Assembly: GCA_937926935.1 (NCBI GenBank)
Contig: CALBBI010000057.1
Coordinates: forward strand, 1 to 51,217
Direction: 5' to 3'
From: an uncultured Bacillota bacterium
GTDB taxonomy: Bacteria; Bacillota_I; Bacilli_A; RF39; UBA660
DNA: 51,217 nt
Part shown: positions 1-51,217 of the stretch, piece after piece
How positions within the stretch are numbered: the first letter of the stretch is position 1
Layout: each line of letters starts with the position of its first letter
Translations under genes and position numbers: made by a program
The notes under the pieces: generated by a model
Seen by the model: only the letters and a program-made list of their open reading frames with translations
Database searches by the model: none
Told to the model about the DNA's origin: nothing

Positions 1-869
1 TTACGAACTAAGACATTTTCCTTAAGCATTTTTTTCATATTAGAAGATAAAACCAAGGTAATCATCATTGGTAAGCCTTCTGGGACTGTTACAACTATGA
101 CGGTGACACTTAATGTTAGAGCATATAAAATATTATTTATACTATAATCTTTGGAGGTAACAAGGTAGATTATAGCGACTAAAATAGCACCAACATAGCC
201 AATTAAAGCAATTATTTTGGCTAAAGATGTTAGACGTTCTTTTAGGGGACTTGTTGTATCTTGAGTTTGAATATCCTTAGCTAATGAACCGATTAAAGTA
301 GAATCACCTACAGCAGTAACACACATTCTAGCTTCCCCATCGTAAATAATGGTCGAAGAAAATACTTTGTCGTTGACTTTTTTATGCTTTTCTTTAGCTT
401 CACCATTGATAGAAGATTCATTGACTGCTATGGCTCCAGAAACAATAATACCGTCAGCAGGAATGGCTTCGCCACTATAAAGGATAACAATATCCCCTAC
501 TACTAAGTCGGCACTTAATATTTTAGAAATTTTTTTATCTCGAAGAACGGTTGTGTAGTTGTTCTTAGCGGCAGCTTCTAAGTTTTTGAAAGCTTCTTCC
601 GAGGCATACTCTGAGATAGCACCGATTACTGAGGCTAGAACGATGGCGATTAGTATTCCAATGGTTTCAAAAAAGTCAAAATCACGAAAAAGAAAAACTA
701 TTTTAATAGCTAAAACAATGAGAAGAATTTTAATTATTGGGTCGCTAAAGGACTCTAATATAAGTTGAAATAAGGATTTAGGTTTTACTTTGGTTAAGGT
801 ATTTGAGCCATACTTTTTACGACTTTGTACTACTTCTTGTTTTGTTAATCCGTTCATATCGACACCCAT
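1..869 (-). CDS. P-type cation-transporting ATPase (Ca2+/PMCA-like), N-terminal part; gene continues past the window start
   Basis: Own translation of the minus strand from ATG 869-867: MGVDMNGLTKQEVVQSRKKYGSNTL... (Cation_ATPase_N-like), actuator region ...VNESSINGEAKEK..., TM4 motif VTVPEGLPMMITLVLS. The frame stays open to the window edge. It is absent from the ORF track because it is truncated. Confidence 0.8.
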   Translation of the reverse strand, partial: MGVDMNGLTKQEVVQSRKKYGSNTLTKVKPKSLFQLILESFSDPIIKILLIVLAIKIVFLFRDFDFFETIGILIAIVLASVIGAISEYASEEAFKNLEAAAKNNYTTVLRDKKISKILSADLVVGDIVILYSGEAIPADGIIVSGAIAVNESSINGEAKEKHKKVNDKVFSSTIIYDGEARMCVTAVGDSTLIGSLAKDIQTQDTTSPLKERLTSLAKIIALIGYVGAILVAIIYLVTSKDYSINNILYALTLSVTVIVVTVPEGLPMMITLVLSSNMKKMLKENVLVR

Positions 870-906
870 TTAATCATATGAACGAAGATAGTTAAATATT
901 AAAAAA

Positions 907-932
907 TGTGGATAACTTTAATTTTATCCACA
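907..932. promoter_or_regulatory. Inverted pair of perfect DnaA boxes (TGTGGATAA-N8-TTATCCACA)
   Basis: tgtggataactttaattttatccaca. Both 9-mers match the TTATCCACA consensus. The identical 26-mer recurs at 29025..29050. It can also fold as a 9-bp hairpin. Confidence 0.7.
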
Positions 933-934
933 AG

Positions 935-1417
935 CTAATTTAATTTGTCTAAAACATACTTTTTAGCATCTTCATAAGTAATATTATAGATATATGCTAT
1001 TTCGTTATATAAAAATTTTTCAGCTAATTCATAATAATATTTGTCTTTATCAGTCATTTTTTTGTTATGGGCAAGACGACTTTGGTTACGAAAATAACTA
1101 GTTTTAATAATAGCAATAAGACTTTCTAAGGTTTCGTCACGAAGACACCTTTTATAATCTTCTTCAATATTTTTAGAATTAACATCTAAAAGAGGAATAG
1201 TTTTAATTTTACTTATTAATTTTTCAATATCTTCTTTGGTATTTAAGTGTCTTAGAAGTTTAGAACTCATATTTTTAGGAATATTGATTTTTAAAGAATC
1301 ATCAATAGTTGATTGCAAGACAAAATACTCGTAGTTAGAAATTAGTTTTTCTTCGAGTATAATACAAACATCACGTTTATAAATAACATAATCATTAACT
1401 TTAAACATATTTATCAC
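935..1417 (-). CDS. CarD/CdnL/TRCF-RID family transcriptional regulator
   Basis: 160 aa. The N-terminus MFKVNDYVIYKRDVCIILEEK...YFVLQS...IPKN resembles the CarD_CdnL_TRCF domain. GGGTGAT SD lies 4 nt before the ATG. Confidence 0.65.
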   Translation of the reverse strand: MINMFKVNDYVIYKRDVCIILEEKLISNYEYFVLQSTIDDSLKINIPKNMSSKLLRHLNTKEDIEKLISKIKTIPLLDVNSKNIEEDYKRCLRDETLESLIAIIKTSYFRNQSRLAHNKKMTDKDKYYYELAEKFLYNEIAYIYNITYEDAKKYVLDKLN

Positions 1418-1474
1418 CCACTATTCTTATTATAATGCATATTTAGAAAAATTTCTAATGAAAATTGGAATATT

Positions 1475-1514
1475 TGTCGAAATATTTGACTTTGAGTAGA
1501 ATATATAATATAAT
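1475..1514 (+). promoter_or_regulatory. Consensus sigma-A-type promoter (TTGACT-17-TATAAT) with an abutting perfect Spo0A-box (TGTCGAA)
   Basis: TGTCGAA at 1475..1481; -35 TTGACT at 1486..1491; 17-nt spacer; -10 TATAAT at 1509..1514. It lies upstream of the 1542 ORF. Confidence 0.55.
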
Positions 1515-1541
1515 AACCGAACTTAATGAAAGGGTGATTAG

Positions 1542-1949
1542 ATGTATATTTTTGATAACAAAGAAATGACTAGTAGAGAGATTTTAGATTGTATTTCAAG
1601 TAATCGTTATAAGATTGAAGACTTGTATTTAAATTTGAAGAATATGAATTATAGTGAAATTTTAAGATTAAAAGTAGAGAGTTTAGTTTTTGGAAGATAT
1701 ATGGAGGCAGATAAATTAAACCGAGTCTTATTGTTTTTAACTAAGATAAATGTTCAAAAGTTAAAAGAAGATATAAGTTTAATGGAAGATACATCTTATT
1801 TAGATTATTATGATTTAAGATTGTTAACTGAGATGCGTGACTCTTTAAAAACTAGTAAAGGTAAAGTTAGTTCAGAAGCACTAGACGTTGTCAACGATGT
1901 TATTAGAAAAAGAAAAGAAGCTAAAAAGACTTTAATTAAGAGATTTTAG
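1542..1949 (+). CDS. hypothetical protein (135 aa)
   Basis: ORF with GGGTGAT SD and a strong upstream promoter. I recognise no family. Confidence 0.5.
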   Translation: MYIFDNKEMTSREILDCISSNRYKIEDLYLNLKNMNYSEILRLKVESLVFGRYMEADKLNRVLLFLTKINVQKLKEDISLMEDTSYLDYYDLRLLTEMRDSLKTSKGKVSSEALDVVNDVIRKRKEAKKTLIKRF

Positions 1950-2298
1950 TTTCTTTTTTTATCCAGGTTATTAAGAGACCAACTATATAGTCAATTTCTG
2001 CTTTAGATAGTTCTTTGTTCATGGGAATATGGTGCCATTTATATAAACAGCCACGGCAACAGCAAGCACAGGCGTGCTGGGCGATAAAAACAGGATGGGA
2101 ATTAGATTTCATAGGGGTTTGACGGCCATCATTTAGAATAACTTTAGGTGCTAGACGTTTGGTTATTAAGTCATAGGCATCGTTAGTTATTTTAATTAGG
2201 CCTTTAGTTTTGACGTAGTCTTGCATGTTCTTATTCAAATGAAAACTAGAACGAAATTTAGATAGTTGTAATTTGTGTAAAATTAATTCGTAATTCAT
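1936..2298 (-). CDS. DUF4186 domain protein
   Basis: RLAPKVILNDGRQTPMKSNSHPVFIAQHACACCCRGCLYKWHHIP matches the conserved DUF4186 core (GHPVFxAQHATxxCCRxCLxKWH). Confidence 0.7.
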   Translation of the reverse strand: MNYELILHKLQLSKFRSSFHLNKNMQDYVKTKGLIKITNDAYDLITKRLAPKVILNDGRQTPMKSNSHPVFIAQHACACCCRGCLYKWHHIPMNKELSKAEIDYIVGLLITWIKKETKIS

Positions 2299-2304
2299 GT
2301 TATT

Positions 2305-2334
2305 CTTAGAAAAGCACTCAAATAATGAGTGCTT
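2305..2334 (-). terminator. Rho-independent terminator candidate after hpf
   Basis: 9-bp stem AAGCACTCA/TGAGTGCTT (2312..2320 / 2326..2334) with a 5-nt loop, followed on the minus strand by a U-rich tract. Confidence 0.5.
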
Positions 2335-2342
2335 ATTTTAAT

Positions 2343-2873
2343 TTATTTAATATTAATTATACCGTAATTTCCAGCCTTACGACGATATAGAACTGATGTA
2401 CATTCTTCATTTACGTTTTTAAAAACAAAGAAGTCATGATTTAATAGTTCTAATTGTAAGATAGCTTCTTCTTCACTCATTGGTTTAGAATCAACTACTT
2501 TTCTTTTTACAATGGAAGATTCGTCAGGTTCGTTTACGGGTTCAAAATCTAATAGCATTTCAAAATTTGGGGCTGATTTAGATTTCTTTTCTAATTTTGT
2601 TTTGTTCTTTCTAATTTGACGTTCTAACTTGTCTAAAACTAAGTCAATAGAAGAATATAAATCTTCAGTTGTCTCTTCTCTTCTTAAAGTAATTCCCTTA
2701 GTTGGGATAGTTACTTCAACAGTTTGATTAGGTCCTTTTACTTTGATAAATACTAATGCTTCAATATTATTAGGATTTTCAAAGTAGCGGTCTAATCTAG
2801 CCAATTTCTCCTCAACATATTTTTTGATTGATTCGGTGATTTCTATTTTATCACCACGGATATTTAATTTCAT
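2343..2873 (-). CDS. hpf: ribosome hibernation promoting factor (long HPF/YvyD type)
   Basis: MKLNIRGDKIEITESIKKYVEEKLARLDRYF... is an S30AE N-domain. There is a C-terminal dimerisation domain. 176 aa; GGGAGGG SD. Confidence 0.9.
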   Translation of the reverse strand: MKLNIRGDKIEITESIKKYVEEKLARLDRYFENPNNIEALVFIKVKGPNQTVEVTIPTKGITLRREETTEDLYSSIDLVLDKLERQIRKNKTKLEKKSKSAPNFEMLLDFEPVNEPDESSIVKRKVVDSKPMSEEEAILQLELLNHDFFVFKNVNEECTSVLYRRKAGNYGIINIK

Positions 2874-2891
2874 ATTATCCCTCCCAATTAT

Positions 2892-2920
2892 ATTGTAGCA
2901 AATAATATATTTTCTTGCAA
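2892..2920 (-). promoter_or_regulatory. sigma-A-like promoter candidate for hpf
   Basis: Minus strand reads TTGCAA-17 nt-TACAAT (-35 at 2915..2920, -10 at 2892..2897). Confidence 0.4.
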
Positions 2921-2930
2921 ATGAAAATGA

Positions 2931-3146
2931 CTAGCTAACCGCAGTCACTTCAACTTCTTTTACATCTTGAGCTTGTAGGCCTTTATCTGTTTCTATTAAT
3001 GTAAAATCAACTAATTGATTTTCTTTCAATGTTTTAAAACCTCTTTTCAAGATGGCTGAATAATGAACAAAGATATCTTCGTCTGCATTATATTCAATGA
3101 ATCCATACCCTTTCTCATTATTAAACCATTTAACTCGACTTCTCAC
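2931..3146 (-). CDS. cold-shock protein (CspA family)
   Basis: RNP1 KGYGFI and RNP2 IFVHY motifs. The ORF-track start (TTG at 3173) is probably wrong: GTG at 3146 sits 6 nt after AAGGAGA and gives M-RSRVKWFNNEKGYGFI. Confidence 0.85.
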   Translation of the reverse strand: MRSRVKWFNNEKGYGFIEYNADEDIFVHYSAILKRGFKTLKENQLVDFTLIETDKGLQAQDVKEVEVTAVS

Positions 3147-3365
3147 ACTAATTCTCCTTCCTTTTTCTAGCAAGTACTCTTTACTTGCAAGTTAAGAATA
3201 TCATAAAATATGGCATTTTTTTCATTTCTTGTCTTAAAGTATCATTTTTCTTATTAAAATTACATTTTTTAGTGTTTGAAAGAGAAAAAAGTGCATTTCG
3301 AGCAAAAAAGTAAGTATTTTAGACAAGTTTGGGGATAATAAAATATTAAAGCCTTACTGAGACGT

Positions 3366-3393
3366 TAAAAAAAGACAACTTTTTAAGTTATCT
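3366..3393 (-). terminator. Rho-independent terminator candidate after the LytTR regulator gene
   Basis: Minus-strand hairpin AGAUAACUU-AAA-AAGUUGUCU (one G.U pair) followed by U7. Confidence 0.55.
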
Positions 3394-3482
3394 TCCCACT
3401 AGAATATCAAGCTCTTTAATAAAAACTCCCCAGTAGATTACCTAGAATTTAGGCTTTTAGTAGAATATCAAAAATAGCTAAA

Positions 3483-4196
3483 CTACTTAGAAGTTTTAGA
3501 ACTATCAGGACGATATTTTTTAGATACCCTATCTATGGTTTGGCCATTGTTCAAAGTAAAGTAGCCTTTACTCCAGTCAATAACGGCGGTATTAGAACGA
3601 TTGACAATACAAGAGCGGTGAACTTGAATAAATCTATCGTCTAATTTTTCTTTTACAGCGCAAAGAGTTATAGGAACAATAAAATTATTTTTATCAGTTA
3701 CAATTATGACGTGACGGCCATAGGTATCACGATAGATATAATTTATAGATTTTAATAAAATCTTAATGTCAGTATTACGACTTTTATATTTAAAGAGTTT
3801 ATTATCTTGATTATACTTTGTTAATACTTGTAAATCTCTAGTTAACCTAGCACTCATATTGTTAAATTTTTCGATAAAATCATAAACATTATGAATAGAA
3901 CGATGGACAGTCTCAAACATTGCCACATGACTAGTTACAAAAATGATATAATTGTCTAAATCCTTAGTTCTAATTTGTTGAGCAATTTGAATGCCGTCAA
4001 TGTCTGAGCGCAAATCAATTGCTAAAATGAAGAGTTTGATTTTAGACGAATCGTCAATTTCTTCTTGTAATCCTTGGCAATACTCCGTAAACGTTTTAAT
4101 TTCGTAGGCAAAGTTATAATTAAAAATTGCCTTGTTTATAATACTTTTTATTGATGCGATAGCATCGATATCTGCATCTACTATTATATAATCCAT
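3483..4196 (-). CDS. LytTR-family response regulator (receiver + LytTR DNA-binding domain), orphan
   Basis: Receiver-like N-domain (IIVDAD..., LFILAIDLRSDIDG, IIFVTSH, DFIEKF). C-terminal LytTR-like segment (FIQVHRSCIVNRSNTAVIDWSKGYFTLNNGQTIDRVSKKY). No histidine kinase gene is adjacent. Confidence 0.7.
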   Translation of the reverse strand: MDYIIVDADIDAIASIKSIINKAIFNYNFAYEIKTFTEYCQGLQEEIDDSSKIKLFILAIDLRSDIDGIQIAQQIRTKDLDNYIIFVTSHVAMFETVHRSIHNVYDFIEKFNNMSARLTRDLQVLTKYNQDNKLFKYKSRNTDIKILLKSINYIYRDTYGRHVIIVTDKNNFIVPITLCAVKEKLDDRFIQVHRSCIVNRSNTAVIDWSKGYFTLNNGQTIDRVSKKYRPDSSKTSK

Positions 4197-4314
4197 TTTT
4201 TCAGTTTGATATATTATTTAAATTTAGCCTCTACGTATAATTCTACTCTATTTAAATTAATAATGCAACAATTTTGATATCATTTATTACTCAAATTTTA
4301 CATTATAATTTAAT

Positions 4315-4341
4315 AAAAGCTTAAATAATAAGTTTAAGCTT
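4315..4341 (-). terminator. Rho-independent terminator candidate
   Basis: Stem AAGCTTAAA/TTTAAGCTT (4317..4325 / 4333..4341) with a 7-nt loop. It overlaps the stop codon of the 4340 ORF and is followed by a U-rich tract on the minus strand. Confidence 0.45.
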
Positions 4342-4846
4342 AAATAGAAAGAATGATATTTTTTAAATAATTATAGTAATTAACAACTATATAGGAGTTA
4401 GATAACGAGATATCAGGGTTATTACCCATTATAATTATTTGTAAATCTAGAGTATCGATTAAAATTTTAGATAGTGTAAAATCGATAGAATATATCATAT
4501 TTTTATAGATTAAATAATTAGAGTTTTGATTAGATATTAAGTAGTTTTTAGGCTCTAAAACATCAATAATAGATATAACATTTATCTTAGTAAATAAGAA
4601 TTCTTCGAATATTGAAGTATAGTAAAAGTTGTCTTCTTCTAATACTTTTTTGTTTAGATAAATATTTAGCTTATGAGGAATATAGTTGGAAAATATTTTA
4701 TATTTTTTATTTAACTTCTTTATTTCGTCTAAGAATTGCTCTTTAGAGATAATCATACTATTTTGAATAGATTTTAGAGGGTAACTAACAAGTTTATCTA
4801 ATATTACTAAGTCATTATCATTTAAATAGATATTTAGTTGTTTCAT
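4340..4846 (-). CDS. hypothetical protein (168 aa), translationally coupled to the upstream M23 gene
   Basis: ATGA start/stop overlap with the 4843..5487 ORF. I recognise no family. Confidence 0.45.
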   Translation of the reverse strand: MKQLNIYLNDNDLVILDKLVSYPLKSIQNSMIISKEQFLDEIKKLNKKYKIFSNYIPHKLNIYLNKKVLEEDNFYYTSIFEEFLFTKINVISIIDVLEPKNYLISNQNSNYLIYKNMIYSIDFTLSKILIDTLDLQIIIMGNNPDISLSNSYIVVNYYNYLKNIILSI

Positions 4847-5487
4847 TTTTCCATGATATCATTATAATTATATAAATAGAATTCTTCAGGGTTAATTAGT
4901 TCGCCTTTGTAATAAACTTCAAAATGAAGAGCATTAGTACTATCGGTATTTAGTTTATTAGCACCACTTTTGGCAATTACTGTACCTTGAGAGACACTAG
5001 CACCAACTGTTACTTTAACATCGTCAACACTTTGATAGATAGTAGTTAAGTTTTTAGAATGTTCAATTTCAATAATATTACCCATGATTTCGTCTTCTTT
5101 AATGGTTTTAACAGTACCATCTAAAACAGCTAGAACATCAAAACTTTGGTTATCGGTATATAACACACCTGTGTTTTGCATATAAATTCCTTCATAATAA
5201 ATTAAAGCTGCCTTTTGCTCATCGTCAGTGGCATCGGCATTATAGAATGGAATTTGGGCGACAACCGTACTTTGATTATACGGACGGATAATACTTTTTG
5301 TTTCGTTAATAGTTGGAGTTACATTTTCTTCTTCTTCTTTAACCACGGGTTCAATTGTCTCTTTAATAGTGTTATTTCTACTAATCATTAAAATTTGATA
5401 CATTTTATAACTACTAAATAAAATTGTGGCAATTAACATAAAGCATATTGTTGGTATTACATAACCTCTTAACTTTCTTTTTTTCAT
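4843..5487 (-). CDS. membrane-anchored M23/LytM-domain protein, SpoIIQ-like (metal ligands apparently degenerate)
   Basis: N-terminal TM segment (VIPTICFMLIATILF). C-terminal LytM fold ending ...NALHFEVYYKGELINPEEF. It lies directly downstream of spoIID, as spoIIQ does in clostridia. Confidence 0.6.
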   Translation of the reverse strand: MKKRKLRGYVIPTICFMLIATILFSSYKMYQILMISRNNTIKETIEPVVKEEEENVTPTINETKSIIRPYNQSTVVAQIPFYNADATDDEQKAALIYYEGIYMQNTGVLYTDNQSFDVLAVLDGTVKTIKEDEIMGNIIEIEHSKNLTTIYQSVDDVKVTVGASVSQGTVIAKSGANKLNTDSTNALHFEVYYKGELINPEEFYLYNYNDIMEK

Positions 5488-5530
5488 ATATTCACCTTCC
5501 TATTAGGAAGTTTGAACAAATTTAGAAAAG

Positions 5531-6433
5531 TTATACTATATATTTTTGAATTTTTATATTTTTGTAATAATAATTAAGTATTTCAGTGTAATTTTTGCCG
5601 GCAGCGGCCATTCCATTAGCGCCATATTGGCTCATACCCACGCCATGGCCATAACCTTTAGTTGTGATAGTTACTTCGTTGTTTTGAAGATTAATGGTAA
5701 AGTCAGTTGATTTAAGATTTAATAAAGTTCTTATTTTAGTACCAAGAAATTTTTGGTTATTTATTTCAATACTTTCAATACGGTTAGATTTATCTTTTTG
5801 AATATTAGAAATAGTAATGTTAGAACAAGATAGATTTAACTTAGAGCAAAATTCTTCTTGAGTTAAAGTGATGGTTGTGGAAAAGTTATTTAGGGTTTCG
5901 TTATCATAGATTGAGGGAATAATTTCTAGGTACGGTAAGTCTTCATTGAAAACAGTTACGGAACTTTCGGTATAGCCATTACTCATAGAATAATAATAAG
6001 ATTTGATTAGTTCGTTATTGTAAGTTAAAACTAAGTCTTTAGTATCTAAGACAGCTTTGGATATTTTAGAATAATACTTGTCGTAATTATCTTGCCACTT
6101 AGCTTTTAGCTCGTCATTGGAGTTATATGCTTGGTCGCTTAAAGTAAGGTATCCCACATGGTTTTGCTGATATAAGGCGAAAGTACGGGAGGCGATGGCT
6201 TGGGCTTTTAGAGTTTCTTCCAAAAATAAAGCTGGAACTTCTGCTCCAACTACACCTATTACATATTCCTCAAGGGGAATATTTGTTATTTCATTGTTAT
6301 TTTTTAAAACTATAATAGTATTTTTATCTTGAAGATTAGTCGTATTTAAGTCTAACTTTTTTTCCTTATTAAAAGAAATAATGGCTAGAGGGATAAGTAA
6401 TACTATGATACTAAGATAGATTTTATTTTTCAT
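5531..6433 (-). CDS. spoIID: stage II sporulation protein D (SpoIID/LytB lytic transglycosylase)
   Basis: Signal anchor, then SpoIID domain motifs (EEYVIGVVGAEVP, LKAQAIASRTFAL, GYGHGVGMSQYGANGMA). Downstream of murA, as in B. subtilis. Confidence 0.85.
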   Translation of the reverse strand: MKNKIYLSIIVLLIPLAIISFNKEKKLDLNTTNLQDKNTIIVLKNNNEITNIPLEEYVIGVVGAEVPALFLEETLKAQAIASRTFALYQQNHVGYLTLSDQAYNSNDELKAKWQDNYDKYYSKISKAVLDTKDLVLTYNNELIKSYYYSMSNGYTESSVTVFNEDLPYLEIIPSIYDNETLNNFSTTITLTQEEFCSKLNLSCSNITISNIQKDKSNRIESIEINNQKFLGTKIRTLLNLKSTDFTINLQNNEVTITTKGYGHGVGMSQYGANGMAAAGKNYTEILNYYYKNIKIQKYIV

Positions 6434-6442
6434 AACGCTCCT

Positions 6443-6625
6443 TTAAGATATAAAGTCAACTATAAAATTGGTAACTAAGTAACTAGCAGCAAAAGCAAGA
6501 ATAAAAACGATTACTCTGGCTTCTATTGGTTTATTACGTTTCATAAATTTATCAAAGTTAACCCCGCTTAAGGCAAACATACTTAAAAAGAATGTTAAAG
6601 CATAGATTAGTGACTTATACTTCAT
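6443..6625 (-). CDS. small two-TM membrane protein (60 aa), hypothetical
   Basis: Two hydrophobic segments. Overlaps the rpiB stop by 11 nt, which suggests an operon. Confidence 0.4.
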   Translation of the reverse strand: MKYKSLIYALTFFLSMFALSGVNFDKFMKRNKPIEARVIVFILAFAASYLVTNFIVDFIS

Positions 6626-7064
6626 TATATTCTCCGTTCTCGTAAGATATGATTTTATTTACTCTTCTTACATGACGGTCTTCCATAGACGGAGTGGCCT
6701 GAAGGAAAGTATTAACAATTTCTAAAGCTTGGGCTGGTTCTAAATCAGCTGCTAAGGAAATAGCGTTAGCGTGATTATGGGTTTTAGCCGCGTAACTATC
6801 GTCAGTAGATACGACACGAGCACAGCGAATTCCTTTAACTTTGTTTGCCGCAATAGAAATACCAATTCCATTACCACATATTAAGATGGCAATATCTTCT
6901 TCTTTAGACATGTGGTTACAAACATCAAAAGCGAAATCAGGATAATCGTCGGTATCATAGTTTACTAAATCACTTTTGATAACATTGTGATTTCTTTCTA
7001 ACTCTGTTATTAAATAATTTTTTAAAGATATTCCTCTATGATCAGAGGCTATATATATACTCAT
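6615..7064 (-). CDS. rpiB: ribose-5-phosphate isomerase B
   Basis: RpiB/LacA/LacB family: IYIASDHRG..., ILICGNGIGISIAANKVKGIRCA. 149 aa. Confidence 0.9.
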   Translation of the reverse strand: MSIYIASDHRGISLKNYLITELERNHNVIKSDLVNYDTDDYPDFAFDVCNHMSKEEDIAILICGNGIGISIAANKVKGIRCARVVSTDDSYAAKTHNHANAISLAADLEPAQALEIVNTFLQATPSMEDRHVRRVNKIISYENGEYNEV

Positions 7065-7067
7065 ATT

Positions 7068-7988
7068 TTATTCTCCTTCTTCTTTTAATATTTTTTTTAA
7101 ACTATCTTTTTTATATATTAAATTCATTAATTCTATGTTTTGGTAGTTTGGACTAGGGTTTATTTTAATTAAAGCGGGTCCGTTTGTAGACATGATTAAA
7201 TCAATTTCTTGATATTTTAAATCGGGGTTTTCTAAGGCTATTTTAAGAGTAAATCTCTTGGTTCTAGGCCATTTTGGAATAGTTAGCCAGTTTATTTGTT
7301 GGCTAGTTATAGGGTGAAAATCGTAAGTATTCTTTAGTAAATCACAGGCATCATAATCAATTATTCCCGTTTCAATATTTATGGGAGCGAATAGCTCAGT
7401 TTCATTATACATTGTTATTAGATAGGAATAAATTATTTCATTATTTAAAGTTATCATTCTTATGATATTAAATGCATTAGGATTTAAGGAAGATAAGGGT
7501 TCCATTTCAGTTAGCGGTTCTTCAATAATTGACTTACCATTTAAAACTAGTTCATTATATAATTTAGTATAATTTTTTAAATCAGGGGTTATGGTATTTT
7601 TGCTAATGGTGATATCATTTGTGGTACTTAAAAGATGAGTATACTTATTAGCAAAGTCGTAAAATTCGGCGATATTAGAGCCAGTTAGTTCTAACCAATG
7701 ACGATTTAAGTAAGAATTATACTTTTTATAAAATTGATTTTTTAATTTATATTCATTAACATTAGTTAATTTATTTAATCTTTTAATTACTTGTTTACTT
7801 TGTCCTTTAGTTATTATATTTTCTTTTTCGTTCTTAGTTAGTTTATAGAATTCGTATATTTTATAATCACTGGGACTTATTTTATATTTATTGTGATCTT
7901 TTAAGTATTCAAAGAAAAGTTTTGATATGGCAATATCAGTTTTAGCATTGATATACTTAAGGACTTTGATTAGGTTTTCTTGTTGCAT
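7068..7988 (-). CDS. hypothetical protein, possibly sugar-transfer-associated ATP-grasp (ATPgrasp_ST) family
   Basis: The overall pattern resembles that family as I remember it: YKIYEFYKLTKNEKENIIT near the N-terminus; IIEEPL...LNPNAFNIIRMIT...HPIT...IPKWP...GPALIKIN. Several expected catalytic motifs are not obvious. Confidence 0.35.
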   Translation of the reverse strand: MQQENLIKVLKYINAKTDIAISKLFFEYLKDHNKYKISPSDYKIYEFYKLTKNEKENIITKGQSKQVIKRLNKLTNVNEYKLKNQFYKKYNSYLNRHWLELTGSNIAEFYDFANKYTHLLSTTNDITISKNTITPDLKNYTKLYNELVLNGKSIIEEPLTEMEPLSSLNPNAFNIIRMITLNNEIIYSYLITMYNETELFAPINIETGIIDYDACDLLKNTYDFHPITSQQINWLTIPKWPRTKRFTLKIALENPDLKYQEIDLIMSTNGPALIKINPSPNYQNIELMNLIYKKDSLKKILKEEGE

Positions 7989-8106
7989 TATAGCCTCCCA
8001 TAATAAAAATTATAATATAAATGGGGTAAAAAGGGAATAAAATTTCACCCACGTTGACGTCTGTTTTGATGTTTTAAGTAAAAGAAGATATGAAAAAAAA
8101 CTGCAA

Positions 8107-8325
8107 TTAGGCAGTCTTATTTTCGTCAGTAAAGCCATATTTACGGTTGAATTTTTCAACTGAACCAGTCTTCTTAGCTCTAGCTTGAGAACCAGTGTAG
8201 AATGGATGGCAAGCGCTACAAACATCACATTGAATTGATTCTTTTGTAGATTTTACTGTAAAAGTGTTACCACATGCACAACGAACTTCAACTTCATGCA
8301 TTTCTGGATGTATACCCTTTTTCAT
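8107..8325 (-). CDS. rpmE: 50S ribosomal protein L31 (Cys-containing, type A)
   Basis: MKKGIHPEMHEVEVRCACGNTFTVKST...CDVCSACHPFYTG. Confidence 0.95.
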   Translation of the reverse strand: MKKGIHPEMHEVEVRCACGNTFTVKSTKESIQCDVCSACHPFYTGSQARAKKTGSVEKFNRKYGFTDENKTA

Positions 8326-8449
8326 TATATCTCTCCTTCCGCCATGTTATATTCATAACATAGATTTCGCTTCGTCTTATGTATTATATCATAGTTTTTA
8401 GCAATTTCAATAAATTTGAGTGATTTTTTTTACAAAGAGTGGCAGTAAT

Positions 8450-9043
8450 TTACAAATTCCAGGTATTTGAAATAGTAGAATATAATATTTTACCTAATTT
8501 TTGATGACCTGTTTCATTGATAAGATTGTTATTAATTTCTGCTTTTTCTAAGTAAGAAGCAGTATAAATATATGATATTTTGTATTTTTGACATAAAGAT
8601 TTATACATATAAGAAGATTTAATATTTACAGGAGATAAAAAGATTATTTGTTTAGAATTGATTTTGCGAATTATCTTAAAGAGATTTTCTGTTTCTTCTA
8701 GAAGTTCAGTGGGTGTTACTTGTTCGTTTAAAAGCTCAAAGTCGCCGAAATAAAGAATTACAATCTCTGCATCATGAATTTTTTCTTGAATTTTATTTTT
8801 ATTAGAATTTATATTAGATATGATATTTTCAATTTCGAGATTTTTATGGGAATATTTTTGGTTTATAGAATATGATACATTATTATCTAAGTACTTAATA
8901 AGATAGTCGTTGTAGTTAGGAATTGTAGTAGTAGTGGTATCATATAGAGATACTATGTCTAAACGATTATCAATGTTAGTTGTAAATATTAAATAAGTTA
9001 ACAATAATGAGGCTATGGTTAGAAATAGTAATTTTATTTTCAT
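8450..9043 (-). CDS. hypothetical membrane-anchored protein (197 aa)
   Basis: N-terminal hydrophobic anchor. No confident family; possibly an SGNH-like fold. Confidence 0.4.
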   Translation of the reverse strand: MKIKLLFLTIASLLLTYLIFTTNIDNRLDIVSLYDTTTTTIPNYNDYLIKYLDNNVSYSINQKYSHKNLEIENIISNINSNKNKIQEKIHDAEIVILYFGDFELLNEQVTPTELLEETENLFKIIRKINSKQIIFLSPVNIKSSYMYKSLCQKYKISYIYTASYLEKAEINNNLINETGHQKLGKILYSTISNTWNL

Positions 9044-9093
9044 AATTTACTCCTCAAAAAAATAGTAGTCTACACTACTATCTCACTACTATC

Positions 9094-10344
9094 TTATTCG
9101 GACAAAGTTATTTTAGCACCAACATTAGATAATTTTTCAACGATAGATTCATAACCTCTTAAAATATGAGATGCCTCTTCAATGGTTGTGGTGCCTGATG
9201 CTATTAAGGCGGCTAGAACTAGGGAAGCACCTGCTCTTAGGTCAGTGGCAATAACTGTTGTTCCTTTTAATTTTGAAGGACCCGTTATGAAGGCAGTTTG
9301 ATTATTAACTTTGATATTAGCGCCCATAAGATTTAGATATTTAACATGGCCCATACGGTTCTCATAGATTGTTTCTTCAAAAATAGAAGTTCCAGTGGCT
9401 TGAGTTAAAAGTGTTTGCATTGGTTGACCTAAGTCAGTAACAAAGCCCGGATATACTAGAGTTTTAACATTTATAGGTTTGTAAGTATCGGGTTTACTAA
9501 CAATTATTTCATTTTCATAAATATCAAGAGGAATATTCATTTCTTTCATTTTAGATAGAAGGGCTTCTAAATGTTCCTTGATAATACCTTTAATTTTTAG
9601 ATTTTGACCAATTAAAGCGCCGGCAATTAGATAAGTTCCAGCTTCAATTCTATCAGGGATAGTTTCAATACGACCATTGTCTAGGCTAGTAGTTCCTTCA
9701 ATTTTGATACATGAAGTACCAGCACCAGTTATTTTAGCACCCATATTATTTAAAAACATGGCTATATTGACGATTTCCGGCTCTTTAGCAGCATTAAATA
9801 TTTGAGTTATACCATGAGCTTTGACAGCTGCTAGCATGATGTTGATAGTAGCTCCTACAGAGGCAAAGTCAAGGTATATTTTAGCGCCGATTAGTTTTTT
9901 AGCGTCAATTATGTACTTATTGCCTTCGATTGTAATAGTAGCTCCTAATTTTTCGAAGCCTTTTAGATGAAGGTCAATTGGCCTAGAGCCGATGTTGCAG
10001 CCACCAGGAAAATAAATTTCAACATGATTATAACGGCCTAGCAAAGCACCCATGTAATAGTAAGATGCACGAAGTTTTTTAGAAAGTTCTTCTGGAATTA
10101 GAACATTTTGTAAGGAAGATGTATCAATGTTTAGAGTTTCATTAGTATAATCTATTTTACAACCAAGTTTTTCCATAATATCAATAAGTGATTTAGTATC
10201 GGCAATATTAGGAACGTTTTCGATAGTACAATTGGTTTCGCATAAAACAGCGGCTGGAATAAGCGCCACCACACTATTTTTAGCGCCACTAATCTTTATG
10301 GTTCCAGTTAAGGTATTTTGACCTTCAATAATTAATTTTGGCAT
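9094..10344 (-). CDS. murA: UDP-N-acetylglucosamine 1-carboxyvinyltransferase
   Basis: 416 aa. ISGAKNS..., active-site Cys context PGGCNIGSRPIDLHLKG. Syntenic with spoIID. Confidence 0.95.
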   Translation of the reverse strand: MPKLIIEGQNTLTGTIKISGAKNSVVALIPAAVLCETNCTIENVPNIADTKSLIDIMEKLGCKIDYTNETLNIDTSSLQNVLIPEELSKKLRASYYYMGALLGRYNHVEIYFPGGCNIGSRPIDLHLKGFEKLGATITIEGNKYIIDAKKLIGAKIYLDFASVGATINIMLAAVKAHGITQIFNAAKEPEIVNIAMFLNNMGAKITGAGTSCIKIEGTTSLDNGRIETIPDRIEAGTYLIAGALIGQNLKIKGIIKEHLEALLSKMKEMNIPLDIYENEIIVSKPDTYKPINVKTLVYPGFVTDLGQPMQTLLTQATGTSIFEETIYENRMGHVKYLNLMGANIKVNNQTAFITGPSKLKGTTVIATDLRAGASLVLAALIASGTTTIEEASHILRGYESIVEKLSNVGAKITLSE

Positions 10345-10425
10345 ATAAAGCCTCCTTTATAAAATAAGTTATTTCTTATATTTAATATATCTTGTTTTTG
10401 AGTGTTAGTCAATTTTTATTACATG

Positions 10426-10965
10426 TTATTTACATAAATGGGCTAGAGCAAGAATGAGTAAGATTAAAAGACCAAAGTAATTGGCAAGGTTCCCCAGGGA
10501 GTTACTGGCTTTGGCACCGATTAACAAACCTAAAAAAGTAAATGTGGTACTGACTACTTGGAAGATTAAAGAAGGAAGGAGGATACTTTTTGTTATTGCA
10601 TTTAGCCCTATGCCGGTAGTTAAACTATCTAAAGAAACCGATATGGCTAGAAGAATTAGTGATATTTTACTAATTTTAATGGTGTCTTTACTACCCTTTT
10701 TCATATCATAAAGTAGTTTTAAGAATAAAATTAAAAAAATTAGCCCTAGGAGTTTTTGGGAACCAATAATTATAATATTTAAAATGATATCTCCTAGTAA
10801 GCGTCCTATAAGGGGAAAGATAAAATGAAAGACGCCAACTAGTAACGGATAAAATAATACTTTTTTATACGATAAGTTCATAGTTCCTAAGGATAGTGCT
10901 AAAGAAAATGTATCCATACTTAGGGCAATAGCTATCCAAATTAGTATATTAATCAAAAAAATCAC
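10426..10965 (-). CDS. DUF204 membrane protein (MntP manganese exporter / sporulation protein YtaF family)
   Basis: Polytopic, with repeated motifs: ALSMDTFSLALSLG near the N-terminus and SVSLDSLTTGIGL in the second half. The start is uncertain (the GTG lies inside the SD; TTG 9 nt downstream is possible). Confidence 0.55.
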   Translation of the reverse strand: MIFLINILIWIAIALSMDTFSLALSLGTMNLSYKKVLFYPLLVGVFHFIFPLIGRLLGDIILNIIIIGSQKLLGLIFLILFLKLLYDMKKGSKDTIKISKISLILLAISVSLDSLTTGIGLNAITKSILLPSLIFQVVSTTFTFLGLLIGAKASNSLGNLANYFGLLILLILALAHLCK

Positions 10966-10999
10966 CCTAATTATTTATATTAAGGTGAGTGTAAATTTA

Positions 11000-11503
11000 T
11001 TAATTAGAATTATTTAAGTACTCTTTGATGTAGCTTTTAAAAGTTACGTTATCTAAGTTTGGTTCACCTTCGATTAAACATAAAGGTGGATACAGAACAC
11101 ACCACCAGTTATCCCCTAGTCCACTACCTAAAGTTATGACTAGAGATTCATAGTTTCCGGCATCGTATGTTACGCCTTTGTAGTTTTTTTCAGGAAAATA
11201 GTTTTGGCCAAGGTTTAGATAATATGGGATATTATAGGTATTTAGTTGTTCTTTTAGTAATGGTATGGTGTTTTTAATAGACGCCCTAGAAGAAGAAATA
11301 TTGTTATTTAACATTTTAGGAATAACGTTTGTAATTAAGTCTTGTTTGATTTCATTTTTTTCTAATTGGTCTTCTAAAGAATTGGAGTTAGCAATGATGC
11401 GGAAACGAATGGAAGTATCTGGTATGGTTATTTGTTCTTCTTTAGGAGTTGATAAAATATAGAAGCTTGCTACAACGAATAAAATTATTATTATCTTTTT
11501 TAT
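11000..11503 (-). CDS. spoIIR: stage II sporulation protein R; conserved N-terminal half has no canonical start codon (proposed ATA start at 11503)
   Basis: The C-terminal half carries the SpoIIR signature GDNWWCVLYPPLCL. The same frame stays open upstream to a TGA at 11510..11512. That stretch encodes a signal anchor (KKIIIILFVVASFYILS) and the conserved IRFRIIANSNSLEDQ motif, with no ATG/GTG/TTG before Met 11314. ATA at 11503 lies 5 nt after GGTGAT. Confidence 0.7.
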   Translation of the reverse strand: MKKIIIILFVVASFYILSTPKEEQITIPDTSIRFRIIANSNSLEDQLEKNEIKQDLITNVIPKMLNNNISSSRASIKNTIPLLKEQLNTYNIPYYLNLGQNYFPEKNYKGVTYDAGNYESLVITLGSGLGDNWWCVLYPPLCLIEGEPNLDNVTFKSYIKEYLNNSN

Positions 11504-11544
11504 AAAAAATCACCCAACATTATATTGAGTGAATTATTTTAAGT

Positions 11545-12276
11545 TTAATCATTTATTACAAATAAATAACGATTTCGGCCTTGTAAGTCTTTTTTGACTA
11601 TGACATTAGCGTTAGGATACTCTTTTTTAGCTAGTATTTCGATTTCAGGAGCTTGAGTTTCTCCAATTTCAAACGCTATTATGTTTGTTGATTCCATAAA
11701 TTCATGGCTGCGTTTTAAAATTACTTCATAAAATTCTAACCCATTATGGTCCGCAAATAAGGCGTTTTGAGGTTCAAACTTAGTTGCAGGATCAACTGGT
11801 TCGTCGTATTTAACATATGGTGGATTGCTTATTAAAATATTGTATTTAGAATTAAAGTCGCCAGTTTTGATGTCTTTTAATTGGAAAGTAACGTTAGCTT
11901 CGTTGTATAAAGCATTTTTGGTTGCTACTTCAAGGGCACTTTTTGATATGTCGATAGCAGTTACATGGGTATTTAATTCTTTACTTAAGGCGATAGCAAT
12001 ACAGCCACTACCCGTTCCTACTTCGATAATTTTGGGAGTTATATTTTTAAATTTAATGAGTTTTAGAGTTTCTTCAACTAAACCTTCGGTTTCAAAACGC
12101 GGAATTAGTACTCTTTCGTCAACAAATATTTGATAGCCATAAAAATTAACATTACCAATTAAGTATTGAACGGGATAATGATTATTTAGTTTTTGAATTA
12201 CCTCGTCTATATTATCGGGATACATTGATTTTAAGATTTCAAAATCTACATTAGAGATAAACTCTGGTTTATTCAT
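11545..12276 (-). CDS. prmC: release-factor glutamine N5-methyltransferase
   Basis: SAM motif IEVGTGSGCIA and NPPY motif (ISNPPYV). Overlaps the prfA stop. Confidence 0.9.
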   Translation of the reverse strand: MNKPEFISNVDFEILKSMYPDNIDEVIQKLNNHYPVQYLIGNVNFYGYQIFVDERVLIPRFETEGLVEETLKLIKFKNITPKIIEVGTGSGCIAIALSKELNTHVTAIDISKSALEVATKNALYNEANVTFQLKDIKTGDFNSKYNILISNPPYVKYDEPVDPATKFEPQNALFADHNGLEFYEVILKRSHEFMESTNIIAFEIGETQAPEIEILAKKEYPNANVIVKKDLQGRNRYLFVIND

Positions 12277-13330
12277 TAGTATCTCCTAGAAGTTTTAGTC
12301 TTTGGTCTTCGTTTATTAAAGCTTCGATTACTGGGTCTAGATTACCTTCCATAACACGGTCTAGTTCCATAATAGTAAAGTTAATACGATGGTCAGTTAT
12401 TCTATTTTGAGGATAGTTGTAAGTTCTAATTTTTTCTGATCTATCGCCGGTTCCTATTTTTTTACGGTTTTGACCTAATTCAGCTTCAGCTTTAGCTTCG
12501 GCAGCATCTTGAAGTTTAGCCACTAGCATTTTCATTGCTTTTTCTTTATTTTTTAATTGTGATCTTTCTATTTGACAAGTTACAACAGTATTTGTTGGAA
12601 TATGAGTGATACGAACAGCAGAGTTTGATGTGTTAACAGATTGACCACCAGCACCACTAGAGTGATAAACATCTATTTTTAAATCACTTTCTTTGATTTC
12701 AACGTCATCAACATTTACTTCGGGCATAACAAGCACTGTGGCAGTTGAAGTATGAACACGACCTTGAGTTTCGGTTACTGGAACTCTTTGAACACGATGC
12801 GAACCACTTTCAAATTTTAATTTTGAATAGACATTTTCACCTCTAATCATAAATTCGATTTGGGAATATCCACCGGCACTACCCTCTACTTCATGGAGAA
12901 TTTCAATTTTCCAATTTTGTTTTTCAGCGTACTTAGAATACATACGGAATAAGTCGCCAGCAAAGATATTGGCTTCGTCGCCTCCGGTTGCTCCTCTTAT
13001 TTCCATAATAATATTTTTATCGTCATTAGGGTCTTTAGGAATTAACATTAATTCAAGTTCTTTTTCTAAACGTTCTTTATTAGCAGTTTCTTCAGCTAAA
13101 GTTTCTTCAGCTAATTCATGCATTTCCGGATCATTAGCTAATATTTTAGCGTCTTCAATATTTTTTTCACTAGTTAAGTATTCTTTATATTTATTAACAA
13201 TGCTTTCTAAGTCTTTTTGTTCTTTTGATAAAGTTCTTAGTTTATTATAGTCTGCTAAAACTTCGGGTTTTGTGAGTTCTTGTTTTAGGTCTTCATATTT
13301 AGTTATTATAGTTTCTAGTCTTTCTTTCAT
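12269..13330 (-). CDS. prfA: peptide chain release factor 1
   Basis: GGQ motif (SGAGGQSVN) and the RF1-type PVT tripeptide (RVQRVPVTETQGR). Confidence 0.95.
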   Translation of the reverse strand: MKERLETIITKYEDLKQELTKPEVLADYNKLRTLSKEQKDLESIVNKYKEYLTSEKNIEDAKILANDPEMHELAEETLAEETANKERLEKELELMLIPKDPNDDKNIIMEIRGATGGDEANIFAGDLFRMYSKYAEKQNWKIEILHEVEGSAGGYSQIEFMIRGENVYSKLKFESGSHRVQRVPVTETQGRVHTSTATVLVMPEVNVDDVEIKESDLKIDVYHSSGAGGQSVNTSNSAVRITHIPTNTVVTCQIERSQLKNKEKAMKMLVAKLQDAAEAKAEAELGQNRKKIGTGDRSEKIRTYNYPQNRITDHRINFTIMELDRVMEGNLDPVIEALINEDQRLKLLGDTNE

Positions 13331-13364
13331 GATTTCACTCCTTCTTTATGTATTATATCGTGGA

Positions 13365-13395
13365 AGAGAAAAGAAAGCAAACGTTAAAGGTTTGC
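13365..13395 (-). terminator. Rho-independent terminator candidate after rpoE
   Basis: GCAAAC/GTTTGC stem (13377..13382 / 13390..13395) with the rpoE stop codon in the loop. A U-rich tail follows on the minus strand. Confidence 0.5.
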
Positions 13396-13824
13396 ATTTT
13401 CTTCGTCATCATCGGTTACGATTACTAAATCTTTTAAATCATCATCAGCTGTATCGTCGTCAGTTGAATCTTCATCATAGAATAAATCATCGTTTTCTTC
13501 AGTTGTTTCTTCGTCTTCTTCCTCTTCTTCTTTTTCTTCTTCGTCTTCATCATCATTATCCATAATAATATTAGCCTTATGATTACTCTTTAAATCCCAG
13601 TAACCTTTATCAACCATAACGAATCTTTGGTCAGTAGATAGCACTTGGAAAAAATCAGTTATTTTTGCTTCGTATTCTGCTTGGGATAACCCTAGTAAAT
13701 CACAAACTTTTTTAAAAAGGTCAGTTATTTTGGTCTCCTTTTTTTCTTCGCTTAATATTAAGTACGCTATATCATCATAACTCATAGCTTCTAATTCAGC
13801 TTGGGTTAAATCTTTTAATTTCAT
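13384..13824 (-). CDS. rpoE: DNA-directed RNA polymerase delta subunit
   Basis: HARE-HTH-like N-domain (MSYDDIAYLILSE...RFVMVDKGYWDLK) followed by a long Asp/Glu tail. Confidence 0.85.
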   Translation of the reverse strand: MKLKDLTQAELEAMSYDDIAYLILSEEKKETKITDLFKKVCDLLGLSQAEYEAKITDFFQVLSTDQRFVMVDKGYWDLKSNHKANIIMDNDDEDEEEKEEEEEDEETTEENDDLFYDEDSTDDDTADDDLKDLVIVTDDDEENANL

Positions 13825-13835
13825 AAAATTTCCTC

Positions 13836-15449
13836 CTACATTTTTTCTGGTGGTATAACACCAATTAAATCTAATGCATTTTTAATTGTTACTTTAACAG
13901 CACTAATTAAATTTAAGTATTCGTTGGTTTTTTCTTTATCTTCCGTAATTATTCTTTCTTTAGAATATAGTGAATGGAATGACTCTGCTAAATCATAGAC
14001 GTAATTAGTAATTAAGTGAGGTAATTCTTTAGTTGCAGCGGATATTACTACTTCGTTAAATTTATAAATTTGTTCTAAGACATTATATGCTTCAGGACTA
14101 TTTATGGTTTTATATTCTATAACGTTAGTTATTTTTCCTTCGTAATTATTTAAAATATTGCAGATTCTAGCGTAAGCGTATGATACGTAATAAACAGGGT
14201 TTTCGTTAGATTTTTTAGTGGCTAGGTCTAAGTCAAAATCCATTTGAGTATCTAGGGATCTACTTACGAAGAAGTATCTTGCAGCATTTATGCCTACTAA
14301 GTCAATTAGTTCTTGAAGAGATACTATTTTACCGGTACGTTTACTCATTTTTATTTCTTCACCATTAGATACTAATCTTACTAATTGTAATAGTTTAACA
14401 TCTAAGATATCGGGGTTATAACCTAGGGCCTTTAGGGAGCCTTTAAGGCGTGCAACATAACCATGGTGGTCAGTGCCAAAAACGTCGATTAAATGGTCAT
14501 ACCCTCTTTCAATTTTATCGATATGATAAGCAATATCTGGTACTAAGTAAGTATATAGGCCGTCAGCTTTAACTAAAACATGGTCTTTAGTATCTCCTAG
14601 TTCGCTAGCTTTTAACCAAGTAGCGCCTTCTTGTTCATATGTATAACCATTAATAGTTAATTTATTTATAATTTCAGGAATTGGATGGGTTTTATAAATT
14701 GATTTTTCGCTAGTATAGACATCATAGTTAATGCGATAGTCTTTTAATACTTTTTTGATTTTATCTAAAAGAATATTGATACCAAGATTTTTGTAATACT
14801 CGATATCTTCATTTAATAAAGTATCTTGGTGTTCATTATATAAGTTCTTAGCAATTTCAATAATTTCTTGACCATGATAACCATTTTCTGGTAAGTCAGT
14901 AGGAATACCACAAATAGTTTTATATCTAGCCTCAATTGATAAAGCGAGGTTGTTAACTTGATTACCAGCATCATTAACATAGTATTCTTCGGTTACGTCA
15001 TAGCCACTAAACCTTAAGATACGCGCTAAGGAATCACCATATGCTCCTCCTCTAGCATTTCCTAAATGCAAAATGCCGGTTGGATTGGCACTTACAAATT
15101 CTAAGTTATAACGTTTATGATTACCAATATTGTTACGGCCATAGTTTTCTTGAAGTTCTAAGACAGTATTAATATTATCTAATAAATATTTTTTATCCAT
15201 GTAAAAGTTAATAAAACCAGGTTTAGCAATTTCTACTTTGGTAAATAAATTACTATTTATTTTATCGGTAATACTTTGGGCTATTTCTAAGGGATTTTTA
15301 TGTAAAATCTTAGTTAAACGTAATGCTAAGTTAGTTGAATAGTCCCCATTATCTTTATTATTTGGATTTTCGATAATAATATCTTCTTCATATTCAATAT
15401 TATTGTCTTTTAAACTTTGAAGTAATATTTCTTTTATTTTTTCTTTCAT
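13836..15449 (-). CDS. argS: arginine--tRNA ligase
   Basis: 537 aa. Class I motifs SANPTGILHLGNARG and KMSKRTG. A DUF1934 gene lies upstream, as ywiB-argS in B. subtilis. Confidence 0.95.
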   Translation of the reverse strand: MKEKIKEILLQSLKDNNIEYEEDIIIENPNNKDNGDYSTNLALRLTKILHKNPLEIAQSITDKINSNLFTKVEIAKPGFINFYMDKKYLLDNINTVLELQENYGRNNIGNHKRYNLEFVSANPTGILHLGNARGGAYGDSLARILRFSGYDVTEEYYVNDAGNQVNNLALSIEARYKTICGIPTDLPENGYHGQEIIEIAKNLYNEHQDTLLNEDIEYYKNLGINILLDKIKKVLKDYRINYDVYTSEKSIYKTHPIPEIINKLTINGYTYEQEGATWLKASELGDTKDHVLVKADGLYTYLVPDIAYHIDKIERGYDHLIDVFGTDHHGYVARLKGSLKALGYNPDILDVKLLQLVRLVSNGEEIKMSKRTGKIVSLQELIDLVGINAARYFFVSRSLDTQMDFDLDLATKKSNENPVYYVSYAYARICNILNNYEGKITNVIEYKTINSPEAYNVLEQIYKFNEVVISAATKELPHLITNYVYDLAESFHSLYSKERIITEDKEKTNEYLNLISAVKVTIKNALDLIGVIPPEKM

Positions 15450-15458
15450 AATCTCACC

Positions 15459-15815
15459 CTACTTTAGAAATAATTCAATGGTAGTAAATTCGTCGTCACT
15501 TTCGATTTGATAATTAATAGTTAGCTTATTATCTTCTTTTATAATTTGACCATCATCTACTACGATATCAATGTAACTATCTAATTCTTTAAGTAAATAA
15601 CGGCAAGTATTTTGATCTTTAGATAGTTTTAAATTAAATAAATATTCGTCGTTTTCTCTAGTGAATATTACGCCGTCTTCGAGTAATTCTAGAGTATTTA
15701 TAACATCGTCTAAGTTGTATTTTATAATATTGTCGTATGTATCGTATGATACATCTTTTTTAGTATATGTTAAATTGTTATTTTTTAATAAATTTATATC
15801 TAATTTTTTCTTCAA
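15459..15815 (-). CDS. DUF1934 (YwiB-like) protein
   Basis: 118 aa, beta-rich. The call rests mainly on conserved position directly upstream of argS. Confidence 0.55.
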   Translation of the reverse strand: MKKKLDINLLKNNNLTYTKKDVSYDTYDNIIKYNLDDVINTLELLEDGVIFTRENDEYLFNLKLSKDQNTCRYLLKELDSYIDIVVDDGQIIKEDNKLTINYQIESDDEFTTIELFLK

Positions 15816-15918
15816 AAAACAGCCCTCCGTTTTTTTCTAAAACATTATAACATAGAGATTGGAAATTGACTACATAAAAACGCATTTTTTTTACATAATA
15901 GTGTTAGGGTGAAGAATT

Positions 15919-17871
15919 TTGAAGAGATTTAAGCGACTTTTTAAGGTATTTTGTCTATTATTGGTCTTGGGTGTTGTAAGTATTTTAGGGCTTTATTTTA
16001 TGGCTTATATTAGTCCGGTATTAGATATTAAAACGACGGGACAGTATTATATTTATGACCATAATGAAACGATTGTGTACCAAGGAAGTGGGACCTCGAA
16101 GTGGGTAAGTTTGAGTGATGTTTCACCAGATTTTTTGAATGCCATAATAAGTATTGAAGATAAAAATTTTTATAAGCATAAGGGTTTTGATTATTTAAGA
16201 ATTATAAAAACTATGTTGCAGAATATAAAAAGTAGGAAAGTAGTTGGTGGCGCTAGTACAATATCTCAGCAGTATGTTAAAAATTTGTATTTAGATTTTG
16301 ATAAGACGTGGGAAAGAAAGATAGAGGAGGCTTGGCTTACTTTAAAGCTAGAGATGCATTATAGTAAGGATGAGATATTAGAAGGATATATCAATACGAT
16401 AAATTTTGGACAAGGTAATTTTGGAATTGGTAGTGCAGCAGAGTATTATTTTAATAAAAGTGCAAATGATTTGACTTTGGAGGAAAGTATTGTTTTAGCA
16501 GGTATTCCTAAGGGTCCTAGTTATTATAACCCGATTAGTAATTATGACGATGCGATATTAAGAGGTAAGGTTGTAGCAAAAGCTATGGTTAATAATAAGA
16601 AGTTAAGTGAAGAAGATGCGGATAATTTATTTACCGAGACTTTGAGTTTATACGGGAAGAGAAGCGAGAATAATTTAGATACGTTGATGTATTATCAAGA
16701 TGTGGTTAAGAGTGAGTTAGATAAACTTGCGATACCGAAATCATTAATTGAAACGGGTGGTTTGAAGATTTATACGTCTTTGGATGTAGAACTTCAGGGT
16801 ATTTTAGAGAAAAATATTAATGAATATATGCCAGATAATGATATGCAAGTGGCTAGTATGATAATTGACCCCAATACAGGAAATATTATGGCGTTAGTCG
16901 GAGGAAGAGATTATAACAAAAGTCAATTTAATAGAATAGTTAGTGCGGAAAGACAAGTGGGAAGTACTATGAAACCGCTGCTTTATTATGCGGCGTTAGA
17001 AAATGGAATGACCTCGTCGTCGAAGTTTTTAAGTGAGGAAACAACGTTTGTATTCGCTAATAATGATACGTATTCACCACAAAATTATAATAAAAAATAT
17101 GCCAATAAAGAGATTACGATGGCGGCGGCATTAAGTTATAGTGATAATATTTATGCAGTGAAGACCCATTTGTTTTTAGGAGAAGATACGTTAGTTGAAA
17201 CAGCGAAGAGAATGGGGATAGAAAAAGACTTACCGGCTATTCCGTCGTTACCTTTGGGGACGGCAGAGATTTCGATGCGAGATTTTGCTAATGCCTATAC
17301 TACTTTAGCTAGTAATGGATATAAGAGAGACTTGAGTGTAATTTTGAAAGTTACGGATATGCATGGAAATGTTTTATACGAAAAGAAAGATAATAGTACT
17401 CAAGTTTTAAATTCTAATTACACGTTTATTTTAAATGAAATGCTAACGGCGACATATAATTCGGCTTTTATTGATTATAACACGCCAACGATTATTAGCT
17501 TAGGATCAAAGATAAGTCGAAAGTATGCTATGAAGACGGGGTCGTCGGGGACAGATTGTTATATGATTGGGTATAATCCTGATATTTTGATGTTAGTTTG
17601 GAACGGGTATGACGATAATAGACAAATGCAACCGGCCGATGGAAATATTTCGAAGAATATATGGGTAAATACTGTTGAGGAGTATTTAAAAGATAAAGAG
17701 GCTAGGTGGTATGATGTGCCGGAGAATGTAGTAGGGGTGCCACTGGATGCGGTAACAGGTAATCAAGCGGTTAATGATAAAAAGATGTACGTTTACTATT
17801 ATGTTAAAGGTAGTGAGTATGTAAATAGTGAAATGGAAAGCGAAGATAATAAGGAAAATATTGTCGAATAA
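15919..17871 (+). CDS. class A penicillin-binding protein (glycosyltransferase + transpeptidase)
   Basis: TM anchor. GT51 motifs (IEDKNFYKHKGFD, GASTISQQYVKN). Transpeptidase motifs STMKP, SYSDN, KTGSS. TTG start 6 nt after GGGTGA. Confidence 0.9.
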   Translation: MKRFKRLFKVFCLLLVLGVVSILGLYFMAYISPVLDIKTTGQYYIYDHNETIVYQGSGTSKWVSLSDVSPDFLNAIISIEDKNFYKHKGFDYLRIIKTMLQNIKSRKVVGGASTISQQYVKNLYLDFDKTWERKIEEAWLTLKLEMHYSKDEILEGYINTINFGQGNFGIGSAAEYYFNKSANDLTLEESIVLAGIPKGPSYYNPISNYDDAILRGKVVAKAMVNNKKLSEEDADNLFTETLSLYGKRSENNLDTLMYYQDVVKSELDKLAIPKSLIETGGLKIYTSLDVELQGILEKNINEYMPDNDMQVASMIIDPNTGNIMALVGGRDYNKSQFNRIVSAERQVGSTMKPLLYYAALENGMTSSSKFLSEETTFVFANNDTYSPQNYNKKYANKEITMAAALSYSDNIYAVKTHLFLGEDTLVETAKRMGIEKDLPAIPSLPLGTAEISMRDFANAYTTLASNGYKRDLSVILKVTDMHGNVLYEKKDNSTQVLNSNYTFILNEMLTATYNSAFIDYNTPTIISLGSKISRKYAMKTGSSGTDCYMIGYNPDILMLVWNGYDDNRQMQPADGNISKNIWVNTVEEYLKDKEARWYDVPENVVGVPLDAVTGNQAVNDKKMYVYYYVKGSEYVNSEMESEDNKENIVE

Positions 17872-18032
17872 TTAAAATTATTATGATTAAGGGGTGTTAT
17901 CTTTTTTGATAAAATTTATTATTATAAGGTTTATTTTAACTAGACCTTTTGTGACGCCTCATGGTCTAGTGGGAGTAGACTTTTTTGCTATTGCTTGATA
18001 GCTATTTGATATAAAGTTAACAGGTGAAATTC

Positions 18033-18245
18033 ATGAAAATTAGTTTTGAAGATTATAATGTTCCTGATGTTTTTAAATTTATTCGAGAGAGTGCTAATAT
18101 TACACAACCAGAGTTAGCTAAAAAGATGCACAAATCAGTTCAATGGGTGAAAGCTGTTGAAAGAGGTACGATTAATATAAAGTTAGAAACATACTTGGAA
18201 TTTTGCCGTATTTGTGGCATAAAAGTATTAAATGTAAAAAAATAG
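18033..18245 (+). CDS. XRE-family helix-turn-helix protein (about 70 aa)
   Basis: HTH segment ITQPELAKKMHKSVQWVKAVERG. ATG at 18033 lies 5 nt after AGGTGA; the track start (GTG 18024) falls inside the SD. Confidence 0.6.
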   Translation: MKISFEDYNVPDVFKFIRESANITQPELAKKMHKSVQWVKAVERGTINIKLETYLEFCRICGIKVLNVKK

Positions 18246-18271
18246 ACTGCCAGATAAAGCAGTCATTTTTG
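18245..18271. terminator. bidirectional Rho-independent terminator between the convergent XRE and noc-like genes
   Basis: GACTGC-N8-GCAGTC (18245..18250 / 18259..18264), flanked by an A-run upstream and a T-run downstream. Confidence 0.65.
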
Positions 18272-19651
18272 TTATTTATCAATAATAATCGTTATTTTGT
18301 GTTCTAAAGGTTCGTCAGTTTCATTGTAACTTATTCTAATTCCTTGATTTTGGAGTTTAGTTATAGTTTCTTTTATCGTGGTAATGGAATTATTTAGTGA
18401 ACTTGAAACTTGGTTAATTGGTTCAAGTGATTCCACCATACTCATGGGGTCAAATAATTCTTCTTGTTTAGGTGTTGATTCTTGGTATGCTGGAGTAGTA
18501 TTATTTGGTTCCGGAGTGAAGAAACGATTATTTGGGTTTAATTCAATTGGGGTTTCGAAAGTATTAAAATCAGGAGCTGGGGTTGCAATGGTTTCTTCTT
18601 GTTTTGGAGTTGGGTCAAAGATTTCAATATCTTTTTTAGGTTGTTGTTCTGGTGTAGTTAAAGTATCGAAAGAAGTTGGAGTATCAAAGTTGAAATTTAA
18701 CTCAGGAGCACTATTCATATTAAAAGTATTTTCAGCAGAGAAGGCATTGTTCCCATTAACATTAGCCGGAGTACTTTCTAAGGTATTAAAGAATTTATTG
18801 ACTGGACTTTGGTTGTCTTCAGTAGGCATGTTAGACATTATATCCATGCTATTTGGAACATTAATTGTTGTCATATTGCTAGGATTTTGAGGTAGGGAAC
18901 TACTATAGTCAGTTAGAACATCTTCTGGTACCATCATATTCGCCACATTTCTATTTTTATTTGGATTGATATCTACAGCTTTATCTTTGATTTCTTCAAC
19001 GTTTGGATTGATATCTACTAAAGGAATTTCTTTATTAGTAGTGTTTTTCTTTAGAACTTGTTTTAGTTCTTGGTCTAGTTGTCTTACAGTCATACGGTCA
19101 GTTATAATGCGGTTAAGCCATTCTTTTTGGGCAGTTTTACTATCTAGTGATAGAAGGGCACGGGCATGACGTTCGCTTATTCTTCCTTCTAAAAGAGCTT
19201 GTTGGACTTCATCATCAAGATTTAGAAGACGGAGTTTATTGGCAATAGCAGATTGTGAGATACCCATTTTTTTAGCTAGTTGTTCTTGAGTTAGATAGCC
19301 TTTATCAAGAAGATTTTTGTAGCTTCTAGCTTCTTCAATTGGGGTTAGATCTCTTCGTTGGATATTTTCAACTAATGCTACTTCGGCACTGGAGTTATCG
19401 TCAATATTAGAAATTACAGCAGGAACTGTAGTGAGGCCAGCCATTTGGGATGCTTTATATCTTCTTTCGCCAGCGATTATTTCATATTTACTGCCAAGTT
19501 TGCGTAATACTAAGGGTTGAATTATCCCATGTTCTTTTATAGACGCCGCTAGTTCTTTTAGACCTTGATCGTCGAAAGAAAGTCGTGGTTGAAACCTATT
19601 TGGGATTATATCGTCGATATTTACCTGTACTATTTGTGATTCCATTTGCAT
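18272..19651 (-). CDS. noc: ParB-family CTP-dependent DNA-binding protein, Noc-like, with a roughly 200-aa low-complexity insertion
   Basis: ParB N-domain (IPNRFQPR, GIIQPLVLR, IIAGERRYKA). HTH LTQEQLAKKMGISQSAIANKLRLLNL...ISERHARALL. Residues at the ParB/Noc specificity positions read Q-K-N-R. It lies immediately downstream of rsmG, as B. subtilis noc does. Residues about 205-415 are N/P/T/F-rich. The last 40 aa (ITTIKETITKLQNQGIRISYNETDEPLEHKITIIIDK) look like the C-terminal dimerisation domain. An in-frame TGA 9 nt upstream of the ATG fixes the N-terminus. Confidence 0.75.
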   Translation of the reverse strand: MQMESQIVQVNIDDIIPNRFQPRLSFDDQGLKELAASIKEHGIIQPLVLRKLGSKYEIIAGERRYKASQMAGLTTVPAVISNIDDNSSAEVALVENIQRRDLTPIEEARSYKNLLDKGYLTQEQLAKKMGISQSAIANKLRLLNLDDEVQQALLEGRISERHARALLSLDSKTAQKEWLNRIITDRMTVRQLDQELKQVLKKNTTNKEIPLVDINPNVEEIKDKAVDINPNKNRNVANMMVPEDVLTDYSSSLPQNPSNMTTINVPNSMDIMSNMPTEDNQSPVNKFFNTLESTPANVNGNNAFSAENTFNMNSAPELNFNFDTPTSFDTLTTPEQQPKKDIEIFDPTPKQEETIATPAPDFNTFETPIELNPNNRFFTPEPNNTTPAYQESTPKQEELFDPMSMVESLEPINQVSSSLNNSITTIKETITKLQNQGIRISYNETDEPLEHKITIIIDK

Positions 19652-19687
19652 TATAAATCAGCCCCTTTATCATACTTATCTATATTA

Positions 19688-19716
19688 ATAATACTCTATA
19701 TTGAATTTTTTTGCAA
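19688..19716 (-). promoter_or_regulatory. sigma-A-like promoter candidate for the noc-like gene
   Basis: Minus strand reads TTGCAA-17 nt-TATTAT (-35 at 19711..19716, -10 at 19688..19693). Confidence 0.4.
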
Positions 19717-19840
19717 CCATAATTTTTTTACTTAAAGATATTTTAAAATGATAGATTTTGGTATTATATGAAGAGTTATTTTTATATTTTAATTATAATA
19801 ATAGTTTTATTTTTTATAGAATTTAAAAAGTAAGTAACCA

Positions 19841-20557
19841 CTATTTTGTTAGGAGATTACTTACTTCTTTTTTTATTTGATTATATTGTCTTGGAAATTT
19901 ATGATTGGTTGGTTTGAATTTTTCTATTTTTATTAATGTTCTTTTAGAATGTTCATGAGGTAATTCAAATTCATTGATATTAATTATTTTACTGTCTAAC
20001 TTAGATAAGATAGTAGTGCTGGCAGCGATTTCTTCTAAGGCATTTGATTTCATAGCAATAAAATAACCGTTTACTTTTAAGTAAGGAATTGCAAGTTCAC
20101 AAAGGATAGGAAGGGATGCTACAGCACGAGTTACAACGACATCAAATTTTTCACGGTTGTCAGTAATAAATTCTTCGGCACGACCATGAATAAGAGTAAC
20201 CTCTAAATTTAATTTATTTTTTAAACTTTCTAAAAAGGTTAGTTTTTTGTTGTTGGAATCAAGCAAAGTAACATTAAGATTAGGATAGCATATTTTTAAA
20301 ACCATACCTGGAAATCCTGCACCAGTACCTATGTCTAAAAGAGTATCAACTTTGGTTAAATCTATTTCTTTAATAATTGTTAAAGAATCATAAAAATGTT
20401 TTAAATAAACATCTGGCTCATTAACAATAGTTGTTAGATTAGTTGTTTTATTATATTCTTCTAAGAATGATTGGTATATTTCTAAGTTTTTTTGTTGTTG
20501 GGATGTTAGATTTAAACCTAGGTTTGATACAGCATTTATAAATTCTTCTTTATTCAT
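19841..20557 (-). CDS. rsmG: 16S rRNA (guanine527-N7)-methyltransferase
   Basis: GidB family; SAM motif LLDIGTGAGFPGMVLKI. Overlaps the mnmG stop. Confidence 0.95.
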   Translation of the reverse strand: MNKEEFINAVSNLGLNLTSQQQKNLEIYQSFLEEYNKTTNLTTIVNEPDVYLKHFYDSLTIIKEIDLTKVDTLLDIGTGAGFPGMVLKICYPNLNVTLLDSNNKKLTFLESLKNKLNLEVTLIHGRAEEFITDNREKFDVVVTRAVASLPILCELAIPYLKVNGYFIAMKSNALEEIAASTTILSKLDSKIININEFELPHEHSKRTLIKIEKFKPTNHKFPRQYNQIKKEVSNLLTK

Positions 20558-22415
20558 GAGGATATTCCTTTCTTAAATAGATAGTAAGAATGGAAATATC
20601 GGCTGGGTTAACACCAGAAATACGGGTAGCCTGGCCAATGGTAGCCGGACGAATTTTTTCTAATTTTTGACGGGCTTCGCTAGCTAAGTTTGTTACTTTA
20701 GAATAATCTATATCTTTAGGTATTTGTTTAGATTCTAACTTCAACATTTTTTCGATTTCCTTATTAGTTTTAACGATATATCCTTCGTACTTAGTAGATA
20801 TTTCAACTTGTTCTAAAACAGCTTCAGGGTAGTTAAAATCTAATAGTTTATTAATAAATTGAATAGATGTTCCTGGACGTTTTAATAATTGATAGAAGGA
20901 TGTTGAAATACTTGGTACTTCAATGTTGTTTTCTTGAAATATTTTTTTAGTTTCGTCGTTTAATTTTAATTTATTATCTTGTAAAATCTTAGTTAATTCT
21001 TGAATTTGGTGCTTTTTTAGATTTAAATTATCGTATTGTTCTTGAGAAATGGTTCCTGCTTTGTACGCTATGTCTCTTAATCTTAAGTCAGCGTTGTCAT
21101 GACGAAGAATTAATCTAAATTCGGCACGACTAGTTAACATACGATAAGGTTCTTGAGTTCCCTTAGTTACTAAATCATCTATTAAAACGCCAATGTAAGC
21201 TTCATTTCTTTTTAATATTAATGGGTCTTTTTGTTCTAATTTTAAGGCTGCATTAATACCAGCAATTATACCTTGACCGGCAGCTTCTTCATAACCACTA
21301 GTGCCATTTATTTGGCCAGCCGTAAATAAGCCAGATAGAACTTTAGATTCTAGAGAAGGCTTGATTTGAAGTGGGTCAATAGCATCGTATTCAATAGCGT
21401 AAGCATATTTGCTTATTTTAGCATGTTCAAGGCCAGGTAGGGAATGAACCATTTGTTCTTGGATATCATGAGGCATCGAAGTTGAGAAACCTTGTAGATA
21501 CCAATCGTCATAATATAGAGATTCTGGCTCTAAGAAAAGTTGGTGGCGATCTTTATCATGGAAACGGACGATTTTATCTTCAATTGAAGGGCAATATCTT
21601 GGACCAATACCTTCAACGTATCCACCATACATACTTGATTTATCTAAATTATCTTCAATGATTTTTTTAGTTTCTAAGGTTGTATAGATTAGATAACATT
21701 TTTGTTGTTCGTTTATTTTATATTGAGGAGGGAAATCATGAGAGAATGTCCAATAGGTATCGTCGCCAGTTTCTGGTTTCATTTTTGAAAAATCAATTGA
21801 GGAAGCCGCTATTCTTTGAGGAGTTCCGGTCTTTAAACGTTGAATATGAAGACCATTTTTCTTTAAATTATCGCTTAGATAGTTACTTCTTCTTTCACCA
21901 TGAGGACCACCAGGGTGTTTTTCGGCACCGCATAAAATGCTTCCTTTAAGATAAGTACCAGTTGTTAAAATTAGACATTGGCACATTATTTTTTCACCAT
22001 TTTCAAGGATAATTCCCTTAATTACGTTGTCTTCAACTATAATATCTTCAACCATACCTTCAATGATATCAAGATTATCTAGCTTTTTTAGTTCTTGAAG
22101 CATATTTTTAGGGTAGGTTATTTTATCAGCTTGAGCACGGAGAGACCTTACAGCAGGACCTTTACCACTATTTAGCATTTTGATTTGAAAATGGGAGCGG
22201 TCGGCAACACGACCCATTAAACCACCTAAAGCATCGATTTCACGAACTATTATTCCTTTAGCAGTACCTCCTATTGAAGGATTACAAGGCATATCTGCAA
22301 TATTTTTGATATTCATAGTTACTAAGGCAGTTTTATGGCCTTTATAGGCTGCAATGTGAGATGCTTCACAACCAGCATGACCGCCACCTACAACAATTAT
22401 TTCATAATTTTTCAT
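20550..22415 (-). CDS. mnmG: tRNA uridine 5-carboxymethylaminomethyl modification enzyme MnmG (GidA)
   Basis: 621 aa. FAD motif IVVGGGHAGCEAS. Canonical mnmE-mnmG-rsmG order. Confidence 0.95.
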   Translation of the reverse strand: MKNYEIIVVGGGHAGCEASHIAAYKGHKTALVTMNIKNIADMPCNPSIGGTAKGIIVREIDALGGLMGRVADRSHFQIKMLNSGKGPAVRSLRAQADKITYPKNMLQELKKLDNLDIIEGMVEDIIVEDNVIKGIILENGEKIMCQCLILTTGTYLKGSILCGAEKHPGGPHGERRSNYLSDNLKKNGLHIQRLKTGTPQRIAASSIDFSKMKPETGDDTYWTFSHDFPPQYKINEQQKCYLIYTTLETKKIIEDNLDKSSMYGGYVEGIGPRYCPSIEDKIVRFHDKDRHQLFLEPESLYYDDWYLQGFSTSMPHDIQEQMVHSLPGLEHAKISKYAYAIEYDAIDPLQIKPSLESKVLSGLFTAGQINGTSGYEEAAGQGIIAGINAALKLEQKDPLILKRNEAYIGVLIDDLVTKGTQEPYRMLTSRAEFRLILRHDNADLRLRDIAYKAGTISQEQYDNLNLKKHQIQELTKILQDNKLKLNDETKKIFQENNIEVPSISTSFYQLLKRPGTSIQFINKLLDFNYPEAVLEQVEISTKYEGYIVKTNKEIEKMLKLESKQIPKDIDYSKVTNLASEARQKLEKIRPATIGQATRISGVNPADISILTIYLRKEYPHE

Positions 22416-22423
22416 ATTATCAC

Positions 22424-23773
22424 TTACTTTCCTAAACAGAAATTAGAGAATAATTCATCTAACAATTCGTCTTTATACGTAGCACCAATTATTTCACCTA
22501 AAGTATCACAAGCAGCACGGATATTTATTTCTATCATATCGACTGGGACTTCGGTTTCTATATCTTCTAAGGCTTGGTCAATATTGGATATGGTGTTTTT
22601 GATTAAGGCGTTTTGACGAGCGTTTGTTAAATAAGTTGCGTCTTTAACTTCAATCTTTTCTAAATTAAAATATTCGATTATTTTTTGTTTTAAATCTTTT
22701 ATTCCTTCTAAAGATAGGGTGTTACCTTGAACAACATTTGGCATTTGTTCTAAATCTAACTTCGTTTCTAAATCATTTTTATTAATAAATATTATACTTG
22801 GTTTGGTTTTGATTAATTCAAGGAGCTCTTTATCTTCATTAGTTAAAGGTTCATTGTTATTTAAAATTAAGATGTTTAAATCAGCCTTGGATATCATTTG
22901 TTTACTTTTTTCAACGCCAATTTTTTCAACTACATCAGTAGTATTACGAATACCGGCAGTATCGATAAAGTTAATTTTGATACCATTTATAATAGTTTGG
23001 CCTTCGACTATGTCACGAGTTGTACCAGCAATGTTTGTAACAATGGCTTTTTCTTCTTCTAAAAAAAGATTTAAAAGGCTTGATTTACCAACGTTTGGAC
23101 GGCCAATTAGGGCAATGTCGATACCATCTTTGATTATTTTGGCATTTTTGGACTCTTCTAAAAGTTTGGATAGTTTATTTTTGATAGGCACTAATTTTTC
23201 TTTTAAAAGCGGAATAGTTATATTTTCAGCGTCTTCGTATTCTGGATAATCGATGTTTACTTCGATATTCGCCATTAAGTTAACCATGGTTTTACGAGTC
23301 TCGGTAATTAACTTCTTTAAAGAACCGGTTAATTGGTTCATTGATAAGTTTAAAGATTTATCTGTCGTTGAGGTTATGATATCTTCAACGGCTTCAGCTT
23401 GGGTTAAATCAATGCGGCCATTTAAAAAAGCCCGTTTAGTAAATTCTCCTGGCTCGGCAAGGCGAGCGCCATTGGTTAAACAAAGTTCTAAAACTTTATT
23501 AGTGGTTGCTATACCACCATGCGTATTAATTTCTACAACATCTTCTGTAGTATAAGTTTTTGGAGCACGCATGATACTTACTAAAACTTCGTCAATAATA
23601 GTATCATTTTCTTTAATATAGCCATAATTTATGGTATGACTATCTACTTTAGTTAAGTCTTTTCCTTTAAATATTTTATTAACAATCTCAATTGCCTTAG
23701 GGCCACTTAGTCTTATAATGGCAATAGCTCCTACACCGAGGGATGTTGAGATAGATACAATAGTGTCGTCCAT
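22424..23773 (-). CDS. mnmE: tRNA modification GTPase MnmE (TrmE)
   Basis: G-domain GRPNVGKSSLLN, DTAGIR, NKND. C-terminal CLGK. Confidence 0.95.
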   Translation of the reverse strand: MDDTIVSISTSLGVGAIAIIRLSGPKAIEIVNKIFKGKDLTKVDSHTINYGYIKENDTIIDEVLVSIMRAPKTYTTEDVVEINTHGGIATTNKVLELCLTNGARLAEPGEFTKRAFLNGRIDLTQAEAVEDIITSTTDKSLNLSMNQLTGSLKKLITETRKTMVNLMANIEVNIDYPEYEDAENITIPLLKEKLVPIKNKLSKLLEESKNAKIIKDGIDIALIGRPNVGKSSLLNLFLEEEKAIVTNIAGTTRDIVEGQTIINGIKINFIDTAGIRNTTDVVEKIGVEKSKQMISKADLNILILNNNEPLTNEDKELLELIKTKPSIIFINKNDLETKLDLEQMPNVVQGNTLSLEGIKDLKQKIIEYFNLEKIEVKDATYLTNARQNALIKNTISNIDQALEDIETEVPVDMIEINIRAACDTLGEIIGATYKDELLDELFSNFCLGK

Positions 23774-23838
23774 GATTATCCGTCCTTTCCGTCGTATTAT
23801 ATCACATTTTGCAAAAAATAAACAAAAAAAAGAAGAAC

Positions 23839-24450
23839 TTAATCTTCCTTGATTTTGACAACGATATGTCTATTAGGTTCTTCGCCTTCACTGAATGTCG
23901 TGATATTTTTAAAATTAGCTAGAGTATTATGGACAATTCTTCTTTCATAGGAGTTCATGTTGTCCATAATAACAGGCTGTTTTGTTTTAGTTACTTCTCG
24001 TGCTATTTGTTTAGCTAGTTTTTCTAAATGATTTTCACATTTTTCTTTGTAGTTTTCAACGTCTAATAATATATAAGGATAAACGCCAATTATATTAAAG
24101 ATGTGTTGTCTTATTATTTGTTGAAGAGCATTTAGAGTTTGACCATTACGACCGATTAAAATATTATTTTGATTAGAAAACATTTTAATAGTTATTTGTT
24201 CACCACGAATTTTGGTTTCAAATGTTGTTTCTAAACCCATTTTAGTTAATAATTCGCTTAAATAATTCTTAATTTCTGCAGCAACATCAGTTATTTTATA
24301 AACATCTAAAGTATATGATTGACCTTTAAATAAAGATCCTTTATCTTCCGTTACTTTGATTAAACATTCATTTTCTTCTAAATTTAACTCTTGATAAGCA
24401 TTGGTTTTTAGTTCATCTAAATTTTTACCAGTATACGTATATTTTTCCAT
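23839..24450 (-). CDS. khpB: Jag/KhpB RNA-binding protein (KH + R3H domains)
   Basis: Jag_N-like N-terminus, KH segment, and R3H motif (YERRIVHNTLANF). Downstream of yidC. Confidence 0.85.
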   Translation of the reverse strand: MEKYTYTGKNLDELKTNAYQELNLEENECLIKVTEDKGSLFKGQSYTLDVYKITDVAAEIKNYLSELLTKMGLETTFETKIRGEQITIKMFSNQNNILIGRNGQTLNALQQIIRQHIFNIIGVYPYILLDVENYKEKCENHLEKLAKQIAREVTKTKQPVIMDNMNSYERRIVHNTLANFKNITTFSEGEEPNRHIVVKIKED

Positions 24451-25391
24451 TATTTACCTACTTTCATAAGCTTTTTAACAATTAGATTTTGAATTATAGC
24501 AAAGACATTATTTACTACCCAATATAATGCTAAGGCAGTTGGCAAGCTTAGGGAAGCGAATGATATCATGATTATCATGAATGTGCTCATCATTTTCATT
24601 TGGCGTTCAGCTTCGGTCGAACCAGCACTTTGCATACTAAATTTAAATGTTACATAGGTACTACCAATAATTAATAAAAGTAAGATTATATAAATGTAAT
24701 TACCATGAGCGAAACCAGTCATTGGGGTCATACCTAAATTCATATTAAATAGAGTTCCTTCAAAAATTGCTGGTACACGGTTGATGGCTTCTAAGAAAGC
24801 AAAGAATATTGGTAACTGAATAAATGAAGTAAGGCAACCACTAACAGGATTAATGTTATATTTTTTATAAATCATCATTGTTTCTTGACTCTTAGCCATT
24901 AATGATTCATTATCAGTTTTATTAGCATATTTTTTTTCAAGACGATTAATTTCCGGTTGAGCTTTTTTCATATTTTCAGTTTGAGCCATAGATTTTTTGG
25001 TTAATGGTATCATAATAGCTCTTATTAAAACACTTATAAGCATTACAGCGACACCATAGTTTTTAACTAATTCTCCAACTTTTAGAATTATCCAAGCTAG
25101 AGGTTTAACAAAAAAGCTTTCCCATAAACTAACATATTTAATGTCTGTTACACTAAAATTGTTACAATCTGGTAATTCGTCTAATTTGTTAGTTAGTTTA
25201 TCTTCGTTTTCCTTATATATATTATATAGGTCCTCAGTTACTGGTTTACATAGTATGTTTGCAGTAAGCGTTTGACCAGTTGCTTCATAGATTACAGATT
25301 TGTTACCATCTTTAACATATTTAGTACAACCTGTGGATAACATTACTAAAATCGCTAGTAAAAATATTTTTATTTTATTATTTTTTTTCAT
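24450..25391 (-). CDS. yidC: membrane protein insertase YidC/SpoIIIJ (probable lipoprotein)
   Basis: Signal peptide ending LSTGC. 60-kDa IMP core (PLTKKSMAQTENMKKAQPEINRLEKKY, NPVSGCL..IQLPIFFA). Confidence 0.9.
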   Translation of the reverse strand: MKKNNKIKIFLLAILVMLSTGCTKYVKDGNKSVIYEATGQTLTANILCKPVTEDLYNIYKENEDKLTNKLDELPDCNNFSVTDIKYVSLWESFFVKPLAWIILKVGELVKNYGVAVMLISVLIRAIMIPLTKKSMAQTENMKKAQPEINRLEKKYANKTDNESLMAKSQETMMIYKKYNINPVSGCLTSFIQLPIFFAFLEAINRVPAIFEGTLFNMNLGMTPMTGFAHGNYIYIILLLLIIGSTYVTFKFSMQSAGSTEAERQMKMMSTFMIIMISFASLSLPTALALYWVVNNVFAIIQNLIVKKLMKVGK

Positions 25392-25729
25392 TTTATCTCC
25401 TTTATTAGACTTGATAAGGCCTCATTTAATTCACTAAACTTAGCCTCTTTGGAAGTCCTTTTAATCATTATAATATAATTATGGTTATTTGGAAATAATA
25501 TTTTGTTGTTATCAATTATATTTCTAACGCGTCGTTTCATTAAATTGCGGTTAACAGCATCTCCCAAGGCTTTGCCGACAGCTATACCAAATTTTGGTTT
25601 TAAAATGGTATTATCAGGTTTAGAAACGTAGATAACAAAATATTTATTTTTATAAAAATGTTTATAATTTATTATACTTTGAAAGTCTTTTGATTTTTTG
25701 ACCATTTCTGTTCTTTTCATAAAATTCAC
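25388..25729 (-). CDS. rnpA: ribonuclease P protein component
   Basis: 113 aa, basic, RNR-like motif AVNRNLMKRRVRNI. Lies between rpmH and yidC. Confidence 0.9.
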   Translation of the reverse strand: MNFMKRTEMVKKSKDFQSIINYKHFYKNKYFVIYVSKPDNTILKPKFGIAVGKALGDAVNRNLMKRRVRNIIDNNKILFPNNHNYIIMIKRTSKEAKFSELNEALSSLIKEIK

Positions 25730-25757
25730 CTAATTAGAAAAAAACCACTTTTTGTGG

Positions 25758-25881
25758 TTTATTTGCATAATACTTTACGTCCTTTTTTTCTTCTTGATTT
25801 AAGAATATTGCTTTCTTTTCTAGCAAAGAAGCCATGTTTTTTTGATTTTTTACGATTGTTTGGTTGAAAAGTTCTCTTCAT
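25758..25881 (-). CDS. rpmH: 50S ribosomal protein L34, reading frame interrupted (a +1 shift at CUU-UAA-A is needed to reach the conserved C-terminus)
   Basis: Own translation. ATG at 25881 gives [27 protein letters not shown], then TAA at 25800..25798. The +1 frame continues [13 protein letters not shown] to TAA at 25760..25758. AGGAGG SD upstream. Too short for the ORF track. Confidence 0.75.
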
Positions 25882-25989
25882 AGTTTGCACCTCCTAAACT
25901 TAAATAGCAACGTTATTATAATATTAAATTAGCTTAAAAGTCAAGGAAAATATTGGATATAGTGTAAGGATGTGTCGATTTAGAAAAAT

Positions 25990-26289
25990 TTATCAACAAT
26001 AAAATGAAAACAACCTGTGGATAACTTTTTAGTTGTGCACAACTTTTACTCCAAAAATGGGTGATTTTTAAAGTTATCCACAATATCCACAGGCATTTTT
26101 TTGGCGTACTTCAGCCAAAAAATGTACTAAATATTAGTTATCCACAGGGGCTGTGGATAACTTTTGGTAATTTGTCCACATTGTTGATAAGTAAATTGTG
26201 GATAATGTGGATAAGTCATTAAAGATAAGTATACACCGAGAAAAAAATGTGGATAAAATGTGGATAACATGTGAATTTCTTGTGAATAA
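25990..26289. promoter_or_regulatory. oriC part 1: DnaA-box cluster upstream of dnaA
   Basis: Perfect TTATCCACA/TGTGGATAA boxes at 26016, 26074, 26138, 26152, 26197, 26206, 26248 and 26259 (start coordinates). One-mismatch boxes at 25990, 26083, 26172, 26182 and 26281. Confidence 0.9.
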
Positions 26290-26333
26290 CTAAAAAAAAC
26301 TTCCCAAAATTTAAAAAATAGAGTACAATACTG

Positions 26334-27728
26334 GTGATAGATTTGGTTAGCGGGGTGATGATTTTGGACAATCAGGATTTATGGAGCAAATTTCTATCAT
26401 TGCTACAACAAAAAATAAATCCAATCACATTTAATACATGGTTTAAACCATTAAAATTACATGAAATAGATACTTTAAAGAACAAAATCGTCATTCAAGT
26501 ACCAATGGCAGTCCATAAAAAAGTGCTAGAAACTAGCTGGTATCAGCTTTTGGAAGATGCTTTGACTGAATTAACTAACGTTACTTATGAGATTTCTTTT
26601 GTTCTAGAAGATGAGACTGTGGATAACTTTGAAATTGTCAACAACCAGACTCCTGAAGTTAAAAAAACTAGTAATAAAGAATTCATAACGAATTTAAAAA
26701 AAGAGTTTACTTTTGATAACTATGTTACTGGAGATACTAACAAATTTGCCAAAACTGCGGCGATTGCAGTGGCACAACAACCAGGTAAAATATATAATCC
26801 ATTGTTTATTTATGGTAAAAGTGGGCTAGGAAAAACCCACTTAATGCACGCAATAGGTAATTATATAGTAGAAAATAGTAATTTAAGAGTTTTATACACA
26901 ACTAGTGAGAATTTTAAGGATGATTATACGAGTATTGCCAGTACTAACGGGGCAGAATCGTCATTTGAAAGAGCTGATTATTTTAAAAATAAATATCGAG
27001 ATGTGGATGTTTTGTTGATAGACGATATCCAATTCTTAGTAGGAGCTGAAAAAACACAGCAAGGGTTCTTTCATACATTTAATGAACTACACAGTCACAA
27101 TAAGCAAATTATAATTACATCTGATAGGTCGCCAGAAGATTTAAAATTACTAGAGGAGCGTCTTCGAAGCAGGTTTGCATGGGGACTTCCCGTAGATATT
27201 TATCCACCGGATTTAGACCTAAGAGTAAGGATAATTAAAGATAAAATAAAGTATCTTAGTGTTGCAAAAATGATAAGTGATGATGTAATTATGTACATTG
27301 CGAACTCATGCGATACGGATGTAAGAGAAATTGAAGGGGCAATCAATAGACTAGCAGCTTATGTGGCTGTTTATACCCCAACAAAGATAGATTTAGATTT
27401 TGCCCAAGAGGCTTTAGGGGATTATATAAGTAAAAATATTTATTCAAATAACGATATTTCCATGGTTCAAAAGGCCGTTGCGGACTATTATGGATTTACA
27501 ATTGATGTTCTAAAAGGAAAGAAAAAGTCCAAGAACATTGCGTATCCTAGAATGCTTGCGATGTACTTAGCTAGAATGCTTACCGATGAGTCATTTCCAA
27601 GAATTGGCCTAGAATTTGGAGGTAGAGATCATTCTACCGTAATTCATGCTGTGGATAAAATCACAGAAGACCTTAAAGATAATAAAAAATTACAAGAAAT
27701 TGTTAATGAAATTAAAGCAAAAATCTAA
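26334..27728 (+). CDS. dnaA: chromosomal replication initiator protein DnaA
   Basis: AAA+ Walker A GKSGLGKTHL, Walker B LLIDDIQF, C-terminal DNA-binding signature (FGGRDHSTVIHA). The true start is uncertain: GTG 26334, ATG 26358, or TTG 26364 (4 nt after GGGGTGAT). Confidence 0.95.
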   Translation: MIDLVSGVMILDNQDLWSKFLSLLQQKINPITFNTWFKPLKLHEIDTLKNKIVIQVPMAVHKKVLETSWYQLLEDALTELTNVTYEISFVLEDETVDNFEIVNNQTPEVKKTSNKEFITNLKKEFTFDNYVTGDTNKFAKTAAIAVAQQPGKIYNPLFIYGKSGLGKTHLMHAIGNYIVENSNLRVLYTTSENFKDDYTSIASTNGAESSFERADYFKNKYRDVDVLLIDDIQFLVGAEKTQQGFFHTFNELHSHNKQIIITSDRSPEDLKLLEERLRSRFAWGLPVDIYPPDLDLRVRIIKDKIKYLSVAKMISDDVIMYIANSCDTDVREIEGAINRLAAYVAVYTPTKIDLDFAQEALGDYISKNIYSNNDISMVQKAVADYYGFTIDVLKGKKKSKNIAYPRMLAMYLARMLTDESFPRIGLEFGGRDHSTVIHAVDKITEDLKDNKKLQEIVNEIKAKI

Positions 27729-27742
27729 ACATGTGAATGGAT

Positions 27743-27866
27743 TGTGGATAACTATCTGAGTTATCCACAGGGCAAAATGCCCAAAATTTGGCATAAATAT
27801 GGGTAAAAGCAAAAAGTTATCCACATTATCCACAGTATTATGATTATGAATATATATAAAAGAAGG
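27743..27866. promoter_or_regulatory. oriC part 2: DnaA boxes plus AT-rich candidate unwinding element between dnaA and dnaN
   Basis: Perfect boxes at 27743 (TGTGGATAA) and 27761, plus a head-to-tail tandem at 27817 and 27826 (TTATCCACA). The tandem is followed directly by gtattatgattatgaatatatataaaag. Confidence 0.8.
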
Positions 27867-27873
27867 AGAAAAT

Positions 27874-28992
27874 ATGAAATTTACAATAGAAAAAAATGTT
27901 ATATTAGAAAATTTAATGAATGTAGCAAGAGCTATATCTACTAAAAATGTTATTCCTATATTAAATGGAATTAAATTTGAATTAAAAGAGGAAGGTTTAT
28001 ACTTAACTGCTAGTGATTCAGAGTTAACTATTAAGTCTTTTATTGAAAATAAAGAAATTAAAAATGTTGAAAGTTTAGGTAATATAATAATTCAAAGTAA
28101 GTTTATTGTTGATATTATTAGAAAAATGCCAGAAGACTTAATTAATTTTGAAGTTGTGGATGGATTAAAGATAAAAATATCTTCAGGAGCTTCAGAGTAT
28201 AATTTAAATTGTCTAGATTCAAGTGAGTATCCAGCTATTAAATTAGATGAACATAAAAATCCAATAATTATCAACAGTGACTTATTTAAAACAATTATTA
28301 GTCAAACAGTATTTGCTATTTCTACTCAAGAATTAAGACCATTACTTACAGGACTTAACTTTAAAATTACCGGAGATATTTTGGAATGTATTGCTACTGA
28401 TAGCTATCGTTTAGCTAAAAAGACAGTTAAACTTAATGTTGAAGCTGAATCAGCTGTTAATATTGTTATTCCTGGTAAAAATGTTTTAGAGTTAGATAAG
28501 ATATTAACAGATGAACAAGATATGGAAATGCATGTATTTAATAACAAGATTTTATTTAAATATAAAAATATTACTTTCCAAAGTAATTTACTTGCTGGTA
28601 CATATCCTAATACTAATAATTTAATTCCAACTGAGTTTGAAATTATGTTAAATACTAATTTAAATGATTATTATAATGCAATAGATAGAGCAGCCCTACT
28701 TACTCAAAGTAAGGATAAAAACATTGTTAAAATGCATTTAAGTAATAAAGAACTTGTTATTAATTCGTATGCTAGTGAAATTGGTAAAGTTGAAGAAAGA
28801 GTTAAAGTAGATTGTAATGTTGATACTAATTTGGATATTTCCTTTAGTTCAAAGTATATGTTAGAAGCTTTAAGAACATTTAAAGATGAACAAATATTGA
28901 TACTATTAAATGGTGAAGTTAAACCAATAGTTATTAAATCAACAGAAGATGAATCATTAATTCAATTAATCTTACCTTTAAAGACTTATTAA
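27874..28992 (+). CDS. dnaN: DNA polymerase III beta sliding clamp
   Basis: 372 aa with three-domain clamp length. Canonical position after dnaA. GGAG SD. Confidence 0.95.
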   Translation: MKFTIEKNVILENLMNVARAISTKNVIPILNGIKFELKEEGLYLTASDSELTIKSFIENKEIKNVESLGNIIIQSKFIVDIIRKMPEDLINFEVVDGLKIKISSGASEYNLNCLDSSEYPAIKLDEHKNPIIINSDLFKTIISQTVFAISTQELRPLLTGLNFKITGDILECIATDSYRLAKKTVKLNVEAESAVNIVIPGKNVLELDKILTDEQDMEMHVFNNKILFKYKNITFQSNLLAGTYPNTNNLIPTEFEIMLNTNLNDYYNAIDRAALLTQSKDKNIVKMHLSNKELVINSYASEIGKVEERVKVDCNVDTNLDISFSSKYMLEALRTFKDEQILILLNGEVKPIVIKSTEDESLIQLILPLKTY

Positions 28993-29024
28993 GATATTTA
29001 AAGTGCCTACTTGGGTGCTTTTTT

Positions 29025-29050
29025 TGTGGATAACTTTAATTTTATCCACA
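29025..29050. promoter_or_regulatory. Inverted pair of perfect DnaA boxes (second copy of the 26-mer at 907..932)
   Basis: tgtggataactttaattttatccaca, identical to 907..932. Lies just after the dnaN terminator-like hairpin. Confidence 0.7.
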
Positions 29051-29051
29051 A

Positions 29052-29078
29052 TTCGACAAAATTCGATAAATTTCGACA
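29052..29078. promoter_or_regulatory. Three Spo0A-box-like heptamers in exact 10-bp phase
   Basis: TTCGACA (29052), TTCGATA (29062), TTCGACA (29072). TTCGACA is the reverse complement of the 0A-box TGTCGAA. Upstream of the comK-like gene. Confidence 0.45.
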
Positions 29079-29130
29079 GAATGATTATGTTATAACAGGG
29101 GCAATTCATTAACAAAGGGGGAATTAGGTA

Positions 29131-29616
29131 ATGAAAAATTATGAGATTAATGAAGAAACATTGGCAATTATAAGCCATTATCCAAATGCTAGAATATATG
29201 AAGGGACAAAATCTTATTTAATAAAAGATAATACTTATAATATTATTAAGAAAAGTTGTGAATATTTTGGCAGTACGTTTGAAGGCAGAAGAAGAGGTAC
29301 TAAGATATTAACTGGGTACGCTACTAAATCGCCAATTATTATTGAGGAGAGTAGAGATATTATATTTTTTCCAACATCTTCACCGAGAAGTAAAGAATGT
29401 TCATGGATTTCTTTAAATAATGTTAAGGATTACCGAAAAAGGGATAACAGTACAGAAATAATCTTTAAAAATAAGTCAAAAATTTTAATAAATATTTCAT
29501 ACTATGCTTTTACAAACTTAATTTTGCGAGCAACAAGATTAAATTATGTTTTAAATGAAAGAAAAATCGTCAAAAAAGCAAAAAAGCCAGCAAAAAAGAA
29601 AGATAATGTGGTATAA
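29131..29616 (+). CDS. ComK-family protein
   Basis: 161 aa. YEINEETLAIIS..., SCEYFGSTFEGRRRGT..., IIFFPTSSPRSKECSWISLNNV parallel B. subtilis ComK (RFFGSSYAGRKAGT, IFLFPTLSSTRPQCGWIS). Lys-rich tail. Confidence 0.7.
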   Translation: MKNYEINEETLAIISHYPNARIYEGTKSYLIKDNTYNIIKKSCEYFGSTFEGRRRGTKILTGYATKSPIIIEESRDIIFFPTSSPRSKECSWISLNNVKDYRKRDNSTEIIFKNKSKILINISYYAFTNLILRATRLNYVLNERKIVKKAKKPAKKKDNVV

Positions 29617-29683
29617 TTGTTAATAGGTATAGGAGTATTGTTTATACCTATTATTTTACTATAAGAGAGAGTAGAGGCATAGA

Positions 29684-30793
29684 ATGCATTTAGTGAGTCT
29701 AAAATTGCTCAATTTTAGAAACTATGACCGACTTAGTATTAATTTTTCCTTAGAAAAGAACTTGATAGTAGGACCAAATGGCATGGGAAAAACTAATTTA
29801 ATCGAAGCAATATATGTTTTATCTTTAACAAAATCATTTCGGGGAACTTTGGATAAAATTTTAATAAAAAATGGTAAAAATTTAACGAAGATTTCAGGCG
29901 TTGTTGAACAAAATATAAAACATGAATATAATATCGTTATAACTAATGAAGGTAAGAGTGCTAAAATTGATAGCAATAAATATCCAAGATTAAGTGATTA
30001 TATATCGAAAATTAATGTTGTATTATTTAATCCTGATGATTTAAGAATAATTAAAGATTCGCCAGGAGTTAGAAGAAGTAACTTGAATATTGATTTATCT
30101 CAATTAGATAATGAATATTTGAAGATTTTAAACCAATATAATAAAGTACTTAAGCAAAGAAATGCGTATTTAAAGACAATGTATGCGAATGCCAATGCTA
30201 GTAATGATTATTTAAATGTATTAACAAAAAAGCTAATTGATTATGGTATGATTTTGTATCAAAAAAGAAAGTGGTTTTTAGAGTTAATACAAGAAAATAT
30301 TGGGGATAAATATAGTAAAATATGTGGGAATAATACGATTTGTATACAGTATATTTCTGATTATGAAAATAAAACGCAAGAAGAATTATTAGAAATATAT
30401 AGTAAGAACCAAAATAAAGATATGTTACTAGGAAAAACTGGTTTTGGAGTACATCATGATGATTATGATTTTGTTGTAGATAGTCAAAAATTAAAAGATT
30501 ATGGTTCAGAAGGGCAGCAAAAAAATGCCATTATTGCTTATAAATTAAGTGAAGTAGAGATATTTAAGAAAGTTAAGAAGACTAGTCCTATATTGATTTT
30601 AGATGATTTATTTAGTGAACTAGATATGCAAAAGATAGAAAATATTTTAAATTTACTTGATAAAGAAGTACAAACTTTTATAACTACAACTGATGTAAAT
30701 GATGTCTTAGAAACAATAAAGAATAATAGTAAAATTATCGAAATTTATGATGGCAAGATAAAGGAGGCTACTGATGAGAGAAGTAGGACATAA
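29684..30793 (+). CDS. recF: DNA replication and repair protein RecF
   Basis: SMC-like ATPase; Walker [10 protein letters not shown]; signature SEGQQK; Walker [13 protein letters not shown]. Confidence 0.95.
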
Positions 30794-32702
30794 TGATTAT
30801 AATGATAATGATATTCAAGTATTAGAAGGCTTGGAAGCGGTAAGAAAAAGACCCGGAATGTATATTGGTACAACAGGAGAAGCTGGGCTACATCATTTAG
30901 TATGGGAGATTGTTGATAATGCTGTTGATGAAGCTTTAGCAGGATATTGTGATGATATTGAAGTTGTTGTGGAAAAAGGCAACGTTATTGCAGTTAAAGA
31001 TGATGGTCGTGGTATTCCTACAGGTACTAATGCAAAAACTGGTTTATCCACAGTTGAAACTATTTTTACAGTATTACATGCTGGTGGTAAATTCGGAGGT
31101 GGCGGATATAAAGTATCAGGTGGACTTCATGGTGTAGGTGCTAGTGTTGTTAATGCTTTATCCACATGGCTTGAAGTAACAATTTATCGTGATGGTAAAA
31201 TATATTTTCAACGTTTTGAAAATGGTGGACATTCGGTTGAACCACTAAAAGTTATAGGAGATTGTGATATAAATAGAACAGGTTCTACAGTAAGGTTTAA
31301 AGCTGACCCTGAAATATTTAAGGAAACAACAATTTATAACTATGATACTTTAGCTAAGAGATTACAAGAAATTGCCTTTTTAAATAAGGGATTAAGAATT
31401 GTCTTGATTGATGAAAGAGAAGATAATAGGAAAGATGAATTTGTTTATGAGGGTGGAATTATTGAATTTGTTCACTTATTAAACAAGAATAAAACCCCTA
31501 TTAATCCGGAAGTTATTTATGTAGAAGGTAAAGAAGATAATATTTTGATTGAAGTTGCGATGCAATATAATGATGGCTATAATGAAGCAGTTTATTCTTA
31601 TACTAACAATATTCATACTCATGAAGGGGGAACTCATGAAGATGGAGTTAAAAGAGCATTAACAAGAATTATTAACAATTATGCTAGAAGTGCTAAGATG
31701 TTAAAGGATAATGCGCCTGCTTTAATTGGTGATGATGTAAGAGAAGGCTTAACAATGATTGTTTCATGTAAGCATCCAGACCCACAATTTGAAGGGCAAA
31801 CTAAGACAAAGCTTGGAAATATTGAAGTAAGAAAGATTGCTGATGATGTGTTTAGTGAAGGACTGGAAAGATATTTAATGGAAAATCCTGAGATTGCTAA
31901 GCGTATTGTAGAGAAAGCTATGACGGCATCTCGTGCCCGTGAAGCAGCAAAAAAAGCTCGTGATTTACAAAGAAAAACTAAAGATGGTTTAGATTTATCA
32001 AATCAATGGGGTAAACTTACAGATTGTACAAGTAGAGATTCTAAAGAATGTGAAATTTTTATCGTCGAAGGAGATTCAGCTGGTGGTTCGGCCATTGGTG
32101 GTAGAAATAATCGTACACAAGCAGTATTACCTTTAAGAGGAAAAATATTAAATGTAGAAAAAGCACGTCTTGATAGAGCATTATCTAATGAAGAAATTAG
32201 AAGTATGATAACAGCGTTTGGTACAGGTATTGGTGATGATTTTGATATCAATAAATTAAGATATGACAAAATAATTATAATGACTGATGCCGATGTCGAT
32301 GGAGCACATATTAGAATTCTATTATTAACTTTATTCTATAGATTCTTTAGACCATTATTGGAAACTGGACATATTTATATAGCTCAACCACCATTGTTTA
32401 AGATATCATGGGGTAAAAATTTCCATTATGTATTAACAGAGGATGAAAAAAATGAATTTTTAAAAACTTTACCAGCAAATGTTAAAGTAGATATAGCTCG
32501 TAACAAAGGTTTAGGTGAAATGGACCCAGAAGAACTTTGTGAAACAACAATGGATATTAATAATAGAACTTTGGTTCAAGTTTCTTTAGAGGACGCTATG
32601 GATGCTGATGGAGTATTTAATACTTTAATGGGTGAAGAAGTAGAACCAAGAAGAAAATTTATTGAAGAAAATGCTCACTATGTTGAGAATTTGGATTACT
32701 AG
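30774..32702 (+). CDS. gyrB: DNA gyrase subunit B
   Basis: [23 protein letters not shown] ATPase, Toprim EGDSAGGS and [20 protein letters not shown] 6 nt before the ATG. Overlaps recF by 20 nt. Confidence 0.95.
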
Positions 32703-32715
32703 GAGGTGAAGAAGT

Positions 32716-35181
32716 ATGGATAATAAACAAAATAAAAATGTTGTTGATATAATGAAGAGTTCCTTCTTAGAATATTCAATGGATGTTATTATTGCGCGTG
32801 CATTGCCAGATTTAAGAGATGGTTTAAAACCTGTACATCGTCGTATTTTATACACAATGTATGAAGATGGTTTAACTCCAGATAAAGCTTTTCGTAAAAG
32901 TGCTACTACTGTAGGTGCGGTTTTAGGTAAATATCATCCACATGGTGATACGTCTGTATATGACGCTATGGTAAGAATGGCTCAAGACTTTAGTTATCGT
33001 CATCCACTAGTTGATGGGCATGGTAACTTTGGTTCAATAGATGGTTTTGGTGCGGCAGCATATCGTTATACAGAAGCCAGATTATCAAAGATTTCTTTGG
33101 AGTTATTAAGAGATATTTATAAAGATACTGTTGATTTTGATCCAAACTTTGATGGAACTAAGAAAGAACCTAAAGTATTGCCTTCAAGATTTCCTAATAT
33201 ATTAGTAAATGGTACTATGGGTATTGCTGTAGGTATGGCAACTAATATTCCTCCTCATAATTTAGGGGAAGTAATTGATGGTTGTGTTGCTTATATTGAT
33301 AATCATGATATAACTGTTGAAGAATTAATGAAGTATATTAAAGGACCAGATTTTCCAACTGGAGCATCTATTTTAGGAAACAAGGGTATTAAACAAGCTT
33401 ATGAGACTGGTAGAGGTACTATTACTTTGAGAGCTCATGCTGAAATACAAGAAAATCATGGAAAACAACAGATAGTATTTACCGATATACCTTATCAAGT
33501 AACTAAAATGTCTTTAAGAACTCGTATCGCAGAGTTAGTAAGAGATAAAGTTTTAGAAGGGATTGCTGATTTACATGATGAATCTACATTAGATGGTATT
33601 CGTTTAGTAGTTCATTTGAAAAAAGAAGCAAATGCAAATGTTGTATTAAATAATTTATATAAATTTACACAATTACAAACAACTTATGGTATTATTTTCT
33701 TGATGTTAGATCAAGGTAAACCAAAAACTTTGAACTTATATGAAATTATTTCAAAATATATTGAATTTCAAAAGGAAGTTATCTACAGAAGAACTAAGTT
33801 TGAATTAGATAAGGCTGAAAAGAGAGTTCATATTTTAGAAGGATATAAGATTGCTTTAGATAATTTAGATGAAGTTATCAACATCATAAGAAATGCTGAA
33901 ACTGATGCATTAGCTAAAGAAAAGTTAATGAGTAGATTTGGTCTTGATGATATTCAAGCTGATGCTATTTTAGAATTAAAGTTACGTCGTTTGACTGGTT
34001 TAGAACGTTCTAAGATAGAAGATGAGTTGAATGAGTTATTGGCTTTAATTGATAAATTAAATGGTATTTTAGCTAGTGATGAAAAGATTTATAGCATTAT
34101 TAAAGAAGAATTATTAGAAATTAAAGCAAAATATGCTGATGAAAGACGTACTGATATTGATATGACTGCTATTGAATATATCGAAGATGAATCATTAATA
34201 CCAGAAGAAAACGTTATGTTAGCATTAACAAGCAAAGGATATATTAAGAGAACAACTGCCGATACATTTAAGTCGCAAAATCGTGGTGGTGTAGGTGTAA
34301 AGGGAATGACAACTAATGAAGAAGATAATGTTGAACATTTAATAAATTTATCCACACATGATTATGCATTATTCTTTACTAATAAGGGTAAGGTATATAG
34401 ATTAAAAGGCTACGAGATTCCACAGTTTAGTAGACAATCTAAGGGCTTACCAATAATTAATTTATTACAAATTGAAAAAGATGAATTAGTAAATAGTGTT
34501 ATTAAAGTTTCTCGAGATGATGAAAATAAGTACTTGATGTTTGCTACAAAAGGTGGTATAATTAAAAAGACGCCATTGTCAGAATTTGAAAGCATACGTC
34601 AAAATGGTAAAATATGCATTACGCTAAGAGAAAATGATGAGTTAATCGCTGTTCGAAAGACAACTGGTAATGATAATATCTTATTAGGTTCAAGTGATGG
34701 TCGTATGGTTAAGTTCAATGAATCTGAAATTAGAGAAATGGGACGTACTGCTTCAGGTGTTAAGGGTATTAACTTAAGTGAAGATGCTTACTGTATTGGG
34801 GCTGAGGTTACTAGTGACGATAATAACATTTTGATAGTAACAGAAAACGGTTACGGTAAGCAAACAAATGTTCAAGACTTCCGCGAAACAAGACGTGGTT
34901 CTAAGGGCGTAAATGCTTTAAATGTAACTGATAAAAACGGAAAGTTATGCACATTCAAAGTAGTAGACGATAGTACAGATGTAGTAATTATTACTGATTC
35001 TGGTATGGTTATGCGTATGCCATTAGCTCAAATATCAGTTTTAGGCAGGGTTACTCAGGGAGTTCGTTTAATTAACTTGAAAGATGGCCAAAAAGTATCC
35101 ACAATCAGTTTAATTAAGGCCGAACCAGATGATGTACTTAATGAAAGTTCTATAACTGAATCAGAAAATAACAATCAATAA
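32716..35181 (+). CDS. gyrA: DNA gyrase subunit A
   Basis: [16 protein letters not shown]-type region [14 protein letters not shown], active-site Tyr context [12 protein letters not shown]-terminal beta-pinwheel repeats. Confidence 0.95.
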
Positions 35182-35187
35182 AAAATA

Positions 35188-36050
35188 TTAACAATGTTTC
35201 ACGTGAAACATTGTTAACTTATTTAAATAGAAATACATATTTAGAAATAGATATGTATTTTTTTATATGTTTCACGTGAAACATAGTGGATAAATATTTA
35301 TTTTAATAAGCATTAATTATTTAATAAATAAAAAAATATTAAAATTATAATAAGTCCAGCAACAATTTTAAAAGTCAACTCAATGTTTCACGTGAAACAT
35401 TGAGGATAACTTTTGGATTTTGTAAAAAAATGTATTTATTATTTGCTATATTATTACAGATAAATACGTATTTTATGGGAATTTATAAGCATTTTAGCGA
35501 GAATACCAATGTTTCACGTGAAACATTGGGTGTTTATAGGTAAACAATAGCAATAATTAATCTACATATCTGTTTTATATAATTTTTAATTTATTTTTAT
35601 AAATAATTAATCAAAGTATATATGTTTCACGTGAAACATTGTTAATTAATTTAAAATTTCAATTAACTTTTTTTCATATTTTTAAAATGCACTAATGAAG
35701 ATTTATTTTTTATACGTGATGAATTATTATTTTTAATATTTCTATATCTTATATGAGTTTCAATACTAAATTTATTTCATTTTTTCTAATGTTTCACGTG
35801 AAACATAGTTGATAATTGTTTTAATTTTGCGGAATTAAAGTCAATGAGATAGGGTTTTTACTTTATTTTATAAATGTTAGGTAGTTATTTGACCATGTTC
35901 TAAGTTAAAGATACAAAAGCCCAATGTTTCACGTGAAACATTAAGGATAATACATTAAATAAAGGATAACCATAAATATAATTTTAACTTAAATGGACTG
36001 ATATATCGTTTTAAAATGATAATTACTATGTTTCACGTGAAACATAGTAA
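35188..36050. repeat. Array of eight identical perfect parS sites (ATGTTTCACGTGAAACAT; core TGTTTCACGTGAAACA) in non-coding DNA
   Basis: 18-mer copies at 35194..35211, 35267..35284, 35383..35400, 35509..35526, 35622..35639, 35789..35806, 35924..35941 and 36028..36045. Start-to-start spacing is 73, 116, 126, 113, 167, 135 and 104 bp. Some copies sit in longer palindromes: 30 bp at 35188..35217, 26 bp at 35379..35404, 24 bp at 35506..35529, 28 bp at 36023..36050. Spacers are AT-rich and unrelated to each other. Confidence 0.9.
35231..35264 (+). terminator. AT-rich hairpin plus T-run, candidate gyrA terminator
   Basis: AAATACATAT-N10-ATATGTATTT followed by TTTT. The 30-bp parS palindrome at 35188..35217 could also act as a terminator hairpin. 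Confidence 0.4.
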
Positions 36051-36214
36051 AAAATATTCACATTTCAAGTATTTATCAACAGACATTTTTGATATCAAAT
36101 TAACATAATTCATATATATTTAATGATATTGGAAAAATATCAAATTTGATTTAGTTTAGCGAACAAATATATGACGAACAATACTTGAAATTTACTAAAA
36201 ATGCTATTTTTTCC

Positions 36215-36244
36215 TTGATTTTATAAGAAATTATGTTATATAAT
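36215..36244 (+). promoter_or_regulatory. promoter candidate for the SRP RNA
   Basis: TTGATT (36215..36220), 18-nt spacer, TATAAT (36239..36244). The RNA 5' end is predicted about 6 nt downstream. Confidence 0.45.
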
Positions 36245-36248
36245 ATAT

Positions 36249-36327
36249 GCGTGCAACAATTATATAGGAACCTGGTCAGAGTAGGAATACAGCAGCCATA
36301 ACTATCCCTGTTTGTGTGCACTTTTTT
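36249..36327 (+). ncRNA. ffs: signal recognition particle RNA, short (4.5S-like) form
   Basis: CCUGGUCAGAGUAGGAAUACAGCAGCCAUAA matches the universally conserved domain IV (E. coli CCAGGUCAGGUCCGGAAGGAAGCAGCCAAGG). This includes the GGAA tetraloop closed by GUA/UAC. 5' GUGCA pairs with 3' UGCAC, followed by a T6 run. Ends are approximate. Confidence 0.75.
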
Positions 36328-36375
36328 ATTGGAATTTGTGCATACATATGTAGTAAGCTAGTTTGGAGTATAACT

Positions 36376-36792
36376 ATGGAAAAATATTTAGAAAAATTAT
36401 ATAATTTAGCTTTAGAGTCATCAAAAAACGGTGATATTCCTGTAGGATGTATCATAATTAAAAATGGAAATATTTTATCCACAGGCTATAATACCCGTAA
36501 ATGTGATAATTTAGTTATTGGTCATGCAGAAATTAACGCTATTTGTGAAGCAGAAAAAATTTTAGGTGATTTTAGACTTAATGGTTGTATACTTCTTACT
36601 ACGCTTAAGCCTTGTAAGCTTTGTTTTGAGGCAATAGAGGCCTCTAGAATAGATAAAGTGTATTATTTGCTTGACCAAAATTTAAATGGCTTGTATGAGC
36701 CTTTAAAATACGTTAAACTTGATATTGGAAATAATGAATATATAGATAAATATAAAAAATTATTTTTGAATTTTTTTAAGAATATGAGATAA
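36376..36792 (+). CDS. tadA: tRNA-specific adenosine deaminase
   Basis: Zinc motifs HAEINAI and PCKLC. ATG at 36376 has a GGAG SD. The upstream extension in the ORF track overlaps the SRP RNA and is unlikely to be translated. Confidence 0.85.
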   Translation: MEKYLEKLYNLALESSKNGDIPVGCIIIKNGNILSTGYNTRKCDNLVIGHAEINAICEAEKILGDFRLNGCILLTTLKPCKLCFEAIEASRIDKVYYLLDQNLNGLYEPLKYVKLDIGNNEYIDKYKKLFLNFFKNMR

Positions 36793-36844
36793 ATTTATAT
36801 AATAAATAGAGAATATATGATACAATATTGAGGAGGGTGATGGT

Positions 36845-38494
36845 ATGGAATATAAAGTTCTTTATCGAAAATATAGACCACAGAATTTTGATTCTTTAGT
36901 AGGTCAAGAATATACAAAAACATTATTAAAAAATGCTATAAAAAATGAACATATTTCGCATGCTTATATTTTTACTGGCCCCCGTGGTACCGGTAAAACA
37001 AGTTCTGCTAAAATATTTGCTAAGGCTTTAAATTGCTTAAATCCAAAAGATGGAAATCCTTGTAATGAGTGTGAAATGTGTAAAAGTTTTGGAACAAATC
37101 CAGATATAATTGAGATAGATGCTGCTTCTAATAATGGAGTAGATGAAATAAGAGAAATAATTAATAATGTTCGATTAGCTCCAGCAAATTCAAAGTATAA
37201 AGTATATATCGTTGATGAATTTCATATGCTATCTACTAGTGCTTTTAATGCTTTATTATTAACATTGGAAGAACCACCATCTAATGTAGTATTTATATTA
37301 GCAACAACGGATATTCAAAGTGTTCCAATTACAGTTTTATCACGTTGTCAAAGATTTGATTTTAAACCAATTGCAGTTGATGATATAGTTAATCGTTTAA
37401 ATTATGTTTGTATCGAAGAAAAAATTGATATAACGAATGCTGCTTTAAAAGAAATAGCTTATATGAGTAATGGTGGTATGCGTGATGCATTAAGTATTTT
37501 GGATCAAATTTCTTCACGTAATACTAAAATAGATGTAGATGATGTTACAAGCAATTTTGGAAGTATTTCAAATAAAAAAGTAAAAGAGTTTATGGATGTA
37601 TTTACTTCTGGGGATGTTAAAGGCACTTTAGAACTATTAAAAGAATTTAAAAATAATGGTATCGATGTAAGAATATTAATTGAAAAGCTGATAGATAGAA
37701 TAAAATTAATCTTAATAGATATAAAATTAGATAATTATAATGGTATTCTTGATTTTGATATGCTTTATAGTATGGTTTTTGAATTAAATAGAGTACTTCA
37801 AGAAATTAAGAGTAATATCGATCCATATAATTTCTTAGAAATTGTAATTTTAAAATATTTCCCGGGAAATAAAATTTCAAGTAAAGATTTTAAAGATCCA
37901 GTCGAGGAAAAAAAGAGTGGTTCTACTTTGAAAATAGAGCAAAAAGTCGAAGAAAGACCAACTAAAGAAAATATTTCCCAGGAAATAAAAGAGAGTAAAG
38001 AACCTGAAATAAATAATGAGGCTCCAATAGTTAATGAAAAAAAGGCTCACTTTAATATAGACGCTAGAATTAATAATACTTTTGTCGGAGCTCAAAAAAA
38101 GTATTTGTTAGAGCTAAAAGAGAAATGGGACGATTTTGTTATTTATGAAAGTAATGCGAATAAGTTGTTACTTTCTTATATAGTAGATACTGAGCTTGTT
38201 GCAGCATCTAATAATTATGCTGTATTGGTTAATAAGATAAATAATACTAATGATTTAATTAATGAGAATATTGAATCAGTAGAAAAAGATTTTAAAATAT
38301 TCTTTGGTAGAGAATATAAATTAGTGTCTATTTCACCAAAAGTATGGGAAGAGGCACGTAATAAGTATATTACTAACTTAAAAAGTGGTTATAAATATAC
38401 TATGATGGATGATTCCATAATTATTGAAGAAAATACTAGTGAGTTGGAGAAGCTAGCTAATGAAATTTTTGGAAATAATTATGAAACAAAATAG
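36845..38494 (+). CDS. dnaX: DNA polymerase III subunit gamma/tau
   Basis: AAA+ GPRGTGKTS, zinc module CLNPKDGNPCNECEMC, SRCQRFDF. 549 aa. Confidence 0.95.
   Translation: MEYKVLYRKYRPQNFDSLVGQEYTKTLLKNAIKNEHISHAYIFTGPRGTGKTSSAKIFAKALNCLNPKDGNPCNECEMCKSFGTNPDIIEIDAASNNGVDEIREIINNVRLAPANSKYKVYIVDEFHMLSTSAFNALLLTLEEPPSNVVFILATTDIQSVPITVLSRCQRFDFKPIAVDDIVNRLNYVCIEEKIDITNAALKEIAYMSNGGMRDALSILDQISSRNTKIDVDDVTSNFGSISNKKVKEFMDVFTSGDVKGTLELLKEFKNNGIDVRILIEKLIDRIKLILIDIKLDNYNGILDFDMLYSMVFELNRVLQEIKSNIDPYNFLEIVILKYFPGNKISSKDFKDPVEEKKSGSTLKIEQKVEERPTKENISQEIKESKEPEINNEAPIVNEKKAHFNIDARINNTFVGAQKKYLLELKEKWDDFVIYESNANKLLLSYIVDTELVAASNNYAVLVNKINNTNDLINENIESVEKDFKIFFGREYKLVSISPKVWEEARNKYITNLKSGYKYTMMDDSIIIEENTSELEKLANEIFGNNYETK
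37856..37871. promoter_or_regulatory. perfect Noc-binding-site palindrome (TATTTCCCGGGAAATA) inside dnaX
   Basis: Exact 16-mer. Begins at codon position 1 and encodes Y-F-P-G-N-(K). Confidence 0.75.
37972..37987. promoter_or_regulatory. degenerate NBS-like site (TATTTCCCAGGAAATA, one central mismatch) inside dnaX
   Basis: 15 of 16 match to the NBS 16-mer. The reading frame differs from the perfect sites. Confidence 0.35.
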
Positions 38495-38511
38495 AAGAGG
38501 AGAATAAATTT

Positions 38512-38808
38512 ATGAATATGCAAAATTTAATGGCTCAAGCACAAAGAATGCAAAGAGATATTATGAAGAAAAAAGAGGAAGTAGGTAAACAATTATTTAC
38601 AGGAAAGTCGGAATTAGTTGAAGTTACAATGAATGGTAATAAAGAAGTAACTGAAGTAGTAATAAAAAATGAAGATTTAACTAAAGATGATATTGAAGTA
38701 CTTCAAGATATGATTATGATTGCCACAAATGATGCTATTAAGAATGTTGATCAAGCTATGGAAAAAGCTATGGGTCAATATGGAAGTGCTCTTAACGGAT
38801 TATTTTAA
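38512..38808 (+). CDS. ybaB: YbaB/EbfC family nucleoid-associated protein
   Basis: 98 aa, MNMQNLMAQAQRMQ.... Canonical dnaX-ybaB-recR order. Confidence 0.9.
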   Translation: MNMQNLMAQAQRMQRDIMKKKEEVGKQLFTGKSELVEVTMNGNKEVTEVVIKNEDLTKDDIEVLQDMIMIATNDAIKNVDQAMEKAMGQYGSALNGLF

Positions 38809-39407
38809 TGATATATCCTGCTAATTTATTGGAATTAATTGAATACTTTAAGAAATTGCCTGGTATTGGCGAAAAGAGTGCTGAACGTATGGCACTGGCA
38901 ATTTTAGATATGTCTTTAGAGGAAGTTGCTGATTTTTCTTTAGCCTTAAATACGGCCAAAAAGAAATTAAAGAGATGTAGTATTTGTGGTGGTTTAACAG
39001 ATGAAGATGTATGTTATGTTTGCCGAGATATTTCGAGAAATCATAACGTAATATGTGTTTTAGAGGACTTTAAAGGCGTTTTTGCTTTTGAAAAGGCTGG
39101 TAAGTATAATGGGGTGTATCATGTTTTAGATGGGCTTATTTCACCAATTGATGACAGAGGGCCTGAAGATATTAATTTATCTTCACTAATTGATAGAGTA
39201 AAAACTTTGGAAAATCCTGAAGTTATTATAGCTTTGAAGCCGTCTATTGAAGGAGAAACGACTACTTTATATATAAAGAAGATATTAGAAGATAAAGGGG
39301 TTAAAATATCTCGTTTGTCTTATGGTATTCCAATGGGTGTTGATATTGATTATTTGGATGAGATTACACTTCTTAATGCCTTAAATGATAGAAAAGATAT
39401 ATCATAA
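38808..39407 (+). CDS. recR: recombination protein RecR
   Basis: HhH N-terminus (LPGIGEKSAERMA), Cys4 finger CSICGGLTDEDVCYVC, Toprim domain. Confidence 0.95.
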   Translation: MIYPANLLELIEYFKKLPGIGEKSAERMALAILDMSLEEVADFSLALNTAKKKLKRCSICGGLTDEDVCYVCRDISRNHNVICVLEDFKGVFAFEKAGKYNGVYHVLDGLISPIDDRGPEDINLSSLIDRVKTLENPEVIIALKPSIEGETTTLYIKKILEDKGVKISRLSYGIPMGVDIDYLDEITLLNALNDRKDIS

Positions 39408-39450
39408 ATTATAGTAAGCCTAATATAATTATATTGGTTGGTGATTAACT

Positions 39451-39636
39451 ATAAAAAAAGTATATTTTGTTATAAGAAAATTAGTTTTTTCCTTTTTAAT
39501 GTTATATGGTTTAAATGTTATGTTAAAGTATGTTAACGTCATTATTCCTATTAATATTATAAATATAATAATTACTTATTTTTTAGGTGGTTTTGGTGTA
39601 TTAGCACTAGTTATTATAAAATTATTGATAATATGA
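39451..39636 (+). CDS. BofA-like small membrane protein (pro-sigma-K processing inhibitor family); proposed ATA start
   Basis: Own translation: (ATA)KKVYFVIRKLVFSFLMLYGLNVMLKYVNVIIPINIINIIITYFLGGFGVLALVIIKLLII. The C-terminal IPxN...LGxxGVLxLV resembles BofA. Position after recR matches B. subtilis recR-yaaL-bofA. ATA lies 5 nt after GGTGAT. The only canonical start (ATG 39499) has no SD and would cut TM1. Confidence 0.45.
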   Translation: MKKVYFVIRKLVFSFLMLYGLNVMLKYVNVIIPINIINIIITYFLGGFGVLALVIIKLLII

Positions 39637-39652
39637 TTGATTGGTGGTAGTT

Positions 39653-40486
39653 ATGTTTGAAGCAGATAAATTTAATGAATTGAAAAAGAAATATGAGGAT
39701 AATAAGCTTTCTCATGCTTTTTTAATTGAAACAAATAATTACGAATTATGTTTGAATGATATAAAACAACTATTAAAGATTGTTAATTGTCCTGACAAGT
39801 ATATGAGTGATTGTACTGAACAATGCAATTTATGTAAATTAATTGATTTATTGAATTTACCTAGTATTATAATTGTTGAGCCAGATGGTATGAGTATAAA
39901 AAAACAACAACTTAATGAGTTGCAAGAAAAGTTTAGTACTAAACCTGTGTATTCAAGGTATAATACATATATAATAAAAGATGCTGATATGATGAATGAT
40001 TCTGCTTCAAACTGTATGTTAAAATTTTTAGAAGAACCGGAAGATAATATTTTAGGGTTCTTTATAACTACTAATAAAGAGAGAGTAATTGATACGATAA
40101 AGAGTCGTTGTCAAATTATGAAAATCGACTATGCGACTAAGAGTGTAGTTGATGAGAAAATAATTGAATATGCAAATGAATATGTAAGAAGAATTTTGGA
40201 AAATTGTGATTTGATAGTAAATAAAGAATTTATTTTACCGTCTTTTGGTACGAGAAATGAAATTAATTCTTTGTTAACTGTTATTTTTGATATGTATATG
40301 AGTGCAATTAGTGAAAAATATTTCCCGGGAAATAAAAAAAATGACGTTTTATCAGGAATTTCTCTTGAACAATTAAAAAATCAAATTCCAATTATAGAAA
40401 AAACTATAACATTAAATCAAGCAAATGTAAGTTTAGAGCTATTATTAGATCAGTTTGTCATAGAAATGAGGAGAGCTAATGCGTAA
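39653..40486 (+). CDS. holB: DNA polymerase III delta' subunit
   Basis: Clamp-loader fold; LSHAFLIE, FLEEPEDN, SRCQIMKI. Followed by ricT, as in B. subtilis. Confidence 0.85.
   Translation: MFEADKFNELKKKYEDNKLSHAFLIETNNYELCLNDIKQLLKIVNCPDKYMSDCTEQCNLCKLIDLLNLPSIIIVEPDGMSIKKQQLNELQEKFSTKPVYSRYNTYIIKDADMMNDSASNCMLKFLEEPEDNILGFFITTNKERVIDTIKSRCQIMKIDYATKSVVDEKIIEYANEYVRRILENCDLIVNKEFILPSFGTRNEINSLLTVIFDMYMSAISEKYFPGNKKNDVLSGISLEQLKNQIPIIEKTITLNQANVSLELLLDQFVIEMRRANA
40319..40334. promoter_or_regulatory. perfect Noc-binding-site palindrome inside holB
   Basis: TATTTCCCGGGAAATA. Codon position 1; encodes YFPGN(K). Confidence 0.75.
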
Positions 40487-41279
40487 TATTTATGGTGTAG
40501 AATTTAAACCAAATGGAAAAATTTATTATTTTAATGCAGAAAAATTAGAATGTCCAATTAATGTAACGGTTATTGTTCGAACAGAACGAGGAGAACAATT
40601 TGGTAAAGTTGTAATGAAAATTAATGAGACTGATTTAAAAACTTCGATTGATGAGATTAGTCCAATAATTCGTATTGCAACCAAAAATGATTATAAGAAA
40701 CATTTAAGTTTATTGAAGGAACAAGAAGAAGCTATGAATTATGCTAAAGAAGTTGCTAATGAATTAAACTTGAATATGCGTTTTATGGATTCGAGCTTTA
40801 CCTTTGATAGAAAACAATTATTATTAAATTTCTTGGCTGATGAACGTATTGATTTTCGTGAACTTGCGAAAAGAATGGCTGGTAAATTTAAAACAAGAAT
40901 TGAATTAAGACAAATTGGGGCCCGTGATAAAGCTAAAAGTATTGATGGATATGGTGTATGTGGGAGAAGACTGTGTTGTGCTGGTTTTTTAAATCATATT
41001 GATTCTATAAGTATGAATATGGCTAAGAATCAAAATATTGCTTTGAATCCTTCTAAAATTAATGGTTGTTGTGGTAGATTATTATGTTGTTTAACTTATG
41101 AAGATGAACAATATAGTTGTTGTCGTGTCGGGATGCCTACTGTTGGTAAGAAGATTACTTTAGAGCAAGGTGAAGGCAAAGTTATATCTGTTGATATATT
41201 AAATAGAAAATATAAAGTTTTAATTGGAAATGAAGTTAAGGAGATTGAACTAGATAATAATGAAAGTAGTAAAGAATGA
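40479..41279 (+). CDS. ricT: PSP1-domain protein RicT (YaaT)
   Basis: PSP1 C-terminal domain with a Cys cluster (CGRRLCCAGF...NGCCGRLLCCLTYE). Syntenic with holB. Confidence 0.85.
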   Translation: MRNIYGVEFKPNGKIYYFNAEKLECPINVTVIVRTERGEQFGKVVMKINETDLKTSIDEISPIIRIATKNDYKKHLSLLKEQEEAMNYAKEVANELNLNMRFMDSSFTFDRKQLLLNFLADERIDFRELAKRMAGKFKTRIELRQIGARDKAKSIDGYGVCGRRLCCAGFLNHIDSISMNMAKNQNIALNPSKINGCCGRLLCCLTYEDEQYSCCRVGMPTVGKKITLEQGEGKVISVDILNRKYKVLIGNEVKEIELDNNESSKE

Positions 41280-41964
41280 TTTATTTGATTATGGATTAGA
41301 AATATATCAAGATGAGAAATTATTTAAATTTTCTTTAGACTCAATATTACTTGCCGAATTTGTAGAAAATAAGGCCGGATTAAATACAATAGTTGATTTT
41401 TGTTGTGGTAATGGGGCTGTGCCTTTGATACTTTCAACTAGAGTTAATAGTAAAATAATTGGTTTTGAATTACAAAAAAATGTCTTTCAATTAGCATATA
41501 ATTCGGTTATACTTAATAATTTAGAAAAACAAGTTAAAATTATTAATGCGAATCTTAATGAGAGCTTGGAATATATTTTACCTGAATCTGTTGATGCGGT
41601 TACTTGTAATCCGCCTTATTTTAAGTTAAATAAAGGGTCATATGTTAATACAGAAGAAAGTTTAGCTATAGCTCGTCATGAAATAAAAACTAATTTAGAA
41701 GAAATTGTAATGACGGCTAAATATATTTTAAAAAATAAAGCACCTTTGTATTTAGTGCATCGTCCAGAAAGATTAATGGAACTTATAGGGATTTTAACTA
41801 AATATAAATTTAGTGTTAAAAAGTTACAATTTGTTTATGCAGGATATCAAAAGAGTGCTATAATGGTTCTTATTAAAGCGACAAAAAATGGTTCTGATGG
41901 CTTGATTGTTAATCCGCCAGTAAATGTATTAGAGCATAGGAGTTATAAGAGAATTTTTGATTAG
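41260..41964 (+). CDS. SAM-dependent methyltransferase, YabB/TrmN6-like (tRNA m6A37 family)
   Basis: DFCCGNGAVPL SAM motif and CNPPYF motif. Position equivalent to B. subtilis yabB. Confidence 0.7.
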   Translation: MKVVKNDLFDYGLEIYQDEKLFKFSLDSILLAEFVENKAGLNTIVDFCCGNGAVPLILSTRVNSKIIGFELQKNVFQLAYNSVILNNLEKQVKIINANLNESLEYILPESVDAVTCNPPYFKLNKGSYVNTEESLAIARHEIKTNLEEIVMTAKYILKNKAPLYLVHRPERLMELIGILTKYKFSVKKLQFVYAGYQKSAIMVLIKATKNGSDGLIVNPPVNVLEHRSYKRIFD

Positions 41965-41977
41965 GATGTGATATAAA

Positions 41978-42529
41978 ATGAAGTTAATTGTTGGTATTGG
42001 AAATTATGGTAAAGAGTATGAATGTACAAGACATAATATTGGGTTTATGGTGTTAGATTATTTCCCGGGAAATAAAAAATTTGTCAAAAAGTTCAATGCT
42101 TTATGTTGTGAAGAAAATATTAATGGTGAAAAAGTTATTTTTATAAAGCCTTTAACGTACGTTAATCTTTCAGGAGATGCCGTTGCCAAATTTGCTAATT
42201 ATTATAAAATTGAAAATAAAGATATTTTGATTATTCAAGATGATTTAGACTTATCATTTCTAAAATATCGGTTAAAATATAAAAGTAGTGCGGGCGGACA
42301 TAATGGAATGAAGTCAATAATTGCTTCTTTAGGAACTGATATGGTTCCTCGGTTGAAAATTGGTATTGCGCATGATAGAAGTATGGATACTAAAGATTAT
42401 GTTTTAGGAAGAATTAGTAAAGAAAATTTAGAACAATTTAATGAAATGGCTCCAATATTTAAAGATATCATAGTAGATTTTGCTAATCATGATATAGAGT
42501 ATTGTATGCAAAAGTATAATAAGAAATAG
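41978..42529 (+). CDS. pth: peptidyl-tRNA hydrolase
   Basis: VGIGNYGKEYECTRHNIGF, KPLTYVNLSG, GGHNGMKSI. Confidence 0.95.
   Translation: MKLIVGIGNYGKEYECTRHNIGFMVLDYFPGNKKFVKKFNALCCEENINGEKVIFIKPLTYVNLSGDAVAKFANYYKIENKDILIIQDDLDLSFLKYRLKYKSSAGGHNGMKSIIASLGTDMVPRLKIGIAHDRSMDTKDYVLGRISKENLEQFNEMAPIFKDIIVDFANHDIEYCMQKYNKK
42059..42074. promoter_or_regulatory. perfect Noc-binding-site palindrome inside pth
   Basis: TATTTCCCGGGAAATA. Codon position 1; encodes YFPGN(K) in a segment that is variable between Pth proteins. Confidence 0.75.
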
Positions 42530-42538
42530 GTAATTGGT

Positions 42539-45500
42539 ATGAATTATTTAAATGAGTTATATAATTATGTTAATAATAGTGAAGTAATTGGTTTAACGAA
42601 AGAGTTAAACGTTTTTTACGTTAATCAGTATTTTGAAAGTCATGATGAGAACGTTTTAGTTTTAGCTAATAGTTTATATGAAGCTAATCAATATTATGAT
42701 TTACTAAGTACTTTAAATAAGGATGTTTTAATATTTCCAATGGATGATTTTATTTCTTCAGTAGCGGTGGCGATTTCGCCTGATTTGAAAATTAAACGTT
42801 TGGAAACTTTAAATCAATTAAAGGATAATAAAAAACATATTGTCGTTACGAATTTAATGGGACTTTTAAGATATCTTCCTGACTATAAATATGCTAATAA
42901 GACGCAATTTGAGTTAAAGAAGGGGATGCAAATAAGTAGAGATAAGTTTATTCAAATTTTAGATGAGTTTGGATATACTAAGGAATCTATGGTTGCAGCT
43001 ACTGGAGAATATGCTGTTCGTGGTTTTATAATTGATTTATTTATAATTGAGCAAGAGCATCCGGTTAGAATTGAATTTTTTGGTGACGAAATTGATTCAG
43101 TAAGAGTATTTGATGAGAATAATCAGTTATCTATTAAAGAGATAGATAAGATTACGGTATTACCTTATATTGAGATTGAAACGGCAAATAAGAGTTCAAT
43201 CTTGGATTATTTAGGAAAACCTTTTGTATTTATGATTGAGAAATCGCAAATTGATGCAGGGTATGCTAAACTTTGTGATGAGATAATGGAATATAATCAA
43301 TCACTAAATGAAAATAAAAAATATATGTTTGAAATGGAAGAGTTAAATATTTCTAACTGGATTTATTTGGATAGTTTAGAGGTTTTAAATGATAATAAAT
43401 TTCATTATCAAACAAAAGAAATAGAAAATTTTAATTCTAACTTTGATTTATTAGAAAATTATGTAAAAAATAAATTAAAAGGTAATAATACTGTTATATT
43501 TTATTTATCTAATAAAAATGAAATTGATGATATAATAGAAATATTTCCCACGGCAAGAATTACCACTGGAAATGAAATTATTACTAATCAAGTAAATATT
43601 ATTTCAAAGAAAATAGATAATGGTTTTGAAATATTTAATTACTGTGTAATAGCAGAATTTGATATAGAAAAAATAAATCATAAAGAAATTAAATATAAAA
43701 ATTCTTATCGAATTGGTAAAAGAATACATAATTTTGACCAATTAGAAGTTGGGGATTATGTTGTTCATGAAGCTCATGGAATAGGTATTTATAGTGGGGT
43801 TGTTACGTTAGATAATCATGGAATAAAGAAAGATTACTTATTAATAAAGTATGATGGTGATGACAAAGTTTATGTTCCTGTTGAAAAGATTAGTAATATT
43901 TTTAAGTATTCTTCCAAAGATGGTGATGTTCCTAAGATTAATAAGTTAAATAGTACTTCTTGGGAAAAGACGAAGCGAGCAATGCAGAAAAAAGTTCATG
44001 ATATTTCTATGGAACTTATCAAGCTTTATGCAGAGCGTGCTAAGATAAAAGGACCAGCTTTTAAAAGTGATCCTATAGAAGATTTATTTGATGCTGATTT
44101 TAAGTATGTTCCAACGGCTGACCAAGAAAAAGCTTTTAAAGATATTAATCTGGATTTAGAAAAAGATGTTCCTATGGATAGATTATTATGTGGAGATGTA
44201 GGTTTTGGAAAGACTGAAGTAGCATTTAGAGCAATGTTTAAAACAGTTGTTAATAATATGCAAGTATCTTATTTATGTCCTACAACAATACTTTCAAAGC
44301 AACAATATGAAAATGCTTTGGAAAGATTTAAAAATTTTCCAGTAGAAATAGCGTTACTAAATAGATTTACTACTCCTAAAGAAACGGAAAGAATTTTAGA
44401 AGGATTAAAAAATGGAACTATAGATATAGTATTTGGTACGCATCGTTTGCTTAGTAAGGATATTGAATATAAGAATTTAGGGTTATTAATAGTTGATGAA
44501 GAACAACGTTTTGGAGTAACACATAAAGAAAGAATTAAGCAATATAAGAATGATGTTAATGTTTTAACATTATCTGCAACACCAATTCCAAGAACTTTGA
44601 AAATGGCGATGTCAGGGTTAAGAGATTTATCCATTATAGATACGGCACCGGTTAATAGATATCCTGTTCAAACCTATGTCATGGCGGAATCTGATATGGT
44701 TGTAAAAGATGCTATATATAAAGAATTAGCGAGAAAAGGACAAATATTTATTTTATATAATCATGTTGATGGCTTAGAAAATAAACGAAGTGAATTACAA
44801 AAGTTAGTTCCGGAAGCTAGGATTGTAATGGCTCATGGTCGAATGAATAAGAGTGAAATTGAAGATGTAATGGATGATTTTATTAATTATAAGTATGATA
44901 TTTTATTATGTACGACGATTATTGAAACTGGAATAGATATTCCTAATGCTAATACGTTGATAATATTTGATGCGGATAGATTTGGTTTAAGTCAGTTGTA
45001 TCAAATTCGTGGTCGTGTTGGTCGTAGTAATAAAATTGCCTATGCTTATTTAATGTATGATAAAAATAAGATGTTAAATGATATTGCGATAAAGAGATTA
45101 CAGGCAATTAAAGAATTTACGGAGTTAGGTAGTGGTTATCGTATCGCTATGCGTGATTTGTCGCTACGTGGTGCTGGGGATATTTTGGGTAGTGATCAAG
45201 CTGGATTTGTTTCAGCGGTTGGCCTAGATTTGTATATGAAAATGGTTGATGAAGAGATTAAAAAAATTCATGGGGAAGAAATACCTAAAGAAGATACTAG
45301 TAATAAAGCTTTAATTAATGTTGATACTCATATTAGTGATGAGTATGTAAGTGATGAGAGTTTAAAAATTGAAATTCATCAAAAGATTAATGAAATTGAT
45401 AGTTATGAGAAATTAGAAAGTATTCAGCAAGAAATTGAGGATAGATTTGGTAAGATTGATGAAAAGATTATGGTTTATATGTATGAAGAATGGTTTGAGA

Positions 45501-45766
45501 AACTAGCTAATAGTTTAGGAATAACAAAGGTTGTACAGAATAATACTTTAGTAGAGATAGAACTACCAACTACTTTAGTTCATAATTTGAAATTCGATAA
45601 GTTATTTATTCAAGCTTATAATATTTCAAGAAAATTTCAATTTCGTTCAGTATTAAATAAAGTATATATTACTTTACCTGTGAATAATTTAGATAAACAT
45701 TTTGTCTATTATTTGGTAGATTTATTAAATTTAATAAAAGATGAAGTGGATAAATTAAGTAATTAA
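42539..45766 (+). CDS. mfd: transcription-repair coupling factor
   Basis: 1075 aa. RNAP-interaction domain GDYVVHEAHGIGIY. Helicase motifs GDVGFGKTEVA, VDEEQRFG, SATPIPRT, QLYQIRGRVGRS. Confidence 0.95.
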   Translation: MNYLNELYNYVNNSEVIGLTKELNVFYVNQYFESHDENVLVLANSLYEANQYYDLLSTLNKDVLIFPMDDFISSVAVAISPDLKIKRLETLNQLKDNKKHIVVTNLMGLLRYLPDYKYANKTQFELKKGMQISRDKFIQILDEFGYTKESMVAATGEYAVRGFIIDLFIIEQEHPVRIEFFGDEIDSVRVFDENNQLSIKEIDKITVLPYIEIETANKSSILDYLGKPFVFMIEKSQIDAGYAKLCDEIMEYNQSLNENKKYMFEMEELNISNWIYLDSLEVLNDNKFHYQTKEIENFNSNFDLLENYVKNKLKGNNTVIFYLSNKNEIDDIIEIFPTARITTGNEIITNQVNIISKKIDNGFEIFNYCVIAEFDIEKINHKEIKYKNSYRIGKRIHNFDQLEVGDYVVHEAHGIGIYSGVVTLDNHGIKKDYLLIKYDGDDKVYVPVEKISNIFKYSSKDGDVPKINKLNSTSWEKTKRAMQKKVHDISMELIKLYAERAKIKGPAFKSDPIEDLFDADFKYVPTADQEKAFKDINLDLEKDVPMDRLLCGDVGFGKTEVAFRAMFKTVVNNMQVSYLCPTTILSKQQYENALERFKNFPVEIALLNRFTTPKETERILEGLKNGTIDIVFGTHRLLSKDIEYKNLGLLIVDEEQRFGVTHKERIKQYKNDVNVLTLSATPIPRTLKMAMSGLRDLSIIDTAPVNRYPVQTYVMAESDMVVKDAIYKELARKGQIFILYNHVDGLENKRSELQKLVPEARIVMAHGRMNKSEIEDVMDDFINYKYDILLCTTIIETGIDIPNANTLIIFDADRFGLSQLYQIRGRVGRSNKIAYAYLMYDKNKMLNDIAIKRLQAIKEFTELGSGYRIAMRDLSLRGAGDILGSDQAGFVSAVGLDLYMKMVDEEIKKIHGEEIPKEDTSNKALINVDTHISDEYVSDESLKIEIHQKINEIDSYEKLESIQQEIEDRFGKIDEKIMVYMYEEWFEKLANSLGITKVVQNNTLVEIELPTTLVHNLKFDKLFIQAYNISRKFQFRSVLNKVYITLPVNNLDKHFVYYLVDLLNLIKDEVDKLSN

Positions 45767-45786
45767 GAGGCTTTGGTCTCTTTTTT
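45767..45786 (+). terminator. weak Rho-independent terminator candidate after mfd
   Basis: GAGGC-UUUG-GUCUC (includes one G.U pair) followed by T6. Confidence 0.35.
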
Positions 45787-45812
45787 GCTATTTTGGTTAT
45801 AAAAAAGTTACT

Positions 45813-45821
45813 TGTGGATAA
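45813..45821. promoter_or_regulatory. isolated perfect DnaA box 24 nt upstream of spoVT
   Basis: TGTGGATAA. Confidence 0.5.
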
Positions 45822-45844
45822 AATAAGGGTAGTGAGGTTATGAA

Positions 45845-46315
45845 ATGAATAATGGTTCGATTAAAAAAATAGATGAATTAGGACGTATTGTAATTCCTAA
45901 AGATATAAGAAAGAGATTATCAATAAAGAAAGATGATAGTTTAGAAATAAGTATTGATGATAATTATATAAAGTTAGTTAAAGCGGTAGCAATTAAGAAT
46001 TATGATGAGTATGTGATTGGGCTTTTGAAAATGCTTGTGGATAATATGCATGTAAAAATACTAGCGACAAACAGAGAAAAGGTTATTTTTAATAATACTG
46101 AGATTGACGATTTAGATGTTAAAAGATTGGTTGGATTATCATTATATGATTTAATGAAGGAAAAAGATAAGATTTGTAGTGCTTGTGATTTAAGACCAGT
46201 GATAATTGATTCGAATGTGGAAGGAATTATCTTAGTTAGTGATAGTAGTTGTAATGAAATAGTGGGTCAAATACTTAATATTTTGATTACAAATAAACTT
46301 GATATTTCATGTTAA
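45845..46315 (+). CDS. spoVT: stage V sporulation protein T-like (AbrB/SpoVT N-domain + C-terminal sensor-like domain)
   Basis: IKKIDELGRIVIPKDIRKRLSIKKDDSLEI is a swapped-hairpin AbrB domain. A further 100 aa follow at the C-terminus. Position after mfd, as in B. subtilis. Confidence 0.75.
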   Translation: MNNGSIKKIDELGRIVIPKDIRKRLSIKKDDSLEISIDDNYIKLVKAVAIKNYDEYVIGLLKMLVDNMHVKILATNREKVIFNNTEIDDLDVKRLVGLSLYDLMKEKDKICSACDLRPVIIDSNVEGIILVSDSSCNEIVGQILNILITNKLDISC

Positions 46316-46334
46316 TAATGGTAAACTATGGTTA

Positions 46335-46527
46335 ATTAGTGAGGAACAAATGGGTACCTAAGAGTTTTTTAAAGAGAGTTTCTTGGTGGTGGAAGAGAAA
46401 TAAAAATGAATAGGGAGTATGGATTTGGGAGCTAAATCGTTAATCGCGTTAAGATATTTGAGTGTATGATTAGTCATAAAATAAGGTGGTACCACGGGTT
46501 TTCTCGTCCTTATGTTATGGCTTTTTT
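46335..46527 (+). promoter_or_regulatory. T-box leader (tRNA-sensing riboswitch) controlling metG
   Basis: AGAGAG box in stem I. Candidate AUG specifier at 46406..46408. T-box sequence AAUAAGGUGGUACCACGG at 46480..46497. Terminator CATAAAATAAGG...CCTTATGTTATG (46475..46519) followed by a T6 run. Confidence 0.8.
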
Positions 46528-46544
46528 CTATGGAGGAGATAGTT

Positions 46545-48074
46545 ATGGAAAAGAAATTTTATATAACAACACCGATATATTATCCAAGTGCAGATTTTCA
46601 TATTGGACATTGTTATACAACAATTATTGCAGATTCGATTGCAAGATATAAGAGATTATTAGGATATGATGTTTATTTTCAAACTGGAACTGATGAACAT
46701 GGTCAAAAAATTGAAAATAAAGCTCGTGAGGCAGGAGTTACGCCAAAAGAGTATGTTGATAAAATAGTAAATAACGCTAAAGATTTATGGAAAAGTTTAA
46801 ATATTAGTTATGATTATTTTATTAGAACAACCGATAAAAATCATGAAGAAATAGTCCAAAAGATATTTAAGAAGTTGTATGACCAAGGTGATATTTATAA
46901 AGGAGAATATAAAGGATTATATTGTACTCCTTGTGAATCATTTTGGACTGAAAGTCAGTTAGTTAATGGCATGTGTCCAGATTGTGGTAGAGAAGTTAAA
47001 GAGGTTAGTGAGGAAGCATACTTTTTTAGATTATCTAAATATCAAGATAGATTAGTGGAGTATATTGAGTCACATCCTGATTTTATCTTACCAAAGTCAA
47101 GAAAGAATGAAATGATTAATAACTTTATTAAACCAGGGTTAGATGATTTATGTGTTTCTAGAACTTCGTTTACTTGGGGTATTCCAGTTACTTTTGACCC
47201 TAAGCATGTAATTTATGTTTGGGTTGATGCTTTGTCAAACTATATTACTTCGCTTGGTTATATGACTGAAAATGATGAGAAGTTTAAAAAATATTGGCCT
47301 TGCGATTTGCATTTGGTTGGTAAGGAAATTGTAAGATTTCATACTATTATTTGGCCAGCAATGTTAATGGCTTTAGACTTGGAGTTACCTAAACAAGTAT
47401 TTGGTCATGGTTGGTTAGTTATCAATGGTGGTAAGATTAGTAAGAGTTTAGGAAATTATAAAGACCCAAGAGAGTATATTCGTGATTATGGAGTTGATGC
47501 GGTTAGATACTATGCTTTAAGAGAGGTTCCATTTGGAAGTGATGGTACTTTTAGTGAAGAAAATTTAGTTAATAGAATTAATGCGGATTTGGTTAATAAT
47601 TTAGGAAATTTGGTACATCGTACGATAAGTATGAATATGAAGTATTTTGAAGGAATTGTTCAAAATGGAGATTGTACCGAAGAAATCGATAATGATTTAA
47701 TAAATAATGTGCTTGGACTTTCAAGGAAGTTAGAAGAGAAAATGAATGAATTAAAAGTCGGTGAGACTTTAGAAGAAATTTTTGATGTTCTTAGAAAGTG
47801 TAATAAATATATTGATGATACAACACCTTGGATTTTGGCTAAAGATGAAAGTAAGAAAGCTAGACTTGGTACGGTTTTATATAACTTGTTAGAAAGCATT
47901 AGAATTATTGCTATTCATTTAAGTCCATTTTTACCAGAAACTAGTGAAAAGATTTTAAATCAATTAAATACTGATGTAAGAGATTATGAAAGTACAGAGG
48001 TCTTTGGTGGATTAAAACCTTCAGCTAAGTTAGAAACTCCTGAGCATTTATTCACTAGAATTGAGAGAAAATAA
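46545..48074 (+). CDS. metG: methionine--tRNA ligase (short form without C-terminal tRNA-binding domain)
   Basis: HIGH (ADFHIGH), KMSKS-type KISKSLG, zinc knuckles CTPCE...CPDCG. ATG at 46545 follows GGAGGAG. The upstream extension in the ORF track lies in the T-box terminator. Confidence 0.95.
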   Translation: MEKKFYITTPIYYPSADFHIGHCYTTIIADSIARYKRLLGYDVYFQTGTDEHGQKIENKAREAGVTPKEYVDKIVNNAKDLWKSLNISYDYFIRTTDKNHEEIVQKIFKKLYDQGDIYKGEYKGLYCTPCESFWTESQLVNGMCPDCGREVKEVSEEAYFFRLSKYQDRLVEYIESHPDFILPKSRKNEMINNFIKPGLDDLCVSRTSFTWGIPVTFDPKHVIYVWVDALSNYITSLGYMTENDEKFKKYWPCDLHLVGKEIVRFHTIIWPAMLMALDLELPKQVFGHGWLVINGGKISKSLGNYKDPREYIRDYGVDAVRYYALREVPFGSDGTFSEENLVNRINADLVNNLGNLVHRTISMNMKYFEGIVQNGDCTEEIDNDLINNVLGLSRKLEEKMNELKVGETLEEIFDVLRKCNKYIDDTTPWILAKDESKKARLGTVLYNLLESIRIIAIHLSPFLPETSEKILNQLNTDVRDYESTEVFGGLKPSAKLETPEHLFTRIERK

Positions 48075-48075
48075 T

Positions 48076-48091
48076 TATTTCCCGGGAAATA
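48076..48091. promoter_or_regulatory. perfect Noc-binding-site palindrome, intergenic (metG-tatD)
   Basis: TATTTCCCGGGAAATA within a 22-bp perfect palindrome at 48073..48094, directly after the metG stop. Confidence 0.75.
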
Positions 48092-48126
48092 ATTGAAGAA
48101 AAATCATTCTTGTTCGTGTGGCAAAA

Positions 48127-48142
48127 TATTTCCCGGGAAATA
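48127..48142. promoter_or_regulatory. perfect Noc-binding-site palindrome, intergenic (metG-tatD)
   Basis: TATTTCCCGGGAAATA, 35 bp after the previous site and 20 bp before the tatD start. Confidence 0.75.
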
Positions 48143-48161
48143 AAATTGAAAGTAGGATAAT

Positions 48162-48899
48162 ATGTTAACGGATACACATTGTCATGTTTTAAATGAATAT
48201 TACGATGATAAGAAGAGCATTTTAGATAATGCTAAAGAACAGGGAGTTTTGAGAATAATTAACGCTGGATATAATATGGCTAGTTCATTAGAAGTTATAG
48301 AGGATGTAAAAAAATATGATAATGTTTATGGAGTCGTGGGCTTACATCCAGAGAATTGCTTAGAAGAGTTTGATTATAAAATATTTGATAATTTACCTAG
48401 TAAAATTGTTGGTATTGGAGAGATTGGATTAGATTATCATTATGGTAAAGAAAATAAAAATGAACAAATTGCAATATTTGAACGTCAATTAGAAATAGCC
48501 GAAAGATTAAATTTGCCGGTTGTTATTCATAGTCGTGATGCAACTTTAGATACTATCGAGATATTAAAAAGGCATAAAGTAAAGGGTGTAATTCATTCAT
48601 TTAGTGGAAGTTATGAAACAGCTTGTATATATATAAAAATGGGATTTGTATTAGGAGTAAATGGTGTTGTTACTTTTAAAAATTGTAATTTAAAGGATAT
48701 TTTGGCAAAAGTTCCTTTGGGAAATATTATTTTAGAAACTGATAGTCCTTATTTAACACCGGTTCCATATAGAGGAAAGAGAAATGAACCAGCTCATATT
48801 AAAGATGTGGCATTGTTCTTATGTCAGCTATATAATGTAGACTTAGCAACTTTAGAAAATATTACCAATGAAAATATTAAAAGGATTTTTGACATTTAA
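48162..48899 (+). CDS. tatD: TatD-family metal-dependent hydrolase (YabD)
   Basis: DTHCHV start motif, GEIGLDYHY, VIHSRDA, ETDSPYL. Confidence 0.9.
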   Translation: MLTDTHCHVLNEYYDDKKSILDNAKEQGVLRIINAGYNMASSLEVIEDVKKYDNVYGVVGLHPENCLEEFDYKIFDNLPSKIVGIGEIGLDYHYGKENKNEQIAIFERQLEIAERLNLPVVIHSRDATLDTIEILKRHKVKGVIHSFSGSYETACIYIKMGFVLGVNGVVTFKNCNLKDILAKVPLGNIILETDSPYLTPVPYRGKRNEPAHIKDVALFLCQLYNVDLATLENITNENIKRIFDI

Positions 48900-48945
48900 A
48901 TATAATCATGATAAAATTAATTTGTACTTGAGGTGAGTAAATTAA

Positions 48946-49482
48946 ATGAATAAATTTACTAAAATGATTAATTTTTTGATTAAAAGTGGAGTTTTAGTAG
49001 TTTCTTTGATACTTATTACATCAACTTCTAATAATAAATTTTTGAAAGCAGGTAACTCTAACTTAAATAAAACTTTAGATTTAAATTCAATGGTTATGAA
49101 AGTTAAAGAAGATATTGCTAATGATTTATATTCAGCTAAAGATACTTATACTGGTTATTTAACTGGGTATTCGGCAGATTGTCCTTTATGTGGTGGGCAT
49201 TTAGCGTGTATGCCTAGTTTAGATGTATTACATGGAAACGTTACTTATCAAGATTCTATTTATGGTGAGCTTAATATTGTGGCTTCTTCGACTGCGACAC
49301 CTTGTGGAACAGTTATAAGAATTAATGAACATAGATTAGGTAGTGAGCCAATATATGCGATTGTATTAGATAGAGGTGTTGGGGGAAATAATTTAGATTT
49401 ATTAACACCAAGTCAAGAATATGCCTTAAGTCATGTTGGACGTTCTATTGTAAGTTATGATATACTGAGAAGAGGTTATTAA
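48946..49482 (+). CDS. secreted/membrane-anchored 3D (RlpA-like double-psi beta-barrel) domain protein, YabE-position
   Basis: Signal anchor. C-terminal TPCGTVIRIN...YAIVLDRGVGGNNLDLL resembles a 3D domain. Syntenic with yabE between tatD and rsmA. Confidence 0.45.
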   Translation: MNKFTKMINFLIKSGVLVVSLILITSTSNNKFLKAGNSNLNKTLDLNSMVMKVKEDIANDLYSAKDTYTGYLTGYSADCPLCGGHLACMPSLDVLHGNVTYQDSIYGELNIVASSTATPCGTVIRINEHRLGSEPIYAIVLDRGVGGNNLDLLTPSQEYALSHVGRSIVSYDILRRGY

Positions 49483-49509
49483 ACTTCTTTTTTTCTAAGG
49501 AGGAGAATT

Positions 49510-50286
49510 ATGGGTTTTCAATATAAAAAAAGTTTAGGGCAAAATTTTTTACAAGATAATAATATTCTTAATAAAATTGTTGCTAGTGTTTCCGTGGGAA
49601 ATAATGATTTGATAATTGAAATTGGACCTGGACATGGAGCTTTAACTAAAAAACTTGTTGATATGGGGTGTGATGTTTTAGCATTTGAAATAGACTTAAG
49701 AGTTAAAGAATATTTAGATAAAATAAGTTGTTCTAATTTAAAAGTTGTGTATCAAGATATTTTACAAGTGGATTTTAGGGAATATGATTTTTCTAAGTAT
49801 GATAAAATTCATGTAATTGCTAATATACCTTATTATATAACGACACCAATTATTGAGAAAATAATTAATTCCAATATAAATGAAGTTGATATGACTTTAA
49901 TGGTTCAAAAGGAAGTAGCGGATAGATTTAGTGCTAAACCTGGTAGTCAAGATTATGGTAGTGTGAGTGTTTATTTAAATTATTTTTATGATATATCAAC
50001 GCTTACTAATGTATCAAGGCATGCTTTTTATCCTGTTCCTAATGTGGATAGTGCAGTTATAAAGTTAGTAAGACATAATAAATATCAAGTTACTAATGAA
50101 GAAAAGTTTTTTAAGTTTGTTAAACAGTGTTTTCAGTTTAAAAGAAAGAATATTCGTAATAATTTAAAAGGTTATGATTTAGAGAAAGTTAGTCTAGTTT
50201 TAAAAAATTATGGTCATGATTTAAGTTCGAGAGCGGAAGAATTTAGTATAATTGAATTTATAGATTTATATAATTCCTTGTTTTAA
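49510..50286 (+). CDS. rsmA: 16S rRNA (adenine1518/1519-N6)-dimethyltransferase
   Basis: KSLGQNFL, IEIGPGHGALT, ANIPYYITTPI. Confidence 0.95.
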   Translation: MGFQYKKSLGQNFLQDNNILNKIVASVSVGNNDLIIEIGPGHGALTKKLVDMGCDVLAFEIDLRVKEYLDKISCSNLKVVYQDILQVDFREYDFSKYDKIHVIANIPYYITTPIIEKIINSNINEVDMTLMVQKEVADRFSAKPGSQDYGSVSVYLNYFYDISTLTNVSRHAFYPVPNVDSAVIKLVRHNKYQVTNEEKFFKFVKQCFQFKRKNIRNNLKGYDLEKVSLVLKNYGHDLSSRAEEFSIIEFIDLYNSLF

Positions 50287-50349
50287 GTAAGCAAGGAGTT
50301 TTTTTGTTCTATTTATTTTTTTATGACATACAATTAAGTGGTGATATTC

Positions 50350-51120
50350 ATGATAAAAAGTGGAGATTATATAACGAGAAATAGTTATAAAAATGATACC
50401 TTATTTTTAGTACTTAGTGTTAAGGGAAATATGGTGTATTTAAAGGGTGTTAATGATAGGTTGTATGCTGACAGTCCGGTTGACGACTGTGTTGTTGTGG
50501 ATAAAAAAGTAGTAATGGATAAGTTTAATGTACCGAAAGTAGATACTGATATGGATAGAAATGATTATTTTTATTTACCACCCAGAGTTTTACAATTAGA
50601 TGGGGATAGTGAATATTTAAAAAGATGTATGGATTATTATCGGGAAAACCATATTTTGGCAGTGGGAAAGAAGATTGATGAAGAACATATTGCCAATGAT
50701 ATTGTGGGATATTTAGAAGAGGTAAAGCCGGATATTGTTATAATTACAGGGCATGATGCGTATATGAAGAAAAAAGGCGATAAAAAAGATTTAAAAAATT
50801 ATAAAAATTCGACTAATTTTGTGGGGGCGGTTAAAAATGCTAGAAAGTATGAAAAATCTCATGAAAAGTTGATTATTATTGCTGGGGCTTGTCAAAGTAA
50901 TTATGAAGAGTTGATTAAGGCTGGCGCTAATTTTGCTAGTAGTCCTAAAAGGGTCAATATTCATGCCTTGGACCCGGCAATTATTGCTTGTAATTTGGCG
51001 CTTACGGAACGAAATAAGGAGATTAATTTGATTGAGTTACTATCTAAAACTAAGAATGGGGTTGATGGTATGGGTGGTTTAATTTGCAATGGAATGATGT
51101 ATGTGGGGTATCCTAGATGA
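50350..51120 (+). CDS. yabG: sporulation-specific protease YabG
   Basis: Peptidase U57-like pattern (IKSGDYITR..., ITGHDAY, AGACQSNYEELI). Position after rsmA. ATG at 50350 lies 4 nt after GGTGAT. Confidence 0.8.
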   Translation: MIKSGDYITRNSYKNDTLFLVLSVKGNMVYLKGVNDRLYADSPVDDCVVVDKKVVMDKFNVPKVDTDMDRNDYFYLPPRVLQLDGDSEYLKRCMDYYRENHILAVGKKIDEEHIANDIVGYLEEVKPDIVIITGHDAYMKKKGDKKDLKNYKNSTNFVGAVKNARKYEKSHEKLIIIAGACQSNYEELIKAGANFASSPKRVNIHALDPAIIACNLALTERNKEINLIELLSKTKNGVDGMGGLICNGMMYVGYPR

Positions 51121-51217
51121 ATGTTAGTGATATCAAAGAAGAAATAGAAAGTTTAGTTAATAAGCAAATTATGATTAAGGTTAGTGGTTCAAGAAGTAGA
51201 AATCAAATGTTTAAAGG
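51117..51217 (+). CDS. veg: Veg-like protein, 5' part (runs off the window)
   Basis: Own translation: MNVSDIKEEIESLVNKQIMIKVSGSRSRNQMFK.... It resembles B. subtilis Veg ([26 protein letters not shown]) and the yabG-veg synteny holds. The ATG overlaps the yabG stop. Confidence 0.6.
   Translation, partial: MNVSDIKEEIESLVNKQIMIKVSGSRSRNQMFK

What the first reader, a model, noticed from the sequence alone, without database searches (positions are those of the whole stretch)
35188..36050. Eight identical perfect parS palindromes form a dense centromere-like array in a 1.1-kb gene-free region after gyrA
- **What the sequence shows:** ATGTTTCACGTGAAACAT occurs eight times without a single mismatch, at irregular 73-167-bp intervals. 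The spacers are AT-rich, mutually unrelated and free of ORFs.
- **Identity of the motif:** The inner 16-mer TGTTTCACGTGAAACA is the perfectly symmetric form of the chromosomal parS consensus bound by ParB/Spo0J. I saw no other CACGTG-centred copy in the window.
- **Why it is unusual:** In B. subtilis and most Firmicutes the roughly ten parS sites are single, often imperfect, mostly intragenic and spread over hundreds of kb around oriC. Eight perfect sites in about 860 bp of dedicated non-coding DNA, 7.5-8.3 kb from dnaA, looks more like a plasmid centromere or a dedicated ParB/SMC loading platform. The invariant A...T flank also extends the conserved unit to 18 bp.
- **Added puzzle:** The only ParB-family gene visible here looks Noc-like rather than Spo0J-like (see the separate finding).
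Basis: partly seen in the sequence, partly recalled or inferred. Interest (0 to 1): 0.85.

Follow-up and report, generated by a model that had tools for sequence, protein, structure and literature searches.

The report
Compact chromosomal parS centromere array
Eight identical ParB-binding (parS) sites packed into 0.85 kb of non-coding DNA next to the replication origin form this gut bacterium's chromosomal centromere; this is a known kind of element in a very compact form, and in its relatives the same spacer also holds binding sites for a second ParB-family protein.

Summary
Eight exact copies of ATGTTTCACGTGAAACAT lie at 35194-36045, in the 1.06-kb gyrA-SRP RNA spacer, 7.5-8.3 kb from dnaA/oriC. 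No other copy was found in about 71 kb.

The array is real. Four independent metagenome assemblies of the same species carry 8, 7, 7 and 8 copies. Each 7-copy variant has cleanly lost one spacer plus one site.

The sites are under selection. None of 144 parS columns varies among five strains, against 50 of 914 spacer columns. Only the sites align with the nearest related species.

It is a chromosomal centromere, meaning a ParB-loading and probably SMC-loading platform. It is not plasmid-like and not unique:
- Myxococcus has 22 parS in about 3 kb.
- A truncated genome scan found 17 loci with at least 5 perfect sites per kb.
- A large clade of low-GC gut Bacilli keeps parS sites in this same gyrA-tadA spacer.

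The "Noc-like" puzzle is mostly resolved. The only ParB-family gene seen has Noc-type specificity residues (QKNR). Its own sites (NBS) occur six times, 1.8-12 kb downstream of the array.

In relatives, NBS and parS are interleaved in the spacer. I found no description of this.

The canonical ParB that must read parS was not found within reach.

The parts
35194..36045 (.). parS array: eight identical 18-bp palindromes in the gyrA-SRP RNA spacer
   Evidence: 0 of 144 site columns are polymorphic among 5 strains, against 50 of 914 spacer columns.
35194..35211 (.). parS site 1. The palindrome extends to 30 bp (35188-35217) and begins 7 nt after the gyrA stop codon.
35267..35284 (.). parS site 2, followed by AGTGGATAA
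35383..35400 (.). parS site 3 (26-bp palindrome, followed by TGAGGATAA). The 126 bp spanning one of sites 3/4 plus the spacer between them are missing in strain L123; because the copies are identical, which site was lost cannot be told.
35509..35526 (.). parS site 4 (24-bp palindrome)
35622..35639 (.). parS site 5
35789..35806 (.). parS site 6, followed by AGTTGATAA
35924..35941 (.). parS site 7, followed by TAAGGATAA. The ~105 bp spanning one of sites 7/8 plus the spacer between them are missing in strain L122; which of the identical copies was lost cannot be told.
36028..36045 (.). parS site 8 (28-bp palindrome)
32716..35181 (+). gyrA, the upstream flank of the array; a conserved synteny anchor
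36242..36337 (+). SRP (4.5S/scRNA) RNA gene with a promoter-like site at 36215-36244. It ends the gene-free spacer.
36376..36792 (+). tadA, the downstream synteny anchor. The 138-aa start is the one called in the other assemblies.
18272..19651 (-). The only ParB-family gene in about 71 kb: a 459-aa long-form Noc-like protein next to rsmG. It has a ParB_N CTPase domain and an HTH, specificity residues Q133/K139/N144/R161 (QKNR), no N-terminal membrane helix, a linker of about 200 aa that looks disordered from its sequence (not predicted here), and a conserved C-terminus of about 40 aa.
37857..37870 (.). NBS (Noc-binding site) ATTTCCCGGGAAAT, inside dnaX
   Evidence: conserved in 4 other strains
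37973..37986 (.). NBS with one mismatch, inside dnaX
40320..40333 (.). NBS, perfect
42060..42073 (.). NBS, perfect
48077..48090 (.). NBS, perfect, intergenic
48128..48141 (.). NBS, perfect, intergenic
25990..26289 (.). oriC DnaA-box cluster upstream of dnaA
27743..27834 (.). Second DnaA-box cluster, in the dnaA-dnaN spacer

Best explanation
The array is this organism's chromosomal centromere. Eight optimal parS sites sit in a dedicated non-coding spacer 7.5-8.3 kb to the right of oriC.

**Mechanism (inferred from established ParB biology).** Dimers of a canonical ParB, with Arg at position 173 and a small residue at 201 (Caulobacter numbering), nucleate on each 18-bp palindrome. They bind CTP, close into clamps and slide onto flanking DNA. 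Eight loading sites in 0.85 kb give a high loading flux from what is effectively a single locus. This would build one partition complex that marks the origin region and loads SMC-ScpAB, without the collisions that scattered sites cause.

**ParA.** No ParA is encoded nearby, so the system may be ParA-less, as in pneumococcus.

**The second protein.** The neighbouring long-form Noc-like protein (QKNR) is predicted to load on the separate NBS sites that follow the array. In many relatives those sites are interleaved with parS in the same spacer. The origin-proximal domain is therefore probably occupied by two ParB-family clamps.

**Copy number.** The number of sites drifts by recombination between the identical sites.
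For: **Shown**
- Eight exact copies of the universal parS, none elsewhere in about 71 kb.
- Origin-proximal position.
- Sites are invariant among 5 strains while spacers vary (0/144 vs 50/914, p=0.001).
- Between species only the sites align.
- Copy number is 8/7/7/8, with clean one-unit deletions.
- parS sites lie in the same gyrA-tadA spacer in 20 of 120 genome loci, and (73 of 79 with at least one perfect parS, 0-10 per spacer) in the 79 loci of that scan and of the metagenome NBS-parS scan that show both flanks. GyrA identity to the window is 49-79%.
- The 18-bp form holds in 192 of 192 clade half-sites.
- The Noc-like protein has QKNR, and NBS is enriched.
- Site classes are strictly bimodal: 104+374 pure parS, 28+295 pure NBS, 1 hybrid. 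This argues for two separate homodimeric readers.

**From the literature**
- R173/G201 versus Q173/R201 decide parS versus NBS binding (PMC7383237).
- Clustered parS is the norm and favours collision-free SMC loading (PMC8357415).
- parS clusters sit at the apex of Hi-C secondary diagonals in gut bacteria and in Corynebacterium (PMC10197239, PMC7083940).
Against: - No canonical ParB and no ParA gene were found between -10 and +61 kb of this species.
- None was found in about 1 Mb of origin-proximal DNA from relatives.
- The proposed reader of parS is therefore inferred, not seen.
- Binding, spreading and SMC loading are untested.
- Whether further parS sites exist elsewhere in the genome is unknown.
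Confidence: 0.8

Rival explanations
1. This clade has no canonical ParB. The rsmG-linked long-form Noc-like protein, or an unknown factor, reads both parS and NBS, so the array belongs to a single-protein, dual-site centromere.
For: - Only one ParB-family gene was seen in about 71 kb of this species and in every relative inspected.
- The usual soj-spo0J position after rsmG/noc is empty.
- NBS and parS are often about 25-37 bp apart in relatives.
Against: - The family is about 99% Q173-K179-x-R201. In deep mutational scanning, parS-binding variants always carried R173 (PMC7383237).
- Sites are strictly of two classes, with 1 hybrid half-site combination among about 800. One reader with additive contacts would tolerate hybrids.
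- The exact universal parS is preserved across deep divergence.
- Displaced orphan parB genes are known in other Bacilli (my own knowledge of Staphylococcus and Streptococcus).
Confidence: 0.12
2. The palindromes act mainly as structural or transcriptional elements, with ParB binding incidental. Candidate roles are hairpin terminators or insulators between gyrA and the SRP RNA gene, or cruciform/gyrase sites.
For: - Seven terminator-like hits against 0.2 expected.
- Site 1 is a 30-bp palindrome 7 nt after the gyrA stop.
- Several sites carry site-specific extensions of the palindrome.
Against: - The hits arise simply because the sites are palindromes in AT-rich DNA; the T-tracts are poor.
- One terminator would be enough.
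- The conserved unit is exactly the parS consensus and is invariant, whereas stems of terminators co-vary freely.
- The same motif is used at other loci in other phyla, next to parAB, mnmG and rsmG.
Confidence: 0.04
3. The array is a generic dispersed or selfish repeat (REP/MITE-like), or an assembly artefact.
For: - Identical short palindromic repeats.
- Copy-number polymorphism.
Against: - No copy outside the array in about 71 kb.
- Four independent assemblies agree.
- A long-read circular MAG of a relative carries a comparable array (L015).
- Conserved syntenic position across a deep clade.
Confidence: 0.02

Closest known systems
Myxococcus xanthus chromosomal parS cluster (22-24 sites in about 3 kb, roughly 4 kb upstream of parA; PMC3899335)
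   Same: - A dense run of many parS sites in a short origin-proximal stretch (the Myxococcus passages read do not say whether its stretch is non-coding).
- Similar density: about 1 site per 139 bp there, about 1 per 107-122 bp here.
   Different: - Sites here are all identical and match the perfect universal palindrome; the Myxococcus consensus is TGTTCCACGTGGAACG, with variants.
- No parAB operon is nearby here.
- The array sits between gyrA and tadA.
- A second site type (NBS) accompanies it.
Clustered oriC-proximal parS of Corynebacterium glutamicum (10 identical sites in 35 kb; PMC7083940) and Caulobacter crescentus (5 strongest in 5 kb; PMC5815017)
   Same: - Multiple sites, mostly intergenic, some identical, forming one ParB/SMC loading hub near the origin.
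   Different: - The array here is about 6-40 times more compact.
- The cognate ParB and ParA are not encoded nearby.
Bacillus subtilis Spo0J-parS and Noc-NBS systems
   Same: - The same two 16-bp palindromes (TGTTTCACGTGAAACA and TATTTCCCGGGAAATA).
- A Noc-type paralogue encoded next to rsmG.
   Different: - B. subtilis parS sites are scattered over about 0.75 Mb and mostly lie inside genes.
- Its NBS sites are spread chromosome-wide.
- Its Noc has an N-terminal membrane helix.
- soj-spo0J follow noc.
- Here parS is one compact array. NBS sites cluster beside it or, in relatives, within it. The Noc-like protein lacks the helix, has a long linker that looks disordered, and soj-spo0J are absent from that locus.
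Plasmid centromere arrays (F sopC, P1/P7 parS, iterated parC)
   Same: - Many ParB-type binding sites packed into under 1 kb of non-coding DNA.
   Different: - Plasmid arrays are regular tandem repeats next to their parAB genes on a mobile replicon.
- This array has irregular, unrelated spacers, uses the chromosomal parS, sits in conserved chromosomal synteny and has no adjacent par genes.

Membership tests
Chromosomal parS centromere (ParB/Spo0J binding sites) | 16-bp palindrome matching TGTTNCACGTGAAACA | tested here: met
   8 exact copies of the perfect palindrome
Chromosomal parS centromere (ParB/Spo0J binding sites) | Location in the origin domain | tested here: met
   7.5-8.3 kb from dnaA, which is flanked by DnaA-box clusters
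Chromosomal parS centromere (ParB/Spo0J binding sites) | Sites conserved under selection while the flanks diverge | tested here: met
   0/144 vs 50/914 variable columns among strains. Only the sites align with L077. parS sites occupy the same spacer across the clade.
Chromosomal parS centromere (ParB/Spo0J binding sites) | A cognate ParB with parS-type recognition residues (R173, small residue at 201) encoded in the genome | tested here: inconclusive
   None in about 71 kb of this species or about 1 Mb of related origin regions.
Chromosomal parS centromere (ParB/Spo0J binding sites) | ParB binding or spreading and SMC loading at the sites | not testable with these tools
   Needs ChIP-seq, BLI or Hi-C
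Plasmid-type partition centromere (sopC/parC-like) | Regular tandem iterons adjacent to a parAB operon on a mobile replicon | tested here: not met
   Irregular 73-167-bp spacing with unrelated spacers. No ParA Walker motif in the window. Conserved chromosomal synteny.
Noc-NBS nucleoid occlusion system (for the neighbouring ParB-family gene and its sites) | NBS palindrome ATTTCCCGGGAAAT present and enriched | tested here: met
   5 perfect plus 1 one-mismatch site against 0.19 expected
Noc-NBS nucleoid occlusion system (for the neighbouring ParB-family gene and its sites) | Noc-type specificity residues Q173, K179, K184, R201 | tested here: met
   QKNR, i.e. 3 of 4, with the permissive K179 present. 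About 99% of 266 family members are Q-K-x-R.
Noc-NBS nucleoid occlusion system (for the neighbouring ParB-family gene and its sites) | N-terminal amphipathic membrane-targeting helix | tested here: not met
   The longest possible ORF starts about 20 aa before the FQPR motif. The same is true in 147 family representatives. In the HMMER alignment to the B. subtilis Noc chain 7ol9, window residue 5 pairs with chain residue 28, i.e. Noc has about 20 more N-terminal residues; that these include the membrane-targeting helix, at the extreme N-terminus, is from my own knowledge of Jalal et al. 2021 (PMC8429893), a paper listed but not opened.
Noc-NBS nucleoid occlusion system (for the neighbouring ParB-family gene and its sites) | Passes the curated Noc model (TIGR04285) | tested here: not met
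   284.8 bits, below the cut-off of 315
Noc-NBS nucleoid occlusion system (for the neighbouring ParB-family gene and its sites) | NBS sites spread chromosome-wide except near the terminus | not testable with these tools
   Only about 71 kb is visible. Within it, all NBS sites lie 1.8-12 kb to the right of the parS array.
Dispersed repeat (REP/MITE-like) | Many copies scattered through the genome | tested here: not met
   No copy outside the array in about 71 kb

The most novel reading that the evidence does not exclude
In a large, mostly uncultured clade of low-GC gut Bacilli, the chromosomal centromere may be a compact composite element fixed in the gyrA-tadA spacer.

- It is built from two site types, parS and NBS, often about 25-37 bp apart.
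- These would co-load two different ParB-family CTP clamps.
- The Noc paralogue has lost its membrane helix and gained a long linker that looks disordered. It would then act at the origin/centromere rather than in nucleoid occlusion.
- In the extreme version, it would have replaced canonical ParB altogether.
- The window's pure 8-site parS array followed by a 10-kb NBS field would be one variant of this architecture.
Probability: 0.35. Interest if true: 0.75.

Novelty: new variant of a known kind. Interest (0 to 1): 0.5.

Why it matters
**The array itself.** It is an unusually clean natural example of a point-like, high-flux ParB loading site. It suits tests of how site number and spacing set ParB clamp loading and SMC entry. 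The natural 7- and 8-copy alleles help here.

**The wider result.** A whole clade of abundant gut Bacilli keeps its centromere in one fixed spacer and pairs parS with Noc-type NBS sites. This does not fit the B. subtilis picture of scattered parS and chromosome-wide NBS. It makes a testable prediction that a Noc paralogue has been re-used for origin organisation.

**A practical use.** The gyrA-tadA parS/NBS cluster is a simple marker of the origin/centromere in metagenome-assembled genomes of these lineages.

Tried and rejected
**1. Finding the canonical ParB (unsuccessful)**
- No ParB_N/HTH_ParB gene other than the Noc-like one, and no ParA, in the window.
- None in the 10 kb further left or right in other assemblies.
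- None around five homologues of the Noc-like gene.
- None in 120 genome loci and 120 metagenome loci of the clade.
- The representative search with the N-terminal domain returned only the long-form family in its top 150.
- The exact-sequence look-up of the window protein found nothing.

**2. DnaA-box coupling (rejected)**
- Four of the eight sites are followed by xxxGGATAA or xxTGATAA.
- DnaA boxes with at most 1 mismatch are at background density here.
- The flank is not a feature of the related loci (GATAA at that offset in only 5 of 192 clade flanks). It probably reflects ancestral unit duplication.

**3. Dual-specificity variant data**
- QKNR is not listed in the held supplements of PMC7383237.

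**4. Literature**
- Livny et al. 2007 is not held.
- Searches found no paper on sub-kb parS arrays in Firmicutes or on parS/NBS interleaving.

**5. Odd loci**
- L245 (48% G+C), which looked like an exception, appears to be a chimeric contig: a SusD-family gene lies upstream of the sites.
- L190 (38% G+C) has unrelated genes (LysM, caspase-type peptidase, ADP-ribosylglycohydrolase) beyond a gyrA fragment and was not explained.

**6. Plasmid or prophage origin** was rejected on synteny.

**7. Structure prediction** of the Noc-like C-terminus was not run, as it is peripheral to the array.

Full report
**Observation**

The 18-mer ATGTTTCACGTGAAACAT occurs exactly eight times, starting at 35194, 35267, 35383, 35509, 35622, 35789, 35924 and 36028. 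No occurrence is expected by chance. Allowing three mismatches to the inner 16-mer finds nothing else in the 51-kb window. Spacings are 73, 116, 126, 113, 167, 135 and 104 bp.

The spacer is 23% G+C and contains only trivial ORFs of 47 aa or less. Apart from short flanks next to each site, the spacers share no similarity. The non-coding gap runs from the gyrA stop (35181) to an SRP RNA gene at 36242-36337. That gene has a good promoter-like site at 36215-36244. tadA starts at 36376.

**Genomic setting**

The window is an origin region. Reading across it:
- On the minus strand, in window order: a ParB-family gene, rsmG, mnmG, mnmE, jag, yidC and rnpA (rnpA lies nearest oriC).
- On the plus strand, in order: dnaA (26334-27728), dnaN, a ComK-like gene, recF, gyrB, gyrA, the array, SRP RNA, tadA, dnaX, ybaB and recR.

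Perfect DnaA boxes cluster on both sides of dnaA. The array therefore lies 7.5-8.3 kb to the right of oriC.

**The array is real and under selection**

RecR of this organism is present in hundreds of metagenome assemblies, from human-gut cohorts to judge by sample names such as Hadza. Four independent assemblies of the same species (L121-L124) reproduce the array with 8, 7, 7 and 8 sites. Each 7-site allele has lost exactly one spacer plus one site: 126 bp in L123 and about 105 bp in L122. This is what recombination between identical sites would produce.

Among the five strains, none of the 144 parS columns varies, against 50 of 914 spacer columns (Fisher p=0.001). Against the nearest other species found (L077, GyrA 79% identical, 6 sites), only the parS blocks align.

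**How unusual it is**

I scanned 185,579 species genomes for two perfect 16-mers 85-115 bp apart. 17 of those loci have at least 5 perfect sites within 1 kb, and some have up to 9-10.

In most lineages the clusters lie next to mnmG, rsmG or parB. Some dense arrays, in a Paceibacterota, a Treponema and a gammaproteobacterial MAG, have no par genes among the flanking ORFs I scanned.

Published precedents and context:
- Myxococcus xanthus has 22 parS in about 3.05 kb (PMC3899335).
- C. glutamicum has ten identical sites in 35 kb (PMC7083940).
- Caulobacter has its five strongest sites in 5 kb (PMC5815017).
- Most bacteria have clustered parS, and scattering is restricted to a few lineages including Bacilli (PMC8357415).

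A dense origin-proximal parS cluster is therefore a known kind of element. The B. subtilis comparison made it look stranger than it is.

**A clade-wide feature**

Twenty of the 120 genome loci carry their parS cluster in the same gyrA-tadA spacer. They are low-GC MAGs labelled uncultured Bacilli, Tenericutes, Mycoplasma, Candidatus Onthocola or Clostridium sp., with GyrA 62-79% identical to the window.

Across the 79 genome and metagenome loci where both flanks are visible:
- The spacer is 180-2533 bp long (median 527).
- It holds 0-10 parS sites (mode 2).
- The window's eight sites are near the top of this range.

In this clade the base outside the 16-mer is A...T in 192 of 192 half-sites, against 58% in other lineages.

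**The ParB-family gene**

ORF 18272-19651 (459 aa) has ParB_N and HTH_ParB domains in its first 200 residues. Its similarity to known proteins:
- It matches Noc structures slightly better than Spo0J (197 vs 182 bits).
- It scores 284.8 bits on the Noc model, below the 315-bit cut-off.

At the four positions that decide parS versus NBS recognition, ParB has RTAG and Noc has QKKR (PMC7383237). This protein has Q, K, N and R. The same Q-K-x-R pattern holds in about 99% of 266 family members.

The family is large and diverse. All 150 best 50%-identity representatives belong to it, with lengths of 227-982 aa. Members share three features:
- They always start about 20 residues before the FQPR motif, so they lack Noc's N-terminal membrane helix.
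- They carry a variable, low-complexity linker.
- They end in a conserved C-terminus of about 40 aa.

Synteny is rsmG, the long-form Noc-like gene, then a divergently oriented PBP. This holds in four related species or more distant family members; a fifth (P0101) shows the same rsmG linkage, but its contig ends before the PBP position. None has soj-spo0J there.

**NBS sites**

The Noc-binding site ATTTCCCGGGAAAT occurs five times perfectly and once with one mismatch, against 0.19 expected. The sites are at 37857, 37973, 40320, 42060, 48077 and 48128, all 1.8-12 kb to the right of the array. All are conserved among strains. None lies in the other 60 kb visible. The Noc-like protein therefore has its own cognate sites.

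**Interleaving in relatives**

Among the 120 genome loci, NBS occurs only in this clade, and it is often inside the same spacer as parS. For example, L015, from a long-read circular MAG, has six tandem units of about 126 bp, each holding one NBS and one parS.

Almost all are in the gyrA-[sites]-tadA-dnaX-ybaB-recR context of organisms with 19-31% G+C. Of the two loci with higher G+C, L245 appears chimeric and L190 carries unrelated genes.

Within the range the scan could detect, centre-to-centre distances peak at 25-29 bp and at 35-37 bp. My literature searches found no description of this arrangement.

**One reader or two**

Sites of the form xTTTCxCGxGAAAx are strictly bimodal:

| Sequence set | Pure parS | Pure NBS | parS/NBS hybrid |
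|---|---|---|---|
| Window plus 20 genome loci | 104 | 28 | 0 |
| 120 metagenome loci | 374 | 295 | 1 |

Only a handful of other variants occur. A single protein making independent base contacts should tolerate hybrid and intermediate sites. In the deep mutational scan, parS-binding variants always had R173. The data therefore favour two homodimeric readers: the QKNR protein on NBS and a canonical ParB on parS.

**What I could not show**

I found no canonical ParB or ParA:
- none in the window;
- none in the flanking 10 kb on either side;
- none in about 1 Mb of related origin-proximal sequence.

The rest of the genome could not be reached with the tools and caps available. Displaced orphan parB genes without parA occur in other Bacilli (my own knowledge of Staphylococcus; PMC7022226 for pneumococcus). 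Absence near oriC is therefore not evidence of absence. I put about 0.12 on the alternative that the clade truly lacks a canonical ParB.

**Mechanism**

Most likely, ParB dimers nucleate on each 18-bp palindrome, bind CTP, close and slide away. Eight optimal sites in 0.85 kb then act as one high-flux loading point for ParB, and through ParB for SMC-ScpAB. A single point avoids the SMC collisions seen with distant sites (PMC8357415).

The dedicated spacer keeps the sites out of coding sequence. Site 1 might also help terminate gyrA transcription, but that is speculative. The Noc-like clamp would load on the adjacent NBS field. What its linker and C-terminal domain do is unknown.

- **Shown:** site identity, position, conservation and polymorphism; the recognition residues of the paralogue; NBS enrichment.
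- **Inferred:** which proteins bind, spreading, SMC loading, and any coupling between the two clamps.

**Verdict**

The array is a compact member of the known class of chromosomal parS clusters. Its density has precedent, and its location is conserved in a large clade. The newer element is the clade's pairing of parS with NBS sites and an atypical Noc paralogue. For the window itself, this pairing shows up as an NBS field just downstream of the array.

Noticed in passing
window 37857-48141 (six sites): Six Noc-binding sites (five perfect ATTTCCCGGGAAAT) all lie 1.8-12 kb to the right of the parS array. None occurs in the other ~60 kb visible for this species. Two sit about 116 bp apart inside dnaX, and a similar pair lies at a similar position in dnaX of L114.
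   Followed up: partly
L015:2264-2903; also L052, L061, L062, L105, L114, and L134-L253: In relatives, NBS and parS are interleaved in the gyrA-tadA spacer. L015 has six tandem ~126-bp units, each with one NBS and one parS. Within the range the scan could detect, centre-to-centre distances peak at 25-29 and 35-37 bp. Clade NBS sites have the extended consensus AAATT-ATTTCCCGGGAAAT-AATTT.
   Followed up: partly
window 18272-19651 (-): The ParB-family protein belongs to a large, diverse long-form family (227-982 aa). Its N-terminal 200 aa are highly conserved, with Q-K-(N/S/T)-R recognition residues. It has no N-terminal membrane helix, a variable low-complexity linker and a conserved C-terminal module of about 40 aa whose function is unknown.
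   Followed up: partly
L122 and L123 versus window 35383-35508 and 35924-36027: Natural copy-number alleles of the array (7 vs 8 sites) differ by clean loss of one spacer plus one site. This is consistent with recombination between identical parS copies.
   Followed up: yes
window 35285-35293, 35401-35409, 35807-35815, 35942-35950: Four of the eight parS sites are followed directly by a DnaA-box-like xxxGGATAA or xxTGATAA at the same offset. The flank is nearly absent from related loci, and DnaA boxes are not enriched in the array. It is probably a relic of unit duplication.
   Followed up: yes
window 29131-29616 (+): A ComK-family gene sits between dnaN and recF in place of the usual small yaaA/S4-like gene. 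The arrangement is conserved in relatives. The region also has several sporulation genes (spoIID, spoIIR, yabP, yabG, spoVG), so the organism is probably a spore former.
   Followed up: no
L254:8729-9919 and L255:8845-9918: More distant family members carry an extra 357-396-aa gene with no Pfam match between rsmG and the Noc-like gene. It is absent from the window.
   Followed up: no
L245 and L190: Two metagenome contigs join the clade's parS/NBS-tadA or gyrA region to unrelated genes: a Bacteroidota-type SusD gene in L245, and caspase-like and ADP-ribosylglycohydrolase genes in L190. L245 looks like an assembly chimera; L190 may be a chimera or an insertion.
   Followed up: partly
L046:1473-1843; L109:7232-7957; L047:5384-6464: Very dense perfect parS arrays also occur in unrelated lineages. 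Examples are 7 sites in 0.37 kb in a Paceibacterota chromosome, 9 in 0.73 kb in a gammaproteobacterial MAG, and 10 sites in a Bacilli MAG, most of them on a 55-bp grid. No par genes were found among the few flanking ORFs scanned in L046 and L109.
   Followed up: partly

What the first reader, a model, noticed from the sequence alone, without database searches (positions are those of the whole stretch)
37856..42074. Perfect Noc-binding-site palindromes embedded in three unrelated genes, always in the same codon phase (peptide YFPGNK)
- **What the sequence shows:** TATTTCCCGGGAAATA is the NBS consensus (ATTTCCCGGGAAAT core) described for B. subtilis Noc. It occurs exactly in dnaX (37856), holB (40319) and pth (42059).
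- **Why chance is unlikely:** CCCGGG is very improbable in a genome of about 29% GC. I found CCCGGG only at the five NBS sites in the whole window.
- **Same reading frame:** In all three genes the palindrome starts at codon position 1, so the proteins carry K/D-Y-F-P-G-N-K(-K). This falls in regions that are not conserved in these families. For example, B. subtilis Pth has an unrelated sequence after FMVID.
- **Shared flanks:** AAATATTTCCCGGGAAATAAAA(A/T) is shared beyond the 16-mer.
- **Interpretation:** This looks like selection for a DNA-binding site overriding, or co-opting, protein sequence. Alternatively the same short cassette was inserted repeatedly in frame.
- **Possible decayed copy:** A one-mismatch site (TATTTCCCAGGAAATA, 37972) lies 100 bp downstream in dnaX in a different frame.
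Basis: partly seen in the sequence, partly recalled or inferred. Interest (0 to 1): 0.7.

Follow-up and report, generated by a model that had tools for sequence, protein, structure and literature searches.

The report
Noc-binding sites written into genes
Five perfect copies of the 16-base DNA site bound by the division regulator Noc sit next to the replication origin of a gut Firmicute; three lie inside essential genes, where selection on the DNA has fixed the peptide YFPGN, but their shared reading frame is what codon usage predicts.

Summary
TATTTCCCGGGAAATA occurs five times (37856 dnaX, 40319 holB, 42059 pth, 48076 and 48127 intergenic), plus a one-mismatch copy at 37972. None is expected by chance.

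The three intragenic copies start at codon position 1 and read Y-F-P-G-N-K.

A Noc-type ParB-family gene lies in the same window (18272-19651, minus strand, next to rsmG). It has NBS-type specificity residues Q173, K179 and R201.

In syntenic relatives whose Pth is only 60-70% identical, the pth site keeps the exact rare codons TTC and CCG, while synonymous sites around it are saturated. Selection therefore acts on the DNA, not on the peptide.

- In pth the site arose by substitution.
- In holB and dnaX it sits in insertion-prone loops.
- In two relatives, dnaX and holB share a near-identical 36-nt cassette of NBS plus a DnaA box (perfect in three of the four copies).

The shared codon phase is not special. 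The base after the site is almost always A, so phase 2 gives a TAA stop, and codon usage favours phase 1 over phase 3 by 78:22.

Unusual features:
- The sites form a conserved island beside an array of eight parS sites.

The parts
37856..37871 (.). Perfect NBS inside dnaX. It starts at codon position 1 and reads Y338-F-P-G-N-K, at the start of the variable linker after domain III.
   Evidence: Of 120 same-species DnaX variants, 119 keep YFPGNK although the adjoining linker is highly polymorphic.
37972..37987 (.). One-mismatch NBS (TATTTCCCAGGAAATA) in dnaX, in phase 3 (N-I-S-Q-E-I). A perfect site here would need the very rare codon CGG.
   Evidence: CGG accounts for 5 of 14,745 codons. The site is the same in strain L001, and the ISQEI peptide it encodes is kept in about 112 of 120 same-species DnaX variants.
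40319..40334 (.). Perfect NBS inside holB (delta-prime), codon position 1, reading Y227-F-P-G-N-K-K. It lies in a segment that is 6-9 codons longer than in orthologues without the site.
42059..42074 (.). Perfect NBS inside pth, codon position 1, reading Y28-F-P-G-N-K. It arose by substitution with no indel. The site is conserved at DNA level across relatives with 60-70% Pth identity.
48076..48091 (.). Perfect NBS in the 87-bp metG-tatD intergenic gap, starting one base after the metG stop codon. With its flanks it forms a 22-bp palindrome.
   Evidence: A site upstream of tatD is conserved in L086, L089 and L091.
48127..48142 (.). Second perfect NBS in the metG-tatD gap, 20 nt upstream of the tatD start codon.
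   Evidence: In strain L001 it carries one mismatch.
18272..19651 (-). Noc-type ParB-family gene (459 aa) directly downstream of rsmG, and the presumed reader of the NBS sites. It has a ParB N-terminal domain with GERR, an HTH with Q173/K179/N184/R201, no N-terminal membrane-targeting helix, a linker of about 220 aa rich in N, P and T, and a C-terminal tail that by eye resembles the Noc dimerisation end.
   Evidence: The specificity code is from PMC7383237.
35195..36044 (.). Context: an array of eight perfect parS sites (TGTTTCACGTGAAACA) in the gyrA-tadA gap, about 1.8 kb upstream of the first NBS.
   Evidence: Arrays at the same position occur in the relatives.
26016..27834 (.). Context: oriC. 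DnaA-box clusters flank dnaA (26334-27728). The NBS island lies 11.5-21.8 kb to its right.
   Evidence: 31 boxes against 3.3 expected. The GC skew is positive and rising from about 26 kb rightward.

Best explanation
The five palindromes are genuine loading sites (NBS) for the Noc-type ParB-family protein encoded 18 kb away in the same window. They form a conserved NBS island of about 10 kb on the right side of oriC, immediately after an array of eight parS sites.

This stretch is about 95% coding. Sites that selection keeps there must therefore mostly lie inside genes, and they sit where the host protein tolerates change:
- a variable helix of Pth;
- the DnaX linker;
- an indel-prone loop of HolB.

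The proteins carry Y-F-P-G-N as a by-product. Phase 1 dominates for two reasons. The preferred 18-bp site (T-NBS-A) puts a TAA stop in phase 2, and phase 3 needs the very rare codons CGG and TCC.

- **Shown:** sequence identity to the NBS; a Noc-type reader in the window; nucleotide-level conservation.
- **Inferred:** actual binding, CTP-dependent clamp loading, and spreading over the roughly 20 kb zone.
For: **Identity and non-randomness**
- There are five exact 16-mers and one near-exact copy, against zero expected.
- The sequence equals the NBS used in the Noc literature.

**Reader protein**
- ORF 18272-19651 sits next to rsmG. Its best NCBIfam hit is nucleoid_noc at 284.8 bits.
- Alignment to Noc structures gives GISQSAIANKLRLLNL...ISERHARAL, that is Q173, K179 and R201 of the QKKR code. 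One lysine at 179 or 184 is reported to be sufficient.
- The same long Noc lies on the same contig as an NBS-bearing pth in relative L091/L121.

**Selection at DNA level**
- Most Pth homologues of 60-95% identity read YFPGN.
- In eight orthologues with DNA available, TAT, TTC, GGA and AAT are invariant and CCG is kept in 7 of 8. All 10 other invariant Gly columns and both other invariant Pro columns use 2-4 codons.
- TTC is 15% of Phe codons and CCG 10% of Pro codons. P(NBS codons | peptide) is 0.0032.
- Of 120 conspecific DnaX variants, 119 keep YFPGNK inside a hypervariable linker.
- The same motif also occurs outside coding sequence, twice in an 87-bp gap, and a site upstream of tatD is conserved in three relatives.

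**Codon phase is explained**
- The base at +1 is A in 34 of 35 distinct sites.
- A codon model predicts 0.78:0:0.22 for phases 1, 2 and 3.
- Sites judged independent across the clade split 6:0:1.
- Chance copies in viral contigs fall in all three phases, 8:5:9.
Against: - No binding data exist for this protein. It has N instead of K at position 184 and scores just below the curated Noc cut-off (284.8 against 315).
- It lacks the N-terminal amphipathic helix that canonical nucleoid occlusion requires. Its downstream function may therefore differ from that of B. subtilis Noc.
- Only about 61 kb around oriC could be inspected (window plus L092 and L093), so 'island' could be a sampling effect.
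- Relative L090 keeps the peptide YFPGNN with a synonymous CCA in a 20-kb locus without any perfect NBS. The peptide can therefore outlive the perfect site.
- The eight pth orthologues are not phylogenetically independent.
Confidence: 0.8

Rival explanations
1. Protein-level motif: YFPGN(K/N) is a functional peptide selected in DnaX, HolB and Pth (for example a shared interaction or modification site), and the DNA palindrome is a by-product.
For: - The peptide is widely conserved in Pth homologues.
- It is nearly invariant within the species in DnaX.
- L090 keeps YFPGNN although its DNA site has one mismatch.
Against: - The codons are fixed to rare synonymous choices (TTC, CCG), where codon usage predicts 0.3%.
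- The same 16-mer occurs in intergenic DNA at 48076 and 48127, and in intergenic DNA of relatives.
- Orthologues without the DNA site have unrelated peptides or a gap at that position (NYLGD and TMNLD in Pth; a deletion in HolB).
- Solved Pth structures have unrelated residues there.
Confidence: 0.03
2. Cassette origin: the intragenic sites were created by in-frame insertion or copying of a short NBS-containing DNA segment (ectopic conversion or templated insertion) rather than by point substitution. Selection then maintained them. This concerns origin and is compatible with the best explanation for function.
For: - HolB orthologues without the site are 6-9 codons shorter exactly there.
- The DnaX site sits in a variable-length segment at slightly different offsets in different lineages.
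- In L082 and L084, dnaX and holB share a near-identical AATTATTTCCCGGGAAATAATTTTGTGGATAAAAAT (peptide NYFPGNNFVDKN), with one or two base differences among the four copies.
- L089 carries a parS at the very same dnaX position.
Against: - pth shows no length change. Sister lineages read YFLGN or NYLGN, one or two substitutions away.
- In the window itself the three intragenic sites share only A-runs beyond the 16-mer.
- No mobile-element features were seen.
Confidence: 0.35
3. Different function: the NBS island is not a nucleoid-occlusion device. It is an origin-proximal loading zone for a second ParB-like clamp that lacks membrane targeting, acting in origin organisation or segregation, or in control of DnaA-dependent initiation.
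For: - The Noc homologue and 117 of 120 listed homologues start about 23 residues later than B. subtilis and Geobacillus Noc, so they have no amphipathic helix.
- All sites lie 11.5-21.8 kb right of dnaA, next to the parS array. None occurs in 34 kb to the left. The layout is the same in a relative over 43 kb.
- In relatives, NBS sites abut DnaA boxes and parS sites.
- S. aureus Noc restrains initiation (PMC5540599).
Against: - The genome-wide distribution is unknown.
- Conserved [KR]FF islands in the linker could be a relocated membrane or partner motif.
- No DnaA box lies next to any NBS in the window itself.
Confidence: 0.3
4. Chance or compositional artefact, or an effect of SmaI/XmaI (CCCGGG) restriction-site biology.
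For: CCCGGG is rare in a 29% GC genome, so its absence outside the NBS sites is unremarkable (0.76 expected).
Against: - Zero 16-mer matches were found in 100 shuffles, against 6 observed.
- The sites are conserved in position across diverged relatives.
Confidence: 0.01

Closest known systems
Bacillus subtilis Noc-NBS nucleoid occlusion system (Wu et al. 2009, cited from my own knowledge; Adams 2015 PMC4331003, not read here; Jalal 2020 PMC7383237; Jalal 2021 PMC8429893)
   Same: - Identical 16-bp site, TATTTCCCGGGAAATA.
- ParB-family reader encoded next to rsmG (gidB).
- GERR CTP-binding motif.
- Q173, K179 and R201 specificity residues.
- By eye, the C-terminal residues resemble the B. subtilis Noc C-terminus as I recall it.
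   Different: - No N-terminal amphipathic membrane-targeting helix.
- N at position 184.
- A disordered linker of about 220 aa, giving 459 aa against about 283 aa.
- No soj-spo0J genes beside it.
[quoted passage not shown]
Staphylococcus aureus Noc (Pang et al. 2017, PMC5540599)
   Same: - Same NBS core.
- Sites are origin-proximal.
- Noc spreads 8-10 kb around each site.
- Noc is linked to DnaA-dependent initiation, and the organism has ParB without ParA.
   Different: - S. aureus has 41 sites spread over ±700 kb.
[quoted passage not shown]
- No NBS-DnaA-box composites have been described there.
ParB-parS centromeres, including intragenic parS (for example the parS inside B. subtilis spo0J; my own knowledge, Lin and Grossman 1998)
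   Same: - A 16-bp palindrome differing from the NBS at two positions per half-site.
- Clustered near oriC and tolerated inside coding sequence.
- Relative L089 has a parS (reading V-S-R-E-T, phase 3) at the very dnaX position where the window has an NBS.
   Different: - A different reader specificity (RTAG-type residues).
- In phase 1, parS contains a TGA stop, so its permitted coding phases differ from those of the NBS.

Membership tests
Noc-NBS system (sites) | 16-bp palindrome TATTTCCCGGGAAATA (core ATTTCCCGGGAAAT) | tested here: met
   There are five exact copies and one with a single mismatch. The sequence string is found in the Noc papers.
Noc-NBS system (sites) | Sites scattered over the origin-proximal part of the chromosome and absent near the terminus | not testable with these tools
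   Only about 61 kb around oriC was visible (window, L092, L093). Within it, all sites fall in a single 10.3-kb stretch on the right arm.
Noc (protein) | ParB-family N-terminal CTPase domain with GERRxR, plus an HTH DNA-binding domain | tested here: met
   Pfam ParB_N scores 116 bits and HTH_ParB 120 bits. IIAGERRYKA is present. The protein aligns to Noc structures 7NG0, 7NFU and 7OL9.
Noc (protein) | NBS specificity residues Q173, K179, K184, R201 (Caulobacter ParB numbering) | tested here: inconclusive
   Three of the four are present (Q, K, R), and position 184 is N. The paper reports that one lysine at 179 or 184 is enough. Of the listed homologues, 83 read QKNR. Binding was not measured.
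Noc (protein) | N-terminal amphipathic membrane-targeting helix of about 10 aa, needed for nucleoid occlusion | tested here: not met
   - Query residue 5 aligns to residue 26-28 of Geobacillus and B. subtilis Noc.
- The ATG has an RBS and an in-frame stop immediately upstream.
- 117 of 120 homologues share the short N-terminus.
Noc (protein) | Curated NCBIfam model TIGR04285 nucleoid_noc at or above its cut-off | tested here: not met
   The score is 284.8 bits against a cut-off of 315. It is the top hit, covering residues 6-208.
Noc (protein) | Gene located beside rsmG (gidB) in the origin region | tested here: met
   rsmG is at 19841-20557 and noc at 18272-19651, on the same strand. The arrangement is the same in L121.
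Canonical ParB/Spo0J-parS | Reader with R173/G201-type residues; sites TGTTNCACGTGAAACA | tested here: not met
   The window protein has Q173 and R201. parS sites exist at 35195-36044, but no second ParB gene is present in the window.

The most novel reading that the evidence does not exclude
In this Erysipelotrichales-like gut clade, the Noc paralogue has lost membrane targeting. Its sites have condensed into a conserved origin-proximal island abutting the parS array, and in some lineages they are fused into NBS-DnaA box-parS composites. The system would then be a second, ParB-like origin-organising or initiation-controlling clamp rather than a genome-wide nucleoid-occlusion device. The intragenic YFPGN-coding sites would be the footprint of strong positional selection for that island.
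Probability: 0.2. Interest if true: 0.65.

Novelty: new variant of a known kind. Interest (0 to 1): 0.5.

Why it matters
- **Dual coding.** This is a clean natural example of a protein-binding DNA site fixing five codons, including rare ones, across family-level divergence and leaving a recognisable peptide (YFPGN) in unrelated essential proteins. That peptide can serve as a protein-level marker for intragenic NBS sites in metagenomes.
- **Reach of the NBS code.** The NBS code extends to an uncultured gut lineage whose Noc lacks the membrane helix.
- **Noc and replication.** The tight juxtaposition of NBS, parS and, in relatives, DnaA boxes offers a testable handle on how Noc-type clamps relate to origin function. 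That question has been open since the S. aureus work (PMC5540599).
- **Caution on reading frames.** A shared reading frame among palindromic sites needs a codon-usage and stop-codon null model before it is interpreted.

Tried and rejected
- **HolB scan of genome contigs.** It returned only the same species (Coprobacillus sp. CAG:605, 98% identity).
- **Pth alignment scan of metagenome contigs.** Most of the 80 loci were distant bacteria without NBS sites, and only L002-L007 were useful.
- **DnaX protein search.** All 120 listed hits were 97-100% identical conspecific variants. They were useless for deep comparison, so I used them as a population sample.
- **Extending the window to the right.** This gained only 1.7 kb.
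- **Chance.** Rejected.
- **Restriction-site avoidance.** Rejected. CCCGGG is expected only 0.76 times anyway.
- **Protein-motif explanation.** Rejected on codon invariance and the intergenic copies.
- **Terminator role for the intergenic pair.** No terminator-like structure was found. Only weak promoter-like matches overlap 48118-48146.
- **Codon phase as a signal.** Considered and rejected.


Full report
**1. The observation**

An exact search finds TATTTCCCGGGAAATA at 37856, 40319, 42059, 48076 and 48127, and TATTTCCCAGGAAATA at 37972. No dinucleotide-preserving shuffle gave a match. Relaxing to three mismatches adds nothing, so the sites are all-or-none. CCCGGG occurs only at the five perfect sites, with 0.76 expected.

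The host ORFs are as follows:
- DnaX (36845-38494);
- a delta-prime/HolB-like protein (39641-40486);
- Pth (41978-42529).

The last two sites lie in the 87-bp metG-tatD gap. Each intragenic site starts at codon position 1 and reads Y-F-P-G-N-K. The mismatch copy is in phase 3 and reads N-I-S-Q-E-I.

The 'shared flank' claim is only partly right:
- AAA follows the 16-mer at four of the five perfect sites.
- AAA precedes it at three of the five perfect sites.

**2. Context**

The window spans oriC:
- DnaA boxes cluster on both sides of dnaA (26016-26289 and 27743-27834), with 31 boxes against 3.3 expected.
- GC skew is positive and rising from about 26 kb rightward.

To the left lie rnpA-yidC-jag-mnmE-mnmG-rsmG and then a 459-aa ParB-family gene (18272-19651, minus strand). 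No parA or parB lies beside it.

The 1.1-kb gyrA-tadA gap holds eight perfect parS sites (35195-36044). The NBS sites start 1.8 kb after this array.

The organism is Coprobacillus sp. CAG:605 or a very close strain (HolB 98% identical to HF998235.1). That strain has the same sites, with one substitution in the second intergenic copy.

**3. Is there a reader?**

The 16-mer is the NBS used in the Noc literature. Jalal et al. (PMC7383237) show that NBS versus parS specificity is set by residues 173, 179, 184 and 201. Noc has QKKR and ParB has RTAG, and one lysine at 179 or 184 suffices.

Alignment of the window protein to Noc structures gives GISQSAIANKLRLLNL...ISERHARAL, that is Q173, K179, N184 and R201. 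Its best NCBIfam model is nucleoid_noc, at 284.8 bits against a cut-off of 315.

It is therefore Noc-type in its DNA-reading head and in its gene position. It differs from canonical Noc in two ways.
- **Short N-terminus.** It begins about 23 residues later than B. subtilis and Geobacillus Noc. It has a good RBS and an in-frame stop just upstream. It therefore lacks the N-terminal amphipathic helix that nucleoid occlusion requires (PMC8429893).
- **Long linker.** It carries a linker of about 220 aa rich in N, P and T.

A family of 420-500-aa homologues shares the short N-terminus (117 of 120) and the QKNR residues (83 of 120). Their linkers contain two conserved [KR]FF islands.

**4. Selection on DNA or on peptide?**

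Among the 120 best Pth homologues (60-95% identity), most read YFPGN(N/K) at this position. Sister sequences read YFLGN, NYLGN, HYLGN or YILGD.

I fetched DNA for syntenic relatives. The gene order gyrB-gyrA-tadA-dnaX-ybaB-recR-holB-ricT-MTase-pth-mfd is conserved.

The pth site in relatives:

| Locus | State of the pth site |
|---|---|
| L001, L082, L084, L086, L088, L089, L091 | perfect NBS |
| L090 | one synonymous change (CCG to CCA) |
| L002, L003 | no site; different peptide |

Across eight orthologues I compared codon use at amino-acid columns that never vary:

| Columns | Codon use |
|---|---|
| NBS codons TAT, TTC, GGA, AAT | invariant in all 8 |
| NBS codon CCG | 7 of 8 |
| The 10 other invariant Gly columns | 2-3 codons each |
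| The 2 other invariant Pro columns | 3-4 codons each |
| The 2 other invariant Phe columns | TTT (8 of 8 and 7 of 8) |

In the window's genes TTC is 15% of Phe codons, CCG 10% of Pro and GGA 30% of Gly. P(NBS codons | YFPGN) is 0.0032.

Within the species, 119 of 120 DnaX variants keep YFPGNK although the linker residues just after it are highly polymorphic.

The intergenic copies add to this: a site upstream of tatD is conserved in L086, L089 and L091. Together this shows that the constraint is on the nucleotide sequence. L090 shows that the peptide can persist after the perfect site is lost.

**5. Substitution or insertion?**

- **Pth.** It aligns without gaps to relatives and to solved Pth structures. 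The site replaces a variable stretch of equal length.
- **HolB.** Orthologues without the site are 6-9 codons shorter exactly there.
- **DnaX.** The site lies at the start of a variable-length linker, at slightly different offsets in different lineages. L003 has a site about 15 codons further on. L089 has a parS (V-S-R-E-T) at the same spot.
- **L082 and L084.** In these relatives dnaX and holB share a near-identical 36-nt stretch, AATTATTTCCCGGGAAATAATTTTGTGGATAAAAAT. This points to copying.

The window's own three sites show no similarity beyond A-runs.

**6. Codon phase**

Over 35 distinct sites, the base after the 16-mer is A in 34 and the base before it is T in 28. With A at +1, phase 2 reads ...AAA TAA, a stop.

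An independent-codon model built from the window's 14,745 codons gives the following:

| Model | Phase 1 | Phase 2 | Phase 3 |
|---|---|---|---|
| Bare 16-mer | 0.555 | 0.276 | 0.168 |
| 16-mer with A at +1 | 0.78 | 0 | 0.22 |

Phase 3 needs CGG, which accounts for 5 codons in 14,745. Three of three sites in phase 1 therefore has P of about 0.17 under the bare model and 0.48 under the +1 A model.

Intragenic sites that I judge independent across the clade split as follows:
- Six in phase 1: pth, dnaX proximal, dnaX in L003, holB, tadA, and the methyltransferase gene in L002.
- One in phase 3: metG in L002, reading ISREI.
- The decayed 37972 copy is also in phase 3.

This matches the model. As a control, 27 chance copies in viral contigs fall in phases 8:5:9. 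The longest-ORF heuristic used there is noisy in high-GC DNA. The common phase is real but expected.

**7. Why inside genes at all?**

Between 36.8 and 48.1 kb the intergenic DNA amounts to about 5% of the sequence. Two of the five sites nevertheless occupy one 87-bp gap. Non-coding DNA is therefore used when it is available.

All sites lie 11.5-21.8 kb right of dnaA. No NBS, parS or CCCGGG occurs elsewhere in the window, nor in 7.7 kb further left (L093) or 1.7 kb further right (L092).

In relative L091/L121, 43 kb of one contig shows the same layout. There is nothing on the left arm or at oriC, and three sites lie between tadA and tatD.

S. aureus Noc spreads 8-10 kb around each site (PMC5540599). 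Five sites in 10 kb would then give one continuous domain abutting the parS array. This last step is inference.

**8. Verdict**

- The reading as Noc-binding sites under DNA-level selection that dictates protein sequence is well supported.
- The cassette idea is supported for holB and dnaX, mainly from relatives.
- The codon-phase coincidence is explained by stop avoidance and codon usage.

The system is a variant of the known Noc-NBS kind. The site is canonical. The visible site distribution is an origin-proximal island rather than a scatter. Whether that island is all there is could not be tested.

Noticed in passing
window 35195-36044: Eight perfect parS sites (TGTTTCACGTGAAACA), 73-167 bp apart, fill the gyrA-tadA intergenic gap. 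Several are followed by near-DnaA boxes (aGTGGATAA, tGAGGATAA, aGTTGATAA, tAAGGATAA). No canonical ParB or ParA gene is present in the window. Arrays of 2-7 parS sites lie at the same position in most relatives (L090 has only one).
   Followed up: partly
window 18272-19651 (-): [quoted passage not shown] It has a linker of about 220 aa rich in N, P and T, with two family-conserved islands: NKFF (about residues 286-289) and LNPNNRFF (about 372-379). These are reminiscent of the SRFFG of the B. subtilis Noc membrane helix (recalled from my own knowledge) and could be a relocated membrane or partner motif.
   Followed up: partly
L002 3084-3130 and 4152-4197; L082 8231 and 8398; L084 5934 and 8367: In these relatives a perfect NBS is followed 2-4 nt later by a DnaA box (TGTGGATAA or TGTGAATAA). 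In L002 the order is NBS - DnaA box - parS within 47 nt, and this occurs twice. Seven of 33 NBS sites have a box within 30 nt, against about 0.3 expected. None in the window does.
   Followed up: partly
L089 5916-5973 (dnaX): Two parS sites lie inside the DnaX linker of this relative. The first is at exactly the alignment position where the window has its NBS, in phase 3 (N-V-S-R-E-T-L). The DnaX linker appears to be a recurrent landing pad for ParB-family sites.
   Followed up: partly
L091 16511-16544: Immediately upstream of the perfect tatD-upstream NBS lies a half-degenerate copy (TTATTTCCCGGGTTATA) that abuts it, giving a tandem arrangement.
   Followed up: no
window 36242-36337 (+) and 8333-8363 (-): Rfam finds a small SRP RNA that overlaps the first 22 nt of the longest tadA ORF (36316-36792), so the real tadA start is probably further downstream. 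Rfam also finds an L31 ribosomal-protein leader.
   Followed up: no
window 907-932, 29025-29050, 31044-31166, 45679-46044: Perfect DnaA boxes occur well outside oriC, some as close inverted pairs (907/924 and 29025/29042). In total there are 31 boxes in the window against 3.3 expected.
   Followed up: no
window 37870-38040 (DnaX residues about 343-393): Among 120 conspecific DnaX variants, 96 positions vary and they are concentrated in this linker. The region is hypervariable within the species.
   Followed up: partly
L090 (whole 20.5-kb locus): This relative has only one parS and no perfect NBS. It still encodes YFPGNN in Pth with CCA instead of CCG. This may be a lineage in which the Noc-NBS system is decaying. 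I could not check whether it has a noc gene.
   Followed up: no
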